DNA from: an uncultured Clostridia bacterium | GTDB lineage: Bacteria > Bacillota > Limnochordia > Darwinibacteriales > DTU012 | Length of the DNA stretch: 64,000 nucleotides | Assembly: GCA_900019385.1 (NCBI GenBank) | Contig: FIZJ01000006.1 | Location: forward strand, 94,593-158,592 | Direction of reading: 5' to 3' | Shown: positions 1-64,000 of the stretch, in pieces | Position numbering within the stretch: position 1 is the first letter of the stretch | Layout: each line of letters opens with the position of its first letter | The notes under the pieces: model-generated | Database searches by the model: none | Seen by the model: only the letters and a program-made list of their open reading frames with translations | Told to the model about the DNA's origin: nothing | Made by a program: the position numbers and the translations under genes

Positions 1-1813
1 CTCCACGCGGCTGATTCTGCTTCACGCCCACGCAGGTAATATAATCAAGGCATTCGGCCAATTTGTGGTAGGCGGAAACTATATCGTTGGATTTATCATT
101 TTCCTGATTCTGGTTGTTGTTCAGTTTATCGTGATCACCAAAGGCTCGGAACGGGTCGCGGAAGTTGCCGCAAGGTTCACTTTGGATGCAATGCCTGGAA
201 AGCAGATGAGTATCGACGCTGATCTCAACGCTGGTTTGATCACGGAGGCGGAAGCGAGGCAAAGGCGAAGGCAAATCCAAAGGGAAGCAGATTTCTACGG
301 CGCCATGGATGGTGCTTCGAAATTCATCAAAGGTGATGCCATTGCCGGCATTATCATCGTTCTGATTGACTTCATCGGCGGGTTATTGATTGGTATGTTC
401 GGCAGAGGTTTCGATTTTCAGCAGGCGCTTAATACCTATACGCTGCTGACAGTCGGCGACGGGCTGGTTTCCCAGATCCCGGCCCTTTTGGTCAGCACGG
501 CCACCGGTATCATTGTGACCAGAGCCGCCAGCGACAACAATCTCGGCCATGAATTGAACATACAGCTGATGAGCAGCCCAAAAACATTATTAGTTACCAG
601 TGCGGTGCTCATGGTTTTCGCCGTGGTCCCCGGATTGCCCTTCGTACCGTTTTTCGTTTTAAGCGGCCTGTTCGGTTTAATGGGATACGGTCTTTTACGG
701 GAGCAGGCAAGCACAGAGTCTACAGCCGCGGCGGACCATGCCCGTCAAGAGCTTGAAGAACGGCGGCAGCCGGAGAGCGTGCTGTCGCTGCTGCAGGTTG
801 ATATGATTGAACTTGAGATCGGCTACAGTTTGATACCACTGGTCGATTCGGAACAAGGCGGCGATATGCTTGATCGGATCACCATGATCAGGCGCCAGTG
901 CGCCTTGGAACTTGGCATTGTTGTGCCGGTCATCCGCATCCGCGACAATCTTCAGCTCCCGCCTAATTCGTATATAATCAAAATCAAAGGGATTGAAGTG
1001 GGGCGGGGGCAGTTGATGCCCAATCATTTTCTAGCGATGGATGCAGGAAATGTGACGGAGCGCGTTCCAGGTGAGCCCACAAAAGAACCGGCCTTTGGCC
1101 TTGATGCCCTATGGATTTCAGAGGAACATCGGGAGCAGGCAGAAATCAATGGGTATACGGTTGTTGATTCCCCAAGTGTCCTGGCCACCCATCTGACCGA
1201 AACGATCCGCAGCCACGCCCATGAGCTCCTTGGCCGTCAAGAGGTTCAGACGCTGCTTGACAGTCTTCGCAGCGATTATTCCGCTGTGATCAACGAGCTT
1301 GTGCCCAATCTGATGACAATAGGCGAAGTGCAGAAAGTCCTGCAAAATCTCTTGCGTGAGCAAGTCCCGATCCGGAATTTGGTGACGATACTGGAAGCCT
1401 TGGCTGACGCCGCGCCCATCAGCAAGGATTTGGATTACTTGACAGATTATGTCCGGGAGGCTTTGGCCCGCCAGCTTTGCCGCCAGTATGCGGATGATGA
1501 TCTACTGCAGGTATTGACTCTTGATCAGCAGTGGGAGACAGTGATTGCGGAAGGGATTGAGCAGACTGAACGGGGCAATATAGTGTCGATAGATCCCCGC
1601 CTTTTGCAGCGGCTGTTTAATGCTCTCAAGCAAACGCTCGACTCTACAGCTCTTGTCCAACCGGTCATTTTGGTGTCTCCCCGGATCAGACTTGCCTTGA
1701 AGCGCTTGACAGAAAGATATTTTCCCGGTCTGGCCGTTATGTCGTACAACGAGATTGCGCCTGAGATTCAGGTGCAGACCATAGGGATGGTGAAATGGCC
1801 GCATGAGGATTAA
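1..1813 (+). CDS. flhA: Flagellar biosynthesis protein FlhA, 5'-truncated at the window edge. The reading frame is open from position 2, and the translation STRLILLHAHAGNIIKAFGQFVVGGNYIVG matches the conserved FlhA TM/FHIPEP region.
   Basis: 582-aa ORF plus open frame back to nt 2. FHIPEP-family motifs GGNYIVG..ITKG.ERVAEVAARFTLDAMPGKQMSID are present, followed by the cytoplasmic FlhA-C domain. flhF follows directly. Confidence 0.93.
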   Translation, partial: STRLILLHAHAGNIIKAFGQFVVGGNYIVGFIIFLILVVVQFIVITKGSERVAEVAARFTLDAMPGKQMSIDADLNAGLITEAEARQRRRQIQREADFYGAMDGASKFIKGDAIAGIIIVLIDFIGGLLIGMFGRGFDFQQALNTYTLLTVGDGLVSQIPALLVSTATGIIVTRAASDNNLGHELNIQLMSSPKTLLVTSAVLMVFAVVPGLPFVPFFVLSGLFGLMGYGLLREQASTESTAAADHARQELEERRQPESVLSLLQVDMIELEIGYSLIPLVDSEQGGDMLDRITMIRRQCALELGIVVPVIRIRDNLQLPPNSYIIKIKGIEVGRGQLMPNHFLAMDAGNVTERVPGEPTKEPAFGLDALWISEEHREQAEINGYTVVDSPSVLATHLTETIRSHAHELLGRQEVQTLLDSLRSDYSAVINELVPNLMTIGEVQKVLQNLLREQVPIRNLVTILEALADAAPISKDLDYLTDYVREALARQLCRQYADDDLLQVLTLDQQWETVIAEGIEQTERGNIVSIDPRLLQRLFNALKQTLDSTALVQPVILVSPRIRLALKRLTERYFPGLAVMSYNEIAPEIQVQTIGMVKWPHED

Positions 1814-2846
1814 GAAATTCCGGGCGGAGACGCTGCCGGAAGCAGTATCCATGATGAAAGCGGAGTTCGGTGACGATGCTATTATCCTTCACACCATCAT
1901 TGTGAAAACGAGCCGCTTTTTCGGGTTGTTCGGCAAGAAGCAATATGAAGTGCTTGGTGCGGTTGATCCAAACCAAGAAAACAACAAGAAACCTCACCAC
2001 GTCACTGCCGGGCAGCAAGAACCACAACCAGCCGCCAACCAAGGGCTAGATTGGGGAACTGAAGATGGCAGCAGCGCGATTCAGTTTCTGTACCAACTGC
2101 TAGCTCGGCAAGAACTGTCCCAAACTCTTGCGGTGGATATCGTGAAGACTATTCTGCGGCAGGTTCCCAAACAGGAATGGAACGAAACGCCGCTGTTGAA
2201 AAGGATGCTCAGGGCAGAGATCAGCAGCCTCATCAGAGTGGATAAGCCCTGGGAGTTTGACGATGGGCAAAAAGTAGTGGCACTGGTGGGCCCGACAGGA
2301 GTGGGTAAAACTACGACCATTGCCAAGCTAGCGGCGAATTATCATCTGATCGCGAGGAAAAAAGTGGGTTTGATCACACTTGATACATACCGCATTGCAG
2401 CTGTGGAGCAGCTGAAAAAGTACGCCGATATCATGAATGTACCATTGACTGTAGTCTATTCCACCAACGGTGTATCCTCCGCTCTGGCTTCCTACACGGA
2501 TATGGATTTGGTCCTAATCGACACCTTCGGGTGCAGCCATCATAATCAGGAGCGGATGTCGGCGCTAAAATCAGCTTTTGAGAGTCTGGACATAGAGAAA
2601 TACCTGGTGGTCAGTGCCACCACAAAGAGTAACGACCTGATGGCGATTATTGATGCCTTTAAAGAGCTCGGCATCGACAATCTAATTGTCACCAAGCTGG
2701 ATGAGACACGCACATATGGAATTCTGGTGGAAGCGCCCAGTTATGCCCAAGTGCCAATCGCTTTTATCACAAATGGCCAAAGCGTACCCGACGACATCGA
2801 GATTGCTGAAAACGAACAGCTGACAAGCATGGTTTTGGAGGGCTAG
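1803..2846 (+). CDS. flhF: Flagellar biosynthesis SRP-type GTPase FlhF
   Basis: 347 aa. P-loop VALVGPTGVGKTTTIAKLA, and DTFG / TKLDET motifs typical of the FtsY/Ffh-like FlhF. The ATG overlaps the flhA stop. Confidence 0.9.
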   Translation: MRIKKFRAETLPEAVSMMKAEFGDDAIILHTIIVKTSRFFGLFGKKQYEVLGAVDPNQENNKKPHHVTAGQQEPQPAANQGLDWGTEDGSSAIQFLYQLLARQELSQTLAVDIVKTILRQVPKQEWNETPLLKRMLRAEISSLIRVDKPWEFDDGQKVVALVGPTGVGKTTTIAKLAANYHLIARKKVGLITLDTYRIAAVEQLKKYADIMNVPLTVVYSTNGVSSALASYTDMDLVLIDTFGCSHHNQERMSALKSAFESLDIEKYLVVSATTKSNDLMAIIDAFKELGIDNLIVTKLDETRTYGILVEAPSYAQVPIAFITNGQSVPDDIEIAENEQLTSMVLEG

Positions 2847-2848
2847 CG

Positions 2849-3709
2849 ATGACTGATCAAGCGCAGTTGCTGCGCAATCTGGTTAACCAAGATTCATGCA
2901 TCGTTCCCCGCACTATTGCTGTAACCAGTGGTAAAGGCGGTGTGGGTAAGACGAATATTGCCATCAATCTGGCGTTGACTTTGATAAAGCTTGAGCGCAA
3001 AGTTGCGCTTCTGGACGGCGATTTCGGCCTTGCCAACGCAGATCTGCTCTTGGGTGTGTATCCAAAATACACTCTGATGGATATTGTCAATGGCAAGCGC
3101 GAGTTAAGCGACATCATCGTCGAAGGCCCGCTTGGGCTGAAGGTGATTGCCGGCGGTTCAGGCGCCTATGAGCTTGCCAATTTAGGCCAAATGGGGCTGG
3201 ACCGCATGATTTCCGCAGCACTGCATATTGGCCAAGGACTGGACTTCTTGATTGTCGATACAAGTGCCGGTTTGGCCAGGAATGTGATCCGGGTGATCAT
3301 GGCGGTAAAAGAGGTCCTGGTGGTGGCGACTTCCGAACCGAGCAGCATCGCGGACGCCTATGGACTGATTAAGACCATTTTGCAGCGGGAGCCGGAGAAA
3401 GAGATAGTGATTATCGCCAACATGGTCCGTTCCCCTAACGAGGGACTCTTGGTCTGGCAGAAGATCAATCTGATGACAGCCAGATTCTTGCGGCGTGAGG
3501 TTAAATACGGCGGCAGTGTGCTTTTTGATCACAAGGTGGCTGCTGCAGTAAAAGCCCAGCAGGCCTTTATCCTTGCCTATCCGGGGTCAAGCGCCAGCCG
3601 ATCGATGCAGAATGTCGCTGAAAATGTCCTGAATAAAAACTATCTCAGCGCTGAGCCAATCACAGCAGGCAGAAATCTATCCTTTGGGAGGGATTCGTTT
3701 GCTACTTAG
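2849..3709 (+). CDS. flhG: MinD-family ATPase FlhG (YlxH), a flagellar number/placement regulator
   Basis: 286 aa. Deviant Walker A TSGKGGVGKTNIAINLA. Located directly after flhF. GGAGGG RBS 8 nt upstream. Confidence 0.88.
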   Translation: MTDQAQLLRNLVNQDSCIVPRTIAVTSGKGGVGKTNIAINLALTLIKLERKVALLDGDFGLANADLLLGVYPKYTLMDIVNGKRELSDIIVEGPLGLKVIAGGSGAYELANLGQMGLDRMISAALHIGQGLDFLIVDTSAGLARNVIRVIMAVKEVLVVATSEPSSIADAYGLIKTILQREPEKEIVIIANMVRSPNEGLLVWQKINLMTARFLRREVKYGGSVLFDHKVAAAVKAQQAFILAYPGSSASRSMQNVAENVLNKNYLSAEPITAGRNLSFGRDSFAT

Positions 3710-4331
3710 CCCTAACCAAAGAATCGAACTAATTCTCGGCGACGGTGAAGAACGGAGGGTGTTCATTACCCGGGTCGAAGACGTGAGCGAACTGGATAAT
3801 TACTTGCTGGTGGCTGCCCCCATCGTGAATGGAAATATTGTTCCCATCAGGCGGGAGACAGCGGTTACTGTCTCATTTTACTATCATGAGGTGCCGCACC
3901 AAGGACGGTATCAGGCCACCGGAACTGTTGATCGGCGTTTCCGGGAGAACAGCGTTCCCGTCTTGCTGGTGAAGTTGACGAGTGAATGGAAGAAAATTCA
4001 GCTAAGAGATTATGTCCGAGTCAGTGTGTTTATAGAAGGGTTGTACAACGGCACCAATCCATGTCTGATCAGAGATCTCAGCGGCGGGGGGCTGCTTTGC
4101 GCAGCCCAGGAAGAAATTGCCGTCGGTTCGAAGATTTATATCGATTTCCCGATCGATAAAACGCTATTGCGCGTGAACTGCAGAATTTTGAGGGTGGCCA
4201 AGACAGAACGGGGTTTCGAATACGGCTGCATCTTTGAGGATCTGGATGAGCGTACCCGACAGCAGATCATTCAGTACGTGTACAAACGCCAGATCGAGAT
4301 ATATCGGAAAGAGAGTAACCAAAAGGATTAG
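3699..4331 (+). CDS. PilZ-domain protein, a YcgR/MotI-like c-di-GMP flagellar brake candidate. The ORF opens at TTG 3684; the likelier start is TTG 3699, 5 nt after the GGGAGGGA RBS.
   Basis: About 210 aa. The N-terminal YcgR-like part is followed by a C-terminal PilZ-like region (..IYIDFP...RILRV...GFEYGCIFEDL). Sits between flhG and fliA. Confidence 0.6.
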   Translation: MLLSPNQRIELILGDGEERRVFITRVEDVSELDNYLLVAAPIVNGNIVPIRRETAVTVSFYYHEVPHQGRYQATGTVDRRFRENSVPVLLVKLTSEWKKIQLRDYVRVSVFIEGLYNGTNPCLIRDLSGGGLLCAAQEEIAVGSKIYIDFPIDKTLLRVNCRILRVAKTERGFEYGCIFEDLDERTRQQIIQYVYKRQIEIYRKESNQKD

Positions 4332-4344
4332 GAAGTTGGTTGGC

Positions 4345-5106
4345 ATGGACAGAGACAGCGTTGAGCTCACCGACTTGTGGCAGCAGTACAAATATAATAA
4401 TGATCTCACCGCACGTGAACAGATCATCGAGCAGTATCTGCCTTTGGTCCAATACATCGCGGGCAGAATCGCCATTCATCTTCCAGACAATGTCGAGTTT
4501 CATGACCTAATCAGCTACGGTGTCTTTGGCTTGATCGACGCTATTGACAAATATGACCCCCATCGGGATATTAAGTTTGAAACCTACGCCAGTGTACGCA
4601 TCCGCGGCGGGATCATAGACGGGCTTCGCTCAACTGACTGGATCCCGAGGAGTGTCCGCAGCAAAGCCAAAGAGATTGATCAGGCAATTATCAAGCTCGA
4701 GCACGACTTGGGCAGGACACCAACTGATCGGGAAGTGGCTGAAGAGCTGGAAATGTCGTTGGACAAATACTATGAAACCCTGGATCAAGTGCGGAATATT
4801 TCGCTTTTGTCACTTGACGACAACTTGAGCAGCGATGCGGACAGTGATTCAATCACATTGTTGGATACGATCAATGATCCTGAAGCTGTTGTCGATCAAG
4901 AATTGGTTGACCGGGAGACACTGCAGGAACTGGCCGCCGCCATCGACGAGCTTGACGAGAAACAGCGTTTGGTTGTGTCTCTGTACTACCATGAAGGTCT
5001 TACCCTCAGAGAAATCGGGCACATCATGGCTGTATCTGAATCGCGCATCAGCCAAATACACAGCCAGGCCATAAGGACACTCCGCACCAAGCTTAAATGG
5101 GTTTAA
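4345..5106 (+). CDS. fliA: Flagellar sigma factor FliA/SigD (sigma-28). The ORF opens at 4234; the likelier start is ATG 4345, after an AGGAAG RBS.
   Basis: Sigma-70 family regions 2, 3 and 4 are present (YLPLVQYIAGRI, DLISYGVFGLIDAIDKYD, LTLREIGHIMAVSESRISQIHSQA). Position after flhF-flhG, as in Bacillus/Clostridia. Confidence 0.88.
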   Translation: MDRDSVELTDLWQQYKYNNDLTAREQIIEQYLPLVQYIAGRIAIHLPDNVEFHDLISYGVFGLIDAIDKYDPHRDIKFETYASVRIRGGIIDGLRSTDWIPRSVRSKAKEIDQAIIKLEHDLGRTPTDREVAEELEMSLDKYYETLDQVRNISLLSLDDNLSSDADSDSITLLDTINDPEAVVDQELVDRETLQELAAAIDELDEKQRLVVSLYYHEGLTLREIGHIMAVSESRISQIHSQAIRTLRTKLKWV

Positions 5107-5133
5107 ATAGATTCCGGCAAGGAGGAAACGGCC

Positions 5134-5394
5134 ATGTCAATCAAGTTCCCTGACATGCAAGTGTTGATTGGCAGAACGGATCAAATCCCAAAAGTGCTCC
5201 GGGAAGGCGATCCTACCGGAGCGGGGAAAATGGCCAGCGCTGTTGTGCAGCAGTATGCCGAAGCGCCGAAAAAAGTGAATTCCAGCCCAAGGACAGCCCG
5301 CTTGCGCAACCAGAGGCAGAAACGATCGGAAAAGGAAAACGAAAAACGGAAGCGGCCCAAACCTGTCGGCAACCAGTTGGACATCAAGATCTAG
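5134..5394 (+). CDS. Hypothetical small protein (86 aa) with a strongly basic, K/R-rich C-terminus
   Basis: ATG with a good GGAGGA RBS at 7-nt spacing. No recognisable family. Lies between fliA and rpsB. Confidence 0.45.
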   Translation: MSIKFPDMQVLIGRTDQIPKVLREGDPTGAGKMASAVVQQYAEAPKKVNSSPRTARLRNQRQKRSEKENEKRKRPKPVGNQLDIKI

Positions 5395-5410
5395 TATGGG
5401 AGGGCGAGCT

Positions 5411-5797
5411 GTGAGTGAAGTTCTAATCTTTTTGCTGGGTTTGGTCTGCGGCTGGCTGATCTGTTTGCTCAGCGGCAATCATCTAAGGGAACAAGCTGAA
5501 AAACAGGACTTTCAGTCACAGCTGAAAACCTATGACACAATATTTGAGCAGTACGTTGATCAACTAACAGAAAAACAGGAAGAGATCCGGAAAGAAATCC
5601 AAACCTGGTTGCAAAACGCCAAGCGAGTGGCAGGGCAGCCGTCGAGAGGTTTCCGCATTAACCAGGAAAAGGCGAACCAAGTATTGGAATTGATCAATCA
5701 AGGGTATAATACAGTTGAGGTTGCCCAAAAATTGGGGTTGGGTGTTGGAGAAGTAGAACTGATACAACAGCTGAAAAATAGCGAAATTACTCATTGA
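5411..5797 (+). CDS. Hypothetical membrane-anchored protein, about 128 aa, with an N-terminal TM helix and a C-terminal HTH-like segment. Its position matches swrB/ylxL in Bacillus. The ORF opens at ATG 5396; GTG 5411 fits the GGGAGGG RBS better.
   Basis: Hydrophobic N-terminus [18 protein letters not shown]-terminal [26 protein letters not shown] resembles a helix-turn-helix. Located between fliA and rpsB. Confidence 0.45.
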
Positions 5798-5934
5798 TAA
5801 GACCGGACAACTATGCTATACTTGGAAATGGTGTCAAAACACACGCGGCTGAATGTGGTTCGAGGTGTGCCTATATGGTCTCGGCCATAGATGCAGGCTG
5901 CGGAGGACTAAACAAAAGGGAGGAGGTGGGCGAC

Positions 5935-6732
5935 TTGGCCGTTATCACCATGAAGAGTCTCTTGGAGGCTGGCGTTCACTTTGGTCATCAAACCAGGCGC
6001 TGGAACCCAAAAATGGCACCTTACATTTTCACAGAACGGAACGGGATCTACATCATCGACCTGCAAAAGACTGTGAAAAAGGTGGAAGAAGCTTATAACT
6101 TCATCCGCGATGTGGTTGCCGAAGGGAAATCGGTGCTGTTTGTCGGGACGAAGAAGCAGGCGCAGGAAACTATCAAGGAAGAAGCTGAACGCTGCGGCAT
6201 GTTTTATGTCAACCAGCGGTGGTTGGGTGGAATGCTGACAAACTTCAAGACCATCAACAGGAGCATCGCCCGGCTGCAGGAACTGGAGAGAATGAAGGAA
6301 GACGGCTCGTTCGATGTATTACCCAAGAAAGAAGTGCAGAAACTGGAAAAAGAGCTGGTCAAACTCAACAGGTTCCTCGGGGGAATTCGGGAGATGCGCA
6401 GACTGCCCGGTGCGATCTTTGTCGTGGATCCGCGCAAAGAACGGATTGCAGTGGCCGAAGCCCGCAAATTGGGTATTCCAATTGTGGCGATAGTGGATAC
6501 AAACTGTGATCCTGACGAGATCGACTATGTGATCCCCGGCAATGATGACGCCATCCGTGCGGTAAAACTTCTGACATCCACCATTGCCAACGCTGTGATC
6601 GAAGCCAAAGAAGGCAAAGTTGATGTCGAACCTGCTGCCGAAGACTCAGTTGCAGAAGCTGAAGTTGTCGATGAGGAACTGCTGTTGACAGACGGCGAAG
6701 AAAGTGATGATGCCGAGTTTGAGGAGCAGTAG
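5935..6732 (+). CDS. rpsB: 30S ribosomal protein S2. The ORF extends 5' to 5794; the true start is probably TTG 5935 ([10 protein letters not shown] aligns with the B. subtilis MSVISMKQLL), after a GGAGGTGGG RBS.
   Basis: [32 protein letters not shown] is near-identical to known S2. Acidic C-terminal tail. Confidence 0.95.
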
Positions 6733-6744
6733 GAAGTGCACGAG

Positions 6745-6789
6745 GGGAGCAGGTTGAGGGTTTAGACTCTCGTGATGCTCCCTTTTTTT
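6745..6789 (+). terminator. Intrinsic terminator (or partial terminator) between rpsB and tsf
   Basis: GGGAGCA(6745-6751)...TGCTCCC(6776-6782) stem, with an alternative CACGAG/CTCGTG pairing, followed by TTTTTTT (6783-6789). Confidence 0.5.
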
Positions 6790-6817
6790 GTGATTCTTAA
6801 TCAAAGGAGGGAACTTG

Positions 6818-7471
6818 ATGCCTAACATAACTGCCGACATGGTCAAAGAGCTGCGGGAAAGATCTGGTGCCGGCATGATGGATTGCAAAAAAGCACTGGT
6901 GGAAACCAACGGCGACATGGAAGCCGCTCTTGATTATCTTAAAGAGAAAGGCTTGTCCAAGGCCGCCAAGAAGGCTGGAAGAATCGCAGCTGAAGGTCTC
7001 GTGGACGCTTACGTGCACATGGGCGGGCGGATTGGTGTCTTGGTCGAGGTGAACTGTGAGACCGACTTTGTCGCCAAGACTGAGGAATTCAAGCAGTTGG
7101 TAAAGGATATCGCGATGCACATCGCTGCGTCCAAGCCCGAGTACGTGTCCCGCGAGGATGTTCCTGCGGAGGCTGTGGCCAGAGAGCGGAAAATCTTCGC
7201 CGCTGCCGCTCTTAACGAAGGAAAACCTGAGAACATCATCGACAAAATTGTCGATGGTAGAATGGAGAAGTTTTTTGCCGAAAGCTGCCTGATGGAGCAG
7301 CCGTTTGTCAAAAACCCTGATATTACAGTGCAGCAGCTGCTTCACGAGAAGATCGCCAAGATCGGCGAGAACATAACCGTTCGCCGTTTTGTCAGATTTG
7401 AACGGGGCGAGGGAATTGAAAAGCGACAAGACGACTTCGCCGCCGAAGTGATGGCGCAAATCAACCAATAA
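6818..7471 (+). CDS. tsf: Elongation factor Ts
   Basis: [27 protein letters not shown] (UBA-like EF-Ts N-terminus). AAAGGAGGG RBS 6 nt upstream of ATG 6818. Confidence 0.95.
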
Positions 7472-7497
7472 GGAGCACCCCCGGGTGTTCCTTTTTT
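7472..7497 (+). terminator. Intrinsic terminator after tsf
   Basis: GGAGCACC-cccg-GGTGTTCC hairpin followed by TTTTTT (7492-7497). Confidence 0.6.
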
Positions 7498-7549
7498 ATG
7501 AGAAATTGGCAAATAAGAGGGAATTCAGAGCATACGCAGAATATTTTAG

Positions 7550-8846
<1,297 letters not shown>

Positions 8847-9082
8847 GCGCGGTCGACTGGACTTTGATCATAGGATACCCGTTGGAAGAAGCCATTGAAT
8901 ATCTGCGTGAAGAAGAGCAGCCGTATCGGGTTGTTGTCACTGCGCCGCCAAACAAGAGAGAAACCACGTCAGATGATGAATCAGAACTGCGGATCATTGC
9001 CGTACGCTCTGCTGACGGCTGCCTTGATCTTATTTGTGCTGTTGGTGACTGGTCCGTGGCTTAAGCCCGTGGGAGGAAAAAA

Positions 9083-9790
9083 ATGAGTATTCCAGATCAT
9101 GTAGCGATCATTATGGACGGGAATGGCAGATGGGCCAGAGAAAGAATGATGCCGCGCTACTATGGGCATAGAGCAGGCGTGAAAGCGCTAAAGCAAATTG
9201 TGAAGTACGCAGGTGATATCGGCATCAGGATGCTTACTGTCTACGCCTTCAGTACTGAGAACTGGAAGAGGCCTGCCCAGGAAGTAAAGTCCTTAATGCA
9301 GCTGATGGAGCAAGTGTTTTCAGTGGAACTGGATGAGTTGGCAGCCAACGGTGTCAGGGTACGGATTATCGGGGACAGAGGGACAGTTTCTCCAAAACAG
9401 CAGCGTATTTGGGAAATTGCCGAAGAGCGCACGAAAGACAACGATCGTCTGCTTCTCAATGTTGCTTTCAATTATGGAGGCCGGATGGAGATTGTCAGCG
9501 CCGCCCGGGCAATAGCTGAAGCGGTGGTTTTGGGGAGGCTTAAGCCACAGGATATTACCGAGGAGCTTTTTACCCAGTATTTGTACACTAAAGGATTGGA
9601 CGATCCTGATCTGATCATCCGCACCGGTGGCGAGCTGCGGATCAGCAATTTCTTGTTGTGGCAGGGAGCATATTCGGAATGGTATTTCACCGACACGCTG
9701 TGGCCGGACTTCGGTATCGAGGAATTTGAGAAGGCTCTGGCCAGTTTCAGGCAGCGGGAACGGAGATTTGGCGGTATTAGCGACAAGTAG
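9083..9790 (+). CDS. uppS: Undecaprenyl pyrophosphate synthase (cis-prenyltransferase)
   Basis: HVAIIMDGNGRWA, and the RTGGE..SNFLLWQ motifs. GGGAGGA RBS. Confidence 0.95.
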   Translation: MSIPDHVAIIMDGNGRWARERMMPRYYGHRAGVKALKQIVKYAGDIGIRMLTVYAFSTENWKRPAQEVKSLMQLMEQVFSVELDELAANGVRVRIIGDRGTVSPKQQRIWEIAEERTKDNDRLLLNVAFNYGGRMEIVSAARAIAEAVVLGRLKPQDITEELFTQYLYTKGLDDPDLIIRTGGELRISNFLLWQGAYSEWYFTDTLWPDFGIEEFEKALASFRQRERRFGGISDK

Positions 9791-9797
9791 CTGGTAG

Positions 9798-10583
9798 GTG
9801 ACGTGCTTGACAACTACAAGAGTTATGACGGCTGTGGTGACTATCCCCGTCTTTTTGGCGGTGATATACTTCGGCGGTGTCTATCTGAGAATCGCTTTGG
9901 CAGTCTTGGTCCTGATGGGCCTGATTGAGTTCAGCAAACTTTATCGACAACAGGTTTTTTGGGACTACCTGGCAGCGGCTGGGCTATCTTTGCTTTATCT
10001 GGCATATAATGGACTGTACAGCTCTTTCTTGTGGGCATGGTTTGTGCTCCAATTGATCTATTTGCTGACACGGGCAACCTTCACGACGCACAGGCCGTTG
10101 AGTCACATGTGGCACATGGTTGCGGTTTTTTATGTGGCAGGCCTCTTTAGTTTTTTGTGGACAATAAACAGTGAATACGGGTTTGTATGGACTCTGTTTG
10201 GCCTTGCTGTCACTTGGGCGACTGACACTGGAGCTTATTTCACTGGGTTGTCCTTTGGCCGTACAAAACTCGCACCGGAAATAAGCCCCCACAAAACATG
10301 GGAGGGGGCTGCCGGAGGCCTGCTGGCCGCTGCCGCTGCGTCCGCTGTTTTTTCATTATATCTGGAACTGCCCACCATCAAACTGCTTGTTTTAGGTATA
10401 TGCCTTTCTGCTGCCGGCCAGGTGGGCGACCTTGTGGAGTCTGCCATAAAGCGAGAAAGAGCCGTCAAGGATTCGGGAAAGATCTTGCCGGGCCACGGCG
10501 GAATTCTGGATCGGTTCGACTCACTGTTGTTTGTCATACCACTGCTTTATCTGTCCCTGAAGTATCTGCACATATTGAGTTAA
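9798..10583 (+). CDS. cdsA: Phosphatidate cytidylyltransferase. The start is uncertain: GTG 9798 or ATG 9825.
   Basis: Multi-TM protein. C-terminal CTP_transf_1 signature ..SAIKRERAVKDSGKILPGHGGILDRFDSLLF. Confidence 0.9.
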   Translation: MTCLTTTRVMTAVVTIPVFLAVIYFGGVYLRIALAVLVLMGLIEFSKLYRQQVFWDYLAAAGLSLLYLAYNGLYSSFLWAWFVLQLIYLLTRATFTTHRPLSHMWHMVAVFYVAGLFSFLWTINSEYGFVWTLFGLAVTWATDTGAYFTGLSFGRTKLAPEISPHKTWEGAAGGLLAAAAASAVFSLYLELPTIKLLVLGICLSAAGQVGDLVESAIKRERAVKDSGKILPGHGGILDRFDSLLFVIPLLYLSLKYLHILS

Positions 10584-10602
10584 GAAGTGGCCCCTAAATG
10601 GG

Positions 10603-11616
10603 GTGTGCAGGATGGGTCTCAACTACAGGTTATTGCCAGTTGTCATGATGCTGGCGGGAATGTGCGCCTTTGTGGCGCTGTTTAGTTATATTGCCCCATT
10701 TTTCTTTGGAGTGGTGATCGCTGTCCTTGTGGACCCTGCGGTGAACTACTGCGAATGCAAGGGATGCCCACGTCCCGCCGCTGCTCTGTTATTAGTGCTG
10801 GTTGTTTTCAGCGGTTTTTTGCTGATGCTGGCTGCTGCCGCTGCAGGCCTGTGGCATGAGATCGGGCAGCTGGCCGGGTATGTGCAAGCACTTTACGAAG
10901 GCAACATGCCAAGTTTTGATTGGTTCGATCTGCTGATCGAAAGACTTCCGGTTTCACTGCAGAATTTGCTGCCAAGTGTAATCAGCAGCGTCAGTCACTT
11001 TGCCATCAACTTTTTAGGAGAAGTATTGAATTATATAACGAAGATTCCGGCATTCCTCGTATCCTGGCTGATGGCTGGGACTACGGCCTTTTTCGTGAGC
11101 AGAGACAAACGTGCGATCGTGAGGTTTATCACCGCTCAGCTTCCCGAAAACTGGCGCCGAGTGGTTTACAAGTCGAAACATACAATCCTTCAGAACGTTT
11201 TCGCCTATCTAAAAACACAGCTGACATTGATGTGGGTCTCAATATGCATCGCTGTCAGCGGGTTCCTCCTTGCTGATCATCCATATGCGTGGATATTGGG
11301 CATTCTAGCCGGCCTTTTGGATCTAATTCCATGGGTTGGGCCTGGTGGGGTTTTCCTTCCTGCCGTCGTGTACAACCTGGCCCGCGGGCTGGTTGGGCGC
11401 GGTGTCTTTCTGGCGTCTGTCTGGTTTGTTTTGCTGTTGGTGCGGCAGTTTTACGAGCCTCGGATGATCAGAGACGAGATAGGGCTGCATCCTTTGTTTG
11501 CGATGGCTGGGATCTACCTGGGAGTGAGGCTTATGGGCGGTTGGGGGGTGATTTTGGGTCCATTGGCGTTGATTTTGCTGAAATCCTTCTATGTGATTGT
11601 AAAAGACCTTCCATAG
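10603..11616 (+). CDS. AI-2E family transporter / YtvI-like integral membrane protein, inserted between cdsA and dxr
   Basis: 337 aa with about 8 TM segments. PerM/AI-2E-like C-terminal region (LDLIPWVGPGGVFLPAVVYNL...). Family assignment is by pattern recognition only. Confidence 0.55.
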   Translation: MCRMGLNYRLLPVVMMLAGMCAFVALFSYIAPFFFGVVIAVLVDPAVNYCECKGCPRPAAALLLVLVVFSGFLLMLAAAAAGLWHEIGQLAGYVQALYEGNMPSFDWFDLLIERLPVSLQNLLPSVISSVSHFAINFLGEVLNYITKIPAFLVSWLMAGTTAFFVSRDKRAIVRFITAQLPENWRRVVYKSKHTILQNVFAYLKTQLTLMWVSICIAVSGFLLADHPYAWILGILAGLLDLIPWVGPGGVFLPAVVYNLARGLVGRGVFLASVWFVLLLVRQFYEPRMIRDEIGLHPLFAMAGIYLGVRLMGGWGVILGPLALILLKSFYVIVKDLP

Positions 11617-11648
11617 GTTTAAAATATAAAGCAGAAAGGAATAGCTTG

Positions 11649-12788
11649 ATGACCAATGTAGCGATACTAGGCTCTACGGGTTCGATTGGAAATCAAACAC
11701 TGCAGGTGCTGCAGCACTTAGGGGACTACCGGGTGTACGGCCTGAGCGCTTACAGCGACATAGAGAACTTGTCCGAGCAAATCCGGCTGTATCAGCCTGA
11801 AGTGGTTGTGGTCAATGATTGCGACGCTTCCCGGCAGCTGAGAGACAGATTTGGTGTCCGTACAGCCTGTGGGGAGCCGGGGCTTTTGGAGCTGGCCGGT
11901 GATCCTAATGTGGACTTGGTTGTCATGGCTGTGGTGGGTTTTGCGGCATTAGCTCCTACGCTGAGGGCGCTGGAAACAGGGAAGAAAGTTGCGCTGGCGA
12001 GTAAAGAAGCCATGGTCGTAGGCGGCCATTTGCTGGCGCCTTACCGTTCGCAGATTGCTCCGATCGACTCGGAGCATTGTGCAGTATGGCAGATCCTCTC
12101 CGGCAGATGTTCTCAGGAAATCGACTCAGTCATTCTCACTGCTTCGGGAGGGCCGTTTCTGCACCAACCGGAGGATCTGAGCACAGTCACCGTGGATCAG
12201 GCACTGCAGCATCCTACCTGGAAGATGGGGGGAAAAATCTCCATTGACTCAGCCACACTGATGAACAAGGGACTGGAAGTGATCGAGGCTCATTGGCTTT
12301 TTTCCCTGAGCTATGAACAGATAGAAGTAGTCATTCATCCCCAGAGTGTAATCCATTCACTGGTTCGGTTTGTGGACGGCTCAGTGCTGGCGCACATGGC
12401 GGCGCCCGACATGCGCCTGCCGATTCAATATGCGCTGACGCATCCCGGAATACGGCCGTCGCTTGTATCGAAACTGGATTTGACTGCACTTTCAGGGTTG
12501 ACATTCATGAAGTATGATCCGTTACGTTTTCCCTGCCTGGATCTTGCGCTGCAAGCGGGTAAGACAGGCGGAACAATGCCGGCTGCCTTGAACGCGGCCA
12601 ATGAAGTCGCTGTCGCATCGTTCCTGAATGGCAGGATTGCCTTTACGGATATCGCGGAAATCATCCAGGCAGTGATCAGAAGCCACAGGGTGGTTTCCGA
12701 TCCTGATTTTGAGCAGTTGGTCATGGCCGACCATGACGCAAGAGAGGCGGCTGTGCAGTTTGTCAAACTGCTGGAAAGGAAGGTGTAG
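11649..12788 (+). CDS. dxr: 1-deoxy-D-xylulose 5-phosphate reductoisomerase. The 499-aa ORF from 11289 is a spurious 5' extension; the start is ATG 11649 (MTNVAILGSTGSIG).
   Basis: NADPH-binding GSTGSIG N-terminus, DSEH and other Dxr motifs. 379 aa, the typical length. Confidence 0.93.
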   Translation: MTNVAILGSTGSIGNQTLQVLQHLGDYRVYGLSAYSDIENLSEQIRLYQPEVVVVNDCDASRQLRDRFGVRTACGEPGLLELAGDPNVDLVVMAVVGFAALAPTLRALETGKKVALASKEAMVVGGHLLAPYRSQIAPIDSEHCAVWQILSGRCSQEIDSVILTASGGPFLHQPEDLSTVTVDQALQHPTWKMGGKISIDSATLMNKGLEVIEAHWLFSLSYEQIEVVIHPQSVIHSLVRFVDGSVLAHMAAPDMRLPIQYALTHPGIRPSLVSKLDLTALSGLTFMKYDPLRFPCLDLALQAGKTGGTMPAALNAANEVAVASFLNGRIAFTDIAEIIQAVIRSHRVVSDPDFEQLVMADHDAREAAVQFVKLLERKV

Positions 12789-12790
12789 AT

Positions 12791-13813
12791 TTGCCAACAA
12801 TCGTTGCGTTTATACTTGTGTTTGGAACCATTGTCTTTTTCCACGAGCTTGGTCATTTTCTGACAGCTAAGCTTGCGGGAATAGTAGTCTATGAATTTGC
12901 CCTGGGATTTGGTCCCCGGCTGATCCAAAAGAAAGTAGGCGCTACTGTGTATTCCATCAGAGTACTGCCTTTGGGTGGATTCGTCAAACTTGCAGGAATG
13001 GATGAGGCGGAAAGTGAAGCGGACAGCGTGGACGAACGGCATCCCGGCAATTTCAACAACAAGCCGCTGTTGGTGAGAATGGCGACAATTGCTTCTGGGC
13101 CTTTGATGAATTTCTTGCTGGCAGCGGCAATTTTGGCACTGTATGCCGCACTGGTGGTGATCCCACCCACAATTGTCTCACTGCAGCCTGGGTACCCTGC
13201 GGAACAAGCAGGGCTTATGCTTGAGGATCAGGTGATCAGGGTCAACGATGTCAAGGTCCGGGATCTAGACCACCTGATCAGTGAGATTGAGTCATCACCG
13301 GGAAAAGCACTGAACTTGACCATCAAGCGAGCCGGTGAATTGATTGAGGTGGATGTGATTCCGGCCAGTGAAGACGGCAGAGGCATACTGGGTGTTGGAT
13401 TGCACGCCAAAACCAGGGCGCCCTTGGCGGACGCGGTTGTCCAAGGTTTTACCCAGATGTGGATATTCACACGTGAAACAGTCTCAGCCATTGCCGGAAT
13501 GTTCACCGGAGCCGTCGAACCTGAGATCGCTGGGCCTATCGGGATCTACCGCATGGTGGGGGACTTTGCCGCCCATGGGATTGGAAGTCTAATGTTTCTG
13601 GCGGCAGTGCTCAATGTGAATCTGGGCTTGATCAATCTTTTGCCGATTCCGATCCTGGACGGTGGTTGGCTGCTGATCCTGATTGTGGAAGCACTGCGGG
13701 GCCGTCCATTGAAAGATGAGCACCGAGGTTTTGCCCAGTTTGTCGGACTGGCACTTCTGTTGATGTTGATGATTCTGGCAACCTACAGTGACCTGGCCAG
13801 ATTATTCTCATAG
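12791..13813 (+). CDS. rseP: RIP zinc metalloprotease RseP/RasP (site-2 protease, M50 family)
   Basis: HELGHFLTAKLAG HExxH motif, an internal PDZ domain, the LDGG motif, and multiple TM segments. Confidence 0.93.
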   Translation: MPTIVAFILVFGTIVFFHELGHFLTAKLAGIVVYEFALGFGPRLIQKKVGATVYSIRVLPLGGFVKLAGMDEAESEADSVDERHPGNFNNKPLLVRMATIASGPLMNFLLAAAILALYAALVVIPPTIVSLQPGYPAEQAGLMLEDQVIRVNDVKVRDLDHLISEIESSPGKALNLTIKRAGELIEVDVIPASEDGRGILGVGLHAKTRAPLADAVVQGFTQMWIFTRETVSAIAGMFTGAVEPEIAGPIGIYRMVGDFAAHGIGSLMFLAAVLNVNLGLINLLPIPILDGGWLLILIVEALRGRPLKDEHRGFAQFVGLALLLMLMILATYSDLARLFS

Positions 13814-13823
13814 AGGTTGGGCA

Positions 13824-14879
13824 ATGCGCAGAAAAACCAAAGAGATTAAAATTGGCGGTCTAAAGATTGGCGGAGATGCGCCAATCACCGTGCAAAGCAT
13901 GACCAATACTGACACGAGGGACGCAGTTTCCACAGTCAACCAGATTCACCGTTTGGAACAGGCGGGATGTGACTTGGTCCGGGTGGCGGTCGTTGATCGC
14001 GAAGCCGGCTTGACACTTGGCAGGATCAAAAAGCAGATCCGAATCCCTCTGGTTGCCGACATCCATTTTGATTACCGCTTGGCTCTTCTCGCCATCGAGC
14101 AAGGGGTCGACAAACTGCGGATCAATCCGGGCAACATTGGTTCTCCTGATCGGGTGAAAGCGATAGTCCGAGCCGCGAAAGACGCTGGAATACCGATTAG
14201 GGTTGGCGCCAACGCCGGTTCCTTGGCCACCTGGGCTGCAGACCGGTTTGGAAACACGCCAAAAGCCTTGGCGGAAAGCGCCCTGGAGCAGATCCGAATC
14301 CTGGAAGATCTAGGTTTCAGTGATATAGTGGTTTCATTAAAGGCGAGCAGCGTTCCGTTTACAATTGAGGCCTACCGCATCATGGCGGGGCTGGTCGATT
14401 ATCCTTTCCATGTGGGGATCACGGAAGCCGGCACAGCGTGGTTTGGCAGTATCAAATCTGCGGCAGGAATTGGTGTTTTACTCGCAGAAGGCATTGGTGA
14501 TACCATACGTGTCTCGCTCACCGGTGATCCAGTGGAGGAAGTAAAGGTTGGCTGGGCTATCCTCAAATCTTTGGAACTTCGCAGCCGCGGCCCTGTGTTT
14601 ATATCCTGCCCCACGTGCGGCAGAACCAAGATTGACCTGGAAAGAATCGCTGCTGAAGTGGAGCGGCGCCTAAGCCATCTGACCAAACCGATCAAGATCG
14701 CCGTAATGGGCTGTGAGGTCAACGGGCCGGGAGAGGCACGGGACGCGGATCTGGGTATCGCCGGCGGCAGCGGTGTGGGCCTTATCTTTCGCAAAGGCAA
14801 GATCATTCGGAAAATAAAGGAAGAGGAACTTGTCGATGCTTTGGTAGAAGAAGCGCTGAAGCTAGAACAGGAATTATAG
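13824..14879 (+). CDS. ispG: 4-hydroxy-3-methylbut-2-enyl diphosphate synthase (GcpE). The ORF opens at 13788; the likely start is ATG 13824.
   Basis: IKIGGLKIGGDAPITVQSMTNTDTRD, and the C-terminal CPTCGR Fe-S cysteine motifs. Confidence 0.94.
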   Translation: MRRKTKEIKIGGLKIGGDAPITVQSMTNTDTRDAVSTVNQIHRLEQAGCDLVRVAVVDREAGLTLGRIKKQIRIPLVADIHFDYRLALLAIEQGVDKLRINPGNIGSPDRVKAIVRAAKDAGIPIRVGANAGSLATWAADRFGNTPKALAESALEQIRILEDLGFSDIVVSLKASSVPFTIEAYRIMAGLVDYPFHVGITEAGTAWFGSIKSAAGIGVLLAEGIGDTIRVSLTGDPVEEVKVGWAILKSLELRSRGPVFISCPTCGRTKIDLERIAAEVERRLSHLTKPIKIAVMGCEVNGPGEARDADLGIAGGSGVGLIFRKGKIIRKIKEEELVDALVEEALKLEQEL

Positions 14880-14894
14880 GAGGATGTGATCACA

Positions 14895-16607
14895 ATGCGA
14901 GCCAGTTCACTATATGCGCCGACATTGAGGGAAATCCCGGCGGAAGCGGAACTGATCAGCCACCAATATATGCTCCGCGCTGGGCTGATGCGGAAATCCG
15001 CCGCTGGAGTCTATTCATATTTGCCTCTTGGAGTAAGAGTTCTGCACAAAATCATGGCCATCATCCGGGAAGAACTTGACCGGGCGGGAGGCCAGGAGAT
15101 TCTCCTGCCGATAGTGCAGCCGGCAGAGCTGTGGCATGAATCTGGGCGCTGGAATGATTACGGACCAGAAATGTTCCGGCTTGTTGACCGCCACCAGCGG
15201 CAGTTTTGCCTCGGCCCAACACATGAGGAGATTATCACCGCGCTGGTGCGTGACGAAGTCCGCTCTTACAAGCAGCTGCCGCTTAGATTGTACCAGATTC
15301 AGAACAAATACCGAGACGAGATCAGGCCTCGCTTTGGCGTGATCCGCAGCCGCGAGTTCATTATGAAGGATCTTTACTCTTTCGACCGCGACGAGGCCGG
15401 GGCACAGGAGAGTTACAGGGCGATGTACGATGCCTACACACGCATCTTCGCCCGCTGCGGCTTGAAAACACACCCTGTCGAGGCGGATACAGGAGCTATC
15501 GGCGGTGATCAATCCCACGAGTTCATGGTCCTCGGCGATGCTGGAGAGGCTTTGATTGTGTTTTGCCCCTCCTGCGGATATGCCGCCAATGTGGAACGGG
15601 CCGAGTGCGCGCCTTACGAACCAGCAGTATCCAGTACGCCGCTGTGCGCCATGGAAGAAATACCCACACCGGGTACCACAACTGTTGAAGAGTTGACTCG
15701 GCTTCTGCAGGTTGAACCAAGCCAAATCATCAAGACTATGATCTACATTGCCGATGGCCAACCTGTGGCGGTTTTGACGAGCGGCGCCCACGATGTGAAC
15801 GAGGTCAAGCTGAAAAGAGCTTTAATGTGCGATCAGCTGGAACTGGCCAACCACGAAATCATTGCGGAAGTCACGAACGCCCCGGTTGGATTCGCCGGGC
15901 CGGTGGGCCTTGACGTACCGATCTTCGCAGACTATTCAGTTGTGCCGATCGTTAATGGCATATCGGGCGCAAACAAGAAAGACTATCACTTGCGGAATGT
16001 GAACATCAATCGTGATTACATACCTACCAAGATTCTCGACCTGCGGGAAGCTAGAGCCGGCGAAAAGTGTGTCCGCTGCGGCAAGGCGCTTGATGAAGCC
16101 CGGGGAACCGAAGTGGGTCAAGTGTTTTACCTGGGTACGAAGTATTCGAAGCCGATGCAGGCCCGCTTCCTGGATCAAGACGGTGTGGAAAAACCTTTTG
16201 TCATGGGGTGTTACGGCATCGGTGTCAGCCGGACTGTGGCGGCGATTATTGAACAGCACCATGACGAAGACGGCATTTGCTGGCCGGTCAGTGTGGCGCC
16301 GTTCAGCGTTATTGTTGTTCCCGTAAGCTACAAAGATGAAGCGCAGCGCAATGCAGCAGATCAGGTGTATTATGAACTGGAAAATGCCGGAATCGAGGTC
16401 ATCCTTGACGATCGGGACGAAAGGCCCGGAGTGAAGTTCAAAGACGCGGATCTGATCGGTTATCCACTGCGGGTGACGATTGGTCCAAAGCATTTGGCGG
16501 ACGGTAATGTGGAGATAAAGACCCGTCGAACCAAGGAAGTATCCGTGGTTCCCATGGCGGATGTGGTAGACCAAGTCAAGGCATTACTCAACCGGTTAGG
16601 AGAATGA
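14895..16607 (+). CDS. proS: Proline-tRNA ligase (bacterial type with editing domain). The alternative GTG 14886 lies too close to the GGAGGA RBS.
   Basis: Class II aaRS motifs. The 570-aa size includes an INS editing domain. No T-box leader, since ispG abuts it. Confidence 0.93.
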
Positions 16608-16609
16608 AA

Positions 16610-17236
16610 ATGAAAATTGCTGCCATTGTACCGGCCTACAATGAAGAATCCACCATCGGATCTGTCATCTCGGCGTTGAAATCTTCTCCTCTTATTGATG
16701 AAATCATTGTTGTCAGCGACGGTTCATGGGATCGAACAGCCGAAATAGCCCATGAGCTGGGAGTGACCGTTGTTGAGCTGGAACAGAACATGGGCAAGGG
16801 TGGCGCCATGTACACTGGTACCTGCCATACCGACGCGGATGTGTTTCTGTTTGTGGATGCGGATCTGGTTGGTTTGAACCGGCATCATGTAGCCAGCTTG
16901 CTGAACCCGATTATCAACAACAGGGCGGAGATGACCGTCGGTGTCTTCGAAAAAGGCAGGCTGATGACGGATCTGGCTCAAAGAATCACCCCGTTCTTGT
17001 CCGGACAGCGAGCCATGACCAGGAAACTGTTTGAGCAGATACCAGATCTGAAAAGCCGGGGATATGGAGTGGAGATGGCTCTATCGCTTTATGTGAGCAA
17101 GCACCACTGTCAAGTGGAGATGGTGCATCTGCCGAACCTGAGCCAGGTGATGAAAGAGGAAAAGCGTGGTTTTTGGAAGGGCCTCAGGCAGCGGTTGAGG
17201 ATGTTCTGGGAGATCTTGCGAGCTGTCAAGCTCTAG
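16610..17236 (+). CDS. Family-2 glycosyltransferase, small and single-domain, inserted between proS and polC. ATG 16604 is an alternative start.
   Basis: IVPAYNEESTIGSV..., DxD-like VDADLV. GT-A fold signature. Confidence 0.7.
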   Translation: MKIAAIVPAYNEESTIGSVISALKSSPLIDEIIVVSDGSWDRTAEIAHELGVTVVELEQNMGKGGAMYTGTCHTDADVFLFVDADLVGLNRHHVASLLNPIINNRAEMTVGVFEKGRLMTDLAQRITPFLSGQRAMTRKLFEQIPDLKSRGYGVEMALSLYVSKHHCQVEMVHLPNLSQVMKEEKRGFWKGLRQRLRMFWEILRAVKL

Positions 17237-17258
17237 TTCTGACAGAGGAGGAGCAGGA

Positions 17259-20200
17259 TTGGGTTCAGTTTATGTGATTAAGCCCGAGAACGGCCAATTT
17301 TTATCCCAGCTGTCGCCAGATCCGATCCTAGAAAATGTGAAGATAGTGCAAATCGATGTTGATTCGGCCAATCAATGCTGGACAGTATGGCTGGAGGGAG
17401 AAAAACGAGGTACTGAGGAATTCTGGGATCAGCTGGCAGCTCAGCTGTGTGCCGCCGTTGGCACCATCGATAAAGTGACGTTCGCATGGAAAGGGAATCA
17501 ACAGCATACTGAAGATGAAATCAGCTACATGCATTCGGTGATCAAAAACTTCAACCCTACTGCAGGCAGCCGCGAGGAGAAGCAGAAAAATCCCAAAGCG
17601 AAGCGAAAGAAAGGGCGGCGTAAGGAGCAGCCGATCAACACTGAGCATGTTCCAATCGCTTCGATCGATGTGGAACAGAATGACGTAGTCATAGCAGGGG
17701 AGGTTGTCGCCGTCGACAAGCGTACCTTGCGCACAGGCAGAATCCTTGTGACTTTTGATGTGTGGGATCATACAGACACCATCACCTGCAAATTGTTTCT
17801 CGAGCTTGACGAAGAAGTGCCACCCATCACAGTGGGCGAGTGGCTCAAGGTGAAAGGCAATGTTCAGTTCCAAAGCTACGAGCAGGAACTGGCCCTAACT
17901 GTCCAGCAGTTTAACCGGATTCCGCCCCCTCCTCCTGTGGAGGACCAGGCCCCACAGAAGCGAGTGGAGCTTCATTTGCATACCAAAATGAGCGGGCTGG
18001 ACGGTGTCACCGATGTTGAGGAAGTAGTGAGGCAGGCTGCATTATGGGGCCATCCTGCGGTGGCCATTACTGATCACGGTGTAGTCCAAGCCTTTCCCGC
18101 AGCCTGCGCCGCAGGGAAAAAACACGGGATCAAGATTATCTACGGACTTGAAGGATACTTAATCGACAACGACACGGACCGGCCTCATCATATTGTCATT
18201 CTGGCGAAGAATAAAACCGGCCTGAAAAATCTGTATAAGCTTGTTTCCTATTCGCACTTGCATCACTTTTACCGCCGTCCCCGGATTCCCAGGAAGCTGC
18301 TGATTGATCACAGAGAAGGGTTAATCCTGGGATCCGCCTGCGAGCAGGGTGAAGTATTCCAGGCGTGCCTGAGGAAGGATCCACGCCTGAAAGAGATTGC
18401 CCGTTTCTATGATTATCTGGAGATCCAACCTTTGGGCAACAACGAATTCTTGATTGGGACAAGCCTGGTCAGTTCCCTTGAAGATCTGCAGGAGATAAAC
18501 CGCACAATCTGCGAGGTCGGACAGGAACTCGGCCTTCCAGTGGTGGCCACGGGTGACGTGCACTTCTTGCGTCCGGAAGACGGTGTTTACCGCACAATTC
18601 TCTTGCAGGGGCAGGGGTTTGAGGACGTAGAGCGCCCTGCGCCGCTGTATTTTCGCACTACAGACGAAATGCTGGGCGAGTTCAAGTATCTCGGAGAAGA
18701 GCTTGCCCGGAAGGTTGTAATCACTGATCCCAACAAGATTGCCAGCCAAATTGAGGAACTGGTGCCGATACCGCAAGGACTGCACGCTCCTAAGATTCCC
18801 GCCGCAGCCGAACAGCTCCAGGAAGTGTGCTACAAAACAGCAAGGGAACTATACGGCGATCCCCTTCCAGATTTGGTTGCCAGGCGCCTGGAAAAAGAAC
18901 TCAAAGCGATTATCGGCAACGGATATGCAGCATTGTACTGGACCGCCAGGCAGTTGGTGCTAAAGTCCAATTCCGACGGATACATGGTGGGGTCCCGCGG
19001 ATCGGTTGGGTCATCGTTTGTGGCAACAATGAGCGGCATAACCGAAGTGAACCCGCTACCGCCCCACTATATATGCCCAAAATGTCATTGGCATAAGTTC
19101 TTTACCGGTGAGGAAGTCGGCGCAGGCATTGATTTGCCCAAGAAGGACTGCCCACGCTGCGGTACTGAGCTGCACCGGGACGGTTTCGACATTCCATTCG
19201 AAGTTTTCCTGGGATTTGATGGTGACAAAGTCCCAGATATTGATCTTAATTTCAGCGGAGAATACCAGGCGACGATTCAAAAATACACCGAGGAACTGTT
19301 CGGCGCTGACTATGTGTTCCGTGCGGGTACAATTGGAACTTTGGCGGAAAAAACCGCTTACGGTTTTGTAAAAAACTACTTGGAAGAAACCGGTCAAGTG
19401 AAGCGAAGAGCAGAAATCAACCGCATGCTGAAAAAGCTGGTGGGGGTTAAACGCACGACCGGGCAGCATCCTGGAGGTATGATCGTAGTCCCGAAAGATA
19501 TGGAGATATTCGATTTCACACCGATCCAATATCCTGCCAACGATCCCAAGAGTGGAATTGTCACGACCCATTTTGAATTCAGCTACATTCACGACAGTCT
19601 GGTAAAGCTTGACAATCTCGGCCACAAAGGGCCGACAATGATGCGGTTGTTTGAAGAGTTTAGCGGCATTCGGGTAGACGATATTCCCATGGATGATCCA
19701 GCGACAATGGCGGTTTTTTGTGGGCTTGAGTCTCTTGGAGTGACAGAAGAGCAGATAGGCACATCCATCGGAACTTTAGGTGTTCCAGAGTTCGGAACTG
19801 ACTTTACCCGCCAAGTGCTTGAGGATATCCTGCCTACCACTTTTGCCGATCTTGTGGCCATCATGGGGCTCACTCACGGTACCGATGTCTGGTTGAACAA
19901 TGCCCAGAACCTGATTAGGGAAAAGGTAACAGATTTTAAGAATGTCATCGCGTGTCGAGACGACATCATGACATATTTGATGCACCGAGGCTTGTCCGCC
20001 AGCGACGCATTCCGCATTATGGAACGGGTGCGCAAAGGCCAAGGGCTTTCCGAGGCAGACATCACCCTGATGAAGAAGCATCAGGTTCCCGATTGGTACA
20101 TCGAGTCCTGTTTCAAGATCAAATACATGTTCCCAAAAGCCCATGCTGTGGCCTACGCGATTACGGCTTACAGGGCCGCATATTTCAAAGTGCACAAGCC

Positions 20201-20657
20201 GGCGGCTTTTTACGCAACATTTCTTAGTGTTGAAATCGAGCACGTCAACGCCGACATAATCGTTGCCGGGGTTGAGCGTGTCAAGGCTGAAATAGCCGCT
20301 TTGGAGGCCAAAGGGACAGAAGCCACCGCCAAAGACGCAGACGTGATCACAGTCCTAAAGACAGTGCTGGAAGCTATGGCGCGCGGCATCAAGTTCTTGC
20401 CCGTCGATTTATACCATTCAGACGCGACTAGGGTGATTCCACAGGGAAACGGCCTGCTGTTGCCGCTTGTTTCATTGGAAGGTGTGGGGCTAAACGCTGC
20501 CAATGCCATTGTGGAAGCCCGCCAGGAAGGTGAATTCTTGTCGATCGAAGATCTCCGCCAGCGGACCAAAATCAGCAGAACAGTGATTGATGCTCTTTCC
20601 AGGCACAACTGTCTGGCTGGAATGCCCGAAACCAATCAGTTGAGCCTGTTTGGTTGA
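17259..20657 (+). CDS. polC: PolC-type DNA polymerase III alpha subunit, but only 1132 aa, with no 3'-5' exonuclease insertion and a short N-terminal domain (see findings)
   Basis: TTG start after a GAGGAGGAG RBS. Shows OB domain, PHP (HLHTKMSGLDGV...ITDHGVVQAFP), the PolC zinc finger CPKCHWHKF...CPRCG, the pol core (GSRGSVGSSFVATM, FDFTPIQYP) and a C-terminal HhH. The canonical proS-polC-rimP locus. Confidence 0.9.
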   Translation: MGSVYVIKPENGQFLSQLSPDPILENVKIVQIDVDSANQCWTVWLEGEKRGTEEFWDQLAAQLCAAVGTIDKVTFAWKGNQQHTEDEISYMHSVIKNFNPTAGSREEKQKNPKAKRKKGRRKEQPINTEHVPIASIDVEQNDVVIAGEVVAVDKRTLRTGRILVTFDVWDHTDTITCKLFLELDEEVPPITVGEWLKVKGNVQFQSYEQELALTVQQFNRIPPPPPVEDQAPQKRVELHLHTKMSGLDGVTDVEEVVRQAALWGHPAVAITDHGVVQAFPAACAAGKKHGIKIIYGLEGYLIDNDTDRPHHIVILAKNKTGLKNLYKLVSYSHLHHFYRRPRIPRKLLIDHREGLILGSACEQGEVFQACLRKDPRLKEIARFYDYLEIQPLGNNEFLIGTSLVSSLEDLQEINRTICEVGQELGLPVVATGDVHFLRPEDGVYRTILLQGQGFEDVERPAPLYFRTTDEMLGEFKYLGEELARKVVITDPNKIASQIEELVPIPQGLHAPKIPAAAEQLQEVCYKTARELYGDPLPDLVARRLEKELKAIIGNGYAALYWTARQLVLKSNSDGYMVGSRGSVGSSFVATMSGITEVNPLPPHYICPKCHWHKFFTGEEVGAGIDLPKKDCPRCGTELHRDGFDIPFEVFLGFDGDKVPDIDLNFSGEYQATIQKYTEELFGADYVFRAGTIGTLAEKTAYGFVKNYLEETGQVKRRAEINRMLKKLVGVKRTTGQHPGGMIVVPKDMEIFDFTPIQYPANDPKSGIVTTHFEFSYIHDSLVKLDNLGHKGPTMMRLFEEFSGIRVDDIPMDDPATMAVFCGLESLGVTEEQIGTSIGTLGVPEFGTDFTRQVLEDILPTTFADLVAIMGLTHGTDVWLNNAQNLIREKVTDFKNVIACRDDIMTYLMHRGLSASDAFRIMERVRKGQGLSEADITLMKKHQVPDWYIESCFKIKYMFPKAHAVAYAITAYRAAYFKVHKPAAFYATFLSVEIEHVNADIIVAGVERVKAEIAALEAKGTEATAKDADVITVLKTVLEAMARGIKFLPVDLYHSDATRVIPQGNGLLLPLVSLEGVGLNAANAIVEARQEGEFLSIEDLRQRTKISRTVIDALSRHNCLAGMPETNQLSLFG

Positions 20658-20678
20658 CAGATGGCTGGAAATCTGATG

Positions 20679-20707
20679 TTGCTTCACCGCAAGAGTTGTG
20701 TTATAAT
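20679..20707 (+). promoter_or_regulatory. Candidate sigma-A promoter of the rimP-nusA-infB operon
   Basis: TTGCTT (20679-20684), a 17-nt spacer, then an extended -10 TGtTATAAT (20699-20707). Confidence 0.55.
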
Positions 20708-20736
20708 GTGATTGCTGTTCGAATAGTGCCATCAGC

Positions 20737-20762
20737 GAGAGTGGGTTCAGCCCACTCTTTTA
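20737..20762 (+). promoter_or_regulatory. Leader hairpin and U-tract about 25-50 nt downstream of the predicted TSS; a candidate NusA-dependent attenuator
   Basis: GAGAGTGGG-ttcag-CCCACTCTT followed by TTTAC. Sits in the leader upstream of rimP. Confidence 0.4.
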
Positions 20763-20874
20763 CATATTGCATTTCTCTGTTTCTAGCTCGGCATATGTAC
20801 GCCTTCCCGGTATAATTGGGAAAACGCAGGTGCAGATTAAGCATGTCGGCATCACCTTTTAGGAGAGTGGCACA

Positions 20875-21336
20875 ATGAAAAAAAGCGAGATTATTACACT
20901 GGCGGCAAACCTTGCAGAGCAAGCCACAGCCGGAACAGAAATCGATTTAGTCGACGTCGAATATGTAAAGGAATCGGGCAGGTACTTTTTGCGGGTGTAT
21001 ATCGACAAGCCGGGCGGCATCACAGTCGATGACTGCCATCAGGTCCATGTCCGCTTGGATGAGCTTCTTGATCAAGCAGATCCTATTGATCACCCATACG
21101 TACTGGAAGTTTCTTCTCCAGGGCTGGACCGCCCTTTGAAGAAGCCTGCGGATTTTGTCAGGAACATAGGCAGGCGGATCAGTGTCAGGACGTATCAACC
21201 GCTTGACGGCCAGAAGCAATTTGTGGGAAGGCTGACCGCGGTTGAAAACGGTATAGTCAGGCTGGATCTCGGTGCGGGCGAGATCGAGGTTCCACAGGAC
21301 CAAATAGCCAAAGCGCGCTTAGTTGTGGATTTTTGA
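20875..21336 (+). CDS. rimP: Ribosome maturation factor RimP
   Basis: 153 aa, RimP/YlxS-family pattern, AGGAGAG RBS, and position before nusA. Confidence 0.9.
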   Translation: MKKSEIITLAANLAEQATAGTEIDLVDVEYVKESGRYFLRVYIDKPGGITVDDCHQVHVRLDELLDQADPIDHPYVLEVSSPGLDRPLKKPADFVRNIGRRISVRTYQPLDGQKQFVGRLTAVENGIVRLDLGAGEIEVPQDQIAKARLVVDF

Positions 21337-21355
21337 TATGGGAGGCAGGTTGAAG

Positions 21356-22864
21356 ATGAATCAGGAGCTGATTGGGGCACTCAACGAACTGGAAAAGGAG
21401 AGGGGGATCTCTAAGGAAATCCTTGTCGAAGCAATTGAAACGGCGATTGTTTCCGCATACAAGCGCAACTTCAGTTTGAGCTCCGCCGCAAGCGTAAGAG
21501 TCGACTTAGACCAGAACACCGGGGAGATCCATGTGTATTCACGGCGGAGGGTGGTTGATAAAGTCAGCGATCCTAAACTGGAGATTGCATTGGAAGAAGC
21601 CCAGGCCATTGATCCCAATTATGAAATTGGAGATGTTGTCGAAGAAGAAGTGACTCCCCACGACTTCGGGAGGATTGCGGCCCAAACAGCGAAGCAGGTA
21701 GTGATTCAAAGAATCCGCGAAGCTGAGCGTTCAATTGTCTACAATGAATATGCCAACCGTGCCGGAGATGTGGTCAACGGGATCGTCCAGCGCACAGACC
21801 ACCGCAATGTGATTGTGGATTTGGGCAAGGTAGAAGCGGTTTTGCCGCTTGGAGAGCAAATCCCCACTGAAAAATACCACCCGAACCAAAGAATGAAATT
21901 CTATATCAACGAAGTAAAGCAAAGCAGCAGAGGGCCGCAGGTCTTTCTGTCCCGCACTCATCCTGGGCTGTTGAAGTACTTGTTCGAGTTGGAGGTTCCT
22001 GAAATCCAATCTGGCGTTGTGGAAATCAAGGCAGTCGCCAGAGAAGCTGGATACCGGTCCAAAATCGCAGTGTTCAGCCGTGATGAGAACGTAGATCCCG
22101 TTGGCGCGTGCGTCGGCAACCGAGGGCTCAGAGTTCAGGCAGTAGTGTCCCAGCTCAATGGAGAAAAGATCGATATCATCGCCTGGGTGCCTGATCAGGC
22201 GGCCTTCATTGCCAATGCCCTAAGTCCGGCCGCGGTTACAAAAGTGTATCTCGACCGGACGGGCAAGTCAGCCTATGTAGTTGTTCCCGACGATCAGCTG
22301 TCCCTGGCCATCGGAAAAGAAGGCCAGAATGCGCGGCTAGCCGCCCGATTGACCGGATGCAAAATTGATATCAAGAGCGAATCACAAGCGGAAGCAGAGC
22401 CATTTGTGGAGCCGGAACTCGAAGAGAATGATGAAGCCGCCGATTCAGCCGTTCCCGAACCTGAGCAGACACTTGCCCTAGAGGTGCAGTCTGATAAGGC
22501 TGAAGCAGAAGTCAAGCCCCAGAAGCAGGACGAAGACGAATCCCAAAGTGACAGTGTCGAAGCTGTGGAGCAAGAACCTGCCAAGACGAAGCGCCGGACG
22601 AAACCGGCTGCCGAAAAGCACAAAGAAAGCGAGCAGAAGCCCATAGAGGATGTGGCTGCTTTGCTGGCCAAGCTCGGCACTCCCAGCAAACGTAAGAGCT
22701 GGGAAGAGAGATTTGGCTCCATCAATGCCGATGCCGAAGCGAAAGAAACGGAGCAGGAGGAGCAGCAGGCTAAAAAGTCCAAGAAAAAGAAAAAGGCGGA
22801 GAAGGTAATCAAAGATTTCTCAATGCTGACCATGGAAGACTTCCAGTTCGATGAACAGGAGTAA
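21356..22864 (+). CDS. nusA: Transcription termination/antitermination factor NusA with an approximately 160-aa low-complexity charged C-terminal extension. The ORF opens at 21323; ATG 21356 matches the NusA N-terminus.
   Basis: NTD, S1, KH1 and KH2 (..LAIGKEGQNARLAARLTGCKIDIKS) are followed by an E/K/A/Q-rich tail. Confidence 0.92.
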   Translation: MNQELIGALNELEKERGISKEILVEAIETAIVSAYKRNFSLSSAASVRVDLDQNTGEIHVYSRRRVVDKVSDPKLEIALEEAQAIDPNYEIGDVVEEEVTPHDFGRIAAQTAKQVVIQRIREAERSIVYNEYANRAGDVVNGIVQRTDHRNVIVDLGKVEAVLPLGEQIPTEKYHPNQRMKFYINEVKQSSRGPQVFLSRTHPGLLKYLFELEVPEIQSGVVEIKAVAREAGYRSKIAVFSRDENVDPVGACVGNRGLRVQAVVSQLNGEKIDIIAWVPDQAAFIANALSPAAVTKVYLDRTGKSAYVVVPDDQLSLAIGKEGQNARLAARLTGCKIDIKSESQAEAEPFVEPELEENDEAADSAVPEPEQTLALEVQSDKAEAEVKPQKQDEDESQSDSVEAVEQEPAKTKRRTKPAAEKHKESEQKPIEDVAALLAKLGTPSKRKSWEERFGSINADAEAKETEQEEQQAKKSKKKKKAEKVIKDFSMLTMEDFQFDEQE

Positions 22865-22873
22865 GGTGATCGT

Positions 22874-23146
22874 ATGAAGCGCAAACATGTACCGATCCGC
22901 ACCTGTGTCGGCTGCCGGCAAGCCAGGCCGAAAAAGGAGTTGATCCGTGTGGTCAGGACTCCTCAGTCGGAAATAGAAATTGACCTTACCGGCAAGAAGT
23001 CTGGACGCGGTGCGTACCTGTGCCATTCCAAAGAGTGCCTTTCCAAAGCTTTTCAAGGCCGCCAGCTGCAAAGAGCCTTGGAAACAGACATCAGTGATGA
23101 CATCAAACTATTGTTGGAGCGGCAGTTGGATGGATCGGGTAGCTAG
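22874..23146 (+). CDS. ylxR: YlxR/RnpM-family RNA-binding protein (DUF448)
   Basis: VPIRTCVGCRQ...GRGAYLC motif. Sits between nusA and infB. Confidence 0.88.
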   Translation: MKRKHVPIRTCVGCRQARPKKELIRVVRTPQSEIEIDLTGKKSGRGAYLCHSKECLSKAFQGRQLQRALETDISDDIKLLLERQLDGSGS

Positions 23147-23429
23147 CCTCTTAGGATTTGCCCAGCGGTCTGGACAACTGGCGTCCGGAGCCGAAGGGGT
23201 AGGCGCTGCACTGCGAAAAGGCAAGGCCAAGTGTTTGATTATCGCATATGACTGCTCCCAAAACACGCTCGAGAAATATACAGCCATGGCCGCCAGATGT
23301 CGTGTCCCGTATTATCGATACAGTTCCAAAGTTGGCTTGGGCCAGGCTATAGGCAAGGCGCCCCGGTCAGTACTCGCTGTTTTGGATTCTGGTTTTGCGC
23401 GTGCGATAGCGTCAGAATTGGACAGGTAG
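23130..23429 (+). CDS. ylxQ: L7Ae-family ribosomal-protein-like YlxQ. The 149-aa ORF from 22980 is an out-of-context extension; the likely start is ATG 23130.
   Basis: About 99 aa. L7Ae/L30e-like (SGQLASGAEGVGAALRKGKAKCLIIA). Overlaps the ylxR stop. Confidence 0.8.
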   Translation: MDRVASLLGFAQRSGQLASGAEGVGAALRKGKAKCLIIAYDCSQNTLEKYTAMAARCRVPYYRYSSKVGLGQAIGKAPRSVLAVLDSGFARAIASELDR

Positions 23430-23458
23430 GGTTTAATCTGGGAGAAAAATTAGGAGTG

Positions 23459-25609
23459 ATGCGTGTGAAAAAAGTAAGAGTATACGAACTTGCCAAAGAG
23501 CTGGATCTAGAAAGCAAGTCTTTGGTGGATTTCTTACTTGAGCTTGGGGCGGATGTCAAAAATCATATGAGCAGTGTTGAGCCAGATATTGCCGACATGG
23601 TCCGGGAACACTTCCTGGGCACAGCATCCCCTGTGGGCAAAAGTCAGATCGATGGAATACCGGATGCGGCAGACGTGGATGAAGTGGTGGATGTGGAGGA
23701 AGACGAAGAGTTTGAAGCAAGGAGTTGGGCTAAGAAACGGAAGAAACAATCCAAACACGGAGATGATCCAGAGATCGAAGACAAAAAGATCGACAGGATT
23801 GCCAAGAACGCCAAAGGCAAGGAGAAAAGGCCTGCGGCCAATGAACAACAAGCAACTGACACAAGCCTCGAACTACCTGAGACCATCACTGTCAAGGATC
23901 TGGGGCAAAAATTGAGTGTTTCCCCTGCCGAATTAATCAAGAAGTTGATGAAGCTGGGAGTCCTGGTGACTGTGAATCAATATATTGATTTCGCCACTGC
24001 AGCTGCGCTCTGCAGTGACTACGGCGTAGAAGTGCATCAGGCGAAAGACTTGGCGGAAAGGGTGTTTGAAGAAGCGGAAATCGACGATCCCGCATTGATG
24101 GTGCCGAGGCCTCCGATTGTTACAATCATGGGCCATGTTGATCACGGCAAGACCACATTGTTAGACAGTATCCGCAAGTCAAAAGTGGCCGCCAGCGAAG
24201 CAGGAGGCATCACTCAGCATATCGGCGCTTACCAGGTGGAATATGAAGGCAAGAAAATAACCTTTATCGACACACCGGGCCATGAAGCCTTCACCGCGAT
24301 CCGTTCCAGAGGCGCTCAAGTAACTGATATCGCCGTTTTAGTGGTCGCCGCTGACGATGGTGTCAAACCTCAAACCATTGAGGCGCTAAACCACGCCAAA
24401 GCCGCCAAGGTTCCGATTATCGTCGCAATCAATAAAACAGACCTCCCCAATGCCAATCCCGACCGTGTGATGCAGGAACTGTCGGAGCATGGGCTCATCC
24501 CCGAGGCCTGGGGCGGCGATACGATTATGGTCCAGATATCCGCTCTGCACTGCGAAGGCGTAGATGAACTCCTGGAGATGATCCTGCTTGTCGCAGAAAT
24601 GGAAGAGTTGAAAGCCAACCCGAATCGGAGAGCCCGAGGGACTGTTATCGAAGCCAAGCTTGACAAGGGCAGAGGGCCGGTAGCCACAGTATTAATTAAC
24701 AGTGGGACTTTGCGGATTGGCGACAATTTTGCTGTCGGCCATCTCAGCGGCCGTGTCAGGGCTATCATCAACGACCGCGGCGAGAGCATCAAGGAAGCTG
24801 TCCCATCCCAACCTGTGGAGATTCTTGGTATCTCTGACGTACCAGAAGCCGGTGATGTCCTTGTAGTTACTGAAGACGAACAAACCGCCAGGCAAGTGGC
24901 TCATCTAAAACAGCTCAAGCTGCGGGAACAAGAACTGCGAGGTCCAGCCAGAGCCAACTTAGAGGACTTGTTCGCCCAAATCCAACAGGGTAAAACCGCT
25001 GAACTCAATCTGGTCTTGAAAGCAGATGTCCAAGGCTCCCTGGAAGCACTACGCTCATCGTTGGAAAAACTCTCCACCGACGAAGTCCGGGTCAACATCA
25101 TACACCAGGGAGTAGGCGGAGTATCGGAGTCGGATGTGCAGTTGGCGACGGCGTCCAATGCGGTAATCATTGCTTTCAACGTGCGCCCTGATCCCAATGC
25201 TTTGCGAGCCGCCGAGCGGGAGCGTGTTGATATCCGCAGCTACCGGATTATCTACAATGCCATCGATGAAGTGAAGGCGGCCATGAGCGGTTTGCTGGAA
25301 CCTGAGTACAAAGAAGAAGCCATAGGGCGTGCGGAAGTCCGGCGCACATTCAGAGTGCCCGGAGTTGGAGTGGTTGCCGGCTGTTATGTGCAGGACGGCA
25401 AGATCACTCGTTCTGCCCAAGTGCGTGTCCTCCGGGACAGTGTGATTATTCACGAGGGGAAAATCAGTTCGCTGAAACGGTTTAAAGACGATGTCAGAGA
25501 AGTGCAGCACGGATACGAGTGCGGCATCGGAATCGAGCAGTTCAACGACATCAAAGAAGGCGACTTTATCGAGGCATATGTGATTAAGGAAATTGCCCGT
25601 ACATTGTAG
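23459..25609 (+). CDS. infB: Translation initiation factor IF-2. The start is ATG 23459 or, more likely, GTG 23465; the 770-aa ORF from 23297 is an extension.
   Basis: N-terminal [16 protein letters not shown]-domain [21 protein letters not shown], and C-terminal beta-barrels. Confidence 0.95.
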
Positions 25610-25628
25610 GCAATGATGGGGTGACGAA

Positions 25629-25988
25629 ATGAGCCAACGCATAAACAGGCTGCAAGAGGAAATTAAGAAAGAAGTAAGCCACATCATACAGCATAGGGTG
25701 AAAGATCCCCGGTTAGGATTTGTCAGTGTGACTGGTGTGGAACTGTCGCGGGATTATGCCTACTGCAAGATTTACATCAGTGTCCTTGGTGATGAGTCAG
25801 CCCAGGAACAGACCATGGCTGGTTTGGTGAAAGCCACCGGCTTCATCCGTTCGGAACTGGCCAAAAAAATCCGTTTTCGCAGTGTCCCGCAGTTGACTTT
25901 TCACTATGACTCTTCGTTGGAGTACGGCTCCAGAATCAATGCCATCCTCAAAGAACTCAATCGCGACGGGGGAAATGGCGGTGAATAA
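25629..25988 (+). CDS. rbfA: Ribosome-binding factor A
   Basis: 119 aa, RbfA KH-like pattern (RLGFVSVTGVELSRDYAYCKIYISV). Confidence 0.92.
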   Translation: MSQRINRLQEEIKKEVSHIIQHRVKDPRLGFVSVTGVELSRDYAYCKIYISVLGDESAQEQTMAGLVKATGFIRSELAKKIRFRSVPQLTFHYDSSLEYGSRINAILKELNRDGGNGGE

Positions 25989-26937
25989 TGAGGAGCGCTT
26001 TTTGAAAGCATTACAGCGGTACGATGATTACTTGATCTGTTCCCATACCAATCCCGACGCGGACAGTATCGGAGCAATGCTGGCCATGTATGGATATCTA
26101 AAACAGCTGGGAAAGCACGCGGAAATGGCTGTCACCGACCCAGTGCCTGATCTGCCTTTGCCGAACATCGGGCAAATGGGGCCTGTCTCAGCCCGGAAGT
26201 ACGATCATGTGATTGTTCTCGATTGTGAACCGAAACGAACCGGCGCCATCCATCCCATAATTGAAAAAGCGATAGTCACATTCAATGTGGATCATCACAA
26301 AGACAATCCTGGAACCTGTACATACAACTACATCGACACCGAGCAGGCCGCCACCTGCATGATTCTATACCGGTTGTTCAAGAACGCCGGAGCCGATTTC
26401 AACCTGGAGCTTGCCCAGCCGTTGTACGCAGGAATTGTGGGGGATACCGGGGGGTTTCGGCATGCTAACACTACTACCGAAGTATTTCTGGCTGCGGCAG
26501 ACCTCACAGCGCAAGGCGCTGTTCCTCATCTTACCGCCGAGGCAATCTTCGCCACCAAGCCTCTGCAGTTGATCCGTTTTCTCGGATATGCCCTTACCAG
26601 AATTGAGACACGACACGACAATCGCTTGGTTTGGCTCGCTCTTTCGGATCAGGATTTCAAGCGGTTCAACGTTGATCCCAGCCATTGTGATCAGTTCATT
26701 GATTATGTCAGGATGGTTGCGGGAAGCGAAATTGTGATCTTGTTCCGGGAAATTGCCCCGGATGTGGTCCGCATTGGCTTTCGTTCCCGCGGCCTGAACA
26801 TCCACCAACTGGCTATCAAGTTCGGCGGAGGAGGGCACCTCATGGCTGCCGGCGCCCAAGTTGACAGCCCGTTGGCCGATACAGTAGAACAAGTTGTAGC
26901 AGCAGCTTCCAAACTATTGGAAGGAGACCAGCCATGA
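25975..26937 (+). CDS. nrnA: DHH/DHHA1 phosphoesterase, an NrnA-like oligoribonuclease/pAp phosphatase. The ORF opens at 25906 and overlaps rbfA.
   Basis: DHH motif HTNPDADSIGA, and the DHHA1 C-terminus (GGGHLMAAG). Confidence 0.85.
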   Translation: MAVNNEERFLKALQRYDDYLICSHTNPDADSIGAMLAMYGYLKQLGKHAEMAVTDPVPDLPLPNIGQMGPVSARKYDHVIVLDCEPKRTGAIHPIIEKAIVTFNVDHHKDNPGTCTYNYIDTEQAATCMILYRLFKNAGADFNLELAQPLYAGIVGDTGGFRHANTTTEVFLAAADLTAQGAVPHLTAEAIFATKPLQLIRFLGYALTRIETRHDNRLVWLALSDQDFKRFNVDPSHCDQFIDYVRMVAGSEIVILFREIAPDVVRIGFRSRGLNIHQLAIKFGGGGHLMAAGAQVDSPLADTVEQVVAAASKLLEGDQP

Positions 26938-27866
26938 ACGGGATAATCAATGTACTCAAACCTCCGGGCATGAGCTCGTTTCAAGTGGTGCGCGTTTTAA
27001 GGGGTTTGCTTAAAATCAAGCACATAGGGCATGCAGGCACCTTGGATCCTGGAGCCGCCGGAGTCTTGCTTGTCGGTGTCGGCAAAGCCTGCAGACTGCT
27101 TCATTTCATATCCGAATTCGACAAAGTGTACGTTGCCGAATTGACACTAGGAATCAGCACCACGACTCAGGACGCAGATGGGGAAACGACAGCCGTCGAT
27201 GAAACGGTTTCGGTAACCCCTAATCAGCTGGGAACAGCTTTTTCCAGGTTTTTGGGGCGCATAGAACAGATCCCCCCAATGGCGTCGGCGGTGAAAGTGA
27301 ATGGAAAACCTTTGTATAAACTCCAGCGGCAGGGAATATCTGTGGAACCAAAGCCGCGGAAGGTGTTCATCAAGGAACTGCATATCAACAAAGTATGGAC
27401 TTATGGAGACTCGTTGACTTTCGGCAGCCGTGTCTTGTTTTATGTCCGCTGTTCGAAAGGGACATACATCAGGACATTGTGCCACGATGTCGGGCGCGCG
27501 TTGGGGACACACGCCCACATGTCCTTTCTTGTACGCACAGAAATCGGGCCGTTTTCCTGTGCGTCAAGCCACACACTTGAGGAAATCGAAGCAATGGCCG
27601 AAAAGGACGACTTCAGTTTCATTCTGCCGATGGAAGCTGCTTTACCTGATTATCCCCGAGTACGGGTGGCACCTTTAGCCGAGAAAAGAATACTCAACGG
27701 AAATGCAGTCACACCTGATTATCTCGTGGATGTGCCTAAAACCTTGACTGTTGGCGACCGGGTATTACTCATGTCTATCGATGGAAATCTGCTTGCTGTC
27801 GGCGTTATTCAATATAAAGGCCAGTTGATCTGCCATCCGATTCGGGTTTTGAGGGAGGGAAACTGA
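26934..27866 (+). CDS. truB: tRNA pseudouridine(55) synthase
   Basis: GHAGTLDPGAAGVLLVGVG catalytic Asp motif, and a PUA-like C-terminus. Confidence 0.93.
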   Translation: MNGIINVLKPPGMSSFQVVRVLRGLLKIKHIGHAGTLDPGAAGVLLVGVGKACRLLHFISEFDKVYVAELTLGISTTTQDADGETTAVDETVSVTPNQLGTAFSRFLGRIEQIPPMASAVKVNGKPLYKLQRQGISVEPKPRKVFIKELHINKVWTYGDSLTFGSRVLFYVRCSKGTYIRTLCHDVGRALGTHAHMSFLVRTEIGPFSCASSHTLEEIEAMAEKDDFSFILPMEAALPDYPRVRVAPLAEKRILNGNAVTPDYLVDVPKTLTVGDRVLLMSIDGNLLAVGVIQYKGQLICHPIRVLREGN

Positions 27867-27872
27867 CTGAAG

Positions 27873-28793
27873 TTGGACTCGCAGAATTACAACAAACAAC
27901 GCAAAGCAGTCGTGGCCTTGGGCACCTTTGACGGGGTGCACCGCGGCCATCAACAGCTGCTTCATGAAGTAGCAAGGCAAGCTGCGGCGCGCGGCCTGAG
28001 AAGTTTGGTGTATACCTTTGACATCCCTCCTGAACAGTGGTTCAACCGCCGGCTGCAGTTATTGACCGATCAAGCATACAGACAACAGCTTATCTTGGCC
28101 CATGGAATCGATGAGGTTGTCTGTACTCAGTTCAGCGTTGAGTTCGCCCAGATCTCGGCCCACAGTTTTGTCGCGGATGTGCTGCTCGGGCAGCTCCAGG
28201 CTCAGGCCGTGGTTTGTGGCTTTAACTACCGCTTCGGGCACCGAGCGGAAGGCGACACTTTACTTCTTAAGGAACTGGGCGAACAGTACGGTTTTGAAGT
28301 CCAGATAATCCCGCCGATCCTGCATCAAGGCCAGCCAATCAGCAGCAGCCGAATCCGCCGGGCTGTCCAGGAAGGTGAAGTGGAGCTCGCAGCAGAGCTT
28401 CTGGGACGCCATCATGCATATACAGGCGAAGTCATATCCGGCAAGAGGCTGGGGAGAGAACTCGGTTTTCCCACAGCCAACATTGAGATTAATCCGATGA
28501 TTGTTTTGCCAAAGGCAGGTGCCTATCTCACATGGTGCTTCCTTGAGGACGGAGCAAACTATCCTGCCATGTCGTCAGTCAGCCCTAACGGCGGCATCGA
28601 ATCTCATCTGTTAGGTTTCACTGGAGATCTGTACGGCCGGAGAATCGAGGTCAGGTTTTTGCAGAAGCTCCGCGACTGGATAGTATTCGATAACAAACAA
28701 GAGCTTAAGCGCCAGTTGGGCCGAGATTACGAACATGCCAAGGCGCTGTTGGCCAAATATCGTTTACAAGGATACGAAATTGTGTTAAAATAG
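27873..28793 (+). CDS. ribF: Bifunctional riboflavin kinase / FMN adenylyltransferase
   Basis: GTFDGVHRGHQ (HxGH nucleotidyltransferase motif), with a C-terminal riboflavin kinase domain. TTG start. Confidence 0.92.
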   Translation: MDSQNYNKQRKAVVALGTFDGVHRGHQQLLHEVARQAAARGLRSLVYTFDIPPEQWFNRRLQLLTDQAYRQQLILAHGIDEVVCTQFSVEFAQISAHSFVADVLLGQLQAQAVVCGFNYRFGHRAEGDTLLLKELGEQYGFEVQIIPPILHQGQPISSSRIRRAVQEGEVELAAELLGRHHAYTGEVISGKRLGRELGFPTANIEINPMIVLPKAGAYLTWCFLEDGANYPAMSSVSPNGGIESHLLGFTGDLYGRRIEVRFLQKLRDWIVFDNKQELKRQLGRDYEHAKALLAKYRLQGYEIVLK

Positions 28794-28881
28794 CAAAGGA
28801 CTAACCATTTTCTAGGCAGAGACGTATCTCCGGCGTTCTGCTTGGACTATGGTGAAAGACGACGTTATGGAGGTGAGATTG

Positions 28882-29148
28882 ATGATCTCAAAAGAGCAGA
28901 AGGAGATACTGATCCAGAAGTTCCAGCGGCATGAGAACGACACAGGATCTCCTGAAGTACAGATTGCGATTTTGACGACTCGCATTGAAGAGTTGACGGA
29001 ACACTTGCGCATTCACAAGAACGATCACCATTCCCGAAGGGGTTTGTACAAAATGATCGGTCAACGGCGCGGACTGCTTAACTACTTGATGAAAAAAGAC
29101 ATCGAACGCTATCGCAAGCTTATCGATGAGTTAGGTCTGCGGCGGTAA
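28882..29148 (+). CDS. rpsO: 30S ribosomal protein S15. The ORF opens at 28849; the start is ATG 28882 (MISKEQK...), after a GGAGGTGA RBS.
   Basis: 88 aa. ..[36 protein letters not shown].. is near-identical to S15. Confidence 0.95.
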
Positions 29149-29152
29149 GAAT

Positions 29153-29176
29153 GAGCGGGACGACCCGCTCTTTTTT
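29153..29176 (+). terminator. rpsO intrinsic terminator / pnp leader hairpin
   Basis: GAGCGGG-acga-CCCGCTC followed by TTTTTT. Only a short leader then precedes pnp, as in the classic rpsO-pnp arrangement. Confidence 0.7.
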
Positions 29177-29231
29177 CAAGCCGTTGCCGAATCAAAAATC
29201 AGGGAATACTTTATCAAAAGGGGGTATGCCG

Positions 29232-31337
29232 ATGCCTGAAACATTTATGTTCGAACTAGGAAACCGTACTATGACTCTCGAAGTGGGCGAACTTGCCAAA
29301 CAAGCCAATGGTGCGGTACTGGTCCGCTACGGCGACACAGTAGTGCTGGTGACCGCCACCATGGCCAAAGAACCCCGGGCCGATATCGATTTCTTCCCCC
29401 TGATTGTCGACTATGAGGAGAAGATGTACTCAGTGGGGAGAATACCGGGAGGATGGGGGCGCAGGGAAGGGAAGCCCGGAGAAGACGCCGTTTTGGCCGC
29501 ACGAATGATCGACCGGCCTTTAAGGCCGCTGTTCCCTGAAGGCTTCCGCAATGATGTGCAAATCGTCGCTCAAGTGCTGTCGGTAGATCAAAACCATTCG
29601 CCGGCAATCAGTGCCATGATCGGGGCCAGCGCCGCGCTCACCATCTCCGATATCCCGTTCAAAGGGCCGATCGGTGGTGTGAAAGTTGGGCGTGTCAATG
29701 GTGAATACATCATCAACCCGACTCAGGCGCAGGAAGATGAATCAGACATCGATCTTGTGGTGGCCGGAACAGCAGACGCCATCATGATGGTGGAAGCTGG
29801 TGCCAAAGAGGTTGACGAAGAAGGTATGCTGCAGGCGATCATGTTTGGCCATCAGGCGATCAAACGGATTTGCGCCGCCATATCGGAGATGGGTGCCAAA
29901 ACCGGCAAGCCGAAAATGCAAGTGGAGCTGTTTGAGCCTGATCCTGCTGTGGCTGAGTGGGTAAAGGACTATGCAGCAGACAAACTGATGGACGCCCTTA
30001 AAACCGATGACAAACAGGAACGGCAGCAGGATTTGGACCAAGTCCAATCTCTCATCCATGAAACATACCGTGCCCAATTCGGAGAAGAGCAGTACGAAGA
30101 AGCAGTAAAGTCGATCAATTACATGATTGACAAGTTGACCAAGGATTTGGTCAGGAAAATGATCATCAGCGGTACCAGGCCCGATGGCCGCAAACGGGAT
30201 GAGATTAGGCCTATAAGCATCAAAGTGGGCTTGCTTCCCCGAGCTCACGGTTCGGGATTGTTCACCCGCGGCCAAACTCAGGTATTGACCGTGTGCACCC
30301 TGGGTTTGAAATCCGATGAGCAGCTTCTGGACAATCTTACCGACGAGGATCGCAAGCGGTATATCCATCACTATAATTTCCCACCGTTCTGCGTCGGCGA
30401 GGTAAGGCCAATTCGAAGTCCCGGAAGGCGGGAGATCGGTCACGGTGCTTTGGCGGAAAGAGCGCTGCTCCCGGTGATCCCGAACGAAGAAGAGTTTCCT
30501 TACACTATCAGGCTCGTTTCCGAAGTGCTGGAGTCCAATGGTTCGTCTTCGCAGGCCAGTGTTTGCGGAAGTTCTCTGGCGCTGATGGATGCGGGGGTAC
30601 CGATTAGGCGCCCGGTTGCCGGTATCGCCATGGGATTGGTGAAATCTGACGAAGGGATTGCTGTCCTGACCGATATTCAAGGACTTGAAGACGCCCTTGG
30701 GGACATGGACTTCAAGGTCGCGGGCACGAGAGAAGGAATCACGGCGCTTCAGATGGATATCAAGATCGGCGGAGTCAGCGATGAAATCTTGAGAAATGCG
30801 CTGGCCCAAGCCCGAAAAGGCCGGCTGTTCATCCTGGACAAAATGGAAGAGGTAATAGACAAGCCGCGGCCCGATTTGTCGCCGTACGCGCCGAGAATTA
30901 TCACTATGGAGATTCCTGTTGACCGTATCCGCGACGTGATCGGCCCTGGTGGCAAGACAATCCGGAAGATCATCGAGCAAACCAATGTGGCCATCGACAT
31001 CGAAGACGACGGGAGAGTCTACATTGCCTCCACCGCCGACGGTGACGGTGAAAAAGCCTGCCGCCTCATCGAGAGCTATACCAAGGATGTTGAGGTGGGT
31101 TCATCCTACGTCGGGATAGTGAAAAGGATCATGAAATTTGGAGCGTTTGTGGAAATCTTGCCTGGTAAAGAGGGGCTGGTCCACATTTCGCAGCTGTCCA
31201 ACGAGCGGGTTAACAAGGTAGAAGACGTTGTAAACATCGGAGACGAGATCTTGGTCAAGGTGATAGAAATCGATAGGCAAGGCAGAATCAATCTCTCCCG
31301 CAAAGCGGTCCTACCAAATGCGGTGGAAAAAGCCTAA
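29232..31337 (+). CDS. pnp: Polyribonucleotide nucleotidyltransferase (PNPase). The ORF opens at 29151; the start is ATG 29232 ([10 protein letters not shown]..).
   Basis: Two RNase PH domains, with C-terminal KH ([10 protein letters not shown]) and S1 domains. 701 aa. Confidence 0.95.
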
Positions 31338-31347
31338 GTCAGTATAG

Positions 31348-31375
31348 AGCAGGTAAATTCGCCTGCTTTTTTTAT
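31348..31375 (+). terminator. Intrinsic terminator after pnp
   Basis: AGCAGG-taaattcg-CCTGCT followed by TTTTTTT. Confidence 0.6.
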
Positions 31376-31403
31376 TGCCAAAAACTGGTCTAGGAGGTAG
31401 ACA

Positions 31404-32492
31404 ATGGACTGTTGGGTTGGCCGAGGCACTGTTGTTGAAATAACCGCAGACAAAGGTTCCAAGCAGGAGTTGAAGGTACTAATCGACAATAAGGATGAAA
31501 AGGCCGTGAATTTCCCCTCATTGACCGGCAGATGTGAAGCAGGGGATGAGGTGATTCTCAACACCACCGGCGTATCGTTGGGATTGGGATCGGGCGGTTT
31601 TCACTTCGTCATGGGAATAGTGGGGAAAGAGTGTCAACCATCGCCTGGAGCTGGCCATATTGTCAAGCTCCGCTATACCCCCAGTCAAGGGCGGGTTTTG
31701 AGTGTGGAAGAGCCCGATAGTCCTTTTCACGGTATCTTTTCCTCTGAGGCCTCCATAACGGGGATGCCAGTGGCGGTTGGTTCGCTCCACAGCATGCTGG
31801 CACCGGTGTGCATCGGCTTCAAACACTTGAATCCAGAGGGACGGATAGTCTACCTGATGAGTGACGGCGCTTGCCTGCCGCTGGCATTGAGCGATACGGT
31901 ACAAACCCTCCTGGAACGAGGGCTTCTTGATGACACAATAACTTTCAACCATGCTTTCGGCGGCCATTATGAAGCTGTGAACGTGTACAGCGCTCTGTTG
32001 GCCGCAAGGCATGTCTGCAGCGCCGACGCCGCGGTTATCCTCATGGGGCCTGGCGTAGTCGGTACCGGCACCACGTGGGGTACAACTGGTCTGGAGCAGG
32101 GTATATATTTGAACGCCGTGAATACCCTAAAGGGGTATCCTATAGGCGTCGCGCGGCTCAGCTTTGCGGATCCGCGCCTCCGTCATCAGGGTATCAGTCA
32201 TCACACACTTACTGCCCTGGGACTGATTTGTGAGCGCCCGTGCACAGTTCCTCTGCCCGCCGACCTTCAAGGCTTTCAGCTGATAAAGGACCAGTTAGGC
32301 CAGTTAGAACGGCATCATATTCAGTGGGTGGACATCACAGCCTATCGCAGACTGCTTCAGCATGCCCCGGTCGAGCTCAGATCGATGGGGCGCGATTACC
32401 ATGCCGATCCTTACTTTTTTGAAGCAGCACTAGCGGCCGGCCTGCATGCGGCTGAATATTGTAATGCTTGTGCCACTCGCCAAGAGTCGTGA
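31404..32492 (+). CDS. Conserved hypothetical protein (362 aa, soluble, Gly-rich loops). No family is confidently recognisable from sequence.
   Basis: Strong TAGGAGGTAG RBS 5 nt upstream of the ATG. Uniform coding look. Contains GVSLGLGSGGFHFVMG and MGPGVVGTGTTWG glycine-rich segments. Confidence 0.6.
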   Translation: MDCWVGRGTVVEITADKGSKQELKVLIDNKDEKAVNFPSLTGRCEAGDEVILNTTGVSLGLGSGGFHFVMGIVGKECQPSPGAGHIVKLRYTPSQGRVLSVEEPDSPFHGIFSSEASITGMPVAVGSLHSMLAPVCIGFKHLNPEGRIVYLMSDGACLPLALSDTVQTLLERGLLDDTITFNHAFGGHYEAVNVYSALLAARHVCSADAAVILMGPGVVGTGTTWGTTGLEQGIYLNAVNTLKGYPIGVARLSFADPRLRHQGISHHTLTALGLICERPCTVPLPADLQGFQLIKDQLGQLERHHIQWVDITAYRRLLQHAPVELRSMGRDYHADPYFFEAALAAGLHAAEYCNACATRQES

Positions 32493-32630
32493 ATTTGTTC
32501 GCGGCATGATTGATTTGCGCCAAAACCCAGTCCTTTTTGCCGATGATCACAATCACTGTCAACCCTCCTCTGAGCCTGCCCTAGTAGTCTATGCGTTTTT
32601 TCAAGATTGATGTCAGCAAGGAGGATTGCT

Positions 32631-33248
32631 GTGAGGACTTTGATTTTGGTCCGCCATGGCGAATCATTGTGGAATAGAACCGGAAAGTATCAAGGCCAGC
32701 AAGATATAGGCTTGTCCAGCGAAGGCGTCCGTCAGGCAGAAAGACTAGCCGAATTCTTCAGTTCTTGGCGTTTTGAGGCGATCTACGCTAGCGACCTCGC
32801 CAGAGCTAGAGACACAGCCGCTGCCATAGCAAAGCGCCATGCGCTTCCGGTAATCATGGACGCTCGGCTTCGGGAATACGCGTTTGGGACATGGGAAGGA
32901 TTGACACGGGAAGAGATCGAACTTAGGTATGCGGAACTATTCGCTAAAAGGAAACAAGACATCAATACACCCATACCCGGCGGTGAAACAGGAGCCCAAG
33001 TGCAGGCCCGTGCTATGGAGTGGCTTAGGGAGACAACTGCCGCCCATATCGGGACAGTCTTGGCAGTCAGCCACAGCGGTACGATCCGGACGCTTATCGC
33101 AGGAATTCTCGATACAGATATCACCAAGTGCCACCGATTGAGAATCGCCAACTGTGGATACTCCATCATCCGCAGTGAAGGCAAAGGCCCACAGTTTCGA
33201 TTCTATATCGAAGGAGTCAACTGTTCGCCGTGGCTTGAACCCCTGTGA
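32631..33248 (+). CDS. Histidine phosphatase superfamily (phosphoglycerate mutase-like / alpha-ribazole phosphatase-like). The ORF opens at 32607; the start is GTG 32631 after an AAGGAGGA RBS.
   Basis: LVRHGESLWN catalytic RHG motif, and H at ..VSHSGTIR. Confidence 0.85.
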   Translation: MRTLILVRHGESLWNRTGKYQGQQDIGLSSEGVRQAERLAEFFSSWRFEAIYASDLARARDTAAAIAKRHALPVIMDARLREYAFGTWEGLTREEIELRYAELFAKRKQDINTPIPGGETGAQVQARAMEWLRETTAAHIGTVLAVSHSGTIRTLIAGILDTDITKCHRLRIANCGYSIIRSEGKGPQFRFYIEGVNCSPWLEPL

Positions 33249-33307
33249 CATAACTCTGTCCTTCTTGTCATATGATTCGCTAGACAGGCAAGAAGGAGGT
33301 AAGAGCG

Positions 33308-33925
33308 ATGCTGTATTATTTCCGGCAGCGCCTGGCCGTTTTGGCCGCGGTTGTGCTTCTGTTCCTGATGGGTGTGGGGTTCGGATCGATAGCTGCCGGT
33401 ACTCTGTCTCAGCCTCAGGCTGCGGATCTCCGGGAGTATCTGCTCAAATTCTATGCCAATTTGCCGCAAGAACTGGCCGGCACCGGCCGTCATGCGCTGG
33501 CGCGGCGGGCTCTAGTCGACAACATCGTCAAGATCAGCGGATTGATATGGGTTTTGGGTATGACCATCATTGGAGTCCCATTGGTTTTCGGCATTGTTTT
33601 CGTGCGGGGATTCGTTTTGGGTTTTACCGCTGGTTTCATCATAGCCGAAATGAAGCTCGGCGGTATTGTGATAGCGGCCGCTTCGCTCTTGCCTCACAAC
33701 CTGCTTTTGATTCCCGCGCTGATTATTGCCTCCACGGCAGCGCTGTCGTTCGCAGGAGCCGCAGTGCGGACCTTGATCGGTACAGAGCATGGCGGTATTG
33801 TCAACCAGTTTTTAGCCACCACATTCATCATCTTTATGACCAGCCTGCTTCTGGCTGCGGCATCTTTGGTGGAGATGTACATAACACCTGAATTAATGCA
33901 GCTGTCAAGGCGGCTGATCATGTGA
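33308..33925 (+). CDS. spoIIM: Stage II sporulation protein M
   Basis: 205-aa polytopic membrane protein, SpoIIM-like. Sits immediately upstream of xerD-deoB, as in B. subtilis (spoIIM-fur-ripX-drm). Confidence 0.75.
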   Translation: MLYYFRQRLAVLAAVVLLFLMGVGFGSIAAGTLSQPQAADLREYLLKFYANLPQELAGTGRHALARRALVDNIVKISGLIWVLGMTIIGVPLVFGIVFVRGFVLGFTAGFIIAEMKLGGIVIAAASLLPHNLLLIPALIIASTAALSFAGAAVRTLIGTEHGGIVNQFLATTFIIFMTSLLLAAASLVEMYITPELMQLSRRLIM

Positions 33926-33935
33926 GCAAGGGTGA

Positions 33936-34871
33936 TTGGCTTTGGAACAGGAACTTAATTTACTACGGGATTACCTCAACCACTTGGTGGTGGAACGGGG
34001 CTTGAGCAAAAACACCACAGAGGCATACCACAGTGATCTGAGCCAGTTTTTCAGTTTTCTGAAAGAACGAAAACTTTCCTGCCTGGATGTTACCGCCGAC
34101 ACGATTGTCGATTTCCTTGGCACACTGGAGTCACAGACGGCAGGAAAGCCTACCACTCTGGCCAGAAAGACATCGGCCATCAGAGGTTTTTACCAGTACC
34201 TGCTCATCGAGGAACTGATAGGGGAGAACCCATGCAGTCTGCTGGAAAACGCCAAAGCGGAGTCAACACTGCCGGATGTCCTAACTGTCGCTGAAGTGGA
34301 CAAGCTGCTCAGCTCGCCGGACTTGACCTCAAAAATGGGCTATCGTGATCTGGCCATGCTGGAAGTGCTGTATGCCACAGGGCTCAGGGTTTCGGAACTC
34401 GTCGGTCTGAACCTAGGTGATATTGATCCACTAGGATTTGTGCGCTGCTTGGGCAAAGGAAACAAAGAGAGGATTGTGCCTATCGGCAGTAAGGCTCTGG
34501 CTGCAGTACAAGCGTATCTTGAACGCTGCCGCGCCAAAATTGTGAAGGATCGAAGCCAGCGGGCGCTGTTCGTGAATGCAAGAGGCAAACGGATCAGCCG
34601 GCAGGGTTTTTGGAAAATCCTCAATCATTATAAAAATCAATGCGGCATCAAAAAACATCTCAGCCCCCATACCCTCCGGCACTCTTTTGCCACTCATCTG
34701 ATCGCCAACGGAGCCGATCTGCGGTCGGTACAACAGATGCTTGGCCATGCGGATATCGCCACAACGCAGATTTACACACATCTAACCCGTGAGCATCTGC
34801 GCTCAGTATACCTTGCGGCCCATCCCCGATCGGAGAAGAAACCAAAGGAGGGAGCAGAGAACCATGGGTAG
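33936..34871 (+). CDS. xerD: Site-specific tyrosine recombinase XerD
   Basis: N-terminal core-binding domain. Catalytic R..HxxR..Y (LRHSFATHLI, ...TQIYTH). Confidence 0.9.
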   Translation: MALEQELNLLRDYLNHLVVERGLSKNTTEAYHSDLSQFFSFLKERKLSCLDVTADTIVDFLGTLESQTAGKPTTLARKTSAIRGFYQYLLIEELIGENPCSLLENAKAESTLPDVLTVAEVDKLLSSPDLTSKMGYRDLAMLEVLYATGLRVSELVGLNLGDIDPLGFVRCLGKGNKERIVPIGSKALAAVQAYLERCRAKIVKDRSQRALFVNARGKRISRQGFWKILNHYKNQCGIKKHLSPHTLRHSFATHLIANGADLRSVQQMLGHADIATTQIYTHLTREHLRSVYLAAHPRSEKKPKEGAENHG

Positions 34872-36051
34872 ATTTGTGCTGATCGTATTGGACAGTGTAG
34901 GAGTCGGCGAGCTTCCTGACGCTTGGAAATATCAAGATCAAGGCAGCGATACACTTGGCAATGTCGCCGAGGCTGTCGGGGGCCTCAGGTTGCCGAATCT
35001 GGAGCGTCTTGGGCTGGGCAATATTCATCCAATTCTGGGCGTTTCACCGCAAGCAAATCCCTTCGCGGCCTGGGGAAGAATGGCTGAACGGTCTTACGGC
35101 AAGGACACAACCACGGGGCATTGGGAAATAGCCGGAATCATCCTAGACAAACCGTTCCCCACATACCCGAACGGTTTTCCAGAGCAGGTTATCGCAGCAT
35201 TTTCGCAGGCGATCGGAAAACCTGTGTTGGGAAACAAAACAGCGTCTGGCACCGAAATAATTGATGAGCTTGGCCCGGAGCATCTTCAGTCCGGCTCACC
35301 CATCGTTTACACCTCAGCCGACAGTGTATTTCAGATCGCCGCCCATGAGGAGATCGTCCCTTTGGACACACTTTACAGTTGGTGCCTCGCTGCCCGTCAG
35401 ATACTTACCGGTGAACATGCTGTGGGCAGAGTGATTGCCCGCCCCTTTATCGGAAAGGCCGGCAGCTTTCAGCGCACATCAAACCGCAGGGACTTCAGCC
35501 TGCCGCCTGTAGGTAAAACCGTTTTCGATTATCTGTACGAACACCATGTTCCCACAACTGCAATCGGCAAGATCAACGACATTTTTGCCGGCCGGGGAAT
35601 TCAGCAACACTTTGACGCCCACGGCAATAACCAAGTCGTCGCCGCTGTGTTGGAAGCACTGCGAACGACATCTTGCGGTTTGATCTTTGCCAATCTGGGG
35701 GATTTTGACACTTTGTGGGGACACCGCAATAATCCACAGGGGTACGCTGAGGCTCTCAGTGAATTCGACCAGAAGCTGCCTGTTATCATAGATTGCCTTA
35801 AGCAGGACGATGTTCTCTGTATCACTGCGGATCACGGCTGCGATCCCACAACACCAAGCACTGATCACTCCCGGGAATACGTGCCGCTTCTGATCTGCGG
35901 GCCCCAAGTCAAGCCCGTAAGCTTGGGCACCAGAGCTACCTTTTCCGATGTCTCCCAGACAATCAGCGAGTTTTTTGGACTTGAGCCGGTCTTTCCTGGG
36001 GAGAGTTTTTGGCAGCTAATAAACAGAGGTGACCTGGATGGATATGTATGA
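34864..36051 (+). CDS. deoB: Phosphopentomutase. The ORF opens at 34789; the start is ATG 34864 (MGRFVLIVLDSVG).
   Basis: Alkaline-phosphatase-superfamily pattern, with N-terminal LDSVG and C-terminal DHG.DPT.. metal ligands. Confidence 0.92.
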   Translation: MGRFVLIVLDSVGVGELPDAWKYQDQGSDTLGNVAEAVGGLRLPNLERLGLGNIHPILGVSPQANPFAAWGRMAERSYGKDTTTGHWEIAGIILDKPFPTYPNGFPEQVIAAFSQAIGKPVLGNKTASGTEIIDELGPEHLQSGSPIVYTSADSVFQIAAHEEIVPLDTLYSWCLAARQILTGEHAVGRVIARPFIGKAGSFQRTSNRRDFSLPPVGKTVFDYLYEHHVPTTAIGKINDIFAGRGIQQHFDAHGNNQVVAAVLEALRTTSCGLIFANLGDFDTLWGHRNNPQGYAEALSEFDQKLPVIIDCLKQDDVLCITADHGCDPTTPSTDHSREYVPLLICGPQVKPVSLGTRATFSDVSQTISEFFGLEPVFPGESFWQLINRGDLDGYV

Positions 36052-37348
36052 CTTGATTCTCAAAAAACGCGGCGGTGGAGAGCTGGATACCGAGGAAATC
36101 AAGTTTCTTGTTGAAAACTACACACAAGGGTTGATTCCCGATTACCAAATGGCGGCTTTTTGTATGGCGGTTTATTTTCAGGGCATGAGCCAGCGGGAAA
36201 CAGCGGACATGGCTCTAGCTATGGCCAGTTCAGGAATGCAGTATGACCTGTCGTCAATCAGCGGAACGATCATTGACAAGCATTCCACCGGAGGCGTGGG
36301 AGACACGACGACCTTGATTGTGGCGCCGTTGGTTGCCAGCTGTGGCGTGCCGGTCGCCAAGATGTCCGGAAGGGGTTTGGGCCATACCGGCGGCACGATT
36401 GACAAATTGGAGAGTATACCTGGATTCACATGCGAATTAATGCCTGATCAATTTATCGATCAAGTGAACAGTATCAAAATCGGAATAATCAGCCAGTCTG
36501 CGACCATCGCTCCTGCAGACAAGCTGCTCTACGCCCTACGTGATGTGACGGCGACGGTGGACTCCATACCTTTGATCGCTTCATCGATTATGAGTAAAAA
36601 AATCGCGGCTGGAGCCGATGGGTTCGTTTTGGACGTCAAGACAGGCAATGGTGCCTTCATGCGGGAAAGAGAACAGGCGGTAAGCCTGGCCAAAGCCATG
36701 GTGTCTATTGGTAAAGAAGCAGGCAAACCCACGGTGGCATTAATCACCGATATGGATCAGCCGCTCGGGTACACGATCGGCAATGCCCTGGAAGTCAAGG
36801 AAGCCATTCAAACTCTGGCGGGAGAAGGGGCTTGGGACCTGACAGAACTCTGTCTTCGGATCGGGGCGGAAATGCTTGTTTTGGCAGGGCACTCCGCTCG
36901 GCCCGAGGATGCTTACCAAGTGCTGCAGGAAAAACTGAGTTCTGGGGCAGGCTTGGACAAGCTGCGGGAGTTGATCACAAGACAAGGTGGCAATCCTGCG
37001 GTTATCGACGAACCGTCGCTGCTTCCCCAGGCAGCGTACCAGACAGTGATCAGAAGCGAACGGAGCGGCTATGTCAAATGCATTGACGCCTTGAAAGCCG
37101 GCAGGCTGGTCATGCAGCTTGGTGCAGGACGCCAGACGAAAGAGAGTTCTGTAGATTTAAGTGTCGGTATTGAGCTCTGTCAGAAAGTGGGATCGTATGT
37201 TCAACAAGACGATGTCTTGGCAGTTGTTCACAGCAACCGGCCCATCAGCGGTGAATATGCGGCTGCCCTTGACTGTTTCACCATAAGCCAGGCTCCGCCT
37301 CGGCACCGTCCACTGATATGGCAAAAAATTACAGCTGAAGATGTATAA
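36038..37348 (+). CDS. pdp: Pyrimidine-nucleoside (thymidine) phosphorylase
   Basis: ..KHSTGGVGDTT.., and the glycosyltransferase family 3 pattern. 437 aa. Confidence 0.92.
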   Translation: MDMYDLILKKRGGGELDTEEIKFLVENYTQGLIPDYQMAAFCMAVYFQGMSQRETADMALAMASSGMQYDLSSISGTIIDKHSTGGVGDTTTLIVAPLVASCGVPVAKMSGRGLGHTGGTIDKLESIPGFTCELMPDQFIDQVNSIKIGIISQSATIAPADKLLYALRDVTATVDSIPLIASSIMSKKIAAGADGFVLDVKTGNGAFMREREQAVSLAKAMVSIGKEAGKPTVALITDMDQPLGYTIGNALEVKEAIQTLAGEGAWDLTELCLRIGAEMLVLAGHSARPEDAYQVLQEKLSSGAGLDKLRELITRQGGNPAVIDEPSLLPQAAYQTVIRSERSGYVKCIDALKAGRLVMQLGAGRQTKESSVDLSVGIELCQKVGSYVQQDDVLAVVHSNRPISGEYAAALDCFTISQAPPRHRPLIWQKITAEDV

Positions 37349-37393
37349 TGAGCAGTCCGCCCCCATACATTTAAGGAAGGGGGAGGTGTTCAT

Positions 37394-38578
37394 GTGCGAT
37401 ATCCCATGCTTGTACGTTTAGCGGCGGTTGCATTGATCACCGCTGTTTGTTCTTTTGTCTGCGCCGCCGCTGAACTCGACCTGTCGGCCAAAGCGGCGCT
37501 TTTGATGGAAGCACACAGCGGCCGAATCCTGTATGCCGAAAATATAGACGAACCGCTGCCGGTAGCCAGCATTTCCAAACTTATGACTCTGATCCTGGTC
37601 CTGGAAGCGGTTGATACAGGCATGATAGCTCTCAACGATCTGGTTACGGCCAGTGAATACGCAGCTTCTATGGGTGGATCGCAGGTTTGGTTGGAAAAAG
37701 GTGAACAGCTGACGCTTGAGGAACTGCTGTACGCCGTGGCGGTGGGCAGCGGCAATGATGCTTCAGTGGCGGTTGCCGAATACCTGGCTGGCTCAGAATC
37801 GGCGTTTGTCGCACTCATGAACCAAAAGGCAGCAGAACTGGGTTTGACCAACACCGAGTACAGCAATGCCAGCGGGCTGCCTCCAAGTCTTCTAGGAAGC
37901 TCGGGTCGTCAGGTGATGAGCGCCCGGGACGTGGCGGTGCTTTGCCGGTATGCGCTGAACGTGCCGCGGCTGCTTGATTTTGTCTCCACATACGAATACA
38001 CAATGCGGGCGGATACCACCCGTAAACCGGTGCTTTGGAACTATAACAAACTCCTGCGCCGCTATCAAGGGGTTGACGGCTTCAAAACCGGGTATACAAC
38101 AGAAGCTGGTCACTGTATAGCAGCCACAGCCGTGCGGGGAGGCCTGCGCCTGATAGCGGTCGTGCTCGGCAGTACCAGCGAAGCGGCCAGAGAGAGTGAT
38201 GTGACCAAACTTTTGGATCTTGGGTTTAGGGAATACACATACCACTTGATCCATCCCCAGGGGACGGTTGTAGGTGAAATAGTGGTTCCAAAAGGTGATC
38301 CCGAAACTGTCAAGCTCATTGTCGGCCAAGATTTCTACGCTCCGGTAAAAAGGGGCGAACAGGATCAGATCAAGATCAGCATCGAGGTTGATGAGCGGCT
38401 TCAGGTTCCCATTTCGCAAGAAACAACCATCGGTGCCATCTCAGCGTATCTGGGAGAACTGTTGTTAGGTAAGGCCGATATCAAACCTGAACAAAGCGTT
38501 GCCCGCAGCTCAGTTTTCAAGCTCATGACGCGGATAACCAGACAAATGATCCGCAGTTTGACCGAAGGAAGCTTGTGA
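37394..38578 (+). CDS. dacF: D-alanyl-D-alanine carboxypeptidase (S11, PBP5 type), DacF-like
   Basis: Signal peptide, SISKLM (SxxK), SGN, and KTG motifs. Immediately upstream of spoIIAA, as with B. subtilis dacF. Confidence 0.9.
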   Translation: MRYPMLVRLAAVALITAVCSFVCAAAELDLSAKAALLMEAHSGRILYAENIDEPLPVASISKLMTLILVLEAVDTGMIALNDLVTASEYAASMGGSQVWLEKGEQLTLEELLYAVAVGSGNDASVAVAEYLAGSESAFVALMNQKAAELGLTNTEYSNASGLPPSLLGSSGRQVMSARDVAVLCRYALNVPRLLDFVSTYEYTMRADTTRKPVLWNYNKLLRRYQGVDGFKTGYTTEAGHCIAATAVRGGLRLIAVVLGSTSEAARESDVTKLLDLGFREYTYHLIHPQGTVVGEIVVPKGDPETVKLIVGQDFYAPVKRGEQDQIKISIEVDERLQVPISQETTIGAISAYLGELLLGKADIKPEQSVARSSVFKLMTRITRQMIRSLTEGSL

Positions 38579-38596
38579 AGCTTCCTTTCGTTTTAT
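38563..38596 (+). terminator. Intrinsic terminator overlapping the dacF stop
   Basis: cGAAGGAAGCTT-gtg-AAGCTTCCTTtcg followed by TTTT. Confidence 0.55.
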
Positions 38597-38602
38597 GCCG
38601 GG

Positions 38603-38629
38603 CAGGAATTTGACTTGCCGAGATGAATA
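38603..38629 (+). promoter_or_regulatory. Candidate sigma-H-type promoter for the spoIIA operon
   Basis: AGGAATT (38604-38610), 11 nt, then gatGAAT (38622-38628). Matches the sigH consensus RNAGGAWWW-N11-12-RNNGAAT. By analogy with the B. subtilis spoIIA promoter. Confidence 0.35.
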
Positions 38630-38682
38630 TCTACAAAATAGTCAACTTTATGAAAATGCAATCGAAGAGGGGAGGAGCGAGC

Positions 38683-39015
38683 TTGCTGTCGGCGGAAACG
38701 GTTAACCAAGCTCTGATTGTTACCCTTGAGGGCGAGTTGGACTTGCATACGGCACCGCCTTTCAAACAGTGCATCGACAGCCATCTGGCGAAGAACTTGG
38801 CACTGAAAGACCTTGTCCTGAAGATGGACAAGATCAATTTCATTGACAGTTCAGGTTTGGGTGTTATTCTGGGGCGTTACAAACTAATTCAAAAACGTGG
38901 CGGGAAGCTCATCTTCGTAGCCTGCAACCCCCAGGTTCACCGCATCCTCAAGCTTTCGGGCATGCAAAAGATTGCTTACTTTGCTGATTCAGTCAAGGAA
39001 GCCTTATCTTTATGA
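38683..39015 (+). CDS. spoIIAA: Anti-sigma F factor antagonist SpoIIAA (STAS domain). The ORF opens at 38623; the likely start is TTG 38683 after a GAGGGGAGGAG RBS, giving 110 aa.
   Basis: ..LIVTLEGELDLHTA...DSSGLGVILGRYK.. aligns with B. subtilis SpoIIAA, including the phospho-serine motif. Confidence 0.9.
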   Translation: MLSAETVNQALIVTLEGELDLHTAPPFKQCIDSHLAKNLALKDLVLKMDKINFIDSSGLGVILGRYKLIQKRGGKLIFVACNPQVHRILKLSGMQKIAYFADSVKEALSL

Positions 39016-39031
39016 TTAGGGAGGAGTAAGA

Positions 39032-39463
39032 ATGGAAGTTAAGAACTGGGTTAGACTGGAGTTCCCAAGTGAATCGGTGAACGTTTTGTTCGCCCGGACT
39101 GCGGTTGCCGTGTTTGCTTCCCAACTGGACATGACTCTGGAAGAGATTGAAGATATCAAGGTTGCGGTTTCTGAAGCAGTTTCCAACTGCGTCATCCATG
39201 CTTACCGAAACACTTCCGGCAATATCGTTCTCGAATGCCGGTATTCCCTGGAAGAACTGGAAATATCAGTAGAGGATTTCGGCTGCGGCATTCCGGACAT
39301 TGTTCAGGCGGCGGAGGCCGGGTATACGACGGTTCCCGAGGAAAGAATGGGCTTGGGGTTGGTATTCATTCATGAACTCATGGATCACGTGAATATTGCT
39401 TCGGAAGTGGGAAAAGGCACCAAGGTAATCATGACCAAGAACATCCCCCAAAACAGAGGATAG
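39032..39463 (+). CDS. spoIIAB: Anti-sigma F factor SpoIIAB (GHKL serine kinase)
   Basis: 143 aa, N-box ..EAVSNCVIHAY.., and G-box GLGL. Confidence 0.92.
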   Translation: MEVKNWVRLEFPSESVNVLFARTAVAVFASQLDMTLEEIEDIKVAVSEAVSNCVIHAYRNTSGNIVLECRYSLEELEISVEDFGCGIPDIVQAAEAGYTTVPEERMGLGLVFIHELMDHVNIASEVGKGTKVIMTKNIPQNRG

Positions 39464-39465
39464 GT

Positions 39466-40227
39466 GTGAAAATGAGCAATCTGACAATCAGCTTTCACGA
39501 CTATCCTATCCTGCCTGATCATGAAGTGCGCAGGCTGCTGAAGGAAGCCCAATCCGGCAGCGATGCAGCAAGGCAGAAATTGGTGGAATGCAACCTACGC
39601 CTGGTAAGAAGCATAGTGATGAGGTTCGCCCACCGGGATGCGGAAATGGACGATTTGTTTCAAATAGGGTGTATCGGCCTGATCAAGGCGATTGACGATT
39701 TCGATCTCAGTTATGATGTCAAGTTTTCCACTTACGCGGTACCGAAAATAATAGGAGAAATCAAACGTTATCTAAGGGAAGCGTCGCCAATGAAAATATC
39801 ACGTTCACTGCGGGAACTGGCCAGCCGAGCCTTGGCTGTCAAGGACAATCTTGCCAGCGAACTGGGCCGTCCGCCGCTGATTGGTGAAATTGCCGGTGAA
39901 CTGGGCGTTTCAAAGGAAGAGTTGATTGCGGCGCTGGAGGCGGTTGCCCCTGTAATGTCACTGCAGCAGGTAATCCTGGAGGATGAAGGGGAAGGTGTAA
40001 GACTTGAGGCTCAGATAGGCAGCGAACCGGACGGTGACGCACTTTACCTGAAAGATGTTTTGCAAAGCCTGGAACCGGATGAGCGGCGACTGCTTTTACT
40101 CCGCTATTTTGCGGAACAAAGCCAGGTGGAAGTGGCTAAAATTTTTGGTGTTTCCCAGGCGCACATATCGCGGATCGAAAAACGAATCCTGAACGAGCTA
40201 CGAAACAAACTTGAGACGAAGGGATGA
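39466..40227 (+). CDS. sigF: Sporulation sigma factor SigF
   Basis: Sigma-70 regions 2-4. ..RLVRSIVMRF.., DLFQIGCIGLIKAIDDFD, and an HTH in region 4. Confidence 0.92.
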   Translation: MKMSNLTISFHDYPILPDHEVRRLLKEAQSGSDAARQKLVECNLRLVRSIVMRFAHRDAEMDDLFQIGCIGLIKAIDDFDLSYDVKFSTYAVPKIIGEIKRYLREASPMKISRSLRELASRALAVKDNLASELGRPPLIGEIAGELGVSKEELIAALEAVAPVMSLQQVILEDEGEGVRLEAQIGSEPDGDALYLKDVLQSLEPDERRLLLLRYFAEQSQVEVAKIFGVSQAHISRIEKRILNELRNKLETKG

Positions 40228-41051
40228 TCTTTCGAGTGCCGGCAGATTTGCATTTACACACCACCGCATCCGACGGGACATGGAGTTTGCCTGAAGTGAT
40301 CAACATGGCTGAAGCATGCGGATTGACAACGATCTCCATTACAGATCACGACACAGTCGATGCTTTAACAACTTTATCGACATCACACACCGGCCTGGAG
40401 ATCATCGCGGGCATTGAATTCGGTACTGAATATTCAAGTCACGAAGTCCATATTCTTGGTTACGGCATAGATATTAGCAATCGGGCACTGCTGAAGACTC
40501 TTGAAACGCTTAAAGCAGAGCGCGAGTCCCGAGCCCGGGCCATGGTGGAACGCCTTAATGAACTCGGCTGCAGTATCACTTTCAGCCGTGTCAAAGAATT
40601 GGCCGGCCCTGGAACCATTGGGCGTGTCCATATCGCCCAAGCCTTAATGGGAGCTGGTTATACTCAAAGTGTCAGGGAAGGGTTCAGCCGATATTTGGAG
40701 ATCAACGGGCCTGCGTATGTGCCGCGGAAGAAACTTACCATCAGGAACGCCATCGAACTGATCAAAGGCGCGGGAGGTGTTCCGGTTTTGGCCCACCCAG
40801 GTCTGGTTGGTGATGATCAACTGGTAAAAGATGTCATCAACATGGGCGTGTTGGGCTTGGAAGTGATCCACTCCAGCCACGATCGTTGGCAAACTGGCAA
40901 ATACTATCGAATGGCTAGACAGATGCAGGTTGTCCCCACGGGAGGTTCTGACTGCCACGGCCCACAAGGCAAAGACAAAGCCCTGATCGGCAAATACGCC
41001 ATTCCCGACACCTGGGTGAGGGAACTGAAAGATCTGATGGCAGTTTCATGA
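40224..41051 (+). CDS. PHP-domain metal-dependent phosphoesterase
   Basis: DLHLHTTASDG...ISITDHDT PHP motifs. Overlaps the sigF stop. Confidence 0.8.
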   Translation: MIFRVPADLHLHTTASDGTWSLPEVINMAEACGLTTISITDHDTVDALTTLSTSHTGLEIIAGIEFGTEYSSHEVHILGYGIDISNRALLKTLETLKAERESRARAMVERLNELGCSITFSRVKELAGPGTIGRVHIAQALMGAGYTQSVREGFSRYLEINGPAYVPRKKLTIRNAIELIKGAGGVPVLAHPGLVGDDQLVKDVINMGVLGLEVIHSSHDRWQTGKYYRMARQMQVVPTGGSDCHGPQGKDKALIGKYAIPDTWVRELKDLMAVS

Positions 41052-41167
41052 ACTGCTCCCGCTTTTTACTTGAAGGTAAACGCGGCTGTGAAGCGAATTG
41101 ACCTAACAGACAGCATCTCCGGCCGGTTTAGACTACTGAACAACACCCAAGAACTGGAGGCGAGCCA

Positions 41168-41707
41168 ATGGAGCTTCACGGCAGCAGAATCAAACTGCGC
41201 CCTATATGCAATGATGATTACCCAAGAATTGTCAGCTGGGGCAAGAATGAGGAAGTCGAGTATTTCAGCGGCGGCAGCTATCCAACCACTCTTGACGAGT
41301 GCCGCGCGTGGATGGCTACGGCCCTAAGCAGCCGTAATCGTGTTAGGTTCGGCATTGCCCTGGGAAGCCGCCTCATCGGCGATATTGAACTGGACCATAT
41401 CGCTTGGCGCCGGGGCGATGCAGAGCTGCGTGTCAGGATCGGAGAAAAAGATCTGTGGGATCTAGGCTACGGAACTGATGCCGTTGTTACACTCCTGGAT
41501 TATGCTTTTGGTGTCATGAATCTGAACTGCGTTTATTTAAAGGTTTATGCCGACAATCACAGAGCTATCAGGTGCTACCACAAAGCCGGTTTCAAGAAGG
41601 AGGGCAAACTGGCCCTAAGCCGCCTGAATCAGCGAGAGATCTATCTTATGCGTGTTCTTAAGAAAGAGTTTTTGCGACGGCAGTTCCGTTTAGCGGCGAA
41701 CAGTTGA
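41168..41707 (+). CDS. GNAT-family N-acetyltransferase
   Basis: 179 aa, acetyl-CoA binding-like motif (..GYGTDAV..), RimJ/RimL-like. Confidence 0.75.
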   Translation: MELHGSRIKLRPICNDDYPRIVSWGKNEEVEYFSGGSYPTTLDECRAWMATALSSRNRVRFGIALGSRLIGDIELDHIAWRRGDAELRVRIGEKDLWDLGYGTDAVVTLLDYAFGVMNLNCVYLKVYADNHRAIRCYHKAGFKKEGKLALSRLNQREIYLMRVLKKEFLRRQFRLAANS

Positions 41708-41718
41708 CTTTTCTGGAA

Positions 41719-41746
41719 GCAAGCTGGGAATGCAGCTTGTTTTCTT
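41719..41746 (+). terminator. Intrinsic terminator after the GNAT gene
   Basis: CAAGCTG-ggaatg-CAGCTTG followed by TTTTCTT. Confidence 0.55.
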
Positions 41747-41891
41747 AATTTCTGCCGCCAATATTCCGGTATGTACCTCGAATGATTTAATTGTAACGAT
41801 AGCGAGGATTTTGTGGGATGAACAAGGATTTACGGCAATTGTGTCGAACACGTTCATTGTTAGTCCTGTAGACGATAATGGAGGGGTAGTA

Positions 41892-42506
41892 ATGGTTAAT
41901 ATCATCATCAGCGGCGGTCCGGTCATGATCCCATTGTTGCTGTGTTCTGTGGCTGCAGTAGCAATCGGATTGGAAAGACTGTGGTATCTGCTGCGCACAA
42001 GAGTTGACACTGAAGACTTGATGGAAGACATTCAGCTGGCGTTGGGGCAGGGCAAGGTGTTGGAAGCAATGCAAATAGCCAAGAAATCCCGAGGACCGGT
42101 TGCAGCTATCCTCTCCGGCGGAATCGCTTATTACGACAGGGACAAGCATGAGATCAAAGAAAGAATGCAGGAGATCGGCCGGTTGGAGATCTATAAGATG
42201 GAAAAACGGATGAACGTCCTCAACATGGTTGTCAGCATCGCCCCTCTGTTGGGCCTGTTGGGAACCGTAACCGGAATTATTGATGCTTTTAATGTCATGG
42301 GAGCGATGAGGGGCATCCATCAGCCTTCGGATATCAGCGCGGGCATCGCCGAGGCGCTGATTACCACCGCCGCCGGTTTGATGATCGCCATACCGACGAT
42401 GGCGTTGACAGTCTATTTGAACAGCATTATTGACCGCAATATCGCGGAGATGAACAGACGGTCAAACGAACTGCTTGAATTACTCAGTGCCAGGAGTGAG
42501 GAGTAA
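41892..42506 (+). CDS. exbB: MotA/TolQ/ExbB-family proton channel. The ORF opens at 41730; the start is ATG 41892 after a GGAGGGG RBS.
   Basis: 204 aa, three TM segments, TolQ/ExbB pattern (..IAPLLGLLGTVTGIIDAF...). Confidence 0.8.
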   Translation: MVNIIISGGPVMIPLLLCSVAAVAIGLERLWYLLRTRVDTEDLMEDIQLALGQGKVLEAMQIAKKSRGPVAAILSGGIAYYDRDKHEIKERMQEIGRLEIYKMEKRMNVLNMVVSIAPLLGLLGTVTGIIDAFNVMGAMRGIHQPSDISAGIAEALITTAAGLMIAIPTMALTVYLNSIIDRNIAEMNRRSNELLELLSARSEE

Positions 42507-42910
42507 TGGAGTTTAAACGCACGACCCGCGGCTCCGGAGGGCAACCCGACCTCGCGCCGATGATTGATGTGGTATTCCACCTGCTTATATTCTTTATGGC
42601 CTTCTCAGTGCTTTACCAGACTACTATGAGCATCGATGTGGAACTGCCCAAGGCAGTGAGCGGTTCCGACGTCCGTTCTGATAGGTTCGAAATCAGTGTG
42701 ACCAAAGACGGGCTTCTTTCTGTCAACAGGAAGATCGTCACCGCGGCAGAGATGGAGCAAGCCCTTAGAGAAGCGTTGGCTGTCAATCCTGATCTGCTTG
42801 TGCTGATCAAAGGCGACCGACGGGCGACAGTAGAACAGTTTGTCAGTGCCATGGATATTGTAGCGAAGCTGGGTGTGAACAATATTCACGTCGGTACACA
42901 AGAACCTTGA
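42506..42910 (+). CDS. exbD: ExbD/TolR-family protein
   Basis: 134 aa. N-terminal ..DLAPMIDVVFHLLIFFM.. single TM, with a periplasmic-type domain. The start overlaps the exbB stop (TAATG). Confidence 0.82.
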   Translation: MEFKRTTRGSGGQPDLAPMIDVVFHLLIFFMAFSVLYQTTMSIDVELPKAVSGSDVRSDRFEISVTKDGLLSVNRKIVTAAEMEQALREALAVNPDLLVLIKGDRRATVEQFVSAMDIVAKLGVNNIHVGTQEP

Positions 42911-42926
42911 TTAAAAGGTGGATTTT

Positions 42927-43967
42927 ATGATGTATTTCGGCGATCGAGAGAACAACAACCTCAATGTGTTCATTTTCCTGTCCCTGATCATCCACGCCGT
43001 TGTTTTCTGGGCGATTCCCGACTGGGGCAGTTTTTTCAGGTTCGGAGTTGAAGGTACGTCGCAAGGCGGCATGATCAGGGTTACATACGTGCAGAGCAGC
43101 ACCGCCGACGAACTTTCTCCGATTACTAATCCTGCCTCGACAACCAGTACTCCCCAGGTCGAACAACCTCGGCCGACAGAGGAACCTCCCAAGGAACATG
43201 CCGCTGCCATACCCGTCACTCCGGAGTCCCTTGACAGTATTTCACCACCGGTACGACCTCGGCCGCAGCCCGTGGAAATCTCGGAACCGGCTCCGCCGGT
43301 TGTCACCCAACCCCAACCGCAAGAACCGGAGGTTGAAATCGAGCCTGAACCGATCCGGAGCGAAATAGTCACCAGTGAAACAGGACGAGAGATCTACATT
43401 GAAGAAGAGGAGCCAGAAACTGAAGTTGAGCCCGTGATTGAACCGGTATCGACTGCCGAACCGGTTGATGAACCCCTCCACGCGGCTGATCCGGAGCCGG
43501 AGGCCCATGTACAGTCCGATGCCGAACCAGATGAAGGAGACACTGACGCTTCAGGCACTGGAACCGGCATCGTGGGAGATATTGAGGGAGGCTCCGGTTC
43601 TGTCCAAGAGTCAGGCCTGGGAGAAGCGGAAGCTGCGCCACCACCTCCTCCGCCCCCGGCAGCCAGTACCGTGATCAACATTAACGGCAACGGAGGCGTC
43701 GCATACCCGAAGGATTCGCAGGATGAGAAGTCTGAAGGAGTTGTACGGTTGGATGTGCTTGTAGGCATTGATGGTCGCGCTCAAGACGTGGTTGTTTTTA
43801 ATCCTTCAGGCGACCCACGCCTTGATCAGCAGGCCAGGCTCACATTCCTCAGGAATTGGGTGTTTCGCCCCTTGGACAAAACATATATTCTCACCATTGA
43901 TGTGATCTTTTCACTGGCAGATGGGCCAAGAGTCGAGCCGATCTCCATCCGTTGGGCAGAAGAGTAG
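42927..43967 (+). CDS. tonB: TonB-like energy transducer with an unusually long acidic Pro/Glu-rich linker
   Basis: N-terminal TM (VFIFLSLIIHAVVFWAI), about 190 aa P/E-rich spacer, and a C-terminal TonB_C-like domain (GVVRLDVLVGIDGRAQDVVVFNPSGDPRLDQQARLTFLRNWVFRP). Confidence 0.75.
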   Translation: MMYFGDRENNNLNVFIFLSLIIHAVVFWAIPDWGSFFRFGVEGTSQGGMIRVTYVQSSTADELSPITNPASTTSTPQVEQPRPTEEPPKEHAAAIPVTPESLDSISPPVRPRPQPVEISEPAPPVVTQPQPQEPEVEIEPEPIRSEIVTSETGREIYIEEEEPETEVEPVIEPVSTAEPVDEPLHAADPEPEAHVQSDAEPDEGDTDASGTGTGIVGDIEGGSGSVQESGLGEAEAAPPPPPPPAASTVININGNGGVAYPKDSQDEKSEGVVRLDVLVGIDGRAQDVVVFNPSGDPRLDQQARLTFLRNWVFRPLDKTYILTIDVIFSLADGPRVEPISIRWAEE

Positions 43968-43986
43968 CGAAGGGGGAGTGGATGCT

Positions 43987-46023
43987 GTGGCGGCGCCTTC
44001 AAGACAGGCGGTATGCATAATTGCAATTGTTTTGCTCTTTGCCGTATGTTCATTGTCCGCAGCGGCCCAGGAACAAAAGCCGAATCTGGAGATCGCCAAC
44101 GAGTATATCCGGATCATCATCAACACACTCGAGGAGAACATGGGAAGGTTTTCGGTAGGCACTACCGGAGGCGATCCCGACCGGATCGGCGATGAAAACC
44201 AACATTTGATATACGGCGGCGAAGAGCCTTGGACCTCGTACACCACTGTCCGTATCGGTAATCAAAACTGGGTGTACGGCAATCCCACCAACAGACGGGC
44301 CGGAAAAAACGGACTTTACGGACAAGTGGTCCAACCTCCCACTATTATCGACGACAAGTTGGTAAGCAGTTGGCAGCTGGGGCCTATTCTCGTCACCCAA
44401 ATCCTCAGTTTCACAAGGAGCATCACCTCCGGCTTGATGGATACTGCCAAAATCGAATATCATCTTGAGAACACGGATGTTGTCTCTCACATGGTCGGGC
44501 TCCGTTTGGTTCTTGATACCATGCTCGGCCAGAATGACGGCGCACCGTTCCGCCTTACAGATCGTGCTGTTCTGACAGACACAGTGTTCTACAGTCATGA
44601 AATGCCCGCGTTTTGGCAGGCGTTTGACTCCCTGTCCAATCCGCAAGTCATCTCCCAAGGGACATTGGCCGGCGGAGAAGTCACCCCTCCAAACCGCGTT
44701 TATTTCAGCAACTGGGGCAGTATTGTCGACGGCCTCTGGGACTTCAACTACCAGCCCGGGAGAGATTTCATGCGGGCCGGCGAGTTCGAGCTGGACAGCG
44801 CGATTGCTCTTTATTGGGATCAGCAGCCCCTGCGCCCCAATGAATCCCGTACATATGTCGCCTACTACGGGCTCGGCGGCGTGACAATCACTCCTGGTGA
44901 GCTTTCTGTCGCTCTGACTGCTCCATGGCAGGTGAAAGCGGATCAGCGGCACCGAGAGACATTTACCATTGTGGCTTATATTGAAAACACTGGCGAGGGC
45001 GAAGCCAGAGATGTCACTGCCACTCTGCGTCTTCCGGAAGGGCTTGAACTGCTGAACGCCGGGGACAGTCTCCAGCGCCGTTACGGAAATCTCGCAGTCG
45101 GTGAGACCTATCAGACAAGCTGGCAGGTAATCCCTAACGGGGCTGTTTCCGGGGATGTCAGCTTTGAAGTGTTGGTGGAAGCCACCAACAGCGAATCGAG
45201 CTTGGCAAAGCGCAGTGTGCAGATTGTCAAACCAGACTATTTGGAAATAGACCTGATTGGTCCGTTGTTCTTGTCTGTAGAGAACGAACGCCTGTCGCCA
45301 CTACCGATGGAAGTCATGGCAAAGGTCACCAACACAGGTGGGGCGACGGCATATAATGTGGAAGCAGTGCTGCACCATCCCTTGATCAGACTGGCCAGGG
45401 GCGATGTGCCCGTCAAACGCCTCGGCTCGATTGCTCCGAATGATGCGGTGACTGTCACATGGTATTTGGATCCTACGGGGATATCCGGACAACTGGTCTA
45501 CTACCTTGACGTGATTTCGGATACGGACAGATATGCTTCGAACCGGAACGAAGTGTTTATCCCGTATATCGAGCCGAAGGTTTTTGTCGGCGAGCCTCAA
45601 ACCTCGCAAGGCAGAGTAGCCGCAGGCCAGTATTTCTCCATATCGGTCTGGGCAACCAACATACCAGATTTTCGCAAAGCTGTGTTAGAAGTGAACTATG
45701 ACCCACAGTACCTGGAGATCGTCGGCCGTTCGTTGGACATTACCCGAGGCACATTGTTTGTAGACCCTGATCCCGAACAATCCTTACTGCTTAAATGGGA
45801 TATTCCTCTGGTGGACAACCTGAGGGGAGTGGTGTCGGGCATTTCCGGTGATCGCGGCAGCATGCAGTCATCCGATTCCGCGTTCGGGACTTTGATCACC
45901 ATCCATTTCCGGGCTAAAAAGAGCGGAATCACCCGAATCGGACTCAGCAATGTGGCAGTATTTGACAGCAAATTGATTCCCATCGATGTTCGGGTCATCG
46001 ACAGAGATATTGTGATTGAATAA
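43987..46023 (+). CDS. Secreted cell-surface protein of about 680 aa, a candidate for CARDB-like and cohesin-like beta-sandwich domains. The ORF opens at 43921 inside tonB; the likely start is GTG 43987 after a GGGGGAG RBS.
   Basis: Signal peptide AAPSRQAVCIIAIVLLFAVCSLSAAAQE. Beta-rich throughout. Segments such as NTGEGEARDVTATLRLPEGLEL (CARDB-like) and a C-terminal VLEVNYDPQYLEIV (cohesin-like). Confidence 0.6.
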   Translation: MAAPSRQAVCIIAIVLLFAVCSLSAAAQEQKPNLEIANEYIRIIINTLEENMGRFSVGTTGGDPDRIGDENQHLIYGGEEPWTSYTTVRIGNQNWVYGNPTNRRAGKNGLYGQVVQPPTIIDDKLVSSWQLGPILVTQILSFTRSITSGLMDTAKIEYHLENTDVVSHMVGLRLVLDTMLGQNDGAPFRLTDRAVLTDTVFYSHEMPAFWQAFDSLSNPQVISQGTLAGGEVTPPNRVYFSNWGSIVDGLWDFNYQPGRDFMRAGEFELDSAIALYWDQQPLRPNESRTYVAYYGLGGVTITPGELSVALTAPWQVKADQRHRETFTIVAYIENTGEGEARDVTATLRLPEGLELLNAGDSLQRRYGNLAVGETYQTSWQVIPNGAVSGDVSFEVLVEATNSESSLAKRSVQIVKPDYLEIDLIGPLFLSVENERLSPLPMEVMAKVTNTGGATAYNVEAVLHHPLIRLARGDVPVKRLGSIAPNDAVTVTWYLDPTGISGQLVYYLDVISDTDRYASNRNEVFIPYIEPKVFVGEPQTSQGRVAAGQYFSISVWATNIPDFRKAVLEVNYDPQYLEIVGRSLDITRGTLFVDPDPEQSLLLKWDIPLVDNLRGVVSGISGDRGSMQSSDSAFGTLITIHFRAKKSGITRIGLSNVAVFDSKLIPIDVRVIDRDIVIE

Positions 46024-46042
46024 TGTTAAGGGAGGAAACTTG

Positions 46043-47348
46043 GATGAAGGGGTCGCGTATCTTATGTGGAGTGCTTGCGCTGATCTTGCTGTTCGGAAGT
46101 TTATCTCAACCTGTTCTTGCCAGTGTTAAAGATGTGCCCCCAGACCACTGGGCCTATCAGGCGGTTGTTTCCCTTGTAAACCGCGGGTTTTTATCGACAT
46201 ATGAAGACGGCAGCTTCCAAGGAACCAATTCAGTGGACCGCTACACGCTGGCGGTAACAGTAGCCAGGATTCTGGATGAAATCGAGGCAGGCCGGATCAT
46301 AGGCTCCCAAAGCGATGCCGAGTTATTGCGTGAACTAACCACTGAGTTCCGGGCTGAACTTGTGCAGTTTTATGCTGACAAACAGCGACTGGAGAGTGCG
46401 GTCGCCGAAACTCAGAAACTCGGATTGGCCACCGAAGAGCGCCTGAACAACGTCGTGGCCGGCCAAGTGCAGCTCAGCGATGAAGTCGCCAAAATCAAAG
46501 CGGATCTAATGCAAGAAGCGAACAAGACTTCCGAAGCATTGGCTGAGCTTAAGGCATCCATCGATGAGCAGAGGGCTGCAGTTCAAGCTCTTCAGGAACT
46601 GCTCGACACTCGTCAATCGCAGCTGTCAGGCCAAGTCACAGATCAAGGCGATCGCCTGGAGCAACTGCAGAGTGCTTTGATTAAGATTGACCAAAACCTG
46701 ATGCTGCAGCAGAGCGATATTGATCGGATCTTCAACTGGATTGCCGAAAAGGATTTGATCTTCTCCATGCTCGTCTTCGACGAAGAGCTTGAGCAATCCA
46801 TCAATGAACTGTCCGACGCGATTGCATCTTTGAACAAAGATCACGGCTCGGAAATAAATGATCTGCAAAACCGACTGGATAGCCTGATCGCCGCTGTGGC
46901 GAAAGCGGACGGGGAAATGGTCCGCACTCAGGAACAGTTTAAAATCCAGTTGGAGAGCTTGAGCCAGCGCAATCTCGAGGTTAAGAACGAACTTGAGCAG
47001 CTGACATCGCTTTTGGCACAAGAACGGCAAGAGCGGGCCGCTGTGGACAGCGAGTACAATACAGCGCTGAAGGAACTTGAGGCTCAAGTGCAGTATCTGT
47101 CCACCCAGGTTGGTATTTCTGAAGAGGAGTTGGCATCTCTTAACAAGCGCATCTCCGAAGAGATTGCTGTGCAGATGAATGCAGCCTTGATACGGGAACG
47201 GAGCTTGTCCAGTACTGTCGCAGAACTACAAGCGGAGTTCGACAGCTACAAACTAACGGCAGAGAAAGAAATCAAATCGGCCAAAAACACAGCTATGATC
47301 GCGATTGCAGCCGCCGTTATCAGTGTGCTGATCGGATTTGTGAAATAG
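46043..47348 (+). CDS. SLH-domain protein with a long coiled-coil and a C-terminal TM anchor
   Basis: Signal peptide. SLH motif VKDVPPDHWAYQAVVSLVNRGF. About 330 aa of heptad-rich Q/E/L/A sequence. C-terminal TAMIAIAAAVISVLIGFVK. Confidence 0.75.
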
Positions 47349-47367
47349 TGCCGTGTAACACTGATCG

Positions 47368-47406
47368 ACTCTAACCTACTTTGTGCAGTAGGTTAGAGTT
47401 TTTTAT
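47368..47406 (+). terminator. Strong intrinsic terminator after the SLH protein gene
   Basis: ACTCTAACCTACT-ttgtgc-AGTAGGTTAGAGT followed by TTTTTTATT. Confidence 0.75.
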
Positions 47407-47517
47407 TCCATATCCAGGTTATGACTTTCAAGTCCTTGCAGGGAAATATTGGATAATAATCGAATTATGAAGTACTTTGACAGACTACCTCAGTATTTCC
47501 GAAAGGAGTTTCCGTCC

Positions 47518-48030
47518 ATGGAAAGAGAATTAGCGGTAGAGAAGGAAATGCAGCTGGTTGTGTTCCGTCTTGCCAGTGAGGAATTTGCTTTTGAGATAAC
47601 TCAAGTGCGCGAGATCATAAAACCACCGAGCATTACAGTCCTTCCTCATGTGAGCGAGTATATAGAAGGAGTCACGAACATCCGCGGCGATATCATACCC
47701 ATCATCTCGCTGCGGAAACGCTTCAGTGTGCCCGAAGCCGAACGGACGCCTGAAACACGCGTGATTATCGTTGAATTTGATGAAACCAGTGTTGGGTTTG
47801 TGGTGGATGCCGTAACCGAAGTCATGCGGATTTCCGAAACTGCCGTCAAGTCTCCGCCCCGCACTGTCGCCGGGCTGCGCTCTGAATACTTGAAAGGTGT
47901 TGCGCAAGTTGAGGAACGCCTGATCATCCTGTTGGAGGTCGGTAAGATACTCAGTTCTGAAGAGCAGATCGAACTGAAGAACCTGGATAACGTCAGAAAC
48001 GAAATCGCAGGGACTGGAGAAACCAACTGA
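47518..48030 (+). CDS. cheW: Chemotaxis coupling protein CheW. The ORF opens at 47449; the start is ATG 47518 after a GAAAGGAG RBS.
   Basis: 170 aa, CheW-like domain (..LVVFRLASEEFAFEITQVREII..). Confidence 0.9.
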   Translation: MERELAVEKEMQLVVFRLASEEFAFEITQVREIIKPPSITVLPHVSEYIEGVTNIRGDIIPIISLRKRFSVPEAERTPETRVIIVEFDETSVGFVVDAVTEVMRISETAVKSPPRTVAGLRSEYLKGVAQVEERLIILLEVGKILSSEEQIELKNLDNVRNEIAGTGETN

Positions 48031-48042
48031 CTTTGCCGATAT
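48019..48042 (+). promoter_or_regulatory. Candidate sigma-28 (FliA/SigD) promoter element immediately after the cheW stop and upstream of fliM
   Basis: Exact -10 consensus GCCGATAT at 48035-48042. The upstream GAAA (48019-48022) is only a weak -35 at non-ideal 12-nt spacing. Confidence 0.3.
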
Positions 48043-48071
48043 AAAAAGTATAGGAGTGAGGTGAGGCAAAG

Positions 48072-49046
48072 ATGGAAGACATTCTCAGCCAGTCGGAGAT
48101 TGATCTGCTGATTAAAGCCACCCTCGAACCGGAAACGCTCGAGGCACCGTTGGAAAACATAGCAAGCGACCATTACGATTTTACCAAGCCCAACAAGTTC
48201 TCCAAGGATCAACTGCGGGGGCTGCAGAGAATTCACGAGCAGTTTTGCCGCGCCTATTCCGGGCTGATGTCAGCAAAATTCCGGACTAGGTTCAACCTGC
48301 AGTTTCAGACAATCGATCAACTGACCTTTGGCGAGTTTGTCCGTTCGCTGCCAAACCCATCAGTACTCAGTGTGTTTGAGGCATCACCGCTGCCGGGAAG
48401 TATTGTTGTGCAGCTGTCACCGGACAGTGCCTTTATTATGCACGACCGGTTGTGCGGCGGCCAAGGACATGTTTATGGGTTCTCCCGCGGATTGACCGAC
48501 ATAGAGATGGCCGTATTCAAACGACAGGTGATCGCCAGCTTTGCCAGGATTCTGAAAGACGCCTGGCAAGATATTGAAACAATTGATTTCAGATTGGAGC
48601 AGCTCGAAAGCAACCCTCAATTCTTGCAGCTGGCATCGGACAGAGATGTTGTTGTAGTGGTCAGCCTGCGCTTTGAGTTTAACGATGTCACAGACAACTT
48701 CAACATTTGCATACCGTTTCGCACTATTGAACCGCTGCTTTCCAAGATTACCCAGCACCGGTTGTTTGAGTCGCTGGCACCGCCGGATCCAGAGAAGATC
48801 GCTCAGCTTAAGGAGAAGGTCAAGACAGTGATCATCCCAATAGAGGTGGAACTTGGATCGGCTGCCGTAACTGCTGGTGATCTGTTGAGCCTGGAGGTTG
48901 GTGATGTGATCGAACTGGATCGTAAACGTACCGAGAATGTCGATGTGAGAATCGGCTCTCTGACCAAGTTCAAGGCGACCCCAGGCAAGCTGGGGGATAA
49001 GCTTGGAGTAGTGATTACATCCATTTGTGATGCACAAGAGGAGTAG
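48072..49046 (+). CDS. fliM: Flagellar motor switch protein FliM
   Basis: N-terminal CheY-P binding motif LSQSEIDLLI, and a CheC-like middle domain. Confidence 0.92.
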   Translation: MEDILSQSEIDLLIKATLEPETLEAPLENIASDHYDFTKPNKFSKDQLRGLQRIHEQFCRAYSGLMSAKFRTRFNLQFQTIDQLTFGEFVRSLPNPSVLSVFEASPLPGSIVVQLSPDSAFIMHDRLCGGQGHVYGFSRGLTDIEMAVFKRQVIASFARILKDAWQDIETIDFRLEQLESNPQFLQLASDRDVVVVVSLRFEFNDVTDNFNICIPFRTIEPLLSKITQHRLFESLAPPDPEKIAQLKEKVKTVIIPIEVELGSAAVTAGDLLSLEVGDVIELDRKRTENVDVRIGSLTKFKATPGKLGDKLGVVITSICDAQEE

Positions 49047-49050
49047 AAAA

Positions 49051-50106
49051 ATGAGTGGTGAACTGCTTAACCAAAATGAGATCGATGCTCTGGTGCGCGA
49101 TACTCAAGAAGGAGATATGGAAGGCTACCTGACCGAAGAGGAACGGGACACCCTGGCGGAAATTGGCAACATTTCCATGGGCAGTGCAGCTACAGCCCTA
49201 TCTTCGCTGATCAACAAAAAGGTTACCATAACTGTTCCTAATGTGCGGGTATCCACCTTGGCCGAGATTCAGAAGAGTTATCCCATTCCATGCATCGTCG
49301 TCAAGGTAGAGTATGTCGAAGGCCTGCAGGGGAACAATCTGTTGGTGATCAAGGAAAAAGACGCTTCGGTGATTGGCAATTTGATGATCGGGACGGATGA
49401 AAACGAGATTCCCGACGAGGTGGATGAACTGAGCCTCAGTGCCCTGACCGAAGCGATGAACGTGATGATGGGCTCGGCCGCCACATCCATGTCCGAGATG
49501 TTCAGGTACAAGATCAGTATCTCGCCCCCGGAGTCGTTCCGCCAAAACCTTGCCGAGAAGATCGATTATGTTGACAGTGAACGCTTGTATGCTGTCGTCG
49601 CATTCCGTTTCAACATTTTGAATATGGTCGACAGCGTGATGCTGCAGATTATCGATCTTGAATTCGCCAAGGCAATGGTATCACAACTCCTGGCTATTGA
49701 GGCTGAAAAAGCCGGCGCAGAAAGACCTGTGGAAACATCACAGCCCAGTGAGACCCCCAGAACTGAAATTGTTGATCGGGAGCCGATTGCTGCCACGCCA
49801 TGGTCCGATCTTGAGCAGGCGCCTGCACAGGCAGAAGACCTCGGCAACTTGAACATCGACTTGATCAAGGATATACCTGTCAACATCCGGGCCGTTCTGG
49901 GACGCACTCGCATGTCGATTGAGAACATCCTGAAGCTGGGGCCCGGCCATATCATGGAACTTGATACTCTTGAGGGAGAACCGATCGATGTGTACGCCAA
50001 CGACACCCTGATCGGACGCGGAGAAGTTGTAGTGGTAGGAGAGCAATTTGGCATCCGCATTACGGAAATCTCTACTCCCAAAAACCGGATCAAGAGTATC
50101 GGCTGA
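49051..50106 (+). CDS. fliY: Flagellar motor switch protein FliY (CheC-like phosphatase fused to FliN)
   Basis: N-terminal LLNQNEIDALV, CheC-like repeats, and a C-terminal FliN/SpoA domain (..NIRAVLGRTRMSIENILKL..). Confidence 0.9.
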   Translation: MSGELLNQNEIDALVRDTQEGDMEGYLTEEERDTLAEIGNISMGSAATALSSLINKKVTITVPNVRVSTLAEIQKSYPIPCIVVKVEYVEGLQGNNLLVIKEKDASVIGNLMIGTDENEIPDEVDELSLSALTEAMNVMMGSAATSMSEMFRYKISISPPESFRQNLAEKIDYVDSERLYAVVAFRFNILNMVDSVMLQIIDLEFAKAMVSQLLAIEAEKAGAERPVETSQPSETPRTEIVDREPIAATPWSDLEQAPAQAEDLGNLNIDLIKDIPVNIRAVLGRTRMSIENILKLGPGHIMELDTLEGEPIDVYANDTLIGRGEVVVVGEQFGIRITEISTPKNRIKSIG

Positions 50107-50132
50107 CGATTGGTGGAAGGGGGTAGCAGGAG

Positions 50133-52184
50133 TTGGACGCTTCTGAATTCAAAGATGTATTTGCCGCCGAAGCGCAAGAATACTTACAGGCTTTGAACAA
50201 AGACTTGCTGCGGCTGGAGAGCAATCCCGACGATCGGGGTGCTTTGAATGACATGTTCAGGGCAGCACACAGTCTTAAGGGTATGTCCAGCACTATGGGT
50301 TATCAGGAGCTTGCCGACTTCACGCATCAGATTGAAAGTGTGCTCGATCTTCTGCGTGTCGGCGAGCTGTCTGCCGATGAAAAGGTAGTCAACGTCCTGT
50401 TCAGAGCCTTTGACGATCTGCAGGTCTTGTTGGAGAAAACCTTACTTGATCAACCCTTGCCTGACTTGGAGGAGACCAAGGCCAAGCTTAGAGACCTGGT
50501 CATCAAACAGGATACTGTGGACATCGGCACTGAACTTGATGAGTCGGACGACAGTCCGTTAAAAATAGACGTTGAATTGGACGGCTATGATCGGGAAGTA
50601 TGCCAACAGGCTGCTGGTGAGGGTTACGCGCCATACAAGATTTTTATCACTTTGCGTCCCAAGACGCTCCTGAAATCGGTCCGTGTCTATACAGTGTTTC
50701 AGGCGTTGGAAAATCTCGGCACAATCATCAAATGCAATCCGTCCGCCCAAGACCTTGAAAACGAACAATTTGACCGAGACTTTGCAATCATTTTATTGAC
50801 TAAAGCTGACCAAAACACTATTAAACACACGGTGGAGAATATCTCTGAAATCGAAACAGTTTTCGTGGAACCAATCGAATTACGGGGTGGTGCTGCTGAA
50901 AAATCCCAAACATCTCGCGAAGTGGCTGCCGCTGCTGAAGAAGCAGCCTGTACAGAAGCTGAAGTAGGAGTCAAAGAGCAAGATCGAGTATTTCAGGGGT
51001 ACTCCCGTGGTGTCTATAGTGATCGCTTCATCCGTGTGGAAACGGACCGGCTTGACAGTCTTATCAATCTTGTGGGAGAACTGGTCATCAGCAAAACGCA
51101 GGTACTGGAAATCGACTCGGAGCTGCTAACCGACACTGCCCGCAACGCGCTCGTGCAGCTTGATCGGGTTACCACTGATCTTCAGTATGCGGCAATGAAG
51201 CTGCGGATGGTGCCGATTAAGCAGGTTTTCGACCGCTTCCCCAGGTTGGTTCGGGATTTGGCCCAGGCAGCGGGAAAGAACATCAATCTTGAGATTTATG
51301 GTGAAGATACTGAACTTGATCGTTCGCTTGTCAACCAGATCGGCGATCCGCTGGTGCATCTCATCCGGAACAGCATTGACCATGGGATCGAGACCGCTCA
51401 AAAGCGTTTGGCCGCCGGCAAACCTGCTCAAGCCACCTTGCGGCTCAGCGCGTTCCACGAAGGTGGCCACGTGATCATTCAAGTCTTTGATGACGGCCAG
51501 GGTTTAGTGCTGAGCCGCATCACCGAAATCGCCAGGGAACGTGGGCTCATTCCACCTGATTTCGACGGTGTGGTTACCATGGAACAGGCCATCGACCTGA
51601 TCTTCCAGCCTGGTTTCAGCACCAACGAGGTTGTCACTGATCTGTCGGGGCGCGGTGTGGGCATGGATGTAGTCAAGAGCATTGTCGAGGGATTGGGTGG
51701 ACATGTGGAGATCGAATCCAGCCCTGGGGAAGGAACATGTGTCACAATCAAACTGCCGCTTACTCTAGCGATCATCAAAGCACTGTTGATCAACTGCGGT
51801 AATCAGGTTTATGCATTACCGATCCAGTCAGTACGTGAAAACTTGTTGGTGACGCACTCTCAAATTAAGACCGTGTCCCAACAGAACGTGATTGTGCTGA
51901 GAAGTGAGATCCTCCCAATAGTCGATCTCGCTGAATCATTAGGATTTGCGCCTCAAGACCACGGAGACACTCTCACGGTTATTGTCGTGGAATCACATGG
52001 AGAAAAGGCAGGGTTTATCGTGGATGACATAATAGGGCAGCAGGAAATCGTGATCAAGTCGCTGTCCGATTTCCTCGGCAGCATTCGCGGTATTAGTGGT
52101 GCTACCGTGCTCGGTAACGGAGAAGTGGCACTGATATTGGATCACAACTCATTGATCAAAGGGAGGAATGATGTCGTTGGCTAA
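50133..52184 (+). CDS. cheA: Chemotaxis histidine kinase CheA
   Basis: HPt with HSLKG, and P2, dimerisation, HATPase (GRGVGMDVV) and CheW-like P5 domains. TTG start. Confidence 0.93.
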   Translation: MDASEFKDVFAAEAQEYLQALNKDLLRLESNPDDRGALNDMFRAAHSLKGMSSTMGYQELADFTHQIESVLDLLRVGELSADEKVVNVLFRAFDDLQVLLEKTLLDQPLPDLEETKAKLRDLVIKQDTVDIGTELDESDDSPLKIDVELDGYDREVCQQAAGEGYAPYKIFITLRPKTLLKSVRVYTVFQALENLGTIIKCNPSAQDLENEQFDRDFAIILLTKADQNTIKHTVENISEIETVFVEPIELRGGAAEKSQTSREVAAAAEEAACTEAEVGVKEQDRVFQGYSRGVYSDRFIRVETDRLDSLINLVGELVISKTQVLEIDSELLTDTARNALVQLDRVTTDLQYAAMKLRMVPIKQVFDRFPRLVRDLAQAAGKNINLEIYGEDTELDRSLVNQIGDPLVHLIRNSIDHGIETAQKRLAAGKPAQATLRLSAFHEGGHVIIQVFDDGQGLVLSRITEIARERGLIPPDFDGVVTMEQAIDLIFQPGFSTNEVVTDLSGRGVGMDVVKSIVEGLGGHVEIESSPGEGTCVTIKLPLTLAIIKALLINCGNQVYALPIQSVRENLLVTHSQIKTVSQQNVIVLRSEILPIVDLAESLGFAPQDHGDTLTVIVVESHGEKAGFIVDDIIGQQEIVIKSLSDFLGSIRGISGATVLGNGEVALILDHNSLIKGRNDVVG

Positions 52185-52539
52185 GACAGTCCTGATTACC
52201 GATGACACAGCATTTATGCGCATGACGCTGAGAAATGTTATACAGAAAAATGGATTCACTGTTGTAGGTGAGGCGGCTGACGGAGAAGAAGCCGTGAATA
52301 AATATAAAGAACTGCGGCCGGATCTGGTCACTATGGATATCACAATGCCCAAAATGGATGGGATAACCGCCATAAAAGAAATTGTAAAATTTGATCCCAA
52401 CGCCAGAATCATTGTTTGCAGCGCCATGGGCCAAAAACCGATGGTCATTGAAGCATTGAACGCCGGGGCCCGGGATTTCCTGGTTAAACCGTTCGACGCA
52501 CAGCGGGTAGTCGAGGCACTTCACAAGGCTTCTAGTTAG
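52168..52539 (+). CDS. cheY: Chemotaxis response regulator CheY
   Basis: 123-aa REC domain, D..D...DITMPKMDG...K. Confidence 0.92.
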   Translation: MMSLAKTVLITDDTAFMRMTLRNVIQKNGFTVVGEAADGEEAVNKYKELRPDLVTMDITMPKMDGITAIKEIVKFDPNARIIVCSAMGQKPMVIEALNAGARDFLVKPFDAQRVVEALHKASS

Positions 52540-52550
52540 GAGGTCTTACT

Positions 52551-53153
52551 GTGAAAGACAAACTGGATTTTTTGTCAGAGCTCGGCAATATTGGCGCAAG
52601 CTATGCCACAACAGCTCTGTCAAAAATGCTCCACGATGCCAAACTGAAGCTGACGGTACCGCAATCGCGCTTGCTCTCATTTAATGAAGCTGCCAACTAT
52701 ATTCCTGATCCGGAAGCTGTTGTTGTCTGTGTGTATATGCGGATGGTGGAAGGATTCGAAGCCAATATCGCTTTTATCCTGCCACTGAACAGCGCTGTTG
52801 CTTTGGCTGAGTATTTAACGTCCGAAAAATCGGACCATCTATCTGAATTGGGCCTGTCGGCACTGCTTGAGGTTGGCAATATTATGCTTAGTTCATATCT
52901 TACTGCATTGAGCATGCTGTCGGGAGCGAAACTTACACCTACTGTGCCGGGAATTGCTGTGGACATGAACGGCGCAATCTGGGAGAGCATTTTGGCGGAT
53001 GCCGGCATTACCGATTTTGTTACTGTCCTGGAAACGCATTTTTCCACTGACAATATGGAATTGTCAGGGAATTTATTTTTTATACCCGACCATGATCTGT
53101 ACGACTTTCTGTCACAAAAGGTTTCTGGTTTCTTGTTGGAGGAAAATACATGA
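52551..53153 (+). CDS. cheC: CheY-P phosphatase CheC
   Basis: 200 aa, two CheC repeats (..ELGNIGASYATTALS.. / ..EVGNIMLSSYLTALS..). Confidence 0.88.
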   Translation: MKDKLDFLSELGNIGASYATTALSKMLHDAKLKLTVPQSRLLSFNEAANYIPDPEAVVVCVYMRMVEGFEANIAFILPLNSAVALAEYLTSEKSDHLSELGLSALLEVGNIMLSSYLTALSMLSGAKLTPTVPGIAVDMNGAIWESILADAGITDFVTVLETHFSTDNMELSGNLFFIPDHDLYDFLSQKVSGFLLEENT

Positions 53154-53632
53154 ACGAGGTCTTCGTCAATATGGGTCAAATAGGGGTGTTAAGGAACAGC
53201 GGTGTTTTAGTGACAGTCGGGTTAGGTTCATGTGTCGGTGTTAGCCTTTATGATCCGAGTACGAAGGTGGGAGCGTTAGCCCATGTTTTTTTAGCTAAGA
53301 GTAGAGAAAACACCGACCGCGAAACCATACCCGGGAAATATGCAGATACTGCCATACCGGCCTTGATTGACATGGCTGTAAAAGCAGGGGCCAACAGGAA
53401 CAGATTTCAAGCCAAAATTGCAGGTGGTGCCCATCTTTTTGACAACTTTAAGTCCGACATGCCTCCTGTCGGACAGAAAAATGTCGAAGCGGTAATAGAA
53501 CAATTGAATAAATATAAGATACCCATAACTGGCAAAGATGTCTTTGGCAAACGGGGACGGAAAATGTCGCTATACGTTGATACAGGAATTGTAGTGGTTA
53601 CAACCATCGGTCAAGAATCGATCCAGATTTGA
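53150..53632 (+). CDS. cheD: Chemoreceptor glutamine deamidase CheD
   Basis: 160 aa, ..LGSCVGVSLYD.. catalytic Cys motif. Confidence 0.9.
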   Translation: MNEVFVNMGQIGVLRNSGVLVTVGLGSCVGVSLYDPSTKVGALAHVFLAKSRENTDRETIPGKYADTAIPALIDMAVKAGANRNRFQAKIAGGAHLFDNFKSDMPPVGQKNVEAVIEQLNKYKIPITGKDVFGKRGRKMSLYVDTGIVVVTTIGQESIQI

Positions 53633-53642
53633 GGTGGGCACA

Positions 53643-54689
53643 ATGGCAATCAGAGTCTTAGTTGTGGATGACAGCGCATTTATGCGCAAACTAATTTCCG
53701 AAATTCTCAACGAACAGCCGGACATCGAAGTGGTCAGCACAGCGCGGAACGGTCTTGATGCCCTGAAGAAGCTTGAGCGGTACCAGGTGGATGTCGTTAC
53801 GTTGGACCTGGAGATGCCGGTTTTGGACGGAGTGGCAACCATTGAGCGAATCATGGCCACCCATCTTATACCCATACTGGTGATCAGCAACTGGGCCGAA
53901 CGAAGCTTTGAAGCCACAATCAATGCCTTGTCCAAAGGCGCGGTTGACTTTATCGCCAAGCCATCCGGCACGATTTCGCTTGACTTGCGGAAAATAGGCG
54001 CTGAATTAGTAGACAAAGTCCGTTCGCTCGCAGGTGTGGTTGTTTCCAAACCTGTAACCCGTAAGGCTGCTCCCAGGCCGGTAATCCGGCCCCGGCAGAG
54101 GGTAAAAGCAAAGGCTGATGTCAGCGACGTAGTTGTGGTGATTGGTTCGTCCACAGGTGGGCCGAGGGCCCTGGAGGAGCTGTTTGTGCGGCTTCCGGAT
54201 GATCTGGGCGCCGGGATTCTGGTTGTGCAGCACATGCCTAAAAACTTTACCCGCAGTCTGGCCCAACGTTTGAACGCTCTTTCTCCATTGGAAGTCAAAG
54301 AAGCAGAAGAAGGCGACACGATCAGAAACGGCTTGGCACTGGTTGCGCCCGGTGATTATCATCTGGTTGTCGATCACAACAAACAAGTGAGGCTGAATCA
54401 AAACCCGCCTGTTAAGTATCTACGCCCATCGATCGATGTCACAATGCTCAGCCTGATCGATGTTTTTCAGAATCAGGTTGTCGGGGTTATTCTTACCGGA
54501 ATGGGCAACGACGGTTCCGAAGGCATGTCCGCTATCAAACGTACCGGCGGATACACCATTATTCAAGATGAGGCCACCGCGACGATTTTCAGCATGCCCA
54601 AGGCTGTTTTGGAGCAGGGAAATGCCGATCATATACTGCCAATTGATCAGATCGCTGATATGATTGTCGCTTTGGTGAACGAATTCTAG
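53643..54689 (+). CDS. cheB: Chemotaxis methylesterase CheB (REC plus methylesterase). GTG 53634 is an alternative start.
   Basis: N-terminal REC (VLVVDDSAFMR), and C-terminal esterase GSSTGGP...GMGNDG. Confidence 0.92.
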   Translation: MAIRVLVVDDSAFMRKLISEILNEQPDIEVVSTARNGLDALKKLERYQVDVVTLDLEMPVLDGVATIERIMATHLIPILVISNWAERSFEATINALSKGAVDFIAKPSGTISLDLRKIGAELVDKVRSLAGVVVSKPVTRKAAPRPVIRPRQRVKAKADVSDVVVVIGSSTGGPRALEELFVRLPDDLGAGILVVQHMPKNFTRSLAQRLNALSPLEVKEAEEGDTIRNGLALVAPGDYHLVVDHNKQVRLNQNPPVKYLRPSIDVTMLSLIDVFQNQVVGVILTGMGNDGSEGMSAIKRTGGYTIIQDEATATIFSMPKAVLEQGNADHILPIDQIADMIVALVNEF

Positions 54690-54704
54690 TGGAGGATCGC
54701 ACGC

Positions 54705-55463
54705 ATGGATTATGAAGTCTTTAAAGCCAAAGTCCGCGACCTGATCCAGCTAGATCTGAGTTCTTACAAACAGCAGCAGATGAAGCGCCGAATCCTGCAG
54801 TGGATTGCCCGTCATGAACTGAACGATTTTTCAGGGCTTTTTAATACACTGAAAACTGACGCAGATCACCGCCGCGAATTCATCGACTATTTGACAATCA
54901 ATACGTCCCACTTTTTCCGCGATCAAGGTGTTTTTGACTATCTTGCAGAAAAAATCCTACCGGCAATCGCTTCTTCGCAAGCGCGGATCTGGAGCGCAGG
55001 ATGCTCCATAGGCGCTGAACCATACTCTATAGCCATGATCATGCTGGACAAAAAGCTTCCTTTTGCTGAGATAATCGCCACAGACATCGACGAAGACAGT
55101 CTTAAGAGAGCAGCGGCAGGCGTCTATTATCCCAATCAAGTGAGCCAAGTGCCCACCAGCCTGCTGGAGCGCTATTTTACCACGGGAAAAGATCACTACC
55201 AGCTCAAAGAAATCGTCAAGCGGCAGGTCAAGTTTCTAAAGCACAACCTTTTGACCGATCCGTACCATAAAGGTTTTGATCTTATTCTCTGCCGCAATGT
55301 ATTCATCTATTTCACCAGCGAGATTCAAAACCGTTTGATCAAGCAGTTTGTCGCGTCTCTGAAACAAGGTGGGTATTTTGTTGTCGGTTCGGCCGAATTG
55401 ATTATTAACCCGGCCGTGTATGGATTGGATCGGGTAAGTTACTGCATCTACCAAAAAGGTTAA
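54705..55463 (+). CDS. cheR: Chemotaxis methyltransferase CheR
   Basis: SAM-dependent MTase with the CheR N-terminal helical domain, and ..IWSAGCSIGAEPYS... Confidence 0.9.
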   Translation: MDYEVFKAKVRDLIQLDLSSYKQQQMKRRILQWIARHELNDFSGLFNTLKTDADHRREFIDYLTINTSHFFRDQGVFDYLAEKILPAIASSQARIWSAGCSIGAEPYSIAMIMLDKKLPFAEIIATDIDEDSLKRAAAGVYYPNQVSQVPTSLLERYFTTGKDHYQLKEIVKRQVKFLKHNLLTDPYHKGFDLILCRNVFIYFTSEIQNRLIKQFVASLKQGGYFVVGSAELIINPAVYGLDRVSYCIYQKG

Positions 55464-55485
55464 TTTGGTTAAGGATGTGCTGCCA

Positions 55486-57459
55486 ATGGCCAAATCGGTG
55501 ATTTTCCACGGAGAGACAATTGAAAAGGCAATTGACGCTGGGCTTCAGCAGCTTGGTGTCGATCGTTCACAGGTGAGAATAGAGGTCATCAGTGAACCGA
55601 AAAAGAGCATTTTTGGCTTACCTATCAAATCAGCCGCCGTAAAACTGACACTACTAGATGACGAAAACAAAGATCCAAGCGCAAGTGAGTCTCCAGCGCC
55701 GGTAGATGGGCTTCTTTGGGTCGAAAACGGAAAGCTCCAGTATTCTCCGCCGCAGGCAGGCGGTGAGAACCCTGTCCTGATATTCGACGACCTGGTGACA
55801 GTGTATTACAACGACACCCAGTGCAAGCACAGGGTCGAACTTGATCAAGGATTTGAACCACTACGGCTTGAACTGCCCGAGGACCAGCAGCCGCGCAAAG
55901 ACTTGAATATTTATGTCACGTCAGATCAGCTCCAAGCTTATGTAAGGATTAACAAGCTTGACGGCTGCCGATACTACCTAGTTGATCAGCCGCCGACCAG
56001 ACTGCTGGAATTGAAGTTGGAAAAAGAAATAATCCCTGCACCAAGTATCACCGCCGAAGAGATTCTGGATTTGGCTAGAAATGCAGGAATCACCTACGGG
56101 TTTAATCTAGAGAAGCTGAGAGGCCCAATCCCGTCGGATCAAGATGAAATCCTGATCGCTTCTGGCAGGGCACCTGTTCAACCGAAAGATGGCTCTGTCG
56201 AATATGAGTTTGAAAAACACGAACAACAAGAGCCAGACTTGGATGCGGACAGAATTGACTATTATGAGTTGAAACCTGTTCTGTCTGTTGAGCGCGGCGC
56301 CCTGCTCGCCAGAAGAAACTTGGGGATTCCCGGTGAAAAAGGGATTACGGTTTACGGCAAAGAAATCCCTGTGCCCAGCCCCAAGGAGAAACCTATTCTC
56401 GTAGGTGATGGTGTTTACTTAAGTGATGACGAGTTGACAGCCTATGCCGATCGCGACGGCCTGCCGGTTGTCCAGAACGGTGTTCTCAAAGTGCTCAAAG
56501 TGTTTGAGCTTACACGGGATGCAAACCTGCAAACAGGCAATATCCGGTTTAACGGCGAAATAGTTATCCGCGGCAATGTCAGCGACCGGGTCAAAGTCGA
56601 GGCTCAATCCGGCGGAGTACAAGTGTATGGGATTGTCGATCAAGCGGAGATCGAAGCGGAACGCGATGTGATCATCATGAAAAATGCCATCGCTTCGCGG
56701 ATCAAAGCAGGTGGGCTTGGCGCCATATACACCAAGGTCGGTTCATATCTGCATGAGTTGGAAACTCTATTCTTCCATCTCACCCAATCGTTCATGCTGA
56801 TCCACTCCCGTACCGGAATAGTGGATACAGGAACTCTGGTTAAGAACTTGATTGAAATCAAGTTCCCAAAAATCCCCAAGATGATTCAGGAATTCGACAG
56901 CGAGTTTCAAAGTGCGATGGCATCTTTTCCGCCGGATTTCCGCACCTTGATCCTTGAATTGAAAGCCTATTTCCTAGACCGTGGCCCGCTGCGCATCAAA
57001 GAAATCTGTTTAGTCCGCCAGTTTCTGGAACAAATCGAATACTGGCAGAACCATTTTCAAACAAGCGGGGAACAGGGTGCGGATGTACAGGTAGGCTATA
57101 TCCAGACCTGTTCGATCGAAGCATCGGGCAAGGTTGTGGTAAACGGCAAAGGCGTCTATTACTCAAACATTGTCGCCGGAAAAGGCTACTACCAACCGCG
57201 GGGAGTCTTTCGCAGCAGCAATGTGGTTGTGGAAACTGGGAATATTGACATTAGGGAAATCGGCAGTCCAAGCGGCAGCGCCGCCAGTGCGTCCATCACA
57301 AGCAGGGGTAATATGACACTAAGGACGGTACATCCCAATGTCACTGTGGCGTTCGGCAACCAAAAATACCGTTTCATGCAGCAGGCAACCAATGTGAAAG
57401 TGACATGGACTGAAGAAGAAGGCATGGCTATCTACAGCGGCTCCAAAAAACTACTGTAA
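55486..57459 (+). CDS. fapA: FapA (flagellar assembly protein A, DUF342) family protein. The ORF opens at TTG 55465.
   Basis: N-terminal Jag-like domain (..IEKAIDAGLQQLGV..) and a C-terminal repetitive beta-solenoid-like region. Last gene of the che operon. Confidence 0.6.
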   Translation: MAKSVIFHGETIEKAIDAGLQQLGVDRSQVRIEVISEPKKSIFGLPIKSAAVKLTLLDDENKDPSASESPAPVDGLLWVENGKLQYSPPQAGGENPVLIFDDLVTVYYNDTQCKHRVELDQGFEPLRLELPEDQQPRKDLNIYVTSDQLQAYVRINKLDGCRYYLVDQPPTRLLELKLEKEIIPAPSITAEEILDLARNAGITYGFNLEKLRGPIPSDQDEILIASGRAPVQPKDGSVEYEFEKHEQQEPDLDADRIDYYELKPVLSVERGALLARRNLGIPGEKGITVYGKEIPVPSPKEKPILVGDGVYLSDDELTAYADRDGLPVVQNGVLKVLKVFELTRDANLQTGNIRFNGEIVIRGNVSDRVKVEAQSGGVQVYGIVDQAEIEAERDVIIMKNAIASRIKAGGLGAIYTKVGSYLHELETLFFHLTQSFMLIHSRTGIVDTGTLVKNLIEIKFPKIPKMIQEFDSEFQSAMASFPPDFRTLILELKAYFLDRGPLRIKEICLVRQFLEQIEYWQNHFQTSGEQGADVQVGYIQTCSIEASGKVVVNGKGVYYSNIVAGKGYYQPRGVFRSSNVVVETGNIDIREIGSPSGSAASASITSRGNMTLRTVHPNVTVAFGNQKYRFMQQATNVKVTWTEEEGMAIYSGSKKLL

Positions 57460-57475
57460 TCGACGGAGGATTCTC

Positions 57476-57982
57476 ATGAGCACCAATCGTACAAGCAAGC
57501 TTGTCTATCTTGGCCTGATGGTGGGGATTGCCTTAGCCTTGCATATCATCGAGTCGCTTCTTCCAATACCGGCGCCGATACCCGGCGCCAAATTAGGTTT
57601 GGCCAACATAGCGGCTTTGTACGTGATTATCCGGATGGGCACAAAAGAATCCGTCTGTGTGACTGTTTTACGCACCATTCTTGGTGCTCTGTACGGCGCA
57701 GGATTGTTTGCGCCTACTTTTTTGCTGAGTTTTTTCGGCGGCTTGGTAAGCACTGTTGTGATGGGACTCGGGTTTAGCGTATTCCAAAAACAGTTTAGTA
57801 TCATAGGACTGAGTGTTCTTGGCGCTGTAACCCATAATGTTGCTCAATTGGCGGTAGCCAGCTTCATGTTTGAGCAAATTGGCTTTTTTTACTACCTGCC
57901 GTATCTATTGTTCTATGCGCTGCCCACAGGGTTTTTCGTAGGTATCGTCACTCAACAGCTTGCCAAGAAAATCCACTTTTGA
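57476..57982 (+). CDS. Gx transporter family protein (Hpre_diP_synt_I-like small polytopic membrane protein)
   Basis: 168 aa, 5 TM segments, ..LGLANIAALYVIIRMG.. pattern. GGAGGA RBS. Confidence 0.6.
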   Translation: MSTNRTSKLVYLGLMVGIALALHIIESLLPIPAPIPGAKLGLANIAALYVIIRMGTKESVCVTVLRTILGALYGAGLFAPTFLLSFFGGLVSTVVMGLGFSVFQKQFSIIGLSVLGAVTHNVAQLAVASFMFEQIGFFYYLPYLLFYALPTGFFVGIVTQQLAKKIHF

Positions 57983-57987
57983 CTTTG

Positions 57988-58368
57988 CTAGAGGACATTC
58001 TGCAAGTTAAACATTTCATTGCGGTAAATGTGGCTGAAGTGCATGTCCAATTCCGCCAATTCCGCCAGGCCTGCAGCTTGTTCCTTGGAATCAATGAAAC
58101 TGATTAGTCTTGCAAGTGTGACTTCTATAGCCTCGATATCTGTATGGAATATGTACAGATCCCACCAGTCCTGCATCTGATTCCATCGCTTTTGCAGTTT
58201 TGCAGCCTTGTCCTGCGCCTCAAACCACTTGCCGCTGTTGACAAGCTCCATGAGGCTGGAGAGTTCATCCCGGAATTGATTGATTAAGACAAGTGTTTCG
58301 TGGGTGATGTAGATAGCCGCCGCTAGGAGCACAACCATGAAAATGGCCGATCCCACCAACAGTCTCAT
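57988..58368 (-). CDS. Small membrane-anchored protein, DUF4363-like. The ORF reaches 58425; the likely start is ATG 58368 with a GGAAGGAG RBS.
   Basis: N-terminal TM LLVGSAIFMVVLLAAAIYI followed by a helical soluble domain. Forms a minus-strand pair with the YetF-like gene. Confidence 0.5.
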   Translation of the reverse strand: MRLLVGSAIFMVVLLAAAIYITHETLVLINQFRDELSSLMELVNSGKWFEAQDKAAKLQKRWNQMQDWWDLYIFHTDIEAIEVTLARLISFIDSKEQAAGLAELAELDMHFSHIYRNEMFNLQNVL

Positions 58369-58369
58369 G

Positions 58370-59047
58370 CTACCGCTCCTTCCGTGTTTGATAGAACAGA
58401 TTTCCCTGGGTGTCCAGGCTGGCAAAGAAAACCTCGTTCACATCGTCTATACCAAGTTTGGCGAGCTCAGAAACGAGCCAATCCACCGTTAAACCAGCAT
58501 CCGAAAGGTTGTCGCGCTGGATCGTCCCGTCAAGAACCAACGGCAAAGGCAGGCCTTCATATCCGGTATCGATATGCAGATCGGCTGGGGTAAGCGGCCT
58601 TTTTTGCGACTTGGGAATCACACTGAGATTACCGCTGGTTTCCAGGATTGCAAACTCCACATCTGCGATATTGGCGTACCCCTTGGTACGGAGCTGCTCC
58701 AGCAGTTCATTGATGTTGTATCTGGCTTTGGCCAGCTCATCAATATCGATTTTGCCGTTCCGGATCACAATACTCGGACTGCCGTCCATGAATGACCTAA
58801 ACCACAAGCTTTTCATATTTATGTATGAGATGCAGACCTGTATGAAAAACAAAGTAAAGATCGGAATTAACCCATGGACGAGGGGAATAGCTTTGTCCTC
58901 CATGGGAATCGCCGCAAGTTCGGCAATCATGACCGCGACAACCAACTCATATGGTTCCAGTTGGCCGATTTGCCTTTTGCCCATAAGCCGCATGAGCACT
59001 ACCACCACGGCATAGATAATAAAGGTCCGCACAAAAACAATCAGCAC
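58370..59047 (-). CDS. DUF421 (YetF/YdfS-family) membrane protein. The ORF reaches 59104; the likely start is GTG 59047 with an AAGGAGGA RBS.
   Basis: N-terminal TM helices plus the conserved YetF-like C-terminal domain (..ELLEQLRTKGYANIADVEFAILETSGNLSV..). Confidence 0.7.
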   Translation of the reverse strand: MLIVFVRTFIIYAVVVVLMRLMGKRQIGQLEPYELVVAVMIAELAAIPMEDKAIPLVHGLIPIFTLFFIQVCISYINMKSLWFRSFMDGSPSIVIRNGKIDIDELAKARYNINELLEQLRTKGYANIADVEFAILETSGNLSVIPKSQKRPLTPADLHIDTGYEGLPLPLVLDGTIQRDNLSDAGLTVDWLVSELAKLGIDDVNEVFFASLDTQGNLFYQTRKER

Positions 59048-59178
59048 ATATAATCCTCCTTGGAACCGCAACCTATAACTGCTGCTATCTTCAATTATGA
59101 TCAAATCGAGTGGTATTATTCCAGGAGGAAAAACTGGATCAGACCAGAATTAATCAGCCAAGAGGAGGCAATAGGTTT

Positions 59179-60513
59179 ATGAGCCATATAAATACTAATC
59201 AACAACGTAAATTTTACTTGAAAACTCTAGGCTGCCAAATGAACGAGCATGATTCCGAAGTCATTGCCGGCATCCTCGCCAGGCTGGGGTACGTGCAGAC
59301 GGAAGAATGCACCGAGGCCGACTTGATTCTCTACAATACCTGCTCAGTAAGGGAAAACCCGGAACGGAAAGTCTACGGCCAAATCACAAGCCTGAAACAA
59401 TTGAAAGACAAGAACCCCGGTTTGTTGATCGGTATCTGCGGCTGCATGCCGCAGCAGAAAGAGGAGCTGGAAAAGCTCTTGGCCAGGCTGCCCCATGTTG
59501 ATCTCATTTTCGGAACCCACAACATTCACCGCCTGCCGGAGCTTCTGGAGCGCGCTCAGACTGAGGAGCGGGTAGTGGAGGTATGGGACGATTCACAAGA
59601 AGTTGTGGAAGACCTGCCAGCTATCCGCGCAAACAAGTTCAAAGCCTTTGTAAACGTGATCTACGGCTGCAACAACTTCTGCAGTTACTGTGTTGTACCC
59701 TACACCCGGGGAAGAGAACGCAGCCGTTCGCCAAAAGACATATTAAAAGAAGTCAGGCGGCTTGCTGATGAAGGTTACAAGGAAGTAACGCTGCTCGGCC
59801 AAAATGTGAACACCTACGGTGCCGATCTTGACGAGAAAACGTCTTTTGCCGAACTGCTTTCCCTAATTAATGATGTACCGGGCGTTGAAAGGATCCGTTT
59901 TACCACCAGTCACCCAAAAGACATGCAGGATGAGCTGATCGAAGCAATCGCCAACCTGCCCAAGGTGTGCGAACACCTGCATTTGCCTGTCCAGACCGGC
60001 AGCGACCGAATTCTTAAACTGATGAACAGGCATTATACAAGTGCATATTATCTTGATCTGGTGGCCAAAATAAGAGAAGCTGTCCCGGAAATAAACCTTA
60101 CTACAGACTTGATCGTCGGGTTTCCCGGAGAAACAGAAGAGGATTTTCAAGACACTCTGCGTTTGGTAGAAGCAGTAAGGTTTTCCTCGGCTTTTACGTT
60201 CATTTATTCTCCTCGGCCGGGCACACCTGCAGCCAAGATGGCGGATCAAGTACCTGAAGATGTGAAAAAAGAACGGGTTTACCGGTTGATCGATCTGCAG
60301 AATAGAATCAGTCTAGAGTATATGCAGGCACAGCTAGGCAAGACTGAAGAGGTGCTCGTTGACGAGTTGGCTGCCAAGACTGGCGAACTGTCCGGAAGGA
60401 CCCGAACTAACAAGCAGGTGCTGTTTTCCGGCCCATCCGACTTATTGGGCAAACTCGTGCAAGTCAAGATAACCGAGGCTAAAACCTGGAGCTTGAGGGG
60501 GGTAATGGCCTAA
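59179..60513 (+). CDS. miaB: tRNA-2-methylthio-N6-dimethylallyladenosine synthase MiaB. The ORF opens at 59110; the start is ATG 59179.
   Basis: N-terminal MTTase with TLGCQMN. Radical SAM CNNFCSYC, and a TRAM domain. Confidence 0.93.
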   Translation: MSHINTNQQRKFYLKTLGCQMNEHDSEVIAGILARLGYVQTEECTEADLILYNTCSVRENPERKVYGQITSLKQLKDKNPGLLIGICGCMPQQKEELEKLLARLPHVDLIFGTHNIHRLPELLERAQTEERVVEVWDDSQEVVEDLPAIRANKFKAFVNVIYGCNNFCSYCVVPYTRGRERSRSPKDILKEVRRLADEGYKEVTLLGQNVNTYGADLDEKTSFAELLSLINDVPGVERIRFTTSHPKDMQDELIEAIANLPKVCEHLHLPVQTGSDRILKLMNRHYTSAYYLDLVAKIREAVPEINLTTDLIVGFPGETEEDFQDTLRLVEAVRFSSAFTFIYSPRPGTPAAKMADQVPEDVKKERVYRLIDLQNRISLEYMQAQLGKTEEVLVDELAAKTGELSGRTRTNKQVLFSGPSDLLGKLVQVKITEAKTWSLRGVMA

Positions 60514-60528
60514 AAAGGAGGAACCGGT

Positions 60529-60882
60529 ATGTGGATTGACAAAAACCGGACCTTGATTCTTGACCGCAACATCGATACATGGCAGCTGCCCTTGGTTGCC
60601 GCTTCCGGTTCTTACCTGGGCAATGTTGTTGCGGAAGTGATCGAACCCAGGGCCTACATGGTCAGGTATTTTGTAGTTTTTGATCCAAATGCTCAGCGCA
60701 GGTTCCTGCTGCCATCCGAGTTGGTCACTGACATTGATGACAAGATTTTTTGTGATATCAACCCCAGCCAAACGGCACTGCTGCCCGAATACCACCAACG
60801 CATCGATCGCAGCCACGAACGGCGGATCTATCAAATCCTCAACCGCACTCCTTACTGGGAAGAGTCAAACACTGACGGCTAA
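60529..60882 (+). CDS. Hypothetical small protein (117 aa), possibly PRC-barrel-like. It occupies the slot between miaB and mutS.
   Basis: Strong AAAGGAGGAA RBS. Beta-rich. No confident family assignment. Confidence 0.5.
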   Translation: MWIDKNRTLILDRNIDTWQLPLVAASGSYLGNVVAEVIEPRAYMVRYFVVFDPNAQRRFLLPSELVTDIDDKIFCDINPSQTALLPEYHQRIDRSHERRIYQILNRTPYWEESNTDG

Positions 60883-60979
60883 AAGACTACGCCAAGTAGT
60901 CTTTTAGTCTTTAGGACACCCTGCAGGAGTTGGGTGCGGGAAAAGAGAAAAGAAGTAAGGACCGACGGAGGTGCAGCAG

Positions 60980-63595
60980 ATGACTGTCACGCCAATGATG
61001 CAGCAGTATCAACGGATAAAAAACCAATACCCCGATACCTTGGTGTTCTTCCGTCTAGGAGATTTTTATGAACTTTTTGGCGAGGACGCCAAGATCGCTT
61101 CCAAAGTTCTGGAGATCACCTTGACAACGCGAGACCGCAATGCGGAAAACCCCGTTCCTATGTGCGGGGTTCCTTATCATGCGGTCGACGGATATCTGGA
61201 AAAACTTGTCAGTCAAGGCTTCAAAGTCGCCATTTGCGAGCAGCTGGAAGATCCCAAACGAGCCAAAGGTGTAGTAAAGCGAGACGTAATCAGAGTCGTC
61301 ACTCCTGGAACCTTCCTTGAGGCGCGTGTGGAGGCCGGCAGCAATATCTATCTTGCTGCTGTTGCCGTAAAGGACGCTCAGTTCGGCCTGGCTGTCGTGG
61401 ACCTGTCCACTGGTGAATTCAAGGTAACACTGATTGACGATCCCGACAGTTTTCATGATGAGCTGACGCGGATTAAACCGGCTGAAATCTTGATCTCTGA
61501 GGCTGCAGATGATGCACTGTCCAGCAGTGTCGGAGATTTCAGCCCGACGATCACTAAGACAGCTGCCCGCAGCTGGTATCCGGATACATGTCAGTTTATT
61601 TTGGCGGAACATTTTCAAGTTCAAAACCTCTCTGTCCTAGGGCTGGATCACGAGCTTCTGGTCCAGAGCGCCGGCGCGGCTTTGGCCTATTTGCAAGAAA
61701 CACAAAAATCCACCCTGGCACACATTAACCAGATCGAACGGTATACTTTATCCGAATACCTGCAGATCGACGCAGCCAGTTTCCGCAACCTGGAGCTGGC
61801 CCGGACAATCCGCGAAGGTAGAAAGACAGGCTCCCTCCTAGGCGTGATTGATCAGACCATAACAAGCATGGGGGGAAGGATGCTTCGTACCTGGCTGGAA
61901 AAGCCGCTCTTAAGCGTGGAGAAGATTAAGCAGCGCCAAGCCTGCATTGACTTCATGTACCGCAACACTATGGTACGGATGGAACTGGCGGAACTGCTAA
62001 AGGAAATACAGGATTTGGAGCGGCTGACGAGCAGGCTGGTTTACGGCAGCGGCAGCGCCCGGGATTTGGTGGCCCTTAAGACTTCATTGGCACAGGTTCC
62101 TAGAATCAAAGCATTGTTGGGCAAAGAACAATCTGTGCTTGCCGCTTACGGCGAACAGCTGGACGAGTTGGCGGAACTAACGGAACTGATCAGCCGGGCT
62201 ATTGTCGACAACCCACCGATCACCGTCCGTGACGGCGGTTTGATCAAGCCCGGTTATAACACAGAACTTGATGAACTCCGTCAAATCAACAAAGACGGCA
62301 AATCTTGGATTGCCGCCCTCGAAGCCGCAGAGCGGCAGCGGACCGGGATCAAGTCTTTGAAAGTTGGGTACAATAAAGTTTTCGGCTACTACATTGAAGT
62401 AACAAAGGCGAATCTCGATCTCGTCCCGGACAACTATGAACGCAAGCAGACTTTGGCCAATGCTGAGCGGTATATCACTCCAGAATTAAAAACAAAGGAA
62501 GCGATGATTCTCGGTGCCGAAGAACGGATTACCGAGCTTGAATATGAATTGTTCACACAAATAAGAAGCAAGGTCACGGAGTATGTGGCTCAAATTCAGG
62601 AGAATGCCCGGATTCTGGCAGTGTTGGACGTTTTTCAGTGTCTGGCTAAAGTAGCCCTGGATCAAGACTATGTGTGCCCACAGATCACTTCAGAGCCGAC
62701 AATTATGGTTAAAGACGGGCGCCATCCCGTAATTGAGGCGCTGCAGGCAGACTTTGTTCCCAATGACCTGTCCCTCACAGACGAGCGGAGGATTATCCTG
62801 CTCACAGGCCCCAACATGGCAGGTAAGAGCACTTATCTGAGACAAACAGCTTTAATTGTCATCCTTGCTCAAATGGGAAGTTTTGTTCCGGCCAAAGAAG
62901 CTTCCATAGGCATTGTAGACAAGATCTTCACCCGCATTGGAGCCGCAGATGATTTGAGCACAGGTCAAAGCACTTTTATGGTGGAATGTAGTGAAACCGC
63001 CAACTTGGTGCGCCATGCTACAGAACGCTCATTGATCATCCTCGACGAGCTGGGGAGAGGCACCAGCACATTTGACGGTATGGCGATAGCCCAAGCAGTG
63101 ATCGAGTACATTCACGATCGGATCGGCGCCCGCACCTTGTTCTCCACTCACTATCACGAATTGACTAGGCTTGAGGAAACTCTGGACAAGTTGGAGACAT
63201 ATCAGATGGCGGTCGAGGATTTCGGCGGCAAGATATATTTCCTGCACAAAGTGATTCCCGGCAATGCCGACAAAAGCTACGGCATTAATGTGGCGAAGAT
63301 GGCGGGAATGCCTGGTGCCATTGTCAAACGAGCAGAAACTTTGCTTTACGAGTTGGAGGCAGGACAAAAGAAGCCGATCCAGCTCAATCTCTTCGACAGC
63401 TTAAGACATCCACTCACGGCAGCCGCCATGGAACAAGAGGCGAAAAACTATGCGGCGCTTGCGGAGTTGAAACATGTGCTTCTCAACGCAGATTTGAACA
63501 ACATGACACCGCTTGCAGCCCTCAACCTCATAGCCAGGCTGCAGCAACTGCTGAATGAAGGTGACGAAGATGAAGCGGATTCACGTACTTCCTGA
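60980..63595 (+). CDS. mutS: DNA mismatch repair protein MutS. The alternative GTG 60971 abuts the RBS.
   Basis: N-terminal ..TPMMQQY.., Walker [10 protein letters not shown], and the HTH/dimerisation C-terminus. Confidence 0.95.
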
Positions 63596-64000
63596 GTACA
63601 TATCGCAAAAGATTGCCGCCGGCGAAGTGATTGAGCGCCCGGTGTCGGTAGTCAAGGAATTGGTGGAAAACTCCATTGACGCCATGGCAACCAGCATTGA
63701 AATCGAAATCCGGGACGGAGGCAAGGAATACATCAGAGTCAGCGACAACGGAACGGGAATTCATCCTGATGATCTCAAGCTGGCGTTCCTTCCTCATGCT
63801 ACCAGCAAAATCACTAGTGTAGATGATCTTTTTTCCATCACATCGCTGGGTTTTCGCGGTGAAGCGCTGGCCAGCATAGCCAGTGTATCTTCGCTGGCAC
63901 TGAGGTCAAGAACGCCAAATACTACCACCGGGTATCAAATCAGTTTCGCTGAGGGCCAACAGCATGTAATAGAGCCTGTAGGCATGGATGTAGGAACTAT
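63570..64000 (+). CDS. mutL: DNA mismatch repair protein MutL, N-terminal 143 aa only; 3'-truncated by the window end
   Basis: [38 protein letters not shown] (GHKL ATPase N-terminus). The ATG overlaps the mutS stop. Confidence 0.9.

Follow-up and report, generated by a model that had tools for sequence, protein, structure and literature searches.

Results

A polC gene without an exonuclease domain

The stretch of DNA analyzed here (the window; 64,000 nucleotides) contains a polC gene that, judged by its sequence, is authentic and functional and belongs to an uncultivated Firmicute of the class Limnochordia. The DEDDh exonuclease domain is cleanly absent from its insertion point in the PHP domain, where only a 12-residue turn remains, and the lack of the domain is fixed across a large clade of homologues sharing 51–100% identity. 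The gene starts with a TTG codon, with AGGAGG 5–7 nt upstream, and its frame is open over 1,132 codons with every functional motif present. Its features are as follows.

17259–20657, + strand: polC, 1,132 aa; exonuclease-less PolC-type DNA polymerase III α subunit
17268–17549, + strand: N-terminal subdomain I, aa 4–97; sole retained part of the canonical two-part PolC N-terminal domain (NTD)
17550–17648, + strand: K/R-rich disordered linker in place of NTD subdomain II, aa 98–130; REEKQKNPKAKRKKGRRKEQ
17685–17912, + strand: OB fold, aa 143–218; PF01336, E = 8e-9
17967–18578, + strand: PHP domain, aa 237–440; PF02811, E = 6.6e-37, single uninterrupted stretch 237–383
18153–18188, + strand: junction at the site of the canonical ~200-aa DEDDh exonuclease, aa 299–310; 12 residues between E298 and H311
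18813–20042, + strand: polymerase core (palm, thumb, and fingers), aa 519–928; catalytic D660, D662, and D785
19074–19160, + strand: zinc finger, C606-x2-C609 ... C631-x2-C634; four Cys invariant in 117/117
20385–20627, + strand: tandem helix-hairpin-helix (HHH_6), aa 1043–1123; PF14579, E = 3.4e-14
20637–20651, + strand: C-terminal β-clamp–binding motif QLSLF, aa 1127–1131

Membership in the PolC family was judged by whole-protein scores above the curated equivalog cut-offs of NF001688 and TIGR01405. Against NF001688, the NCBIfam PolC model, the window protein scored 1483.3 bits (cut-off 873), the match being split in two stretches, the better of which starts with query residue 307 aligned to position 612 of the profile; against TIGR01405, it scored 1355.4 bits (cut-off 1043). 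The domain order is that of PolC, with the OB fold (PF01336, 143–218) on the N-terminal side of PHP (from 237); in DnaE, the OB fold lies C-terminal to PHP. The best PDB sequence match was 3f2b, in one stretch comprising residues 134–1131, and the AlphaFold model (pLDDT 85.7) superimposed on 3f2b_A (Gka-PolC-deltaN-deltaExo) with a TM score of 0.94 and an rmsd of 2.7 Å at 52% identity. It is thus virtually certain that the ORF is a genuine PolC of the exonuclease-less architecture NTD-OB-PHP-Pol3-HhH.

Within the polymerase core, Pfam detected DNA_pol3_alpha (PF07733, 519–704, E = 1.8e-55) and the finger domain (PF17657, 803–928, E = 1.2e-23), and D660, D662, and D785 were invariant in 117/117 aligned PolCs. 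Almost all PolC homologues end in Q-L/I/M-S/T/A-L-F. The nine metal ligands of the PHP domain (HHDHEHCDH; H239, H241, D248, H273, E298, H311, C361, D433, and H435) are complete; eight were invariant in all 117 aligned sequences, and position 433 held D in 116 sequences and N in a single exonuclease-containing PolC. The domain was modeled with pLDDT of 84–98. PMC12926913 defines an "active" PHP site by the nine-residue motif HHDHEH[C/H]DH, and the site of the window protein fits that definition. An earlier note on this DNA had described the OB domain, PHP ligands, zinc finger, polymerase core, and HhH as intact; Pfam domains and residue alignment agree, all nine PHP metal residues included.

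The junction and the N-terminal region

The peptide cited in the earlier note is encoded by ORF 17259–20657. The codons flanking the junction, E298 (18150–18152) and H311 (18189–18191), lie within 18120–18215, where the two PHP halves had been noted to be joined in-frame without exonuclease motifs. This was confirmed by several approaches. In a MAFFT alignment with exonuclease-containing PolCs, the gap fell exactly at the PHP insertion point: E298 and H311 are separated by 12 residues in the window protein and by 212–213 in the homologues P0088, P0108, and P0120, so that the window protein is short of ∼200 aa. The junction was modeled as a strand (292–302), a tight turn, and a second strand (310–316), with pLDDT of 91–98. 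Pfam yielded no match to RNase_T (PF00929) in the window PolC even at E ≤ 1; the positive controls P0088 and P0120 were detected at E = 4e-45 and 4e-43, respectively. When the six frames of the 64-kb window were searched, with filters disabled, using a custom HMM made from three exonuclease domains of PolCs, no match emerged either (best E = 6), and hence no frameshifted or stand-alone DnaQ-like gene is present in these 64 kb. The Exo I (DxE), Exo II (D), and Exo III (HxxxxD) motifs were absent from the polC ORF and from the six frames of the window. A hidden or frameshifted exonuclease within the window was thus ruled out by the six-frame search.

The N-terminal region of canonical PolC consists of two subdomains, PF14480 (NI) and PF11490 (NII). 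When residues 1–147 of the window PolC were searched alone, Pfam found no NTD match, and profile–profile comparison was required: hhalign of the N-termini of the clade against canonical PolC NTDs gave a probability of 95.6% (E = 1.1e-8), matching query 7–97 to template 5–107, with the PF14480 region of the template at 17–83. This subdomain I was modeled as strand-helix-helix-strand-strand-helix-strand ending in a further helix (pLDDT 71–89). It is followed by a linker region in which pLDDT is below 50 at 80–87, 89–94, and 96–119. Relatives of the window PolC have N/G/R-rich basic linkers at the corresponding place, where canonical PolCs have ∼100 extra residues carrying PF11490. NTD subdomain II has also been lost in the window's clade, and the shortening by ∼100 aa ahead of the OB fold, as stated in the earlier note, is accounted for by its replacement with a disordered basic linker.

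Spread of the exonuclease-less form and its locus

One homologue, P0001, differs internally from the window PolC only by K549N (its start residue is written L). It is found on nine contigs; the four examined stem from four separate JGI metagenomes and encode a PolC of 1,132 aa with the same junction and the same neighbor genes. Among 116 full-length homologues (51–100% identity, from named Limnochordia or Firmicutes MAGs), 113 have a junction of 12–84 residues, mostly 12–16, and no exonuclease; close relatives are labeled "Limnochordia" or "Bacillota bacterium" MAGs. More than 100 clusters of homologues, drawn from NCBI, ENA, JGI, and Logan assemblies, show such a junction, as do GTDB species-representative MAGs. 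Its occurrence in four separate metagenomes and its conservation throughout the clade show that the junction is real and not an artifact of assembly.

The gene lies in the neighborhood dxr-rseP-ispG-proS-(GT2)-polC-rimP-nusA-infB. The features of the window outside polC are as follows.

14886–16607, + strand: proS (prolyl-tRNA synthetase), upstream of polC; PF00587, PF04073, and PF03129
16604–17236, + strand: GT2-family glycosyltransferase gene between proS and polC; PF00535, E = 1.3e-24
20875–22864, + strand: rimP and nusA, downstream of polC; PF02576/PF17384 and PF08529/PF13184
60971–63595, + strand: mutS, 874 aa, five MutS domains; PF01624, PF05188, PF05192, PF05190, and PF00488

The conserved neighborhood expected from the earlier reading of the locus as proS-polC-rimP-nusA is thus present, but proS is not directly beside polC: the GT2 gene intervenes, as it does in all four independent contigs. 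Among most ORFs of at least 150 aa in the window, Pfam identified neither a second C-family polymerase nor a dnaQ. The only other PHP protein among them (40224–41051) resembles RNase AM/bisphosphate phosphatases, with scores below the curated cut-offs, and is not regarded as a proofreader. A scan of the window with Rfam gathering thresholds gave zero matches. Given mutS, post-replicative mismatch repair is predicted, a point relevant to fidelity; no identical MutS protein was found among recorded sequences.

Proposed proofreading by the PHP domain and its alternatives

The state of the PHP site was compared with that of the exonuclease in 148 scorable PolCs, mostly representatives of 50%-identity clusters, whose similarity ranking used a query with all nine ligands of its own (9/9). 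The PHP site was 9/9 in 34/35 PolCs in which the exonuclease is absent, in 12/12 in which it is degenerate (46/47 for both combined), and in 58/101 in which it is intact (Fisher p = 4e-6 for absent versus intact, kinship ignored). As more than half of the exonuclease-containing PolCs are also 9/9, a complete PHP site is not specific to exonuclease-less enzymes; it is common in exonuclease-containing clostridial PolCs as well. In P0234, a representative without the exonuclease, the PHP site is destroyed; at least one lineage or element can, therefore, do without both sites. In Clostridium thermocellum, which has PolC and DnaE1, a change of a PHP ligand of PolC (C669Y) results in a mutator phenotype (∼30-fold), the one piece of indirect support for PHP exonuclease activity in a PolC, although this could reflect structural destabilization rather than lost catalysis. 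To our knowledge, PHP exonuclease activity has been biochemically demonstrated for no PolC.

We slightly favor the PHP metal center as the proofreader of the window PolC. Polymerization would be normal, in line with the engineered delta-Exo PolCs of G. kaustophilus and S. aureus; 3′–5′ proofreading would occur in cis at the PHP metal center, the site also used by M. tuberculosis DnaE1 and by Thermus Pol III, possibly with help from the PHP domain of a co-resident DnaE1, and MutS-dependent mismatch repair would follow. The explanation as a whole, that is, secondary loss of the DnaQ-type domain, proofreading by PHP, and backing by MutS, appears reasonably likely. That the trinuclear PHP center is the sole proofreader of the PolC-type replicase in this lineage, which would make the Limnochordia enzyme a natural minimal PolC, is proposed more tentatively, our confidence in it falling just short of even.

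The exonuclease could have been relocated rather than lost, with a separately encoded DnaQ/epsilon-like DEDDh protein docking on PolC or the clamp. We regard this as unlikely. Such an arrangement would follow the E. coli paradigm of a separate epsilon subunit, and, according to PMC12926913, bacteria have on average more than three stand-alone DnaQ homologues per proteome, and B. subtilis DnaE3 is cited there as being complemented in trans by PolC's DnaQ domain. However, no frame of the 64-kb window holds a DEDDh-like sequence, the neighborhood shared identically by the four contigs contains no exonuclease gene, and there is no known epsilon-binding mode for PolC. Moreover, near-invariance of the PHP ligands in exonuclease-less PolCs (34/35) is what would be expected if PHP, and not a factor acting in trans, carries the function.

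Somewhat less likely still is a PolC that lacks any proofreading and is responsible for only a minor part of synthesis, most of which would fall to a co-resident DnaE1 whose PHP is active, PolC being specialized or of lower fidelity, or else a lineage tolerating a higher mutation rate. The idea was raised by Timinskas et al. for PolC+DnaE1 systems; in their survey, all exonuclease-less PolCs occurred in genomes of this kind and some Clostridia had DnaE1 only (PMC3919608). Thermaerobacter marianensis is listed as DnaE1-only, and P0234 shows that loss of both sites is possible. Against it stands the strict conservation of catalytic, zinc-finger, clamp-motif, and PHP residues across a clade spanning 51–100% identity, a sign that a functional enzyme tethered to the clamp is under strong purifying selection. 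The lineage has also kept the conserved replicase locus and MutS, and the ∼30-fold effect of a single PHP-ligand change in C. thermocellum implies that PolC copies a large share of the genome there. The window PolC may be the essential replicase, as presumed in the earlier note; the exonuclease-less PolCs described so far co-occur with a DnaE1.

Origin of the exonuclease-less state

The exonuclease-less state of the window PolC probably arose by secondary deletion, as exonuclease-less PolCs are scattered among exonuclease-containing ones and intermediates exist. In a neighbor-joining tree of PolCs, they formed 19 separate groups, requiring 17 state changes by parsimony; as this tree is rough and midpoint-rooted, only the qualitative conclusion of multiple losses is drawn. 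Degenerate DEDDh inserts were found in 12 representatives. Within the window's own clade, P0114 has an 84-residue low-complexity linker at the junction and P0116 one of 30 residues.

The reverse order of events, in which the exonuclease-less state is ancestral, a PolC form that predates insertion of DnaQ into PHP and was kept by a deep-branching Firmicute lineage, is improbable. The very clean junction (12–14 residues), uniform across the clade, would fit it, and the root of the PolC tree was placed by midpoint only. Yet it is at odds with the polyphyly of exonuclease-less PolCs, with the relic linkers of P0114 and P0116, and with the decaying inserts elsewhere; furthermore, the nearest exonuclease-containing PolCs (∼57–59% identity over the shared parts) are as similar to the window protein as many exonuclease-less ones. 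An assembly deletion (∼600 bp) or a decaying pseudogene was considered because the window is probably metagenome-derived, but no evidence spoke for it. It is effectively refuted, given the PolC that differs in one residue (K549N) and has identical length and junction in four separate metagenomes, the recurrence of this junction in GTDB species-representative MAGs and in over 100 clusters of homologues, the absence of an exonuclease remnant from every frame of the window, and the 1,132 open codons with all functional motifs.

Discussion

Division of labor and fidelity in PolC+DnaE1 replisomes (Clostridia, Negativicutes, and evidently Limnochordia) are experimentally almost unexplored, and for the question of PHP exonuclease activity, a PolC that naturally lacks the exonuclease and whose PHP site is perfect offers a clean reagent. 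If PHP were the sole proofreader, its long-suspected exonuclease activity in PolC should be measurable without interference from a DnaQ domain. Repeated, independent loss or decay of DnaQ, with PHP still 9/9 in 46/47 cases, would then mean that in PolC+DnaE1 Firmicutes PHP is the older, principal proofreader and the DnaQ insertion an addition that can be dispensed with. The pattern also argues, in testable form, for a need to keep one proofreading site or more in cis, because PHP is almost always intact when DnaQ is lost or degenerate, and often degenerate when DnaQ is intact. The main practical value lies in annotation: PolCs of ∼1,130 aa from these MAGs are to be read as complete rather than as truncated or misassembled.

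The architecture is not new as a kind. The window PolC is a further instance of one catalogued by Timinskas et al. (2014, NAR 42:1393; PMC3919608), who found 6% of PolCs to be without the Exo insertion, always together with DnaE1, and, one extra copy in Thermotogae apart, in Clostridia and Negativicutes only; the window form comes from Limnochordia-type MAGs instead. Following the rule in the literature, the window PolC would be expected to have DnaE1, not DnaE3, as its partner; a DnaE-type subunit was present in every bacterial genome examined in both surveys (PMC3919608 and PMC12926913).

Published counterparts include the PolCs of Acidaminococcus fermentans (YP_003399045.1; 1,191 aa) and A. 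intestini (YP_004896958.1; 1,210 aa), which, like the window protein, have the order NTD-OB-PHP-Pol3-HhH without Exo and the complete PHP nonamer HHDHEHCDH (9/9), in genomes of the PC+E1 type (PMC3919608, Table S2). Both share a clamp motif at the extreme C-terminus, QIELF in Acidaminococcus and QLSLF in the window, at the position described for PolC (PMC3919608), and a similar N-terminal opening, "Y.I.P...FLS.L". The window PolC is 60–80 aa shorter because NTD subdomain II is missing.

A laboratory counterpart, Gka-PolC-deltaN-deltaExo (PDB 3F2B/3F2C/3F2D), was reportedly engineered by Evans et al. in 2008. Its PHP halves are linked at the same point, NDTDRP of the window protein aligning to the artificial GSGSG. 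The corresponding S. aureus construct, Sau-PolC-deltaN-deltaExo, has a kpol of 330 per s (Lahiri et al, 2013; PMC3656037). Both constructs are active, fast polymerases, but they are deletions made in exonuclease-carrying enzymes, whereas the window form is natural and fixed in its lineage, and, unlike the deltaN constructs, still has subdomain I of the NTD. Canonical PolC (B. subtilis, S. aureus, and E. faecium 9QPC; ∼1,430–1,470 aa) is orthologous over OB, PHP, Pol3, zinc finger, and HhH and shares the neighborhood proS ... polC-rimP-nusA-infB; the window protein lacks its ∼200-aa DEDDh exonuclease and ∼100-aa NTD subdomain II.

PHP exonuclease activity was reportedly described for Thermus Pol III α by Stano et al. 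in 2006, and PHP proofreading for M. tuberculosis DnaE1 by Rock et al. in 2015. The latter enzyme is treated as a PHP-proofreading replicase by Banos-Mateos et al (2017; PMC5636811). Like the window PolC, these two polymerases have no integral DEDDh domain and a full nine-residue trinuclear PHP site; they differ from it in being of the DnaE1 type, with demonstrated PHP exonuclease, whereas the window enzyme is of the PolC type.

A PolC with an uninterrupted PHP domain

The polC reading frame, which contains the peptide cited in the earlier note, is preceded by an AGGAGG Shine-Dalgarno sequence 5-7 nt 5′ of its start codon. Its features (domains assigned with Pfam) are the following:

17259-20657 (+), polC, 1132 codons open from a TTG start
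17550-17648 (+), PolC aa 98-130, K/R-rich linker REEKQKNPKAKRKKGRRKEQ, predicted to be disordered, standing for subdomain II of the N-terminal region
18150-18152 to 18189-18191 (+), junction codons, E298 to H311
aa 143-218, OB domain
aa 237-383, PHP domain, a single unbroken stretch
aa 519-704, DNA_pol3_alpha domain
aa 803-928, finger domain
aa 1043-1123, HHH_6 domain

The protein scored far over the cut-offs of the NCBIfam PolC equivalogs (NF001688, 1483 bits versus 873; TIGR01405, 1355 versus 1043); the match to NF001688 was split into two stretches, the better of which began at query residue 307 (profile position 612), directly past the junction. When aligned (MAFFT) with 116 full-length homologues, the catalytic aspartates D660, D662, and D785 and the zinc-finger cysteines C606, C609, C631, and C634 were invariant in 117/117 sequences. 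The C-terminus consists of the clamp-binding motif QLSLF and one last glycine. The OB domain, polymerase core, zinc finger, and HhH, considered intact beforehand, were all found.

What is missing is the 3′-5′ exonuclease insertion. No RNase_T domain (PF00929) was found in the protein with Pfam, even at E ≤ 1; two exonuclease-containing homologues, serving as positive controls, matched at 4e-45 and 4e-43. In the alignment, the PHP ligands E298 and H311 are separated by 12 residues, as opposed to 212-213 in three exonuclease-containing PolCs; therefore, ∼200 residues are absent. The whole insertion is gone; its flanks, "YLID" and "RP.H", remain. A custom HMM made from three PolC exonuclease domains, run with all filters off over all stop-to-stop frames in the 64 kb, gave no match (best E = 6), that is, neither a frameshifted exonuclease remnant nor a stand-alone dnaQ. 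The claim that the insertion and its DEDDh motifs are absent was thereby borne out. In an AlphaFold2 model (49-sequence alignment; mean pLDDT 85.7, pTM 0.73), the junction consists of a strand (292-302), a tight turn, and a second strand (310-316), at pLDDT 91-98; the modelled PHP barrel closes across it without strain.

Genomic context

Gene order is Bacillus-like: flhA-flhF-flhG-pilZ-sigD, then rpsB-tsf-pyrH-frr-uppS-(cdsA), an AI-2E transporter gene, dxr-rseP-ispG-proS, a GT2 glycosyltransferase gene, polC, and rimP-nusA-(ylxR-L7Ae)-infB-(rbfA)-nrnA-like-(truB-ribF-rpsO-pnp), names in parentheses being taken from gene calls on near-identical contigs. Other features are:

65-5106 (+), flagellar block 1, flhA-flhF-flhG-pilZ-sigD
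16604-17236 (+), GT2-family glycosyltransferase between proS and polC, overlapping the proS stop by 4 nt
37394-40227 (+), dacF-like D-Ala-D-Ala carboxypeptidase, two small ORFs (38623-39015, 39032-39463), and SigF/G-family sigma
39466-40227 (+), SigF/SigG-like sporulation sigma gene
40224-41051 (+), stand-alone PHP-family protein, 275 aa, its start overlapping the stop of the sigma gene upstream
41730-43967 (+), Ton-like system: MotA/ExbB-family protein, 134-aa ORF (ExbD position), TonB C-terminal-domain protein
43921-46023 (+), CARDB/cohesin-domain protein, 700 aa, downstream of the Ton-like genes
46023-47348 (+), 441-aa protein without Pfam match
47449-57459 (+), flagellar/chemotaxis block 2, cheW-fliM-fliY-cheA-cheC-cheD-cheB-cheR-FapA
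60971-63595, mutS, complete, five MutS domains

Of the proS-polC-rimP-nusA locus described in the earlier note, the canonical position stands; the direct adjacency of proS and polC does not, as one gene is inserted. This GT2 gene, an odd passenger among translation and replication genes, is kept in 4/4 independent metagenome contigs; in NCBIfam it comes closest to glucosyl-3-phosphoglycerate synthase and AglJ-like models, far under their cut-offs. The rpsB...polC...pnp string and the sporulation genes lie between the two flagellar/chemotaxis blocks, which are ∼42 kb apart. The arrangement at 37394-40227 is that of the Bacillus dacF-spoIIAA-spoIIAB-sigF region, which suggests an endospore former, and the Ton-like system is in keeping with a diderm Firmicute, one with an outer membrane, as in Limnochordia. 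The 275-aa PHP protein resembles 3′,5′-nucleoside bisphosphate phosphatase/RNase AM (179 bits with NF041577 and 168 with NF047791, each short of its curated cut-off). An Rfam scan at gathering thresholds (window 1-64000, both strands) gave zero matches, hence neither a T-box leader 5′ of proS nor any other leader or riboswitch known to Rfam.

PHP site and proofreading

All nine PHP metal ligands, whose retention had been singled out for checking, are present by alignment (H239, H241, D248, H273, E298, H311, C361, D433, H435). Eight do not vary across the 117 sequences; at the ninth, D433, a single exonuclease-containing PolC has N. With the window PolC as query, a library of 50%-identity representatives yielded 2822 proteins at E ≤ 1e-30; 134 full-length representatives and 15 earlier matches were scored, one with a truncated PHP region being left out.

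Exonuclease state and PHP site of the scored PolCs
State; PHP 9/9; PHP <9
Exonuclease absent (insert ≤90 aa); 34; 1
Insert present, DEDDh degenerate; 12; 0
DEDDh intact; 58; 43

Absent and intact classes differed in PHP 9/9 (Fisher's exact test, p = 4e-6, which ignores phylogeny and rests on representatives ranked by similarity to a 9/9 query). The degenerate PolCs (P0140, P0143, P0148, P0152, P0169, P0175, P0189, P0190, P0199, P0200, P0226, and P0260) carry 142-291 aa at the exonuclease site, with the DEDDh residues gone and PHP 9/9 in 12/12; these inserts are apparently decaying exonuclease domains, alignment error being possible for individual ones. Only one of the 35 scored exonuclease-less PolCs, P0234 (1178 aa, a 50%-identity representative), is without an evident proofreading site, its PHP site being destroyed (HRSLENSDQ); it may represent an accessory copy or come from a mobile element.

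M. tuberculosis DnaE1 and Thermus Pol III α are established cases of proofreading by a PHP exonuclease. In C. thermocellum, which has PolC and DnaE1, the ∼30-fold mutator exchange C669Y affects the counterpart of C361, the cysteine among the PHP ligands; this case suggests a role for the metal site of the PolC PHP in fidelity in vivo, and a large share for PolC in copying the genomes of such organisms. Because the ligands are intact, exonuclease loss is associated with PHP retention, and the C669 case and the DnaE1/Thermus precedents exist, the likeliest mechanism, in which we place moderate confidence, is that the PHP metal centre would proofread in cis and MutS repair would act downstream; mutS being complete, post-replicative mismatch repair is encoded. 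Engineered ΔExo PolCs are fast polymerases (S. aureus kpol 330 per s; PMC3656037); therefore, synthesis need not suffer when the domain is lost. Proofreading in trans by a stand-alone DnaQ seems unlikely, as no such gene is present in the window or the conserved neighbourhood. More doubtful is the reading, a speculation of Timinskas et al. (PMC3919608), that DnaE1 would be the main replicase and PolC secondary or devoid of proofreading, given that every functional motif is strictly conserved and that the C. thermocellum C669 result speaks against it. If cis proofreading by the PHP centre is to be tested, this natural "minimal PolC" is a reagent for it; the association of exonuclease loss with PHP retention, so far a phylogenetically uncorrected figure, is the other main value.

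Distribution and origin

The initial observation and its structural interpretation were correct, and the feature is real and lineage-wide. Among the full-length homologues, 113/116, comprising every one down to ∼51% identity, lack PF00929 and have junctions of 12-84 residues, mostly 12-16. These proteins are 1109-1330 aa long (all except one <1235 aa); the named ones come from Limnochordia, Limnochordales, or Firmicutes MAGs. The four closest relatives among GTDB species representatives ("Bacillota bacterium" MAGs AS21ysBPME_219, AS15tlH2ME_94, AS20ysBPTH_50, and AS08sgBPME_46; 67-85% identity) gave an exonuclease match in 0/4 PolCs. Firmicute-type PolC genes also occur in several GTDB records with the titles Bacteroidaceae, Muribaculaceae, Paludibacteraceae, or Bacteroides uniformis ("cleanbin" assemblies; loci L010-L013, L075, L076), probably mislabelled or contaminated bins.

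In a rough NJ tree (865 columns), exonuclease-less PolCs fell into 19 separate groups, requiring 17 parsimony changes; ∼22 more come from MAGs of gut Acutalibacteraceae and Ruminococcaceae. All members of the window's group lack the exonuclease, among them P0116 (Syntrophothermus), with a linker of 30 residues, and P0114, with a low-complexity linker of 84. We infer that the DnaQ domain was lost repeatedly, via decay and deletion, in PolC lineages with an intact PHP site. That it was ancestrally absent is very improbable in view of the relic linkers of P0116 and P0114 and the polyphyly of exonuclease-less PolCs. An assembly deletion or pseudogene is ruled out for practical purposes: P0001, which differs from the window PolC by a single internal residue (K549N), is recorded on nine contigs, at least four of them from four separate JGI metagenomes, each with the 1132-aa gene and identical neighbours, and the junction is clade-wide.

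N-terminal region

The N-terminus, previously noted as ∼100 aa shorter, reflects a real, second, and separate domain loss. By hhalign (probability 95.6%, E = 1.1e-8), residues 7-97 match the first half of the N-terminal region of canonical PolC and are on this basis assigned to subdomain I (PF14480 spans 17-83 in the template). The position of subdomain II (PF11490) is taken by the K/R-rich linker, and pLDDT is <50 over most of 80-119. Relatives carry N/G/R-rich basic linkers there, e.g., NGNGNGNGTRRRRKRR; basic character kept despite sequence turnover may point to a role, for instance in binding DNA or a partner. Ahead of the PHP domain are 238 residues, versus about 317-355 in most other exonuclease-less lineages; as the N-terminus of these is full-length, the exonuclease and NTD-II losses are not generally coupled.

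Relation to known PolCs

The phenomenon itself is already known; new here are the lineage and the extra NTD-II loss. Exonuclease-less PolCs, 6% of PolCs, were described in Clostridia and Negativicutes only, save one extra copy in Thermotogae, and there PolC is paired with DnaE1, not DnaE3; the architecture NTD-OB-PHP-POL3-HHH2 was listed for 12 genomes, with DnaE1 in each (Table S2 of PMC3919608). A 2026 survey by the Timinskas group defined an "active" PHP as HHDHEH[C/H]DH, Clostridia usually having three candidate proofreaders: PolC PHP, DnaE1 PHP, and the PolC DnaQ domain (PMC12926913). A literature search for papers naming both Limnochorda and PolC found none.

Of the PDB entries, the closest by sequence is 3F2B, the G. 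kaustophilus PolC crystallisation construct (single stretch, residues 134-1131), onto which the model superimposes with TM 0.94 (target-normalised) and rmsd 2.7 Å (3f2b_A). In this engineered ΔNΔExo protein (PMC3919608, PMC3656037), the exonuclease was replaced by an artificial GSGSG linker, whereas the window PolC naturally has NDTDRP aligned opposite. Acidaminococcus fermentans PolC (YP_003399045.1, PC+E1; Table S1 of PMC3919608) is likewise exonuclease-less with the same nine ligands (HHDHEHCDH, 9/9), but has 1191 aa instead of 1132. The window PolC is thus a member of an architecture known for more than a decade, in a class absent from the original description.

What the first reader, a model, noticed from the sequence alone, without database searches (positions are those of the whole stretch)
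41892..47406. ExbB-ExbD-TonB-like energiser module next to an SLH/coiled-coil anchor and a secreted protein with possible CARDB/cohesin-like domains, in an endospore-forming Firmicute
Five co-directional, tightly spaced genes: exbB, exbD, a tonB-like gene, a secreted beta-rich protein, and an SLH-coiled-coil-TM protein. A good terminator sits upstream (41719-41746) and a strong one at the end (47368-47406), suggesting a single transcription unit. The island lies between the conserved dacF-spoIIA block and the che operon.

TonB/ExbBD systems classically energise outer-membrane TonB-dependent transporters in diderms. This genome shows classic endospore machinery (spoIIM, spoIIAA/AB/sigF), and no TonB-dependent receptor is present in the locus. 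Instead, the neighbours are an S-layer-homology protein and a large secreted surface protein.

The TonB-like protein is atypical. It has about 190 aa of acidic P/E-rich linker, roughly twice the length in enterobacterial TonB, which could span a thick wall or S-layer.

This may be a PMF-driven cell-envelope machine of unknown function, for example energised display, release or remodelling of a surface-layer protein. Alternatively, it may indicate that the host is a diderm Firmicute.
Basis: partly seen in the sequence, partly recalled or inferred. Interest (0 to 1): 0.72.

Follow-up and report, generated by a model that had tools for sequence, protein, structure and literature searches.

The report
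Conserved TonB-type motor with wall-tether partners
The five genes are real. They form a module kept intact in several double-membraned lineages of Gram-positive-related bacteria, in which a proton-driven TonB-type motor is paired with a sugar-binding periplasmic protein and a wall-binding coiled-coil anchor rather than a nutrient receptor, so it may be an uncharacterised envelope-tethering machine.

Summary
Window 41892-47348 (+) holds five tightly spaced genes between two terminator-like hairpins:
- a TolQ/ExbB-type channel;
- a TolR/ExbD-type partner;
- a TonB-family transducer;
- a 678-aa secreted protein (P678);
- a protein with a signal peptide, an SLH domain, a long coiled coil and a C-terminal membrane helix.

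The host is a Limnochordia MAG.

This is not simply an ordinary Ton system.
- The five-gene order is kept in 68/68 (motor) and 73/73 (tether) informative species loci from Limnochordia and Halanaerobiales.
- It recurs in Margulisbacteria, in an Armatimonadota-labelled group, and in a lineage where it abuts LPS genes.
- No TonB-dependent receptor is in any locus, and the H. orenii genome paper (2009) found none genome-wide.

P678 has a galactose-mutarotase-like supersandwich domain (no Pfam family), two Ig-like domains and a cohesin-like domain. The fifth protein has an OmpM/SlpA-type SLH stalk but the tail-anchored architecture of Thermotoga Omp-alpha.

The best reading is inferred, not shown: a proton-driven system that manages the outer membrane-cell wall link, analogous to Tol-Pal. 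No paper found in the held library describes it.

The parts
41715..41744 (+). Terminator-like hairpin after the upstream GNAT gene. It marks the likely 5' boundary of the unit.
   Evidence: 12-bp stem with 5 GC pairs and a weak T tract. This is a consensus match only.
41892..42506 (+). TolQ/ExbB-type proton-channel subunit (204 aa).
   Evidence: PF01618, E = 3.4e-29. NCBIfam tolQ 9.4e-26 beats exbB 1.7e-15, but both are far below the equivalog cutoffs. The closest solved chains are TolQ 8odt (7.6e-11) and ExbB 7ajq (3.5e-8). The TM2 motif 'AP..GL.GTV.G' and TM3 motif 'G...AL..T..GL' are invariant across six lineages. A GGAGGGG RBS precedes the start.
42506..42910 (+). TolR/ExbD-type subunit (134 aa). 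Its start overlaps the preceding stop codon by 1 nt.
   Evidence: PF02472, E = 1.3e-25. Solved relatives are ExbD 7ajq (1.2e-6) and TolR 9ddm (7.3e-6). The transmembrane Asp in 'PMIDV' is invariant in six lineages.
42930..43967 (+). TonB-family force transducer (345 aa). It has an N-terminal membrane helix with S-x3-H, an acidic and proline-rich linker, and a C-terminal TonB_C domain.
   Evidence: PF03544, E = 3e-10, residues 262-321 on the 349-aa numbering. TIGR01352, 35 bits against a cutoff of 27.1. 'FLSLIIHAVVF' carries the conserved His; the S-x3-H motif is present in nearly all homologues listed. The 'YPK' motif is conserved. The linker is 17% Pro.
43987..46023 (+). P678: a secreted 678-aa protein. 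It has a Sec signal peptide (aa 1-27), a galactose-mutarotase-like supersandwich (about aa 30-300; 44074-44886), two Ig-like domains (about aa 305-415 and 420-525) and a cohesin-like C-terminal domain (about aa 530-678).
46044..47348 (+). Tail-anchored SLH coiled-coil protein (434 aa). It has a signal peptide, one SLH domain (about aa 27-95), a proline-free helical stalk of about 315 aa (about aa 96-410) and a C-terminal hydrophobic helix (about aa 414-432).
   Evidence: Residues 17-212 match SlpA 7zgx (3.4e-13) and OmpM 8bys/8bym (about 1e-10). NCBIfam por_somb N-terminal region, 3.3e-13. There are no prolines in residues 96-410 and the composition is rich in L, E, A and Q. Every homologue ends in a C-terminal hydrophobic helix.
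47367..47400 (+). Strong terminator-like hairpin at the 3' boundary of the unit.
   Evidence: 14-bp stem followed by TTTTATT.
40224..41051 (+). PHP-domain phosphoesterase (RNase AM / pAp-phosphatase-like). It is a conserved upstream neighbour. Its membership of the module is doubtful.
   Evidence: It is kept upstream of the motor in many Limnochordia and Halanaerobiales loci. NCBIfam best hits are far below their cutoffs. It is absent from the Margulisbacteria and other distant loci.

Best explanation
What it is. This is a conserved five-gene envelope module of double-membraned Terrabacteria. It is seen here in Limnochordia, Halanaerobiales, Margulisbacteria and an Armatimonadota-labelled group.

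Shown:
- A TolQR/ExbBD-type proton channel with intact catalytic motifs.
- A TonB-family transducer with the motor-docking His helix and a TonB_C head.
- These are always followed by one periplasm-directed protein with a glycan-binding-type supersandwich, Ig-like domains and a cohesin-like domain (P678).
- Then comes one signal-peptide/coiled-coil/C-terminal-helix protein, which in most lineages carries an OmpM/SlpA-type SLH wall-binding domain.

Inferred:
- The motor uses the proton gradient to pull, through the TonB head, on P678 and/or the tether.
- This would control how the coiled-coil tether links peptidoglycan (or its secondary polymer) to a membrane.
- Its role would be outer membrane-wall stabilisation or remodelling during growth and division. 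That is what Tol-Pal does in Gracilicutes, which these lineages are reported to lack.
- It is not a member of Tol-Pal or of the classical Ton import system. It would work like the former using parts of the latter.
For: Synteny:
- The motor lies immediately upstream in 68/68 informative species loci, and the tether immediately downstream in 73/73. This holds down to 38% P678 identity.
- The same order occurs in L089, in L094, in L093 and in L095. L089 also carries LptF/G, and its relatives are named Margulisbacteria. L094 lies directly after LpxL-type, SIS and HAD LPS-type genes. L095's cluster carries an Armatimonadetes name.
- P6xx and the tether gene overlap in several lineages.

Functional residues. 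The ExbD Asp, the ExbB TM2 and TM3 motifs, the TonB His and the TonB YPK motif are intact in six lineages.

Fifth protein. Its N-terminus is homologous to the solved OmpM and SlpA chains, which the literature describes as outer membrane-peptidoglycan tethers. The C-terminal helix is universal.

P678. It has a Sec signal and no lipobox, so in a diderm it should be a soluble periplasmic protein. Its N-domain has a carbohydrate-binding-type fold.

Gene order. The order is motor, motor, transducer, soluble beta-rich periplasmic protein, wall-binding anchored protein. This parallels tolQ-tolR-tolA-tolB-pal(-cpoB).

Literature:
- Tol-Pal is found only in Gracilicutes (PMC12204202).
- Diderm Terrabacteria use OmpM, or the split Omp-alpha/Omp-beta, as tether (PMC10160955).
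- H. orenii has ExbB-ExbD-TonB but no detectable receptor, and its authors suggested 'a different function' (PMC2626281).

Context. The module sits in a core chromosomal region with uniform composition.
Against: - No physical interaction among the five proteins has been tested or modelled.
- No conserved TonB-box-like segment is evident at the mature N-terminus of P678. That stretch is short and variable.
- The location of the C-terminal helix is unknown. A Sec signal plus a terminal hydrophobic helix would by default leave the protein in the inner membrane. Only the Thermotoga Omp-alpha precedent argues for the outer membrane.
- One lineage (L093) lacks the SLH domain altogether, so wall binding is not universal.
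- The tether length varies from 169 to more than 1000 aa and does not correlate with TonB length. That is awkward for a simple periplasm-spanning model.
- P678 has no similarity to TolB, and the SLH domain has none to Pal.
- Receptors elsewhere in this genome were not excluded.
- Preference for TolQ/TolR over ExbB/ExbD is weak.
Confidence: 0.42

Rival explanations
1. Ordinary Ton import system. The motor and TonB energise TonB-dependent outer-membrane transporters encoded elsewhere, or too divergent to recognise. P678 and the tether would be merely linked neighbours or accessory factors.
For: - The host lineage is diderm.
- ExbB, ExbD and TonB_C are canonical, with intact motifs.
- tonB is often unlinked to its receptors (PMC12204202).
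- Negativicutes have many receptors (PMC13018214).
- The rest of this genome could not be searched.
Against: - No receptor lies in any of about 90 loci.
- The H. orenii complete genome has no detectable receptor.
- Five-gene synteny with overlapping genes persists across phylum-level distances. [quoted passage not shown]
Confidence: 0.2
2. Biogenesis or placement machine. The motor and P678 would extract, chaperone or position the tail-anchored coiled-coil protein, for example moving an Omp-alpha-like helix anchor from the inner to the outer membrane. They would not regulate an already assembled tether.
For: - The invariant features of the fifth protein are a signal peptide, a coiled coil and a terminal helix, not SLH.
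- No known pathway delivers a helical anchor to an outer membrane, yet Omp-alpha is enriched in the toga (outer-envelope) fraction of Thermotoga (PMC10160955).
- P6xx and the tether gene overlap.
Against: - This is purely inferential, and no such machine is known.
- The anchor may simply stay in the inner membrane.
- It was not tested whether Thermotogae have the module.
Confidence: 0.12
3. Motor-driven surface motility or polysaccharide-handling apparatus. This would be analogous to Myxococcus Agl-Glt/Nfs, which couple TolQR-like motors and TonB-like proteins to periplasmic and outer-membrane parts. P678 would bind an exopolysaccharide or wall glycan.
For: - The glycan-binding-type fold of the P678 N-domain.
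- In this window the module abuts the che/fli genes.
- The comparison with Agl-Glt/Nfs rests on my own knowledge of those systems.
Against: - The che adjacency is confined to close Limnochordia relatives, and a strong terminator separates the two.
- No outer-membrane beta-barrel or other Glt-like components lie in the locus.
- The sporulation-linked version (Nfs-like) is unlikely, because to my knowledge Margulisbacteria and Armatimonadota do not form endospores.
Confidence: 0.1
4. One reading: a monoderm endospore-former uses the motor to display, release or remodel an S-layer or surface protein across a thick wall.
For: - SLH and cohesin domains are classically surface-anchoring modules in monoderm Firmicutes.
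- NCBI names homologues 'cellulosome anchor protein'.
Against: - Every named lineage carrying the module belongs to a diderm group, and LPS genes flank it in two lineages.
- The SLH and stalk region is of the periplasmic OmpM/SlpA type.
- No dockerin or cellulosomal genes are present.
Confidence: 0.03

Closest known systems
Tol-Pal system (TolQ-TolR-TolA-TolB-Pal-CpoB) of Gracilicutes
   Same: - A TolQR-family 5:2-type proton motor, with motifs intact.
- A TonB/TolA-family transducer with the His-bearing anchor helix.
- A gene order of motor, motor, transducer, soluble periplasmic beta-rich protein, then a wall-binding anchored and coiled-coil protein.
- A chromosomal core location.
- Presumably a link to outer membrane-wall coupling.
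   Different: - P678 is a supersandwich plus Ig-like and cohesin-like domains, not a TolB beta-propeller.
- Wall binding is by SLH, not an OmpA-like domain.
- The anchor is a C-terminal helix, not an N-terminal lipid.
- The transducer head scores as TonB_C.
- Tol-Pal is reported only in Gracilicutes (PMC12204202).
Classical Ton system (ExbB-ExbD-TonB plus TonB-dependent transporters)
   Same: All three inner-membrane components are present, with their defining motifs and domains.
   Different: - No TonB-dependent receptor lies in any locus.
- The motor is fixed to two non-receptor partners.
- A related lineage has no detectable receptor genome-wide.
OmpM / SlpA outer membrane-peptidoglycan tethers of diderm Terrabacteria
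   Same: A single N-terminal SLH domain followed by a coiled-coil stalk, with significant sequence homology to solved OmpM and SlpA chains.
   Different: No C-terminal beta-barrel. The protein ends in one hydrophobic helix.
Thermotoga Omp-alpha (SLH, 45-50 nm coiled coil and C-terminal hydrophobic segment)
   Same: The same three-part architecture. The predicted stalk is of similar length: about 315 helical residues, or about 47 nm if continuous (PMC10160955).
   Different: - Direct sequence homology to Omp-alpha was not tested.
- Omp-alpha is paired with beta-barrel Omp-beta-type genes, not with a motor and P678.
- The C-terminal segment of Omp-alpha is recalled from my own knowledge of the older literature.
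vWA-headed motor-coupled transducers proposed by Williams-Jones et al. 2025
   Same: Another example of TolQR-like motors genetically coupled to non-canonical periplasmic partners of unknown function.
   Different: Those transducers replace the TonB head with a vWA fold and occur in Gracilicutes. Here the head is a TonB_C domain and the novelty lies in the partners.

Membership tests
Ton system | ExbB-type channel with conserved TM2 and TM3 polar motifs | tested here: met
   PF01618, E = 3.4e-29. Motifs are invariant in six lineages.
Ton system | ExbD-type subunit with an essential transmembrane Asp | tested here: met
   PF02472, E = 1.3e-25. The Asp in 'PMIDV' is invariant.
Ton system | TonB: an N-terminal helix with S-x3-H, a proline-rich spacer and a TonB_C domain | tested here: met
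Ton system | A cognate TonB-dependent outer-membrane transporter with a TonB box | tested here: not met
   None is present in the window or in any of about 90 related loci. Genome-wide absence in this MAG could not be tested. It is reported absent in H. orenii.
Tol-Pal system | TolB: an N-terminal alpha/beta domain plus a six-bladed beta-propeller | tested here: not met
   The P678 model is all-beta supersandwich and Ig-like sandwiches. There are no TolB, PD40 or WD40 Pfam hits.
Tol-Pal system | Pal: an outer-membrane lipoprotein with an OmpA-like peptidoglycan-binding domain | tested here: not met
   The fifth protein has SLH, not OmpA_C. It has no lipobox and ends in a C-terminal helix.
Tol-Pal system | TolQ and TolR orthology (NCBIfam equivalog cutoffs) | tested here: not met
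   tolQ scores 90.9 bits against a cutoff of 221. tolR scores 54.6 bits against 127.3.
OmpM/SlpA superfamily | N-terminal SLH domain plus a coiled-coil stalk | tested here: met
   E = 3.4e-13 to SlpA and about 1e-10 to OmpM over the SLH and stalk region.
OmpM/SlpA superfamily | C-terminal outer-membrane beta-barrel | tested here: not met
   The protein is helical to the end, with no prolines in residues 96-410, and ends in one hydrophobic helix.
Omp-alpha type tether (Thermotogae) | Architecture of SLH, a long coiled coil and a C-terminal hydrophobic segment | tested here: met
   This is architecture only.
Omp-alpha type tether (Thermotogae) | Sequence homology to T. maritima Omp-alpha, and location in the outer envelope | not tested
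Localisation needs experiment.
Cellulosome anchoring scaffoldin (the name NCBI gives to homologues) | Cohesin module(s) that bind dockerin-bearing partners, with SLH repeats in the same protein | tested here: inconclusive
   There is one cohesin-like domain just above the Pfam cutoff (28.5 vs 24.1 bits). SLH is on a separate protein. No dockerin lies in the locus. The context is a motor operon in non-cellulolytic-looking core DNA. The name looks like an over-annotation.

The most novel reading that the evidence does not exclude
This module would be the Terrabacterial counterpart of Tol-Pal. It would be an ancient, vertically inherited, proton-driven system in which a TonB-family arm acts on a periplasmic glycan-binding protein and a tail-anchored SLH coiled coil, coupling the outer membrane to the wall during growth and division. 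It would explain the 'orphan' ExbBD-TonB noted in Halanaerobiales in 2009. It would also bear on how the outer membrane was tethered in, and lost from, the ancestors of Gram-positive bacteria.
Probability: 0.3. Interest if true: 0.88.

Novelty: new variant of a known kind. Interest (0 to 1): 0.72.

Why it matters
- Tol-Pal is the only well-understood energised outer membrane-wall system, and it is reported to be confined to Gracilicutes. How diderm Terrabacteria coordinate outer-membrane attachment and constriction is open, and it is central to current models of the diderm-to-monoderm transition.
- A strictly conserved motor-transducer-partner-tether operon gives a concrete, testable candidate. 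The lineages seen are Limnochordia, Halanaerobiales, Margulisbacteria and an Armatimonadota-labelled group.
- It offers an explanation for the receptor-less ExbBD-TonB noted in H. orenii in 2009.
- It defines a large protein domain family with no Pfam model: 3258 representative clusters at E <= 1e-3.
- It flags the 'cellulosome anchor protein' annotation as probably misleading.

Tried and rejected
- Foldseek of the full P678 model against the PDB gave only generic multi-Ig matches (integrin alpha, alpha-2-macroglobulin; TM-score 0.25 or less). This was uninformative.
- I tested whether TonB-like length and coiled-coil length co-vary, as expected if both span the same gap. They do not (Spearman -0.04, n = 61).
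- I looked for a lipobox or a conserved TonB-box-like N-terminal segment in P678 homologues. I found neither: the mature N-terminus is short and variable.
- I looked for outer-membrane markers in the 64-kb window. It holds only core housekeeping, flagellar/chemotaxis and sporulation genes.
- Single-linkage clustering of homologues was useless, because everything merged. I replaced it with best-hit ratios.
- The supplement of PMC12204202 contains no Limnochordia or Halanaerobiales names. Its statement that only Negativicutes among Firmicutes have Ton systems may therefore reflect sampling.
- The AFDB50 fold search, which would have given organism names, was unavailable.
- P0099 (Fuchsiella) could not be looked up by exact sequence. 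Its locus came from the genome scan instead.
- The upstream PHP gene is conserved in two classes but absent in distant lineages. It is RNase AM/pAp-phosphatase-like, so I did not count it as part of the module.
- A sporulation role is unlikely, since to my knowledge the module also occurs in non-sporulating phyla.
- I rejected the cellulosome reading because of context.

Full report
**1. Observation**

Window 41892-47348 (+ strand) holds five co-directional ORFs. RBS-supported starts are 41892, 42506, 42930, 43987 and 46044. These match the gene calls on identical public contigs. Spacing ranges from a one-base overlap to 20 nt.

Profile searches gave the following:
- MotA_ExbB, E = 3.4e-29.
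- ExbD, E = 1.3e-25.
- TonB_C, E = 3e-10.
- CARDB (1.6e-6) and Cohesin (2e-6) in the fourth protein.
- A sub-threshold SLH hit in the fifth protein.

The SLH call is secured by homology of residues 17-212 to D. radiodurans SlpA (3.4e-13) and Veillonella OmpM (about 1e-10). Terminator-like hairpins flank the unit at 41715-41744 and 47367-47400. Such matches are no more frequent here than in shuffled sequence, so they are only suggestive.

**2. Host and context**

The fourth protein is 100% identical to a protein from a 'Limnochordia bacterium' MAG. The same locus occurs on contigs of GCA_041936385.1 and GCA_049653325.1 and in many metagenomes.

The window is core chromosome with even composition near 51% GC. 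Its gene order is flhA ... rpsB ... polC ... infB ... pnp ... spoIIM ... dacF-spoIIAA-spoIIAB-sigF-PHP-GNAT-[module]-cheW-fliM ... mutS.

Limnochordia and Halanaerobiales are, with Negativicutes, the Firmicute lineages that have an LPS outer membrane (bioRxiv 10.1101/2021.05.31.446380). No outer-membrane marker lies inside the window, and the rest of the genome could not be searched.

**3. Anatomy**

(a) Motor.
- The ExbB-like protein is about equally distant from solved TolQ (7.6e-11) and ExbB (3.5e-8) chains.
- The ExbD-like protein is about equally distant from ExbD and TolR.
- NCBIfam prefers tolQ and tolR, but far below the equivalog cutoffs.
- The transmembrane Asp of ExbD and the TM2 and TM3 motifs of ExbB are invariant across six lineages.

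(b) Transducer.
- The N-terminal helix carries S-x3-H. The His is conserved in the homologues inspected.
- It has an acidic, proline-rich linker and a TonB_C head with the YPK motif.
- Total length varies from 218 to 456 aa among homologues.

(c) P678.
- It has a type I signal peptide and no conserved lipobox.
- The AF2 model (pLDDT 87.6) shows four beta domains.
- The N-domain (about aa 30-300) has no Pfam or NCBIfam match and is the most conserved part.
- Two Ig-like domains and a cohesin-like domain follow.

(d) Fifth protein.
- It has a signal peptide, one SLH domain and about 315 proline-free residues rich in L, E, A and Q (about 47 nm if a continuous coiled coil).
- A hydrophobic helix sits at the very C-terminus.

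**4. Conservation**

A scan of one genome per species found 365 genomes with a P678 relative. The best 80 are Limnochordia and Halanaerobiales (Fuchsiella, Natroniella, Orenia, Halanaerobacter, Frackibacter), plus unclassified Bacillota MAGs. Among these:
- 68/68 loci with enough upstream sequence have ExbB and ExbD immediately upstream.
- 73/73 with enough downstream sequence have the coiled-coil gene immediately downstream.
- An ORF with an N-terminal membrane helix (S-x3-H in nearly all) fills the gap in the loci examined.
- Every coiled-coil homologue ends in a hydrophobic helix, while its length ranges from 223 to more than 1000 aa.

A profile of the N-domain against 1.84 billion representatives found 3258 clusters at E <= 1e-3 and 915 at E <= 1e-30. 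Sampling distant members gave the same five-gene order in these loci:

| Locus | Fourth protein | Notes |
|---|---|---|
| L089 | 638 aa | Followed by LptF/G; relatives named Margulisbacteria |
| L094 | 661 aa | Directly after LpxL-type, SIS and HAD genes |
| L093 | 572 aa | Fifth protein lacks SLH but keeps signal peptide, coiled coil and terminal helix |
| L095 | 609 aa | Its cluster carries an Armatimonadetes name |
| L092 | 627 aa | SLH partner present; contig too short to show the motor |

The N-domain also occurs in other architectures with PKD or PA14 domains and without the motor. No Negativicutes name appeared in any list, but absence there is not proven.

**5. Literature**

- The H. 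orenii genome paper noted ExbB, ExbD and a putative TonB together. It found no receptor and suggested 'a different function' (PMC2626281).
- Williams-Jones et al. 2025 found Tol-Pal only in Gracilicutes. They also proposed that further motor-coupled systems remain to be found (PMC12204202). Their supplement does not mention Limnochordia or Halanaerobiales.
- OmpM/SlpA and the split Omp-alpha/Omp-beta are the known tethers of diderm Terrabacteria (PMC10160955; PMC10628300).
- Four searches of the held library found no description of this five-gene module. The library is incomplete.

**6. Interpretation**

Shown:
- A canonical proton motor and TonB-family arm are genetically locked to a Sec-exported protein, P678, which has a glycan-binding-type fold.
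- They are equally locked to a tail-anchored coiled coil that usually carries an OmpM-type wall-binding domain.
- This holds across several diderm Terrabacteria groups, with no receptor in any locus.

Inferred:
- The arm pulls on P678 and/or the tether to manage the membrane-wall link, as Tol-Pal does in Gracilicutes.
- The gene order parallels tolQ-tolR-tolA-tolB-pal(-cpoB).

The module fails membership of Tol-Pal (no TolB propeller, no OmpA-like Pal). It also fails membership of the Ton import system as defined by a receptor. The claim is therefore 'works like', not 'is a'.

Weak points:
- No interaction has been tested.
- No obvious TonB box is present.
- Which membrane holds the C-terminal helix is unknown.
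- SLH is missing in one lineage.
- Tether length is highly variable and uncorrelated with TonB length.

Rivals are an ordinary Ton system with receptors elsewhere (0.2), a machine that places the tail-anchored protein (0.12), a motility or polysaccharide apparatus (0.1), and the monoderm S-layer display idea (0.03).

**7. Verdict**

The finding is real and its annotation is accurate. The host is a diderm Firmicute. The module is a conserved variant of the Ton/Tol class of force-transducing systems, with new partners, and I found no description of it in the literature I could search. Interest is 0.72, and novelty is 'new variant of a known kind'.

Noticed in passing
window 40224-41051 (+), and upstream of the motor in L007 and many of L009-L088: A PHP-domain phosphoesterase (RNase AM / 3',5'-bisphosphate phosphatase-like; best NCBIfam hits far below cutoff) sits just upstream of the motor in both Limnochordia and Halanaerobiales. 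In Halanaerobaculum it is only 12 nt from exbB. It is absent from the Margulisbacteria and other distant loci.
   Followed up: partly
window 41168-41707 (+): A GNAT acetyltransferase, whose best weak hit is spermidine N1-acetyltransferase, lies between the PHP gene and the module in Limnochordia only. OmpM SLH domains of Negativicutes bind polyamine-modified peptidoglycan, so a link to wall polyamines is conceivable but untested.
   Followed up: no
L089 5170-6207 and L093 2339-3136: A LOG-family gene (Pfam 'Lysine_decarbox'/LDcluster4) lies next to the motor in two distant lineages. The reason is unknown.
   Followed up: no
L045 (JBLNCC010000096.1): A contig labelled 'Betaproteobacteria bacterium MAG135' carries the full module with 43% P678 identity to the window. 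Likewise P0185 is labelled 'Thermoproteota archaeon'. These are probably mis-binned or mislabelled MAG contigs.
   Followed up: no
P0263 in L090 8001-10508; P0251 in L091 6001-7983; P0261: The P678 N-domain also occurs without any motor, fused to PKD, PA14 or 'choice-of-anchor D' modules. One case has archaeal-looking neighbours (an ATP-dependent DNA ligase, FrhB-like genes). The domain family has no Pfam model and gives 3258 representative clusters at E <= 1e-3.
   Followed up: partly
window 41730-41891 (+): The exbB ORF can be extended 54 codons upstream to an ATG at 41730, and one public gene call uses this (258 aa, L003). The extension overlaps the terminator-like hairpin and lacks an RBS. 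The start at 41892, which has a GGAGGGG RBS, is preferred.
   Followed up: yes
window 55465-57459 (+) and 31404-32492 (+): A 664-aa protein with Jag_N, FapA_N and FapA domains follows cheR. A DUF3866 protein follows pnp. Both are uncharacterised families in conserved positions.
   Followed up: no
L056, L081, L087 (fifth gene): In some Limnochordia the coiled-coil gene is very long (888, 1039 and 1447 aa) while keeping the C-terminal hydrophobic helix. That would imply a stalk of 100 nm or more if continuous, which no simple periplasm-spanning model explains.
   Followed up: no

Follow-up and report, generated by a model that had tools for sequence, protein, structure and literature searches.

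A candidate Ompα-type envelope tether in a conserved, terminator-bounded motor operon of a Limnochordia bacterium

Introduction

What does a gene encode whose product carries a wall-binding domain at one end and an apolar helix at the other, and why does it follow ExbBD/TonB-like genes? The question arises from a stretch of DNA of 64,000 nucleotides (hereafter the window), the host of which is a Limnochordia bacterium, a diderm Firmicute. To our knowledge, current accounts give the diderm Firmicutes one wall-to-outer-membrane tether, OmpM, and regard Ompα, with its helical anchor, as a speciality of the Thermotogae and sister phyla. Our main reading, to which we assign a probability of roughly 0.55, is that the gene product serves this diderm Firmicute as an Ompα-type envelope tether, the gene being situated in a conserved and terminator-bounded motor operon.

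Tether gene and domain layout

The gene and its parts were located as follows:

46027..46036, + strand: strong Shine-Dalgarno sequence AAGGGAGGAA; the ATG at 46044 begins 7 nt later
46044..47348, + strand: tether coding sequence, 434 aa, then a TAG stop
46044..46121, + strand: Sec (SPase I) signal peptide, aa 1-26, cleaved after VLA, family-conserved
46122..46307, + strand: single OmpM/SlpA-type SLH domain, aa 27-88 (Pfam, phmmer, NCBIfam, hhalign)
46308..47282, + strand: coiled-coil rod, aa 89-413 (periodicity, AF2, heptad assignment)
47289..47342, + strand: C-terminal apolar helix TAMIAIAAAVISVLIGFV, aa 416-433 (hydropathy, comparison of relatives)

The open reading frame listed for the gene covers 46023..47348 (441 aa), the true start being the ATG at 46044; the stop codon of the upstream X700 gene (TAA) occupies 46021-46023. 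Gene callers on public contigs also gave 434 aa for the tether. The initial annotation placed the end of the gene correctly at 47348 and its start one base off, at 46043.

The tether thus comprises a Sec signal peptide, one OmpM/SlpA-type SLH domain, a heptad-periodic helix of about 325 aa and an apolar C-terminus. All four modules that had been claimed for it proved real by motif, profile, periodicity, AF2 and hydropathy results, and a wall-to-membrane tether, as first proposed, is the most economical reading of this layout. The layout is not unprecedented: Thermotoga Ompα has exactly the same one, with SLH, a coiled coil of 316 aa and a hydrophobic C-terminus of ~20 aa (PMC3387000, PMC9388160). 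Ompα is enriched in the toga and has been associated with 50-nm fibres running from peptidoglycan to toga, its predicted state being trimeric (PMC10160955). No description of this protein type in Limnochordia was found in the literature.

The signal peptide (MKGSRILCGVLALILLFGSLSQPVLA, with SV following the cleavage site) combines a basic n-region with an apolar h-region and ends in a site of the AxA type; it was kept in all 78 relatives. The term "tail-anchored" is a misnomer where, as here, the signal peptide is cleavable. No conserved lipobox Cys was present in the tether family.

The single N-terminal SLH motif that had been annotated was marginal with Pfam and solid with phmmer, NCBIfam and hhalign. 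PF00395 detected one stretch at aa 36-73 of the 441-aa ORF (E=8e-4), its 19.7 bits lying slightly below the gathering score of 20.8. Searches of PDB with phmmer matched D. radiodurans SlpA (3e-13) and a Veillonella-type OmpM (2.5e-10), the NCBIfam model por_somb matched at 3e-13, and hhalign aligned the tether to a Thermosipho Ompα at 5.5e-19. Invariant or nearly invariant residues of the domain are H35, W36, A37, Y38, G60, R66 and Y67. The Arg of the TRAE-type motif is retained (DRYT), as are both Tyr residues that in the SLH of OmpM are linked to polyamine-modified peptidoglycan (PMC10628300). No csaB (PS_pyruv_trans) was detected among the ~60 scanned ORFs of the window.

Three tandem SLH repeats, as in classical SLH S-layer and wall proteins, are absent from the tether, in which Pfam finds the single stretch. 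The contrast that had been drawn with three-repeat S-layer proteins was the wrong comparison, given the Ompα layout and the fact that OmpM/SlpA proteins normally carry only one SLH on their trimeric stalk (PMC10628300). One SLH per chain implies trimerisation also of the tether.

A very long heptad-periodic region, as described initially, was recovered over ~325 aa by periodicity z-scores, heptad assignment and AF2. The hydrophobic periodicity of 3.5 residues reached a z-score of 7.3 over the whole and 9.8 in local windows, values attained by 0/2000 and 0/1000 shuffles, respectively. Within the rod 73% of the a/d positions were apolar compared with 12% elsewhere, with six register breaks, and the tether has no Pro beyond residue 33. 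The AF2 model (pLDDT 76) was all-helical over residues 89-433, with helices at 89-240, 248-355 and 360-433, the third of which continues into the C-terminal anchor. Foldseek found no significant match for the model in PDB, as expected of a long helix. The core composition (a = L12 I7 V6; d = L20 V5 I5) gave no discrimination of the oligomer state.

That the rod forms a rigid spacer, as suggested earlier, is doubtful in view of the two predicted breaks, the six heptad discontinuities and ortholog (rod) lengths ranging from 194 to 799 aa. Rod length did not covary with the length of the TonB-like protein (ruler test, rho 0.11), and a variable, non-scaling length is odd for a spacer of fixed geometry. 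In the hairpin test, the premise of which is that folded-back helices 1 and 2 should track 1:1 in length, the two lengths were correlated at r=0.74 across relatives, driven by outliers and with many pairs disagreeing; a correlation as loose as this does not support a folded-back rod. The rod has two conserved features, the motif NWxxEK in its middle part and, close to the membrane, a module with a constant length of 60 aa.

C-terminal helix and its membrane

The C-terminal segment consists of 18 uncharged residues (T416-V433) followed by K434 alone; it is rich in small residues and preceded by a basic KSAK flank. Its best 17-mer had a Kyte-Doolittle mean of 2.76, and the position-independent Hessa sum for the 17-mer was estimated at -2.2 kcal/mol. 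With these values the annotation of a single C-terminal hydrophobic helix holds, and all full-length relatives have an equivalent apolar run at their terminus.

Where a signal peptide precedes it, a hydrophobic helix normally acts as a stop-transfer anchor in the cytoplasmic membrane, and the 18-residue segment of the window protein could be retained there. The tether would then be an inner-membrane type I anchor linking that membrane to peptidoglycan, perhaps as a wall anchor in trans for the ExbBD-like stator, comparable to the wall-binding domain that MotB has in cis. In addition to the standard stop-transfer logic, this agrees with the 17-18 apolar residues, their hydropathy and negative insertion estimate, with the conserved, fixed-length 60 residues by the helix, such as docking on conserved membrane partners would lead one to expect, and with the three operon partners that are cytoplasmic-membrane proteins.

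The charge distribution, however, points the other way. An inner-membrane anchor of N-out/C-in orientation should show a bias opposite to that of the tether relatives, in which Lys and Arg were richer on the periplasmic flank than on the tail in 53 of 53 distinct sequences (mean 3.4 per 12 aa in the flank and 0.57 in the tail). The tails after the apolar helix comprised just 0-6 residues (mean 1.3 aa), and many Halanaerobiales orthologs had only 13-15 apolar residues, without a tail, which is short for a cytoplasmic-membrane span. Furthermore, rods measuring 15-100 nm are far too long for any gap between membrane and wall, and in all characterised relatives (OmpM, SlpA, Ompα) the stalk leads from the wall to the outer membrane. 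Retention in the inner membrane was considered rather doubtful on this balance.

The outer membrane is favoured by the basic periplasmic flank in all 53 relatives, the short Halanaerobiales runs and the precedent of Ompα, of which a Thermosipho member has the same kind of basic flank (VKTKS). By analogy with it, the tether anchor most likely sits in the outer membrane. We know of no pathway that inserts helical anchors into outer membranes.

The location of the segment at the extreme C-terminus and the short conserved KSAK motif before it would also fit a cleaved sorting signal of the LPXTG, PEP-CTERM or GlyGly-CTERM type, after which the rod would be attached covalently or released. This is extremely unlikely, as the helix is not followed by a basic cluster and often not by any tail, the NCBIfam CTERM-sorting models matched none of three representative C-termini at E up to 10, and the gene block includes no sortase or exosortase gene.

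Operon structure

The tether gene is the last of five genes, in the order ExbB/TolQ-like, ExbD/TolR-like, TonB-like, X700 and tether. The other features of the operon were:

41715..41744, + strand: terminator-like hairpin after the GNAT gene (12-bp stem, 5 GC pairs, weak T-run)
41892..42506, + strand: ExbB/TolQ-like proton-channel subunit, 204 aa (true start at Met55 of the listed ORF)
42506..42910, + strand: ExbD/TolR-like subunit, 134 aa (Pfam ExbD 1.3e-25)
42918..43967, + strand: TonB/TolA-class transducer, 349 aa (Pfam TonB_C 3e-10)
43978..46023, + strand: X700, secreted all-beta protein, 681 aa
47367..47406, + strand: strong intrinsic terminator (14-bp stem, then TTTTTAT), 19 nt past the tether stop

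The gene junctions overlap, as with the exbD-like start codon and the exbB-like stop, or measure less than 25 nt, and terminator-like hairpins occurred only at the two ends. The terminator at 47367..47406 marks the downstream operon edge and is followed by cheW. The hairpin at 41715..41744 is suggestive of the upstream edge; it falls within the listed 258-aa ExbB ORF, the orthologs of which are called at 204-205 aa.

The channel subunit matched Pfam MotA_ExbB (6e-29). Among NCBIfam models it scored 91 bits on TolQ and 57 bits on ExbB, both under the cut-offs, and its best PDB matches were TolQ (7.6e-11) and then ExbB. The ExbD/TolR-like subunit retains the transmembrane Asp (MIDVVF) and scored 55 bits on TolR and 41 on ExbD, with PDB matches to ExbD (1.2e-6) and TolR (7e-6). 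The transducer has an N-terminal transmembrane segment with S-x3-H (SLIIH), a Pro/Glu-rich linker and a TonB_C domain (NCBIfam tonB_Cterm 1.3e-8; a weak PDB match to TonB, 0.009); S-x3-H was also present in a Halanaerobium TonB-like protein (SIILH). A Zorya-like defence system was rejected, the anti-phage library giving only a ZorA-class match of 0.008 with the channel subunit and none with the others.

X700 consists of an N-terminal galactose-mutarotase-like (sugar-binding) supersandwich, two CARDB/Ig domains and a C-terminal cohesin. No dockerin partner for the cohesin was evident. Several X700 homologs are named "cellulosome anchor protein" by NCBI. There is no Ompβ-type barrel gene next to the tether gene, the upstream X700 not being a barrel.

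Conservation of the gene block

The five-gene block was colinear in ~65 loci of Limnochordia and Halanaerobiales with varying flanking genes, at a tether identity of 28-45% across the two classes. Cultured carriers include Halanaerobium kushneri and Halanaerobaculum tunisiense. Every X700 gene that was taken as a starting point was followed by an SLH-coiled-coil-anchor gene. The initial annotation had linked the tether to the ExbBD/TonB genes by adjacency; the hairpins at the ends and the colinearity amid changing flanks carry the linkage beyond that. The operon was not found described in the literature on Limnochordia or Halanaerobiales with ExbB, TonB or TolQ, nor in that on SLH with ExbD, cohesin or coiled coil.

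The tether could nevertheless be independent, standing beside an ordinary Ton system that energises TonB-dependent transporters encoded elsewhere; the linkage would then mean nothing mechanistically. Only generic Ton/Tol families are matched by the motor and transducer, which agrees with this, whereas the five-gene order held across the two classes at that tether identity, the tight junctions with terminators only at the ends and the regular succession of X700 and tether genes all oppose it. In these two lineages, moreover, a published survey detected no Ton systems (PMC12204202). A merely neighbouring tether was judged unlikely.

In Limnochordia the neighbours of the block are spoIIAA-spoIIAB-sigF upstream and spoVA or cheW-fliM downstream. 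Neighbours of this kind, found in the window and in its Limnochordia relatives, would suggest an accessory specific to sporulation or the flagellum. Such a role is very improbable: in Halanaerobiales the block is flanked by unrelated genes (for a histidine kinase, his genes, ndk, gyrA), terminators separate the operon from both neighbours, and many relatives have spoVA between the tether gene and cheW.

Proposed mechanism and significance

After Sec export the tether chains may assemble into a parallel trimer, by analogy with OmpM and SlpA, so that three single SLH motifs would form one wall-binding unit. This unit would hold peptidoglycan or a secondary polymer non-covalently, the putative ligand being either pyruvylated, as first annotated, or polyamine-modified. 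The rod, at most ~48 nm when fully extended, would point away from the wall, and the three C-terminal helices might bundle by small-xxx-small contacts and enter a membrane from within the periplasm, leaving the basic and conserved KSAK collar at the periplasmic face. The target of the bundle would most likely be the outer membrane, as reported for Ompα.

The proton motor, the TonB-like arm and X700 may act on the same wall-to-membrane connection and may position, load or release the tether, an arrangement that would resemble TolQRA-TolB-Pal in logic, though not in the ancestry of all parts. More tentatively, the block might be a PMF-driven envelope-tethering machine, a functional counterpart of Tol-Pal in Terrabacteria leading from motor through TonB-like arm and X700 to the Ompα-type tether; we regard this as possible, with the odds against it. 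The TolQR-like motor would pull on X700 via the TonB-like arm, and X700 would load, move or release the tether, for instance where cells divide or while the outer membrane grows.

If the main reading is right, tethers of the Ompα type occur widely in both Limnochordia and Halanaerobiales, contrary to current accounts. Earlier surveys applied the Pfam gathering cut-off, and the tether was probably missed because its SLH scores slightly below it. The tether appears genetically hard-wired to a Ton/Tol-class proton motor and a conserved glycan-binding X700, which makes the locus a testable candidate for the coupling of energy to outer-membrane attachment, with culturable carriers at hand. On the more tentative reading of a PMF-driven machine, alpha-helical outer-membrane anchors would represent a wider, ancient Terrabacterial solution with an insertion route of its own instead of an oddity of Thermotogae. 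The locus also raises anew the question by what route helical anchors get to an outer membrane.

Comparison with known systems

With Tol-Pal the operon shares the order of a channel, an ExbD/TolR subunit, a TonB_C-type transducer, a large secreted beta-protein and a wall-binding protein. The motor subunits also score on TolQ and TolR at least as well as on ExbB and ExbD, with scores far below the NCBIfam equivalog cut-offs (221 bits for TolQ, 127 for TolR) and a mixed PDB ranking. X700, with its supersandwich, Ig domains and cohesin, differs from TolB, which has its own N-terminal domain and a six-bladed beta-propeller, and the last gene encodes an SLH coiled coil without a lipobox where Pal is a lipoprotein that binds peptidoglycan through an OmpA-like domain. 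In the transducer the linker is rich in Pro and Glu like that of TonB, and, unlike Tol-Pal, the operon has no CpoB. The operon is possibly part of a Tol-Pal-like system; Tol-Pal itself was detected only in Gracilicutes in a 2025 survey (PMC12204202).

Of a Ton system, ExbB, ExbD and a TonB_C protein are present, with Pfam matches above the gathering scores, and no TonB-dependent transporter was found among the ~60 scanned ORFs of the window. Nutrient import of the Ton kind is unlikely to explain the operon fully. Among diderm Firmicutes the same survey detected Ton (tonB with TonB-dependent transporters) only in Negativicutes (PMC12204202).

Cellulosome scaffoldins, which combine cohesins with C-terminal SLH repeats, resemble the operon in pairing cohesin with an SLH wall anchor. 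The operon differs in having the two on separate polypeptides, in its periplasmic diderm setting and in its linkage to a proton motor.

Braun lipoprotein (Lpp) has 58 aa, an N-terminal lipid anchor and a covalent wall link through its C-terminal Lys. Like the tether, for which a trimer is predicted, it is a trimeric coiled-coil rod joining wall and membrane. In the tether the polarity is reversed, the predicted SLH binding is non-covalent, the anchor is helical and the rod about six times longer.

OmpM and SlpA (Veillonella OmpM1, D. radiodurans SlpA) are homologous to the tether in the SLH domain and the start of the stalk (3e-13 over aa 24-219 of the 441-aa ORF), and probably share with it the role of peptidoglycan-to-outer-membrane connector. 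A single apolar helix replaces their C-terminal outer-membrane beta-barrel: the tether ends in GFVK and has no C-terminal barrel ending in an aromatic residue. Its rod is also much longer than the stalk of Veillonella OmpM1. True OmpM-type matches at other loci end in F or W and are not accompanied by X700. Two OmpM-type tethers (L074 and L051) are present in the same genome bin, so the operon tether is not the sole one.

Ompα (OmpA1, TM0477) of Thermotoga maritima has a module order identical to that of the tether and a similar size (45 kDa compared with ~47 kDa; coiled coil 316 and ~325 aa). The anchors are alike in style, each having a flank rich in Lys, a helix rich in Gly and Ala and a very short tail, and the SLH domain is 48% identical to that of a Thermosipho Ompα. 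The similarity is confined to SLH, BLASTP and hhalign aligning only 62-66 residues, which leaves common descent possible since coiled coils diverge quickly. A Thermosipho Ompα gene adjoins an Ompβ-like barrel gene; the tether gene lacks such a partner, which is variable even within Thermotogae. Unlike Ompα, the tether is encoded together with a Ton/Tol-type motor and X700, its rod length is highly variable, and its host, a Firmicute, possesses OmpM-type tethers as well. The layout of the tether is already known from Thermotoga Ompα, while its genomic context looks new.

Gene limits and domain layout

The reading frame of the tether, the protein with an SLH domain, a coiled coil and an apolar C-terminus, was present in the ORF list as 46023..47348 (+) with 441 aa, and the gene upstream is closed by the TAA at 46021-46023. 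Because a strong Shine-Dalgarno sequence, AAGGGAGGAA (46027-46036), lies 5' of the ATG at 46044 and the identical protein in public gene calls has 434 aa, the coding sequence was set to 46044-47348; the initial annotation had the correct end and a start (46043) one base off. Residue numbers refer to the 434-aa protein unless the 441-aa ORF is stated.

Features of the tether and of the genes upstream of it
aa 1-26 of the tether: signal peptide of SPase-I type, without conserved lipobox
aa 27-88 of the tether: single SLH domain
aa 89-413 of the tether: helical region
T416-V433 of the tether: uncharged C-terminal stretch of 18 residues, followed by K434 alone
41892 (real start), upstream of the tether: ExbB/TolQ-like gene
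Upstream of the tether: ExbD/TolR-like gene
TonB-like gene: S-x3-H transmembrane motif, Pro/Glu-rich linker and TonB_C domain
43978-46023: X700 gene, secreted product of 681 aa

Altogether 78 tether homologs were found, all from assemblies labelled 'Firmicutes bacterium' or Limnochordia, and sharing a signal peptide, a DVPxDHWAY SLH motif, a helical middle part that varies in length, and a terminal apolar run. The public assembly index lists the exact tether sequence in 285 of its blocks, and the protein encoded next to the tether has a 100% identical counterpart in a Limnochordia MAG.

SLH domain and its ligand

Against Pfam, the SLH domain scored 19.7 bits (E=8e-4), narrowly missing the gathering score of 20.8. 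Phmmer searches of PDB sequences matched residues 24-219 of the 441-aa ORF to D. radiodurans SlpA (3.4e-13) and residues 31-136 to the OmpM-type chains 8bys and 8bym (about 1e-10). The cyanobacterial SLH-porin model of NCBIfam also matched the tether (3e-13), as did Thermosipho Ompα its SLH domain in hhalign (5.5e-19). Aside from the sub-threshold Pfam score, the SLH assignment, already proposed in the initial annotation, is firm.

In the family alignment of 34 sequences, H35, W36, A37 and G60 are invariant and Y38, R66 and Y67 nearly so. The SLH arginine, within DRYT, is the counterpart of the TRAE/TRYE motif, which in SCWP-binding SLH domains contacts pyruvate, and the two tyrosines are equivalent to Y36 and Y65 in VpOmpM1, residues for which a published study proposed a link to polyamine-modified peptidoglycan (PMC10628300). 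As both the pyruvate-type arginine and the polyamine-type tyrosines are present, the sequence cannot decide the ligand. The csaB family had no match among the roughly 60 window ORFs scanned.

Coiled-coil rod

Proline is absent beyond residue 33. A hydrophobic periodicity of 3.5 residues was detected globally (z=7.3) and in 35-residue windows (z=9.8), matched by 0 of 2000 and 0 of 1000 shuffles, respectively. The heptad register placed apolar residues at 73% of the a/d positions vs 12% elsewhere, with six discontinuities. AF2, run on the alignment of the family, predicted three helices (89-240, 248-355 and 360-433; mean pLDDT 76), and the breaks between them, at 241-247 and 356-359, are of low confidence. 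These results agree with the coiled coil suggested earlier, and together with the profile matches and the apolar C-terminus they confirm the layout first read from the sequence; describing the spacer as rigid was an overstatement because of the two predicted breaks.

With a helical rise of about 0.148 nm per residue, a straight rod would measure up to about 48 nm. Nearly all members have a fixed-length module of 60 residues from VG(I/L)SEEEL to the apolar run, and the two longer helices vary across the family (73-316 and 39-207 residues). Rod length ranges from 194 to 799 aa among relatives and does not track the length of the TonB-like protein; a 'ruler' argument backs neither membrane model.

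C-terminal anchor

Ala, Gly and Ser are abundant in the apolar stretch formed by the final 17-18 residues. A small-xxx-small-xxx-small pattern, present in 47 of 70 relatives, would by its sequence suit tight parallel-helix packing.

The anchor would most likely lie in the outer membrane, inserted from the periplasm. All characterised homologous stalks run from wall to outer membrane, Ompα being the precedent, and the block was confined to diderm lineages as far as sampled. In each of the 53 distinct relatives, Lys/Arg are in excess on the periplasmic flank (on average 3.4 per 12 aa, vs 0.57 in the tail, whose mean length is 1.3 aa), contrary to what the positive-inside rule predicts for an inner-membrane anchor of N-out/C-in topology. 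Also, many Halanaerobiales orthologs have an apolar run of only 13-15 residues and lack a tail. An anchor in the inner membrane could be argued from stop-transfer, the ordinary behaviour of an apolar helix, from the conserved membrane-proximal module and from the operon partners located there.

Operon and its conservation

The listed 258-aa ExbB ORF begins at 41730, inside a terminator-like hairpin (41715-41744) ahead of the gene; as orthologs have 204-205 aa, the real start is Met55 (41892). Gene junctions overlap or are shorter than 25 nt, and a terminator with a 14-bp stem lies 19 nt beyond the tether stop.

X700 consists of a galactose-mutarotase-like supersandwich, two Ig domains and a cohesin. 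The N-terminal domain, which is conserved over about 300 aa and has the supersandwich fold, matched no Pfam family. At least 580 homologs exist, with database names such as 'cohesin domain-containing' and 'cellulosome anchor protein'; their hosts are not cellulosomal.

In tblastn of the window genes against 86 fetched loci, the five-gene block (ExbB/TolQ-like, ExbD/TolR-like, TonB-like, X700, tether) was colinear in about 65, covering Limnochordia, Hydrogenispora, Capillibacterium and Halanaerobiales including Halanaerobium kushneri ATCC 700103. The synteny extends to relatives, and the genes outside the block vary: Limnochordia have sigF-PHP-GNAT and (spoVA-)cheW next to it, and Halanaerobiales have a histidine kinase, his genes, ndk, a SleB-like hydrolase or gyrA. 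With X700 as starting point, an SLH-coiled-coil-apolar-tail gene with a signal was directly 3' in both of two loci. Among the fetched loci, X700 was never beside SLH matches ending in F or W (OmpM-type barrels); an OmpM-type gene and the tether operon occur in one genome bin (L074 and L051).

A PHP-domain gene (275 aa; window 40224-41051) lies just 5' of the motor genes in Limnochordia and Halanaerobiales (L090 5130-5951, L091 3797-4624, also L039 and L051) and could belong to the conserved neighbourhood as its sixth gene. The window copy and the sigF stop codon overlap by 4 nt, and the Halanaerobaculum copy ends 12 nt ahead of ExbB. Three Halanaerobiales loci have a SleB/CwlJ-type hydrolase (Pfam Hydrolase_2) just 3' of the tether gene (L076 10827-11417, L090 10711-11286, L091 11195-11794), and L091 has a SurA-like PPIase just 5' of the block (4642-5622). 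In many Limnochordia relatives spoVAC-spoVAD-spoVAEB lies between the tether gene and cheW (L004-L006 11449-13284); it is absent at 47349-47448 in the window and at the same place in the closest relatives.

Other features of the window

Flagellar/chemotaxis genes form two blocks about 40 kb apart (65-5106 and 47449-57459), one with flhA, flhF, flhG, PilZ/YcgR and a sigD-like gene, the other with cheW, fliM, fliY, cheA, cheY, cheC, cheD, cheB, cheR and FapA. They are separated by housekeeping genes (rpsB-tsf-pyrH-frr-uppS-cdsA-dxr-rseP-ispG-proS-polC-nusA-infB-pnp), sporulation genes (spoIIM, a dacF-like gene, spoIIAA, spoIIAB, sigF) and the tether operon. The ORFs 58410-59015 (+, 201 aa) and 60529-60882 (+, 117 aa), located among the heptaprenyl-diphosphate-synthase-component-I gene, a miaB-like gene and mutS, had no Pfam match at E<=1e-5.

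Proposed mechanism

After Sec export and parallel trimerisation, three SLH motifs would form one wall-binding unit that holds peptidoglycan or secondary polymer non-covalently, with the segmented rod extending from the wall. A three-helix apolar tip would enter the membrane, most likely the outer one, from the periplasm, and the proton motor, the TonB-like arm and X700 would work on the wall-membrane connection. The initial interpretation finds support in part, for the tether reading and the link to the operon; rigidity is doubtful.

Comparison with known systems

According to published descriptions, Thermotoga Ompα carries an SLH domain at its N-terminus, continues as a coiled coil of 316 aa and ends in about 20 hydrophobic residues by which it is held in the toga/outer membrane (PMC3387000; PMC9388160). 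Toga fractions are enriched in the protein, and it fits the 50-nm fibres that run between peptidoglycan and toga (PMC10160955). A fetched Thermosipho locus encodes a protein of this layout followed by a barrel gene. Ompα and the tether share the architecture, and in both the anchor has a flank rich in Lys, a helix rich in Gly and Ala, and a very short tail, but sequence similarity is undetectable outside the SLH domain.

Shorter proteins of the SLH-coiled-coil-apolar-tail layout (249-273 aa) form a second class, which is not accompanied by X700 or motor genes (L083, L073). In L083 (9977-10726 and 11343-12593) the short-class gene is 3' of an LptF/G-like permease, and two genes downstream is a 416-aa barrel-like protein ending ...SIQF, an arrangement that by analogy resembles a split Ompα/Ompβ in a Firmicute.

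Published surveys placed Ompα/β in Thermotogae, Bipolaricaulota and Fraserbacteria and OmpM in diderm Firmicutes, screening SLH at Pfam's gathering cut-off. The tether family often falls below it, and a precomputed PF00395 match exists for only about one homolog in four; as the tether SLH (46122-46307) scores just sub-threshold, such surveys would miss the family. A 2025 study detected Tol-Pal in Gracilicutes only and, among diderm Firmicutes, Ton systems in Negativicutes only (PMC12204202). Our literature search found no paper describing the five-gene operon.

The gene order strikingly parallels TolQ-TolR-TolA-TolB-Pal, and the scores of the motor subunits lean slightly towards TolQ/TolR, but unrelated folds take the place of TolB and Pal, and the likeness is one of analogy, not membership. 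The tether is of the Ompα type, a kind already known; its obligatory association with X700 and a motor of the Ton/Tol class seems not to have been described before and merits experimental follow-up.
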